In this document: one piece after another, positions 1 through 33,000 of the stretch
How the letters are laid out: each line of letters begins with the position of its first letter
Numbering within the stretch: position 1 is the first letter of the stretch
The notes under the pieces: generated by a model
The model's input: the letters and a program-made list of their open reading frames with translations, nothing else
Databases searched by the model: none
What the model was told of the DNA's origin: nothing
From: Paragordius varius
Lineage: Eukaryota; Animalia; Nematomorpha
Direction: 5' to 3'
Length of the DNA stretch: 33,000 bases
Assembly: GCA_964247055.1 (NCBI GenBank)
Contig: OZ176054.1
Location: forward strand, 2,170,001 to 2,203,000
Program-made: the position numbers and the translations under genes

Positions 1-443
1 TAATTCTTAGATCTTGCAAGACTCTTTTACCTGACAATTTGGTTTAAATTTAACTTAAATGAAAAAAAAATACATAAACGAACTTTGAATTGTTTCCGAT
101 TTTTATCGCGAGGGCTTCTTCATAAACCTAAACTATAATTAATTTATGAATATTATACAAAAAATATTTAATTCGGTATTCGGAATTTAATTTTATTTAT
201 ATACAGTATGCATTTTATTGTCAGTTAAGTATTTTATTGCCAGTCAAATAAAAGAAATGGTTTATCAAATGCGTAAAATACTGCTCCACAAAATTATTTC
301 ATACTGCACATATGAAAGAGGATTGACGTGAGAATTAACATAGGCTTTAATTTGATGGATATTTTTTTATTACATTCGGTCGACACATAAAAAAATTTAT
401 CCATGTAAGTAAATTGATATTTTTTTATATTACATATTTGCAG

Positions 444-3400
444 ATATTTCGTCTTGATACAAATCATACGGCATAAATTGAGTCGAAAAAAGTGTTTTAC
501 CCTCATTGGATTCATTTGGATTTCGGCATTCGCCATTTCGATTCCTAATCTGTTGTATTCACACATCCATACATGGAAATATAGCGATGGCACTAAAAGG
601 ACTGTATGTTACCTGGAGTTTAAACGTGACCGGGATTCTTTAATGTATATAATTTAGGGGTTTTTTTTCCTTTAACGAAATTAAAATTATTATTATATTG
701 AGTTTTTTAATGAAATTATATTATTGTCTAAAAAATGTCGAGAGAGCTAAAAATATTAAAATTGAATTTTGTGTTGACGCGTCCATTTTATGCAAATCAC
801 TTTAAAATGTGTTTTTTGTTTTCAACTATATCGTTTTTTATTATGGGTAAACAAGTAAAAATATCAAAGTTATATGTTTGAAAAATTTTGATAAGAAAAC
901 GCTTATCTAACACTTTATTACCTATTTTGATTTGTATGGCATGAAGAATACTTTTTAAGGCAAAAAATCTCGAAATCTAAAATACGTAATAAATCTAATT
1001 AATGGAATAATAAGATTAGCTTTTACTTTTTATATAATTGTATATTCTAAAATTTCAAGTGCTCAAATCCACCTAAAGGACTAATTTCAAAATAATAATT
1101 TTTAAAAATTTCATTAATTTTATTAAAATACATTTTTATTTGTCAGGTTTTAGCCATTTATTGTGCAACTTATGTTTGATGACATGTTATATTTCGGTAA
1201 TTTTAAATTGTTAATCTTTTTTTAAAAATGCCTCTTTGAAATTTGGTTCACTATCATAAATATTTTTTAGGATATTGTGTGCGATACACCTGATTAAAAC
1301 ATATAAGATTATTTTTTGAAATTTCGGTAGATTTGCTTTCTGCTGCCAAGTAGTGTTTTATGAATTCCATTTTTGAAAATTGTAAAAATACAGTCAATTA
1401 AATATGTAACTAATTAAAATGAAAAATTTTATACATGGCACCAGATATGTGCGCATTAAATCCTCTTTTAGTATTTAAAATACCGAAATTTCCAATGTAT
1501 GTCTCTCGTTAATTGTATTAAGTATATATTACCTCAAATGTTAAAACACTTTTTTACAAAAAATGTTTATATGTGGCTACTCATTTGACATTGTCATAAA
1601 CGAGTATTTTTTTGGAAAAAAAAGCAATTATTCTTGAGTTCAATTAGTTTTAATTAAATTTTTAATTTTGATTTTTTGATATTTAAATCAAATAATTACA
1701 TATTCAAAAGGATACAATGAAATGAAAAATTAAAATTTTAATAATAATGACCTCTGAAGAAATTACCCACATTCTATATAGACAATGATATACTTTATTT
1801 TTTATTTTGTTTAAAAAGCACTAATTCACATTTTCTTTCAAACATGCAACTAATCAAATTTTCTAATTTAAAATAGCTGACGGGCTATAAATACATGTAT
1901 TGATTTTATAGCCCAAAAAGTCCATACAAGCTACATATTTAGCTCGCTTACTTAATATATATACAGTAAAAATTAAAATAATACACGGACAAAATGTAAA
2001 AATATAAAGACAAAATTGTTTTAAAAGATAACCCCAGACGATTTTAAACCTTATTATTTTAAACATTCATTGTTTTAAACTGCAAAGTGTAAAATAAAAT
2101 ATATATTGGTGATAAAATCAATGACATATTTTACGATTGTTAATAAATGCTTTTAATATAAAATAAGGGTTAAAAAGTATTTGTCTTTTGAAAAAAAAAT
2201 TTCTTTATATTTTTACGTTTTTTTCCGTATAATTTTAGTTTTTACTGCATAAAAAATCGGAATTACCAGTTAAAGCCATTTTAATTATTATATCAACAAA
2301 AATTGTAGAAATAATTCATGACAACTTAATCCCAGTAAAAAAACGTTAAAAATCCTGCAAGAGTAATTAATTCATTTTTTTAGACATTAACACGAAATTG
2401 TTGTTTGATGGATATAGTTTTGGCTACATGACTTTAAATTTGCCATAAACGAATCTAAATATTCCATCCTTAAAATTTTTGGTTTTGACTCCTTAACATA
2501 TTTGATTTTTGGTTAAAAACCCCCTGGTCGCCATTTTAAAGGAATTACTACATTTTTTGTCTTATCTTAAGTGTTCAAAATTACATTTTTTTGTTAAAAT
2601 CTATTTTATTTTTATAGATATGATCTCTTCCTTATGGTAGTAACATACTTTATCCCTGTAACGATTTTAGCCGTTGTATATTTCCGTATAGGCCGTATCC
2701 TATGGTCAGCCGAAATTATTGGGGAGCATACGGAAAAACAGCTGTACAACTTGAAATGTAAAAGAAAAGTAACATTTTTTTTACAATTTTCACATTTTGC
2801 TAAGAGCCAAAAAAGAGTTGTAGATATAAAAAACTACATTAATATTTAATTTATTTAATGTGGTTGGACAAAGCTTTTTTTATCTTTTCATTTTAAATTA
2901 AATTTGGATTCAAAGAAGTTAACTACCAAAGATATCTTTTCGTTTCGTTAACTAATGAATTGTTAGTAATCTTATAACGAATTCTAAACTCTATAAGATT
3001 AAAAAATATATATATTAAATAAAGTAATTATGTGACAATATTAAGGAATGATAAGAATATCATTTTGTGTCAACAATTTAATTAATATTCATGTAAGGAG
3101 ATAAGTATACTAATATAAATTAAATTATATCATAATACGTATTCTTGAGCATATCACCTATAAACATGTTTATATATGACTTAAGAAAAAATAAACTAAA
3201 AGTCAAATGTAAAATCCATGTAAACACTGACTGTTTTAAATCAATAACTTTTTTATATGCTAGAAAAATTAAATTTTAATCTATAAAAACGTGATTAAAA
3301 TATTGTTTATAATTTCGCGCGATTTGGCCGGGCTTGAATAGAAAACTGATTTAATATTTGAGGAGTCACGCTCCAATCAATAATTGGAATGCGACAAAAA

Positions 3401-5334
3401 ATCTATATTTTAACTTATTTCTTTGTGCTTACCTTTTATTGAAAATATTGTTGCATAAAAAATAATAAAGTTAAGAAGAAACATTTTTTCCATTTTTTAG
3501 TGCTAATTTGAGATTTACAAAAGAGACATATATATTTATCTGAAAAATATTATCACAATACATGTGATGAAGAACAAAAAGCCTTTTGTAAACATTTCTT
3601 TGCTTATATACATATTGGTCTCATAGCTAAAACTTGAAGGCTTTTACTAGATTCGGGCTAGATATCTAATTAAACTTGGCTTATAATTATAGGCTAAAAA
3701 TCAATTTAAAAAATAAATTAAGTTTTAAGTCTATACTTTATGTTTATAAGTCAGTAGTTTTTATGTCAAATTTGCAATAACTAATTCATATGACTGTAAG
3801 CCAATCCATCTCTTTTGAAATATATAATACATCAAATTTGCACATAAAACTCAAATTTTATGGATACATTCGTTACAATTAATCCATGGCGTTATATATC
3901 ATGGATACTAATATATTATTTTTCTAGGTTGTTAAAATGATGATATTGGTTACCAGTATTTTTGCAATTTGCTATCTTCCATACCAAACATATTTTTTGC
4001 TTCAAAAAATTTATCCCAGAATCACTCAACATGCCGCTACACAACACGTCTTCCTAATACTCTATTGGTTTGCAATGAGCAATTCCATGTACAATCCATT
4101 CGTTTATTGTTGGTTAAATGGCAGGTACAATATATCTATATAAATTATTTTTTTTCTTTTTTTGCTCCAAATTTGCATATCGGTTGAGTGAAATTGCTCC
4201 AAATTTGCATATCGGTTAATTGATATAATTTTTATTTGAGTATACATTCGAGCATAAAGTGATTAATGAAAAAAAGCTTTTCGTTGTTTTGAAGTCTAAT
4301 TTTACAATTTATTAAACATTTGTTATTCCCAAAAAACCAATAAATGAGAAATTTAAACCAATAAACTTTAATTTATAATTTAGAAATTCATTTTCCAACC
4401 TTCTATCAACTATAATTTACAAAAAACGTTTTAAAAATAATATGATCAAAGTGTCATTATCAAATCCCAACTTTATAAAAAGATTATAAGTTTTTTTTTG
4501 GAAATATATAATAAACAATTCGAATTTCGCTAACTTTATCCGATATTGCCGGTTTTTAAAAATTGTTTATAATTCAATACGTTTTCTACCATTTTATCGT
4601 ATTTTGGCCTTTTCGTTGTTTTGAAAAAATCCCGAGGATTATATGGTGAATAAAAACCCCCAATTTGTAAATATCACAGTTTTCAAACGGTCCCTCATCC
4701 TCCATGGATTAATTTGATACTGACTGAATTTAAATACTTACTATAATATATCATTCCCAGGTTTCGAAATGGCTTTAAGTATGCTTTCCGATGGTGTCCT
4801 TTCATTCATGCGGAGGCGCGACCACGAACATCAAGCGAATCTTTTTACAGCAAAAACACAATCAATCGCACAGTATCCGCCGAAATTGGTAAGGAAGCTA
4901 AAGACCGCTCAGTTTCTTCACCCACCAATGAAAATGGCTATATTCCAAACCAAAGCATTGGACCAAATGTTAAGTATGGACCTCGACTCACGATCCCAGG
5001 AACGTACAATACTAGCAGCCATAGTAAAATTGTATCGAACAAAGGACGGGCCAAAAAAGATGAAAAAACCCTGGTTATAAATTATTTCGGCGATAAAAGC
5101 TCAACTCCCTTCCTATCTAATCCTGGTAATAACACTCTTCATGCATGCAAAAAATATCTAGTCCTATCTCCCAAAAAGTTAAGCATTTTTAATTCCTTCA
5201 CCGCAAATAAACCAAAAACATTAAAGGTAACACGCAAAAACAATGCACATTATAAAAGTTTATATTTGCAAACCGGATTACCAGAAAATGATTTGAATAA
5301 TTTTATACCAAGTAATACCAGCAAATCTATCTAA
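444..5334 (+). CDS. Tachykinin-type neuropeptide receptor (rhodopsin-class GPCR), 5'-partial; exons 444-644, 2618-2768, 3928-4124, 4761-5334
   Basis: GT-AG junctions are phase-consistent. Translation runs from the end of TM3 ((R)YFVL) through TM4, TM5 (YFIPVTIL..VY), TM6 (FAICYLPYQ) and TM7 (WFAMSNSMYNPFVYCWLNG|RFRNGFKYAFRWCPF). The TM7-helix 8 segment closely resembles insect TkR99D and vertebrate TACR receptors. The last exon is open for 191 codons to TAA at 5332-5334. TM1-TM3 lie upstream of the window. Confidence 0.9.
4162..4217. repeat. Perfect 24-nt direct repeat (ttgctccaaatttgcatatcggtt x2, 8-nt spacer)
   Basis: Copies at 4162-4185 and 4194-4217, in the GPCR intron just after the 4125 donor. 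Confidence 0.9.
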
Positions 5335-6449
5335 CATCAACAAAGAAAGTGTCCAAAACTAATATTTTTATATTTGTTTTATAATTTTATTAGCTATCTG
5401 TGATAATATGCATAAGTCCAATATTTTTCGGCCAAATGACAGACTCATACAAATAATATTTTATTTTAAACCATAAAATAAATTAATTAACATATTGAAT
5501 ATTAATGCAAAAATAATTAGTAAATTGATTTTAGTTAAGAATAGGGTCTATACTATAAATATTTGTGCACAATCGCAACTTTTGTTTTAAAATAATGTCA
5601 CAACACAGTGCAGAAAATGAGGGGATAAAAAATCCAGATAAAAGAAATATAAGAGATTAAAACAGATTCTTATGCTTCTTTATTTGGGTTTACAAGTTTT
5701 TATTTCCATTTATGCTATAACCATATCCATATGTGGCCAAATTACCGCGCATTCATAAGATTTTTTTTAGTTTAATTTTACCCAAAATATCTGCTTAAAT
5801 GTTTTAAAAATATATTTAAAAAGCAAAACAATATTTGTATTAAATTTTAAAGATGTGGGCTCCTAATAAATTTTCTAGACCCCGTTATGGGCTAGTTTCT
5901 ACAAAATTAACGCAAAACTGGGATTGCCCGATAACAAATTTTTAATATATACTAGAATGAGTAAAAAGTTAGTTTTTATAACTCAGCTTTTTTAAAAATT
6001 TTGTCAAAGCAAAATCGACGGGGCAGAACATTTCAATCACTTCACACATCAATATGCTTTTTAATTTTCAATACTTTATGGAAAAAAACAATTATATCCA
6101 ACTTTTATTGCCTAAGGAATATTTTAATTTAAATTCTGAGGTGATAGAAATGTTTAGGATCAACAAGCTATATAATATGTCATTTATAATATCTCTAAGC
6201 ATGTTTTTACCGTAACCATACTTCAAAATATCATAAAATACTCTTCATAAAATTTTGGTAAAAATAAATTTATTAACATTATCTTTTGGGGTAGATTCAT
6301 GTCTCAGCCCCATATAAAATTTAAATATCTTAAAAAGTATTTTTAACATTCCATTATGAAGTAGTTTTATATCTTGAATTTTGATCTTAAAAAGTATTTA
6401 AGACCCGTATTATATGATTGCTTTAGTCTTTTAGTCGCATTATACATAA

Positions 6450-6730
6450 TCTTTTTTTGAAATGTAAAATAAAAAAATCCTTATCTTTTTCGCTGCAATT
6501 TTTTTAAATCGCAAATAAAACTGGCAAATAAACGCATATTACGGTTAGAAAATTAAATGATTAACTTTTAAAAGCTTAGAAAATATTTTTCTAGAATATT
6601 TTTGATATATGATTTAAAAATCAGCTATTTGCCTCAGTCATGTTTTGGAGCTATCCGAATTCGGGACTCTAGAAGTCAAAAAACCGAAAAGGTTATTTTA
6701 AATGGGGTTTTATCCCTTACGAGTGATAGA
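6450..6730 (+). repeat. Diverged interspersed repeat, copy 1 (pairs with ~12650-12950)
   Basis: Collinear shared blocks: aaatgtaaaa..aaatccttatc, ttttttaaatcgc, gcaaataaa, gttagaaaat, ttaactttaaaa(a)gctt, atcagct.ttt, ttttggagct.tcc. Boundaries are approximate. Confidence 0.55.
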
Positions 6731-7479
6731 AAGTTATATATACTTTTGTAAATGATTTATATCAGAAAATGGCTAAATTTGTGCACATTTTGTTAAATAA
6801 ATTTTTTTGTAAGCTAAATGCTTCACTCAAAAAAGTTCACTAATATACATAAAAAAGCAAAAAATATTTTTATAAAATAATTATTAGATATAGTAAAAAC
6901 ATTTCTCATATGATATCAACTAAAATTTTTTTTAAAAAAATGCATTTTTTTAAAAAATTAATTTTTTAGCAAACTATAGTGGTTTACTCAAAACTAACCT
7001 GTTTTCATAGGCATAGTTAAAGCAATTTTCGATGATGGAAATGGTTTTAAAACGCTTTAAGCTATGAACAAAACTTTTTCTAAATAATAAGAGGATGCAA
7101 ATCATTTCTATCATCTCAGAAAAGGTTTGTTTTTCAAATTTGGGATGATTTGTGTACTAAAACAAAATTTATATTATCATAAAGTTAGAGACCAAAATAT
7201 TTTAATCAAAATTTGATAGAAATGTTCAGTATCATCAAAATATAGAAAAGGTGTTTAATATCTTAATGCGTTATTATACCATTTCCAACAAGCCTTAAAA
7301 TAGTATATCAAGTATGCTTCTAACACTTAAAAAAATTTTGAGTATGCTTTTAAAAATATCAAAATTGGGCATATATTTAAAATATTTAAGTTATATCGGC
7401 GTTTTTGCGTTTTTTATTGGAGTTAAAATATTTTATTAAATTATTTTACATTTTATTTTTAGTTTATGATACAATTTAG

Positions 7480-7625
7480 TGATATGTTTTGGAAGCACTT
7501 CGCTTTGACCAATATTCTTTTAACAAAATGTGTTGCCATTTTTTGATATGGAGCACTTAACAAATACTATGGAAATAAGTTAAGAACTTAACCCAAAAGC
7601 CGCATGATAGTTCTGGTACCTATCA

Positions 7626-7628
<3 letters not shown>
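7480..7628 (-). mobile_element. Possible 5' remnant of a mariner element
   Basis: The minus strand reads WQHILLKEYWSKRSASKTYH, similar to the mariner N-terminal RHILLYEF..GK.A.EA. It is preceded by a TIR-like ggtaccagaactatcatgcggcttttg next to a (TA)n tract. Weak, by-eye similarity only. Confidence 0.3.

Positions 7629-7663
<35 letters not shown>
7628..7663. repeat. (TA)n microsatellite
   Basis: About 17 uninterrupted TA units. Confidence 0.95.
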
Positions 7664-7665
<2 letters not shown>

Positions 7666-8013
7666 ACAGAATATTTTTATACCCCCCTAAATTTTGAACG
7701 TAGTGCATATGCAATCTATGGCTTTTATGTGCATTGTTCTAAAATATTTGATATTTATAATTGTAAAATAATTCCTATCCCAAATGCCGTCAAACTTTTC
7801 CTTGTTACAGCTCTTATTAATTTCTTTTTATCATATATCCAAATTTTAGAATTGAAAAGTTGAAAATAAATTGAAATAATATTTTTATAAATATAAGTTG
7901 AGATAATTATATTTAAGTTTTAATTTATTTTACTAAAATTTTTTTGAAAAACATTTTAAAATGCATTTATAAAAGATGCAAAAAATATTATATGCAATGA
8001 TTACGTATTCTAG

Positions 8014-8368
8014 AAAGTATTAAATCGTTCTATGGAACCTATAAAGGAAAATAATAAATTAAAAAGTGAATCAAAAAATAAAAAAGAAGGGTCGAAACAT
8101 GGTGAGTTAATAAAATTATTTAGATATTATCCGAATATCTAACGGCCGATATCAACCGATTCCGAAAAATTCAGTGCTTTTAGAAACCTCCAAAGCTAAT
8201 ATCGAATCGCAATCGGGGAACGAAGCAGATAAAAATGAAGTACGAATATATATAAACTAGATCAATAATTTATTACCCGAAAATCATTTGGAAATTAATA
8301 AACAAATGGAACATATTTTCAAAGAGATCGATAAAAATTACACGAAAAATAATTGTCAAATATTGTGA
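8014..8368 (+). CDS. Orphan low-complexity ORF; exons 8014 (or ATG 8032)-8101, 8124-8239, 8261-8368, joined by 22-nt and 21-nt introns
   Basis: Removing gtgagttaataaaattatttag (8102-8123) and gtacgaatatatataaactag (8240-8260) gives a continuous frame: (KVLNRS)MEPIKENNKLKSESKNKKEGSKHDIIRISNGRYQPIPKNSVLLETSKANIESQSGNEADKNEINNLLPENHLEINKQMEHIFKEIDKNYTKNNCQIL*. Unspliced, each junction leads to a stop. No family recognised. Confidence 0.55.
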
Positions 8369-8414
8369 AAATAATTTAAACCATCTGATCAATCGATAAA
8401 AGTTTAGGTATCGC

Positions 8415-8658
8415 ATGAGTGCCTTATTTAATTTTCGTAGTTTGTTAATTGTGATAGTTTTATTTATATGTACATCAAAATACATCAAAAAGTTTTTGCC
8501 GACTCTAATAAATAAGAACAAAGGAGGGTAAAACAAAAATTTATTTTAGATTATATACAACTATTTGGAAAGCATCCCGTATTGGTGAAAGACTTAGTTT
8601 ATACGTTTCATTCAGTTGTTTATGTTTGGGATTAAGCGTTTTATTATGGGGTATTTGA
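8415..8658 (+). CDS. TMEM167: Protein kish (TMEM167 family, small Golgi membrane protein); exons 8415-8527, 8550-8658
   Basis: Spliced product [38 protein letters not shown]|[35 protein letters not shown] (73 aa) matches the kish consensus (MSAIFNFQSLL.VILL.ICTC.Y...NK.G..G.FWK.ARIGER.SPYV) end to end. Confidence 0.93.
8528..8549 (+). other. 22-nt GT-AG intron in kish
   Basis: Sequence gtaaaacaaaaatttattttag. Retention gives an immediate TAA and a frameshift; removal restores the conserved NK.G-..WK..RIGER continuity. Confidence 0.9.
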
Positions 8659-9011
8659 TCAATCATTTACATTAGATTGAAACAATTAAATATTTTTAGC
8701 CTTTAATCTTGGAAATGCAGATTAATATATATTTTTAGAAATTATATTTTTATTATATGCACAATATTATAATAAATTTAAACAATATTCTATGTATTCC
8801 TTAATTTTAATTATTATTCAATCATATTATTTAAATATTCTAGCACATATCATTAATCTGACTTAAAGACATTTTTCATTGCAAACGTTTTAAAATAGCA
8901 AGTTGACAATAGTATAAATGATTATAAAAAAATAATATTTATTATGGCTAGCTTAAAAGTTACCATTTTGTAAATAGCATTACTTGCTAGAATAGTACAA
9001 CTATCTTATAT

Positions 9012-9300
9012 ATGAAAGGCGAAGGTCAGGCGGAGGTATATTGTACGGGGCCCCCTTTTAATAATGGTCCAAATGCAACAAAATCATTGAGTGGCTATTA
9101 TTATTTGAATAATCAATACACCAAAATAATATTAGTTTCTCTGAGATTGAAAATAAAAATATTTTATTCGTATTTCCACCGAATAGTTGGAAAACTGATC
9201 CGAATTAAGGCCAGACGGATTTTTTGCAAAGTCTTTCAAGATACCAGCGAATAAATGTGGAATAATATCTGAAATATTGTATATTCCCATCATAATAAAC
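9012..9300 (+). mobile_element. Possible highly degenerate pogo-like (DDE_1) transposase remnant
   Basis: Fragments across frames (NILFVFPPNSWKTDP; PDGFFAKSFK) resemble the FxPPxxSHxLQPLDxxxFxxFK motif. Several frameshifts are needed. Confidence 0.22.
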
Positions 9301-9421
9301 TTGGATTAACGGCAACCTATAATAATAATTAGTTCATTAATCATGCACTTTTCGCTTTTAGAAATGAGGTCCTAATATTAAACACCCTTAAAATTGCAGC
9401 TACTTTCACCAAAATAATAAA

Positions 9422-9455
<34 letters not shown>

Positions 9456-9459
<4 letters not shown>

Positions 9460-9733
9460 ATTTACAATTTAAATCCACCCTGGAACATTTCGAATCATTC
9501 CTGAACAATTCAAACTCACCCTAAAAAAATATTTGTTTTCGGGATAATATAACTCTTCATTAATATTAAATAATTTTTACGACATAGTTTATTATTTTTT
9601 CAGCATTACATTAATTTTAAACAGAATTTCATATTTTAATATTATTAAATAAAGGTAATATTTAATCGTAAAAAACACATAATTTAATTTAGGGTAAATT
9701 TGATTTTTCAAGGGTGAATTTGAACGAATGGTA
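9456..9733 (-). mobile_element. MITE family A, copy 1
   Basis: Starts taccatttaca directly after a (TA)n run at 9426-9456, has decayed 21-nt subterminal repeats and ends gaatggta. Interior is the reverse complement of copies 3 and 4. Confidence 0.8.
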
Positions 9734-10825
9734 CATAAAATTTTTGTTCCATATCTATGAATATATTTTGGAGTAATATTTATATTACACGGTTAAATTT
9801 CAATTAAAATAAAAAAATGCCTATTAGCTATAAATGATTGTTAAAAACTATATATATTGAACAAACAACAGTTTTTAATTTTCTACCGATTAAAATTTGG
9901 GTATTTAAAGGCTGAAACAAACAGTTGATTTAATTTAAAATTTGCTGTCATAACCTTTTTATTGATTGAGAAGGTTGAATAATTTTTAATTATATTTATA
10001 ATATATTTTAAGTCAGTACTTTAGCCATTTAGTAAAAAATCCAGAAATAACTTGGCGGAAAAAGTTTTAGTTGGTGAATGTTCAAAATATGGCTTTAAAA
10101 CTGCATTTGAAAAGTCACAGAATGGATATTTTAATTTGGTCCAATATCATATTTTTGAGAGAATTACACTCGCTGATGCAATAACCCAAATCATAATAAG
10201 CGATTTTTTTCTCACAATTTAAATAATGGAACTGAAAAAAAAATTTGTTTATGGCATCAGACATGTAAATTAAATCGCTTTTTACTATTTAAAATACTCA
10301 AATGTCCAATAACTTTCGATAATATATACCACTCAAATACTATGAATTTTATATATTTTTAATATTTTTTGGAATATTTTCCAGATGCATTGTTTATAAC
10401 ATAAATTTATAAAATTAACTAGGTGACTTAGATTGTTTTTAAATATGTTAAAATTAGCCAATATGAGAATAAAAATACTCAAATGTATAATTACGGAGTT
10501 AAAAAAATCATATCTTGTAATAAATGAAAAATTAATTATTGATTTTATGAAATATATTGGATATCATGTGCCAAAAATAAATACAACAATTTTTAAGGTA
10601 AAATAATTAATATATAAAATAAATGCAGGTAAAATAGACAGAATATTTTTATTTATTATTATGACATGTTTTACCTCTATGATTTTTGTGTGCCGCAAAA
10701 TATTTTCAATAAAAACTTTTTTGTAAATCCTACAAAATTTTCTGCCAATCCGCCATATTCGAATATCACGAATGTCAATACAAAAATAAGGTATATCAGA
10801 ATCTATATTTCGTGTTATATTTATA

Positions 10826-11085
10826 TACCATTTACAATTCAAATTACCCTTGAACAATTCATATTCACCCTAATAATAAATTAGGTGTTTTCGGGCTAAT
10901 ATAAATCATTATTAATAAGAAATATATTCTTATGGTTGGTTTATTACTTTTTCAGTTTTATATTAATTTTAAACGTAATTTTTTTTTATTATATAAAAAA
11001 ATATTGGTAATTTTTAAATTTAAAAACATATTTCTTTTAGGGTGAATTCGAATTGTTTAAGGGTGAATTTTAACTGTAAATAGTA
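10826..11085 (-). mobile_element. MITE family A, copy 2
   Basis: TIRs taccatttacaattcaaatt... and ...gggtgaattttaactgtaaatagta; same orientation as copy 1. Confidence 0.85.
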
Positions 11086-11320
11086 TATTCAATTTTGTAA
11101 TATCTAAATACTTCTTGGAGATATTCTGATGATTCAATAAAAATATTTAAGAAACCAAACTTATTATACAAAATATATCCAATTCTCGCTTTCTTTCAGC
11201 TAAATTTGACATATATGAAAAAATTATAACACCCATATCGTATTTTAAAATGAATATAAAATGGAAAATGCTTTGTATGGGATTTTAGTGTACATTGTAT
11301 ATTAGGATCCATGATATTTA

Positions 11321-12415
11321 CCAGGTGTAGTCATAGGTTTTTACTGTTTTTTGGTACATAAAACTTAATTAGGAGATCAATATATTATTCAAAATATTGT
11401 ACATCGGTTTCTACAGACGCCCATCTCTCAAATAATATATGAGTCCCGAGCCAGTAAAACTGATTGACTTTTGCGTCATATAATTTTTCAAACTATTTTT
11501 CAACGTCTTCGAGATTATTAACGTGCTGCTCTGCGATGCATTAATCATAAGGCGCCATGTCAGGAGAGTTCAACCGATGCGAGATAATTTTTTTTCGAAG
11601 TGATTTTAAGGTGTCTTTCAATCGCTGTGTGTGAGACATAGCATTGTCATAGAGCAAAACTACCATGTCTTCTTTTTAGATTAATCCATGGTTTAAAATC
11701 AATTGTTGGCGGTAGGTATGTGTACTAACGGTTTCATTGGGTTCTAAAAGTGTACAAATAGATCCCACCAGACACATATTATAGCTTGCCAAAGCGATGG
11801 AATTGGTGTTGGTGCGACCTGGCCAGGTCAAAACTACAATTTTTTTCGCTTTGGATTTAGAAAATTAAGCCCCTTCTCATCACCTGTTTTGATGCAAAAA
11901 TAATTTCCTTTCGTGGCATCAGGATTTTTCAAGTAACTTTTCGATTTTCGTTATGACATTAATTGATTGCATGACACCCATTCACCGAAGTTTATTGGTT
12001 TTCCCATTGCATGTGGACTTCTTTTGATTGTTTTTTTGCAATATATGAAATGCTTTCCATGTTGGGTTTTGCTTGGGTCATCCATTTACTCTTGCACTTT
12101 ATCATCTTCGCAGTTGGATAGTTGCATAGTCTAACAGAGGCACGCATTCTCTTTTACATTGAAATCATATTTAATATTTCAAAACCATGTTTCTCATGTG
12201 TTAATCGATAAAGCATGTTCACCATATGTTTGTGACAGGAAACGATTTTTAACAGCTTTTTTTTCCTGGTCTTAATGCGAACCGCATATAATGAAAAAAA
12301 TAAGATTTTAGTTATTGGCCAGCTCAATTGTGTGTGCCTGTCGTTTAATGGCAGAATAGGGTTGTAATCAATTAATCGTCTGCATCTTTTCGCTATTTTT
12401 ACTTAATGAAACCGG
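11321..12415 (-). mobile_element. Near full-length decayed mariner (Mos1-like) transposon
   Basis: Minus-strand fragments occur in correct order: MGKPINFGEWVSCNQL (WVPHEL region), KTGDEKG..NPKRKK..PGQ (first D), ICVWWD, EPNETV..TYRQQL, VLLYDNAMSH (second D), NSPDMAPYD (YSPDLAPSD). TA+ccaggtgta TIR at 11319-11329 and a degenerate ...accggta at the other end. Many stops and frameshifts. Confidence 0.88.
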
Positions 12416-12649
12416 TATTAATTTAATAAATGGTAAAAAGCCCAAAGTAGCTAATACTCTTTAAAAATTTAAATCAAGTGATTTTTTAGTCAATATAATT
12501 TGCACAAAATTTATAACTCCGTTGTCAATTTACTTAAATACATTAAGTTTGATTTAACTCATCGCAGAATAATTTAATTGAATATTTTAAAAAGTATCTT
12601 AGGCATTAAGCCGAATTTAAAAATATGTTGTTTAGCCTTTTAGGCGCAC

Positions 12650-12950
12650 AATTTTTTTTTAAAATGTAAAAATTTAAAAGAAATCCTTATCCAAAATTTT
12701 TTTACCGCCTTTTTTTATATATTTTTTTAAATCGCGAACGCAACAAGCAAATAAATGTATATTATCGTTAGAAAATGTAAATAGTTAACTTTAAAAAGCT
12801 TTCAGGCAACCTTTTACTAGCAAAATCTTGATATATTTTGATTTTAATATCAGCTGTTTGTTTCAATCGTATTTTGGAGCTGTCCAATTTTAGAATCTAC
12901 AAGTTATGAACCTGTAAAAAATGTAAGTTTATCACATGAGAAAAATGTTT
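12650..12950 (+). repeat. Diverged interspersed repeat, copy 2 (pairs with ~6450-6730)
   Basis: Same collinear blocks as copy 1; boundaries approximate. Confidence 0.55.
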
Positions 12951-13466
12951 GATAATTAATTTTTTACTATGATAACTTTTAAAACGATAGTTTATTTGCA
13001 AAATTGAGCTCTGGGATAAAAGGTAGACTAGGATAAAAAGGTAAAATTGAAGTGTTAAAGAAATAAACTTTGTGATACTGTAGATTTTTGCATTTTTAGG
13101 TAATACCTTTTTTTAAATATAATTTAAACTAGGTAATTGAAAATGAAATTCGGAGAGCATGCGAATTCCATGTTTCAGACGGATGGTTATTATCTACACA
13201 TGACCGTTTGTCATTTCTAAAATAAATTTTTGTGGAAACATTTTACATTATGAGTGATACATTTCTAGAAAGTTATTAGCCAAAAAGTAAATAAGGCAGT
13301 ATAATTGGCTAGTAATAGTAAAAAGTCAAAAAATAACTATTAGCCAATAATAATGCCCTAAGTTTTCTTTAATATTCTAGCAATGTATACTTACTCATAC
13401 TGTATATTACACTATTTGGGCATAAACCAATCTTAATGCAAAAAATGATGAGTTCTATCATAAAAC

Positions 13467-16400
13467 ATGAAAACAAAGATCAATATATTACAAATTGATA
13501 TTAGGTTATCACGTAAATGCCCAAAATCACATTTAAATCCGGCCTTCGCTAAGGAATTCTCCAAATCACACAAAGTTATTGAATTATTTATTTAATAGAA
13601 GGATACACATGTAAAGAATTATAATTTTAACACAAACAATGATTGGTATCGGCGATATTTCTACGGTAAAGGTAGTAATTATTTTTAGCATTTTTATTAG
13701 GGTAAATTTTGTCGGGTTAATGCCCGTTTATATTCATTATCAGTCAAATACTTAACAACATATGTTTGATTAAAATTAATATAAATTATGGTATAAAACT
13801 GATATTTGATGAAAAAACAATGCGATATCAGAAAATTTTGTTGAATTATTAATGGTACTAAATATTTTGATTCAATTACAAATTAAACGTCTAGATTTTG
13901 TTTTGTTTAGTTCAAATGCATACTCTGCATTTCAAGGATTCTGACTAGATTTGTCAGATCACTGGGTCATAAACTCAAATATTTATATATAAAATTTGAA
14001 TAAGGCCTAATTGCTGAATAAAGGTATTGATCTAAGTATTATAAATTGTTATAATTTAATCACAAAAATGGACCTTTTTTTTCATATCATAACAGTCAGC
14101 TCTGGCCAGGCGAGTTCTAGGCTTTCACAGGCCCTTAATACAATTATTACGCTTCAATTAAATAAAAAAATTTTTTTATTGTAGAAGCTTTAAAAACTCA
14201 TTTTTGTGTTAATGACAGAGCACACAAATTATATGGGTAAATGTTCATATCAAACCGAAAAAAGCAGAAAACAAAAACAGATCTTTATATTGTCAATTAC
14301 TAAAGGCGAAAAAGGTATTTTTTGGTCAAATACTTTAGTTTTAGTAAAAACCAAACACCTCTAATATATAATTTTTGTATGGAATCAATAATACTATAAT
14401 AATTGTTATTTAGCACGGAATCACAAGATAGTTTTTTGGACACCACAGGTTTTTTTATAAAATTGAAAATATTTTTAATTTCCAACCATTTTAATAAACA
14501 TGCTTTAGGATATTCAGACAACCAGTCTAACTTTCGATAAAGATATTAAGGATGTTTTAAAACCGACCCGCATTGCAGAGTATTTAAATCTTCATCATTT
14601 AACTTTAAATTACATATTAAATTTTTATTTCTTCTAGATTATTTGATTATAAACACAACCTACGTATCGATAATAAAAGTATCAGAGAATATTCCGATCA
14701 AAATATCCAAAATGTAATAAATTTGCCCACTATTAAAATTTTAATACATATACAAATTATTTATTTTAGAAATTGTTGAAATTGGAAGGAACTATGGTAT
14801 ATATTAATTTTAATTCATGCATCAAGATCGTATTTATACATGTGGCTACTTTAAACTTATAACACTGAAAAAGTCAAAAATATTTTCCACATGATATATA
14901 TAATTATTCACACATTCATTGAAATTGACATGTGAAGTGCACCTCTAGACCGTTTCAACGATTAATATTTTAAAATCAAACTTGCATAGTATTTATAGCC
15001 ATTTTAATAAATGCACATCCATCTTTATACAAAAAATAATATTATGAAGACAAATAATAAAGGACAAATATTTTTTAAAAAACAATCATAATTTTAAAAT
15101 CTTTATTAAAATAAAACTCATCCGGATTACAAAATAGGTAATGGAGGTGTAAATTATAGATACGCAAAATTATATAATTAAAATTGTAATTAATAACTAA
15201 AAATGAAATGTATGTTAAAATATTTATAACCCACCATAGTCAATAAAACAGCTCAAAATTGGTGTTGTATTTGCCACTCAAGAACAATCTATAAGTGATG
15301 ATCTATTGAATAACGGTTAATTAATTGATCAATTAAATTTTTATCTAAAAAATGAATTTTTAAATAATCATGTGATTTATAAATGTAGACCAATATACAT
15401 GTAATATTTGTTGATATTAAAGAGTGTGGTAACCAAAATTTTGAAAAATTTCTCAATTTGCTCGGACATAAGATTTCGTTACATGGTTGGAAAAAGTTTA
15501 GCGGCGGCCTAGATTGCAAAAGTAATTTATTATACCATTTACAACTTAAATTCACCCTTAAACAATTCAAATCGAACAATTCAAATTCACCTTCAAATAA
15601 AATATATGTTTTTTAAGATTAAAAATTACCTATATATATATAATAAAAATTTTGTTTTAAAATAAAATAATACTGAAAAAATAATTAACTATGCCATAAA
15701 AATGTATTTATATTAGTTCGAAAACACAAAATTTATTTTTAGGGTGAATTTGAATTGTTAAAGTGTGAATTTGAATTGTTCAAGAATTTAAATTGTAAAT
15801 GGTATATATATATATATATATATATAATGTGCATCAACAAATAGTGTTATATATTATATTATTTTTTTTCCAAAATTTATATACAATGGTGTTGGGTTTT
15901 TGTCCTTTTGATATGCGCAAAATTAATCAAAAATATAAATCAGTTTTCCAAAATTGGATATTCCCAATAAAAAATATTATTTAATGTCAATTATACAGAT
16001 AATACAACAGGACACCAAAGTTTTTACACAAATTTTAAAGGGTTCGAAATTATGTTCCATGTTTCCACTTTGCTTCCATATTCACAGTCCGACCCTCAAC
16101 AAGTTTACCATATTTTATGATCTTTATTACAAATATTTAGTTATTTAAAAAAGTGAGTTTAATGAATTTTAATTTATTTTTTATGGCATAGATTGAAAGA
16201 AAACGACATATAGGGAATGATTTAATCGTTATTGTTTATAAGGATATAATTCATAATACTTCTATGCAAAATAATTTTATGGAACCAAACCTGATACAAT
16301 TACCGAAATTTGAATCAAAAGTTACGCGTAAGATTACATCGAATAATTTTTTTAAATTACATTTTTTGACTTAATATCAAATTTACTAATTTTGATTTTT

Positions 16401-16897
16401 TTAGATATATATGTCATAGTCAACTACAATGAACAAATGGACACATATAGGCAAGTTTTTAATCTAAAATGTATATATTGGACATTTGAGTATACATTTA
16501 TATAGAATATGTACAGAATTAAAATATTTTTTCCTATGTGATTAATAATCCTCTAATATTATTAAACACTTTGCAATGTTTCTAGCATGAAAATTTATAG
16601 CAAAAAAGGTGTACCGCCTTTTGGACCCAACGTAACCAGCCTATACCATAATGCTCAATTATTTCGTACAATGCTTCTAACTAAATGTTTGTAAATTTTA
16701 TTTATTTTCATTATTTAAAAAATAATATCTTTAAAATATATTTTTTTTCGGGATATATATATTTTTAAAAAAAATTAGGCATAAACGGCGAAGGGGCGGC
16801 CTTATCCACACCAAAATTCGCTCAAAAGAAAGAAAGATTGATTCAATATCTCATGCAAGAAATGTATGATAAAAATGTCAAAGTTAGGCCAAAATAA
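13467..16897 (+). CDS. GARNL3: RapGAP-domain protein, GARNL3-like (~388 aa); exons 13467?-13574, 13599-13671, 14219-14314, 14414-14448, 14509-14579, 14638-14713, 14770-14796, 15240-15315, 15423-15521, 15999-16102, 16192-16327, 16405-16450, 16586-16686, 16779-16897
   Basis: All junctions are phase-consistent. Motifs: DWYRRYFYGKEHTNYMG, KLLKLE, LKIGVVFA, FEKFLNLLG..I.LHGW..FSGGLD, TTGHQSFYT..KGFEIMFHVSTLLPYS, IERKRHIGND (Asn thumb intact), HIYVIVNYNEQMDTY, MKIYSK.GVPPFGP, FRTMLLTKCINGE.A.L.TPKFAQK. The last three motifs favour GARNL3 over Rap1GAP/SIPA1. The start codon and the terminal exon are tentative. Confidence 0.88.
13575..13598 (+). other. 24-nt GT-AG intron in the RapGAP gene
   Basis: Sequence gttattgaattatttatttaatag. 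It is 3n but contains an in-frame TAA, is flanked by open frames, and the downstream exon is homologous to GARNL3. Confidence 0.7.
15533..15804 (+). mobile_element. MITE family A, copy 3 (in RapGAP intron)
   Basis: TIRs taccatttacaac... and ...ttgtaaatggta, followed by (TA)n to ~15826. Confidence 0.9.
16451..16585 (+). other. GC-AG intron in the RapGAP gene
   Basis: Donor AG|GCAAGT. Its phase 2 is required to join DTY to (S)MKIYSK; the nearby GT alternative is phase 0 and incompatible. Confidence 0.85.
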
Positions 16898-16996
16898 TAC
16901 TTTTGCATCCCCATTTTTTCTGGAATTCATAATATATATTGTGTTATATGGAAAAATATAATAATAAATTTAACCATGTACCTTAATGTAATATAT

Positions 16997-18135
16997 CACT
17001 GTGTGCAAAAAAATTTTTAACGAAAAAATTTTAATTCGTGAGATAGCTTATGACCGTGCATTTATTTGCCGTAAAAATTATTATTTGTTGACAACATAGT
17101 TTTTGAAATATTAGGAGAAAATCGAAATCGGGCAAAAAGTGAATATTAAGGATAATTAAGTATAATTCAAAAAATAATGATTGAATTTGAGATATTATGG
17201 TGTATTATCATTTTAGGAGATATTTTCAATATATAAATAGCATAAAATCATATGGTTAGGGTTTCTATAAAATTTTTACTCAAACGATGGCGTTTTTCTT
17301 TTATCACACTTAAAAGACAAAAAAATTTAATGAAACTATATTAAAATATTTTTTTTTAATTATTTACTACCTAAACTCACTATTAAAATCTTAATCCTAT
17401 TTTATTCAGTATAAAATACTTATATATGAAAATTAAACCAAAAATTAGTTTTTTATTTTCGCATTTTTTTGTCATCTGGTTTATGAGTGTATAAAAAGTT
17501 TATACTGTTTTTTTGGATTCTTACATGAGTGGGAATCATTAAGTATATAATTTATGCAAAATAGAATTTAAAGTAGTGGAATATCAACCAACAATCCTTA
17601 AAATCCCTGTAATAAGTCTGTTATATGGGAAATTAATATTTGTATTGGGATTTGACGGATTGTTGGTTGTATTCTACTACTAAATCCTATTTTACATATA
17701 TTATATATTTTATAATTCGCACTCATGTAAGATTCTAAAATATGCTAAACACTCACAAACCAGATGACAAAAAAATGTAAAAATAAAAAACCATATTTTT
17801 TGGTTTTTGATATATAAGTTTTTTTACCGAATAAAATATGGATGTTAAGATTCTAATAGTGATTTTGCTAGTAAATAAAAGAACATTTTAATATAGTTTT
17901 ATAAAAAAAATGTCTTGTGAGTGTGTTAAAAAAAACGCCATCTTTTGAGCTGAAATTTAGAGACCCTAACTATATAATTTTAGCCTATAAATAAATATTG
18001 AAAATATATCCCAAAATGATAATAAACCATAATGTCTAAAATTCAACCATTATTTTTTAAATTATCCTCATAAGCTATCTCATGAAAAAATTTTTTTTCG
18101 TTAAATCAAAATGACCCTCTTTTTTGCACACAGTA
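16997..18135. mobile_element. Foldback-type palindromic element (~1.14 kb)
   Basis: Arm 16998-17607 is the reverse complement of 17647-18134 along its length (e.g. actgtgtgcaaaa/ttttgcacacagt; gagatagcttatga/tcataagctatctc; gatggcgttttt/aaaaacgccatc; ttttttgtcatctggttt/aaaccagatgacaaaaaa; acaatcc/ggattgt). Loop ~39 nt; an extra ~95-nt insert lies in the left arm (17054-17146). No ORF. Confidence 0.92.
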
Positions 18136-19078
18136 TATATATAACATATAGGCTTTAAAATAATTTCTAGGAGAAAAACGTGTGGATCCATTTAATTCGG
18201 CATAAAATTTTGTTAACCATTGATAAATGCGCCAAGAGAGCCGTTTTTTGAATCACCTCAGCTTTATTCCCTACCTCCTTGTAAAAAATACGGGTTGACT
18301 TAAAAATAGAAATCCTTTAAATCTGTGTGCGAAGCACGTTTAAAAAATAGACACATTCAGATTATAAAAATAGAATGCTATTAGTTTTTTTACTAATAGG
18401 CCGAGAGTGTCTGAATTATTTTTGTATTAACCTATCGGTTAAGCCCCGCCCTTTTTGAAAATAGGGTTTTTAAAATAGACCTCACATGAATTTTTTTCTA
18501 AATGCGCCGAGGATGACACATCATCGTTTTGAAATAGTTGGTCAGTTTAGCCACGAATCCTCATAAATGGAGTTCAAATAGATTTCTAAGCATACGAAAA
18601 AACTAGGCCTATTCAAAGTCAAAAGAAGTGAAATTTTATTCATCTTTGTATGGGCAAAGGGTAACTAAGTTGACTTTAGGTTTTGTTCTTAGTTATCTAT
18701 CTACACTGTATGAAAATAGGCATTTTTGATCGATCCAGTTTTTATATCTTTAAATTTTTATAAAACCAAATTTAAAATCAGCGTTTCGTCGAAGTCTCAG
18801 ACACCTGTGACCGGGTAGGTTAGCATTAATATAAAAATATCCAGAAATGTAATTTTTACTACGGTAAAAAATGGGGTATCAATTGAAATTCGCCCATCAA
18901 TCCAGATGAGATTCATTATTATTATTAAACATTTAATAACAATTTATTATAGAATAAATTAAATGATCAAATAAATAAATAAATAAAACATTATAATATA
19001 CATTTAACGTTACAAAAAAGTTTTAATTGGACTCGCGGCAATATCACAATCTTACATAAAATTGTGCTAAGCTTTGTG

Positions 19079-22000
19079 TTAAGCAAATGGATCCTGTTCA
19101 AAACCCTAATATTTTTGAAATATATATTTGAAAAATATAAATAAATAATATATTTTTTAAATAAAAAAAAATACCGTGGTAACCATCTTTGATTTGGCTG
19201 TGTCTGAAAGAAAAATACAAAAATTAAATAATTACAAGAGAAAAAAATATTTAAATAATGCTTTAAAAATAAACCGTTAAAATTGGCCTTTGATAATTGA
19301 AACGGATCCTCCCCTGATAACTCCAAAGAACCAAAACTTGGGACATTCTACAATTTGCATTTTTGAAAAAGTTAAAAAATTTCAATCGTTTTCAATTAAA
19401 TAAATGATATGATTTTTTTAAAATGTTAGATAAATTATTAAAATTATTCAGTAATTATGGCGCGGATAAAAAGCTTTCATTATATATTGATAGCAATGTA
19501 AAAGTCAAAGTTTCACAATTTATAAAATTCTATTTTACGGGGATAATAAAATATTAAAATATTAATTAGTTGGTATAATAATCTACCGCAAATACACATT
19601 TTTTGGTTCAAGATTAATTTAATTAACCTTTAAAGACAAAAATATTGAATTTTAAAAAAAAATAAACGTTAAATTGCATCAAATCCTTTTCCAACTCTTC
19701 GATTTGAGTTAGTAGGGAATACTTTTCAGTTTCTAATTCGGGTATTGATTTTTTAGGGGTTGTTGACATTGACACACCAAAAGATGAAATATCAACCATA
19801 TTTGATTTGGATTTTAATAATTTTTGTAAGTCCTCAATCTATATTGTAAAACGAGAAAAATGATAAATTTTATTTTTTAATAATTAAAAACCTAAACCAA
19901 TAAGTTTTTAGCCGTTTCCTAAAAAACCGGTTCTGAAACCGCAATTACTAAAATCTATGAAGATTTTTATCAGAACTTTTAACCATTAACCTCTTTATGT
20001 ATTCACATTTAACGAAATAATAAAAGTATATTTTTAGGTGTCAAAGGTAAGCTCACAAAAACTTTGCTTTTTATATATTTCTTTTTGTAATTAAATCTCA
20101 CATTGTATTCTAATCAGACATTCCTTTTCAAAAAAAATTAAAAAACATTTTTTAAACCGAAAACAAGAGGATGTTTTAATTTCATAAAATGTAAATATAT
20201 TATTATCGGACAAAATAAATAAAGTTAAGAGCATATACTTCAGGCTCTAATGCAGATATATTATTTTTCAATTCGGTTATTTGAGATTCGTTTTTCTTTT
20301 CACGTATAAGTAGCATGTCAATTCTAACAAAAACAAAATAGCTATAATATAATTATAATTTAAATATAAATACGTTTTATGTGTAGGAATTAAAATTAGT
20401 ATATTTTACAAACGACATTTCATTTAATTCTATTTAATTATCCTTTATCGTTATATTACGGATTTTAACAACTGTTATTACAAAACATAACCAATCCGTT
20501 ATTTACCATTACAATAATCAACAATGTTTAGAAAATAGGGTAAAACTACATCTAAAATAATAAAAAATTCATCAATAAATTTATAAAATACGACCATTAA
20601 ACGTATTTTCCAAAAAAATTAAATTTGGATTTTAAAAAGCAAGCAACGTAAAGTATGTACAAACTTTTGAATATTTTTTTCTTTTTCACTTTCTAAAAGC
20701 TTAACAGACTCCCCTACACCGGCTTCGATTTCATGTTTAAGGCGATTGTATTCTTCTGATTTGGTGCGGAGTTCAGTTTCGCGCTCAGAAATATTATTTT
20801 GTAATTTTTCGGTATTTCTGTCAAAAATAAATTTAATGGCTTTTTTTAAACAAATAAAAGGTTTATAATATGTTTCGTAAAATTTTTAATAAATTTACTA
20901 AATTACCTATAAAAATATAAATTATGCATTTAGCCATTTTTATGGTTTAATAATTAAAACTAATAAAGTTATTAACTACACATGGCTCTAAAATGTTTGG
21001 ATGGGTTCCTCTATTCTCAAATAATATGTAAAATATTTTGCAGTTTAACCAATAAACCATATCATAATAGCTATTAATTAAATGATAAAAAAGGTAAATT
21101 ATTTTAAATGTTTACTTACGATAAATTGGTCAAATTTAAGACAAAGTTTTTAAATGCAAAAACAAAACAATATTAAAAAATGATTCCCCCCCCTTAAAAA
21201 ATACAACACTTATTTTAAATTATAAGTGTTTTAATCGCCAATGTAGGTTTGATATACCTAATCTATATTTTTAAAACCTTGAACATTCAATCTCATTACA
21301 TAAATTTCATGCAATAATAAATATTTAATATATATATACTCTTTAAGTTGTGCTAATTCCTTTTCAAGCCTTACTATTTCGTTTCCACCATCTAATTTTT
21401 CTAGATCGCTCTGCGTCAAAGTTATTTGTGGCTCTGGCTAAATATTAATTTCAAGTAAAACTTAAAATTATACAGATAAAACTTAAAACTAAAGTATATA
21501 CATTTCAAAAAAAAGACAACCATACTTTTTTTAACCTTAATTTTATATTATTATATGAACCAATTTTATTTACAATTTTGAATCATGTAAATGAATGTAT
21601 TAACAATATCCATGAAAAATCCCTATTTTACAAAAATACAGAAGTAAGTTATTTACATAAAGGATTTAAAAAATATGATTGTCTTTAAACATTAATTTTT
21701 GCCTTAGTTTTTCCATTTTGAGTTAAAAATTTAGATTTTTATGGTATTTTCAACAAAAAATTAAACATTTTTTAAGAAAAAAGATATTAAAAAACTAAAT
21801 GTCTTACATTAAAATGTTTAGCAAGTTCTATAAGTTCCGGGTAACTTTGAGACGGTGGTTCAATATTATTTTTAACTTTTTGATGAATCAAAAACCAAGC
21901 CAGTTTGAAATGATCTTTATCGAGTGCTCCAACGAGATTAGGGTCGCATATATTCCTAGAAAGAATATGTAAAAACGAAAATGTAAATGGTTGCAAATGC

Positions 22001-23278
22001 ACAATTTTTCTTATATTTTAACATTAATTTTGGTTATTTAAGGAAAACGTTATTTGCAGCCTAGGCTACTATCAAACTCTTTTTGATAAACAAAACACGG
22101 TATTTTTCAGTAATTTCAAATTTCTAATTACGGTAAAAATAACTAGAACCATTACATTATATAACTATAGATAAAATTTTTGCCTGTCTACTCAACATTT
22201 TTTAATTAACCCTAAATATAAGTATAAAACTTAATTTTATAATAAGAAAGTTTAATTTAATTGATAAGCCACATAATTTTCCATAATAGGGGTCAATAAA
22301 ATAGGGAATCCGTATATATTTAAAAAATTGGAGTTATATTTATAGAATTATCAAAATAAAAAATACCATATATGTGCCAAAGTTAATTGAGGTAAACTCG
22401 ATTGCAGAAATAAATTTCTACAGGTAAGACCATCAATTAATCCTGTTTCAGGATCACAAAGTTGGGCATAAGCCTTTTCCGAACTATCTGTCATCAGTTT
22501 AATGGGGGAAGTTTTGACGGTTTTAATATCACCAGAACTAAAAATGAAAATGTTTAAAAAATCAAAAAGATAATTATTTAATAAAAATTAAATATTATAA
22601 TTGAACGTGCAAAAGTATAAAGATAAAATTAGAAAAGCAAAAGACTAGGTTTTTTATCAAGAAACTATATTTTTAACCTTGATATGTTTGAAATCTAATA
22701 TATCGTTTTGGTAAATGCAAAATAATGAAAATGGGTGCAGTCAATTGTACAATAATGACATAAGTTATATAAATCAAACATAAATTATAATTAGTTTTTT
22801 CTAAATCTTTTTATGCATATTTAAGATTTTGTTGTAATATAAACCTTTGACTAGAGGTTGAAAATGACCGTTTTGACAAATCTGGGGTGGAAGTCAGCAA
22901 TTCTTTAGGAACTTCCTTGGGTAATGGACCAATTTTTGCTTTATTAATCAAAAACATAGACTAAGATAAAATTGTTTAGTACTTACAATATAAAACTCTT
23001 TCAAATTTAATGATCCATCCTTATCTAAGTCACTCATATCCCAAATTTGAGCCAAAGTTTCTAACGGAATATTTGTTTGAAGCATCATCTAAATTAAATT
23101 TTATTTTTTTTAACTGATGCAATTAAATTAGCAGTAATAAAAATACAAGATAAAAACCTCTTTGGCTTTAACGCCTGATAATAACCCGTTTTCGCTTATG
23201 TCATTAAAAATTGTTTCAATTTTATACCTTTCCTGTGATGACTGTAATTTAAGGTAAAAACGTATATACCTGTTGCAT
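19079..23278 (-). CDS. EPS15: Eps15/Eps15L1-like endocytic adaptor (~421 aa: two EH domains, coiled coil, two DPF motifs); exons (5'->3') 23278?-23270, 23241-23158, 23088-22987, 22960-22845, 22537-22367, 21955-21808, 21437-21340, 20817-~20665, 20323-20239, 19838-19668, 19347-19275, 19203-19175, 19105-19079
   Basis: EH-a: IFNDISENGLLSGVKAKE|MMLQTNIPLETLAQIWDMSDLDKDGSLNLKEFYI|SMFLI. EH-b: FLQSSLPQLTLAHIW|NICD....GALDKDHFKLAWFLIHQKV..IEPP, similar to Eps15 EH3. Then EKLDGGNEIVRLEKE (cf. Eps15 KELDTLNNEIVDLQRE), coiled-coil exons, EDPF and QDPFA*. Junctions are phase-consistent; the first exon and the 20665 donor are tentative. Confidence 0.85.
22961..22986 (-). other. 26-nt GT-AG intron inside an EH domain
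   Basis: Sequence gtaagtactaaacaattttatcttag. Retention frameshifts to a TGA; removal restores EF.i.M.LI of the EH fold. Confidence 0.92.
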
Positions 23279-23437
23279 ATTGCTTTGTCGACAAATCAAA
23301 TATTGATTTAATTAAAAGAGGTGGAGAAAAAGCCCTGAAATTCAAGTATTACACATTCATTAAACGGTATGTTGATTTTCGCAGTTTTACTCCGTTTCTC
23401 AAACTAGTAATTCGATAAAATTGATAATCAGGATAGA
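23279..23437. promoter_or_regulatory. Probable bidirectional promoter and 5' UTRs between EPS15-like (-) and SIRT1 (+)
   Basis: The inferred start codons are divergent and only 159 nt apart. No specific motif was assigned. Confidence 0.5.
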
Positions 23438-31675
<8,238 letters not shown>

Positions 31676-32293
31676 ATAAAAATCAAAAACAAAATATATA
31701 TATATCTTCAAATTTAACTAAATAGCCATATAATTAGTTTTGTGGAAAAAAATCAAATTATTTTATGGTGGAAAGAAGTAGTAATAAACTTATATTCTGA
31801 TTAATATTTTTTTTCTATGCACTTGCTTGAACCAATCAAATTATATGTAGTTGTTTAGTGTAAGATCATTCATTTATTTAGAAATATATTATTATTATAA
31901 CCATTATTGTTGTGTATATAATCAATTCGTATATTATATATACATATATAAAAATAAATTTAACCAATTATTAAACTTTCAGTAATACTTAAGTAGTTTG
32001 TATAATTTGATTATTATTTTACAACCTTGACCTGTATTAAATTAAAAATATAGAAAATTAAAAATAACCCAATATAGCTACCAATCTTTGATAATCTTTA
32101 AAAGAAAGCTGTTTTTTTTTCAAATTGCTTCTAAATTCATCAAACGATATTAAAAGTACATTAATATATTCTAGTATTTCACAATTCAAATTTAATTTTT
32201 AGAATGATAAATTCATAAAGTGCTATAATTCCTTCTAAGGTATAAAATAATTTAAACAGCGAAATACATTTTGTAAAGAGATTATATAATCGA

Positions 32294-32392
32294 TCATGAG
32301 ATTTGATAATAGCCATCAAGATAGCCTTCAATCAATAAATCTTTCATTGGAGTTTGATCACTAATGCTTTGACTAAATCCGTATAGCGCTGC
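32294..32392 (-). CDS. Possible terminal exon of an unidentified convergent gene (AALYGFSQSISDQTPMKDLLIEGYLDGYYQIS*)
   Basis: Good acceptor (ttctatag), a 33-codon frame and coding-like composition, but no homology recognised; another frame is also short and open. Confidence 0.25.
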   Translation of the reverse strand, partial: AALYGFSQSISDQTPMKDLLIEGYLDGYYQIS

Positions 32393-32595
32393 CTATAGAA
32401 TAAAAATTATAATTATAAAGATAAAAAAGTCATACAATAAAACTTGAAATTATAGAGACAAATGAAAAAACTAAGACAACCTTTTAAATTAATTATATTA
32501 TCAATTTGCATCTCTATTATTTATTTAGCCGCCCGAAAAAACGTAACTTATATCCAAAATTCAAGGAAAAATATATTTTTATAAAATATTGCCAT

Positions 32596-32854
32596 TTAAT
32601 ATTTATGTTTCGTTTTAATAATTTTAATATGGAAAATTCTGGCTTTGTGATCTGTTTCCGGAAAACCGGTAGACCCATTCAAATCCAAACTGAAAAAATA
32701 TAATCATTAATGAATGCCCCGACAATAGCTTGGCCTTTTTTGAATTAGGCTCCAGTTCGGACTCACCCCGTGTGAAAAACGGTTTTTTCAAAGCGGAAAT
32801 CCACAAAAATCGTGTCTTTTAAACAAATTTCCGGAGAACGTGTTGGTTCAATTT
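32596..32854 (-). CDS. Unidentified coding-like exons 32854-32767 and 32689-32596
   Basis: Acceptor catattag, strong donor gg|GTGAGT and acceptor ttttttcag are phase-consistent, giving EIEPTRSPEICLKDTIFVDFRFEKTVFHTG|LDLNGSTGFPETDHKARIFHIKIIKTKHKY*. GC is raised. No family recognised. Confidence 0.3.
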
Positions 32855-33000
32855 CTAATATGATTTTTGTTTACCTATTTCTAATTGCGCCGAACATCGT
32901 CGTCTCGCTTTTTTAATTTAGGTCCTCTTTTTACCCACTCCCCCCGTATTATGCCTTTTTTGCAAAAAACAAAATTCACAAAAATAATTTTTTAAAACTA

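Follow-up and report, generated by a model that had tools for sequence, protein, structure and literature searches.

Introns of 22 and 26 nucleotides are probably spliced from conserved genes of a bilaterian genome in which most introns are long

At least two of six very short GT-AG stretches in a 33-kb window (the whole stretch of DNA analysed here) are probably genuine U2-type spliceosomal introns, namely a 22-nt one in the Kish/TMEM167 gene and a 26-nt one in an Eps15-like gene; a third stretch of 28 nt in the latter gene probably is as well. Such micro-introns would lie far below the usual animal minimum, in an AT-rich (25% GC) bilaterian whose introns mostly measure 0.3-2 kb. A sequence-only reading of the window had put forward all six as introns. 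Homology requires at least two GT-AG introns below 30 nt, and the other four are unproven.

Results

Two gaps anchored by homology on both sides

Exact removal of 8528-8549 from Kish and of 22961-22986 from the Eps15-like gene restores the frame together with an unbroken family alignment on both sides, and only the exact removal of these 22-nt and 26-nt gaps restores full-length conserved domains. Anchoring is both-sided for these two and restricted to the 3' side for 23242-23269. The Kish region contains the following features:

8365..8407, plus strand: 43-nt GT-AG candidate intron just 5' of the Kish ATG, seen in the sequence only and not anchored
8415..8527, plus strand: Kish coding exon 1 (from ATG), which alone matches PF06842 with 37.4 bits
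8528..8549, plus strand: 22-nt GT-AG intron of the Kish/TMEM167 gene (GTAAAA...TTTTAG), phase 2, homology on both sides
8550..8655, plus strand: Kish coding exon 2 (stop TGA at 8653-8655), with WKASRIGER, a motif invariant among homologues

The spliced Kish product matches the Kish/DUF1242 profile over positions 1-35 of 35 in one stretch across the junction (39.7 bits) and is colinear with six homologues, the invariant residues P29 and G38 being kept. A protein search with this product returned no identical or near-identical entry. If spliced, the 43-nt candidate at 8365-8407 would bring the upstream ORF into frame with Kish; alternatively, its 3' end may serve as the splice acceptor of a separate Kish transcript.

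On the minus strand, the Eps15-like gene shows a comparable arrangement:

23242..23269, minus strand: 28-nt GT-AG candidate first intron (ATG CAA CAG / GTATAT...TACAG), anchored on the 3' side only
23089..23157, minus strand: 69-nt GT-AG intron (GTTTTT...TTTAG) in the first EH domain, EH profile across the junction
22961..22986, minus strand: 26-nt GT-AG intron (GTAAGTACTAAAC...CTTAG) in the first EH domain, homology on both sides
21956..22366, minus strand: 411-nt intron in the second EH domain, EH profile across the junction

Joining exon 4 across 22961-22986 extends the EH profile match to positions 33-88 with 43.3 bits, compared with 33-64 and 32.2 bits when exon 4 is omitted, and the first EH domain so joined aligns without gaps to Eps15 EH2 (1f8h residues 7-90). 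Fully spliced, this domain scores 54 bits. The 69-nt intron is likewise bridged by the profile (positions 4-64, 42.3 bits), as is the 411-nt intron, across which positions 16-86 match in one stretch with 40.2 bits. For 23242-23269, the downstream exon is anchored, since the EH profile match takes in the spliced product from residue 5 onwards; the upstream side consists of three codons (MQQ), for which eight alternative combinations of ATG and donor exist, including one with a 113-nt intron. This stretch is nevertheless probably a spliceosomal intron. The gene would then open with introns of 28, 69 and 26 nt, and its later introns, the 411-nt one included, measure about 250-520 nt.

Comparison of the three sequences for branch-point candidates gave no consensus: within the TACTAAA of the 26-nt intron the candidate A lies 15 nt before the 3' end, the Kish intron of 22 nt has an A-run that stops 10 nt short of the AG, and AAA stands 6-8 nt from the AG of the 28-nt stretch.

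Long introns in the same window

The proposed coexistence with long introns is borne out by the anchored 411-nt intron in the same gene and by the long introns of the neighbouring SIRT1 and GPCR genes:

24865..29930, plus strand: SIRT1 orthologue with six GT-AG introns, in-frame model without stops
24865-26271, 26425-26922, 27071-27407, plus strand: SIRT1 introns of 1407, 498 and 337 nt, in-frame model
27488-28609, 28776-29369, 29488-29930, plus strand: SIRT1 introns of 1122, 594 and 443 nt, in-frame model
418..5333, plus strand: 3' part of a tachykinin-receptor-like GPCR, 7tm_1 profile
near 418-654, 2598-2780, 3928-4125, 4747-5333, plus strand: GPCR exon ORFs, with introns of about 0.6-1.9 kb

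The six SIRT1 introns are anchored by exon pieces that match the SIR2 profile at positions 4-53, 55-103 and 134-180, and one exon shares 69% identity with human SIRT1. For the 438-amino-acid C-terminal exon, searches of 5.8 billion clusters and 1.84 billion representatives found no relative. The GPCR exons cover 7tm_1 positions 83-146, 152-192 and 201-260 and align to NK3R residues 300-364 and then, for the helix-8 exon, 361-380. This tachykinin-receptor orthologue with its colinear helix-8 exon agrees with the earlier assignment of the genome to Bilateria, and MITE-like elements at 100-700 times unique depth show the region to be repeat-rich. GC content is 25% for the window, and GC3 is 25-33%. 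Weak resemblances link a P-element-like sequence to Rotifera and a GPCR exon to Arthropoda. Rfam and tRNA scans of the window were empty.

Two or three of about 20 homology-supported introns in the 33-kb window are shorter than 30 nt, and neither the majority nor the median of introns in this window falls below that length. Pfam scans of further window ORFs detected no other micro-intron gene, and ORF-chain searches elsewhere in the window yielded nothing convincing.

The remaining candidates

Coordinates, strands, GT/AG ends and lengths (22, 21, 22, 24, 26 and 28 nt) of the six stretches agree exactly with those first reported. Four lie on the plus strand (8102-8123, 8240-8260, 8528-8549 and 13575-13598) and two on the minus strand (22961-22986 and 23242-23269), and all six begin with GT and end with AG on the coding strand. 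Each has a length that is not a multiple of 3 or contains an in-frame stop, the criterion by which they had been picked. The plus-strand candidates outside Kish are:

8102..8123, plus strand: candidate GT-AG intron of 22 nt within an upstream ORF (8032-8364) that lacks annotation, suggestive only
8240..8260, plus strand: candidate GT-AG intron of 21 nt containing TAG in frame, no homology, suggestive only
13575..13598, plus strand: GT-AG stretch of 24 nt that follows a 36-codon ORF and ends in TAA TAG, no homology

Contigs of sequencing runs X1, X3, X4 and X5, which represent at least three samples and are DNA-like (unspliced colinear contigs, even depth), match the window colinearly across 8102-8123, 8240-8260 and 8528-8549, the last being unchanged in all four runs; contigs of X3 span 13575-13598. 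The read check covered these four plus-strand stretches, and as contigs of independent samples run through them, they are genuine genomic DNA.

It had further been argued that each stretch is needed to avoid a stop or a frameshift. This is true, and yet it has no evidential value. Stop-free chains of at least 311 nt, allowing up to two removable segments of 18-32 nt, arise in 8% of 520-nt tiles with GT..AG boundaries and in 7-11% with control dinucleotides. Because control dinucleotides open reading frames equally well, we dropped frame opening as proof of an intron.

The full proposal, that all six stretches are spliced and represent a genome-wide class of 21-28-nt introns, is on balance unlikely. 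In its favour, the three pieces of the upstream ORF lie at the 95-97th percentile of a null of open non-genic ORFs, with the claimed frame the best of three in each. The two claimed upstream introns carry more variable sites for their length (4/43 nt) than the claimed exons (10/290 nt). Those in the introns comprise one SNP in 8102-8123 (8104 G>A, GT retained) and, in 8240-8260, two SNPs and a 1-nt insertion polymorphism behind 8242, the only indel (p=0.09 against the claimed exons). Moreover, four of ten exonic SNPs are synonymous, compared with 18% expected. These tests are, however, individually weak (p = 0.04-0.09), and comparable ORF chains occur in 8% of tiles, whatever the boundary dinucleotides. 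Pfam profile and protein searches found no homology to any conserved family in the flanks of 8102-8123, 8240-8260 or 13575-13598, and a protein search with the upstream-ORF/Kish fusion gave neither a homologue of the upstream ORF nor an identical or near-identical entry. With about three of some 20 anchored introns below 30 nt in 33 kb, a genome-wide class therefore cannot be inferred. We give 8102-8123 and 8240-8260 about an even chance of being introns. By contrast, 13575-13598 has no Pfam match on either side, the piece downstream of it reaches the 67th percentile of the open-ORF null, and it is probably a chance occurrence, being indistinguishable from chance in the chain simulation.

Alternative accounts of the anchored gaps

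The micro-introns would be illusory if introns of normal size were used instead, 58 nt (8492-8549) in Kish and 94 nt (22903-22996) in the EH gene. Both have GT-AG ends and preserve the frame, the 58-nt one being the only normal-size alternative in Kish and the 94-nt one the sole other frame-keeping GT-AG choice at its gap, and the 58-nt donor, GTTTTT, is of the same weak type as that of the homology-required 69-nt intron. Yet the 58-nt choice deletes 12 residues, including P29 and G38, and lowers the DUF1242 score from 39.7 to 25.6 bits, whereas the 94-nt choice destroys homology by exchanging the conserved EF...MFLI helix for out-of-frame sequence. Nothing would keep an intronic segment in frame and homologous, and we regard this account as improbable.

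Slightly less probable still is that the gaps arose as insertions that broke the frame of decaying or non-functional copies, or that some recoding other than splicing skips them. Both gaps do break the frame if retained, but in two independent genes with otherwise intact ORFs the break in homology coincides exactly with GT...AG ends. Moreover, variation is absent from the 291 nt of the Kish region (8365-8655), compared with 20 variable sites in 257 nt of 3' flank (p = 2e-7), unlike what would be expected of a decaying pseudogene. We know of no translational bypass of 22-26 nt in animals. Assembly or sequencing indel artefacts, for which nothing speaks, are highly implausible; for the four plus-strand stretches they are refuted by the contigs described above and by the divergent haplotypes in X4 and X5, which rule out a shared assembly error.

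Ciliate internal eliminated sequences were considered separately and rejected, as the boundaries are GT/AG, flanking TA repeats are absent and the gene content is that of an animal.

Discussion

We propose that the ordinary spliceosome cuts the 22-nt and 26-nt gaps, and probably the 28-nt stretch, out of the transcript. Recognition would presumably proceed by intron definition, using GTA(A/T) at the 5' splice site, (T/C)AG at the 3' splice site and an interior rich in A, and the micro-introns lie together near the 5' end of a gene or within a very small one. Against this model stand the spacing between 5' splice site and branch point, which at about 10 nt would be much shorter than human and yeast spliceosomes can accommodate, and the poor GTTTTT donor of the homology-required 69-nt intron. 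As a broader reading, towards which we are somewhat more doubtful than inclined, the window may derive from a non-reduced, slowly evolving bilaterian, neither dicyemid nor myxozoan, in which a 5'-end class of 21-28-nt micro-introns exists beside ordinary introns of 0.3-2 kb.

To our knowledge, introns below 30 nt in animals have been accepted only recently and only in two parasitic lineages, where nearly all introns are tiny. If the present introns are spliced, how short an intron the metazoan spliceosome can accept would not depend on genome reduction, and a single animal spliceosome would handle 22-nt and kilobase introns in the same transcript. Intron definition and exon definition would then coexist at an extreme within single transcripts, and the short mode, should the proposed class exist, would be the shortest of any bimodal animal genome. 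In genomes of this kind, standard annotation pipelines with a minimum intron of 20-40 nt would disrupt small conserved genes like Kish without any warning. The two junctions, lying in housekeeping genes, would also offer a tractable system for splicing with 5' splice site and branch point about 10 nt apart.

Comparison with known systems

Dicyemids (Dicyema japonicum, Dicyema sp.) are bilaterians that likewise have GT-AG introns of about 20-30 nt; their 5' signal is reduced to GTA and repeats make up 49% of the genome (PMC6736024; PMC6543705; PMC13644364). However, two thirds of dicyemid introns are below 30 nt (median 27), whereas most anchored introns here measure 0.3-2 kb. The GC content of D. 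japonicum is 36.7% versus 25% here, and Dicyema has only two rhodopsin-type GPCRs, whereas the window holds a clear tachykinin-receptor orthologue. The proteins encoded here also differ from those of dicyemids in being well conserved, as illustrated by the SIRT1 exon.

The present results lend no support to the modified splicing machinery put forward in the sequence-only reading. Splicing of introns below 30 nt with canonical U2 and U2AF has precedent in myxobolids and Dicyema, and myxozoans with 22-27-nt introns retain a canonical U2 snRNA and U2AF (PMC13644364). Myxobolids (Henneguya salminicola, Thelohanellus kitauei, Myxobolus rasmusseni) are, however, parasitic cnidarians whose genomes are reduced and whose introns are mostly short, whereas the window is bilaterian by its tachykinin receptor and long introns are in the majority.

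Tiny introns of ciliates and nucleomorphs (about 25 nt in Paramecium, 15-16 nt in Stentor, 18-21 nt in Bigelowiella) resemble those described here in length range and GT-AG ends. They also share a non-3n length or an in-frame stop, as selection by NMD would favour, a feature that here doubles as the selection criterion. These organisms differ in being unicellular, with essentially all introns tiny and no kilobase class. Human ultra-short introns of 43-65 nt and SPF45-dependent short introns resemble the present ones as a minority short class in a long-intron genome (PMC4463651; PMC8363638), and are at least twice as long as those proposed here. The median intron of Intoshia linei, at 57 nt, is far below the six SIRT1 introns here, each longer than 330 nt, and Demodex differs with 31% GC and a median intron of 79 nt. 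Aphidiine wasps have a similar genomic GC content, but their GC3 is 11-16% versus 25-33% here.

Flatworm microintrons, which the background on short animal introns in the sequence-only reading overlooked, form a short class (modes 32-37 nt) that is clustered 5' and stands beside kilobase introns in non-compact genomes; in Opisthorchis felineus, other trematodes, cestodes, Gyrodactylus salaris and Macrostomum they are missed by default annotation settings (PMC6530080; PMC4040987). The modes, 37 nt in O. felineus and about 32 and 58 nt in G. salaris, differ from the 22 and 26 nt found here; the anchored introns are about 10 nt shorter than the flatworm modes, outside the 32-37-nt short mode. Both systems would nonetheless combine a distinct short class with kilobase introns in repeat-rich bilaterian genomes. 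The short introns are also clustered 5' in both, as judged here from two genes, with 28, 69 and 26 nt in the Eps15-like gene and candidates of 22, 21, 43 and 22 nt in the Kish region.

Micro-introns required by homology

The sequence-only reading proposed six GT-AG introns of 21-28 nt in this DNA. Its coordinates, strands, lengths (22, 21, 22, 24, 26 and 28 nt, in order) and GT...AG ends are exact for all six stretches. As introns, two of them are solid (8528-8549 and 22961-22986, the latter on the minus strand) and one is plausible (23242-23269, minus strand), while 8102-8123, 8240-8260 and 13575-13598 are unproven. GC content is 25% throughout the window, which carries the following genes and open reading frames:

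418-5333, plus strand: tachykinin-receptor orthologue, whose exon pieces match 7tm_1 profile positions 83-146, 152-192 and 201-260
8032-8364, plus strand: upstream ORF of 111 codons, unannotated and without homologue
8415-8655, plus strand: Kish/TMEM167 gene, assigned by homology
~23278 to below 19600, minus strand: Eps15-like gene with two EH domains and coiled-coil exons
24586-31251 (modelled), plus strand: SIRT1 orthologue, in frame and stop-free, with six GT-AG introns

Assembly indels were ruled out as the source of the four plus-strand stretches by contigs from four public sequencing runs (X1, X3, X4 and X5; at least three samples, two studies), placed on 8000-13980. Across 8102-8123, 8240-8260 and 8528-8549 the contigs of all four runs are colinear with the window, and 13575-13598 is additionally spanned by X3 contigs. 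In X4 and X5 the haplotype is diverged, differing by many SNPs and small indels across 8037-8358 and 8656-8912, and both runs are therefore independent of the assembly. The bases in question are thus present in contigs of independent runs. All four runs are DNA-like, with even depth and no proposed intron skipped in 8000-13980.

If 8528-8549 is retained, the Kish frame immediately meets a TAA. Its removal yields a 73-residue product that aligns lengthwise to Kish proteins, these covering 95-97% of the query, with the invariant residues P29 and G38 kept upstream of the junction and WKASRIGER downstream; DUF1242 matches the spliced product in a single stretch over its entire profile (1-35 of 35, 39.7 bits). 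Enumeration of all GT-AG pairs that leave both halves in frame gave a 58-nt intron (8492-8549) as the sole option of normal size. With this choice twelve residues are lost, P29 and G38 among them, and the DUF1242 match falls to 25.6 bits over profile positions 1-24 only. Because of this loss and the lower score, the 22-nt intron is, as judged from the alignments, required by homology.

In the Eps15-like gene, exon 3 alone matches EH profile positions 33-64 with 32.2 bits, and joining it to exon 4 over the 26-nt gap 22961-22986 extends the match to 33-88 with 43.3 bits. Exons 2 and 3 joined over a 69-nt intron match positions 4-64 (42.3 bits), and the fully spliced first EH domain matches 3-88 (54 bits), aligning with residues 7-90 of the Eps15 EH2 structure 1f8h without a gap at either junction. 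The sole other GT-AG choice that keeps the frame, a 94-nt intron, puts unrelated sequence where a conserved helix belongs and was rejected. The second EH domain (profile 16-86, 40.2 bits) is split by an anchored 411-nt intron. On this homology, a single gene is predicted to contain anchored introns of 26, 69 and 411 nt, bearing out the proposal that micro-introns coexist with long ones.

The 28-nt stretch 23242-23269 is a plausible but not established intron. Its 3′ side begins the anchored EH exon, and its 5′ side consists of three codons (ATG CAA CAG); eight other combinations of upstream ATG and donor reach the same acceptor in frame, one of them via a 113-nt intron.

Stretches lacking a homology anchor

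For the ORFs flanking 8102, 8240 and 13575, a search for a Pfam family or homologue found none. The sequence-only reading had argued that each stretch must be removed to open the frame. A dynamic-programming search for the longest stop-free path with at most two removable segments of 18-32 nt recovered chains as long as 8014-8364 (311 nt) in 8% of 520-nt window tiles with GT..AG and in 7-11% with five control dinucleotide pairs. Since these frequencies are similar, frame opening carries no evidential weight, and the argument provides no evidence for introns.

Softer hints for introns at 8102 and 8240 come from coding potential and variation. In a codon model trained on confident exons, with open non-genic ORFs as null, all three pieces of the upstream ORF fall at the 95-97th percentile, and the claimed frame ranks first of three each time. 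The claimed introns contain 4 variable sites in 43 nt, including the only indel, and the claimed exons 10 in 290 nt (p=0.09). Those exons are less variable than the 3′ flank (p=0.04), and 4 of their 10 SNPs are synonymous, versus 18% expected (p=0.09). We consider the case for 8102 and 8240 as introns about evenly balanced. The stretch 13575-13598 is probably a chance occurrence, because the piece downstream of it reaches only the 67th percentile of the null.

The upstream ORF stops 40 nt ahead of the Kish ATG, and removal of a 43-nt GT-AG stretch (8365-8407) would make it continuous in frame with Kish. Since Kish proteins begin with MSA(L/I)F, a separate upstream cistron or ORF is more likely than a fusion. 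One possibility is a polycistron in which this ORF is the upstream member and 8407 a trans-splice-like acceptor; the other is a long upstream ORF. Over at least three haplotypes, 8365-8655 (Kish coding sequence, 22-nt intron and 43-nt stretch) shows 0 variable sites in 291 nt, compared with 20 in 257 nt of the 3′ flank of Kish (p=2e-7) and the 10 in 290 nt of the upstream ORF (p=9e-4). Either the tiny introns are constrained like coding sequence, or the segment is common to the haplotypes.

Splicing signals

The anchored micro-introns, AT-rich inside, begin with GTAAAA, GTAAGT or GTATAT and have TAG or CAG as their last three bases. In SIRT1, whose six introns are long (1407, 498, 337, 1122, 594 and 443 nt), the first bases are GTAA(A/T/C) or GTACAT and the last three (T/C)AG or AAG. 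Nothing in these signals marks the micro-introns as a separate chemical class. The 26-nt intron contains TACTAAA. Micro-introns would be removed by ordinary U2-type splicing through intron definition, with a branch adenosine predicted ~10-15 nt before their 3′ ends. The 69-nt Eps15-like intron (23089-23157, minus strand), demanded by homology, has an unusual GTTTTT donor; a donor of this type also occurs at the rejected 58-nt Kish alternative, and donor rules in Paragordius varius may be relaxed.

The splicing mode proposed here agrees with that described for myxobolids and Dicyema, in which the signals are cut down to GTA and AG with a few A residues 5′ of AG, and U2 snRNA and U2AF are canonical (PMC13644364). 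By these precedents, the modified splicing machinery suggested by the sequence-only reading would not be required. Tsai et al., as cited in PMC4040987, speculated on a modified machinery for the short introns of tapeworms.

Other genes and repeats in the window

The tachykinin-receptor gene has introns of ~0.6-1.9 kb. Its TM6-7 exon aligns with human NK3R 300-364 and the next exon with helix 8 (361-380); the receptor type supports a bilaterian origin. Intron 4126-4746 divides the TM7 exon from the helix-8/C-tail exon between LN(G/K)R and F, the exons abutting at NK3R 361-364, a position at which vertebrate TACR genes also have a junction between exons.

SIRT1 exon pieces match SIR2 profile positions 4-53, 55-103 and 134-180, and one exon is identical to human SIRT1 at 34 of 49 residues. 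Its last exon (29931-31251) encodes a 438-residue C-terminal extension, for which two protein libraries, one of 5.8 billion clustered proteins and one of 1.84 billion representatives, contained no relative; all that a search by protein language model returned was a faint similarity to transposases of the P-element/THAP9 type (score 0.75). The likely first-exon ORF begins at 23438, so that SIRT1 and the Eps15-like gene lie head to head with candidate starts ~160 nt apart (23278-23438), which suggests a common bidirectional promoter.

Coding sequence has ~33% GC and introns 21%. The repeats are:

27994-28320; 9446-9528; 10824-11094; 15524-15826: MITE-like family

These elements are located in (TA)n tracts and have long terminal inverted repeats (~82 nt, 93% complementary, made of 21-nt subrepeats); in each of the four runs, reads cover them at 100-700 times the depth of unique sequence. 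Short ORF fragments at 11544-12153 (minus strand) look by eye as if they might come from a mariner-type transposase in decay; none of them has a significant Pfam match.

Comparison with known short-intron lineages

Animal introns below 30 nt are documented in two groups, Dicyemida (median 27 nt, two thirds below 30 nt, PMC6543705; mean 38 nt, GC 36.7%, PMC6736024) and myxobolid Myxozoa (medians 22-27 nt, PMC13644364), and a survey of 51 genomes contained no further case. The window differs from both in its mostly long anchored introns and well-conserved proteins, and from Dicyemida also in GC content (25% versus 36.7%). Myxozoans are cnidarians and Dicyema has two rhodopsin-type GPCRs only, whereas the window carries a tachykinin receptor. 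As judged from these features, it does not seem to fit either group.

The interpretation given by the sequence-only reading is supported in part, and closer precedents exist than it recognised. Flatworm microintrons peak at 37 nt in O. felineus, beside a second class peaking at 3 kb (PMC6530080), and at ~32 and 58 nt in G. salaris (PMC4040987); they are clustered, located at 5′ ends and under-annotated with default settings (PMC6530080; PMC4040987). This class is the best architectural match for the window. Like the 5′ microintrons of flatworms, introns 1-3 of the Eps15-like gene are short (28 nt, a candidate, then 69 and 26 nt) and later ones measure ~250-520 nt. The introns of 22 and 26 nt are ~10 nt shorter than the flatworm modes. 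Should RNA confirm the junctions and the species prove to lie outside the lineages already documented, they would represent the shortest mode of short introns in an animal genome that is bimodal and not reduced.
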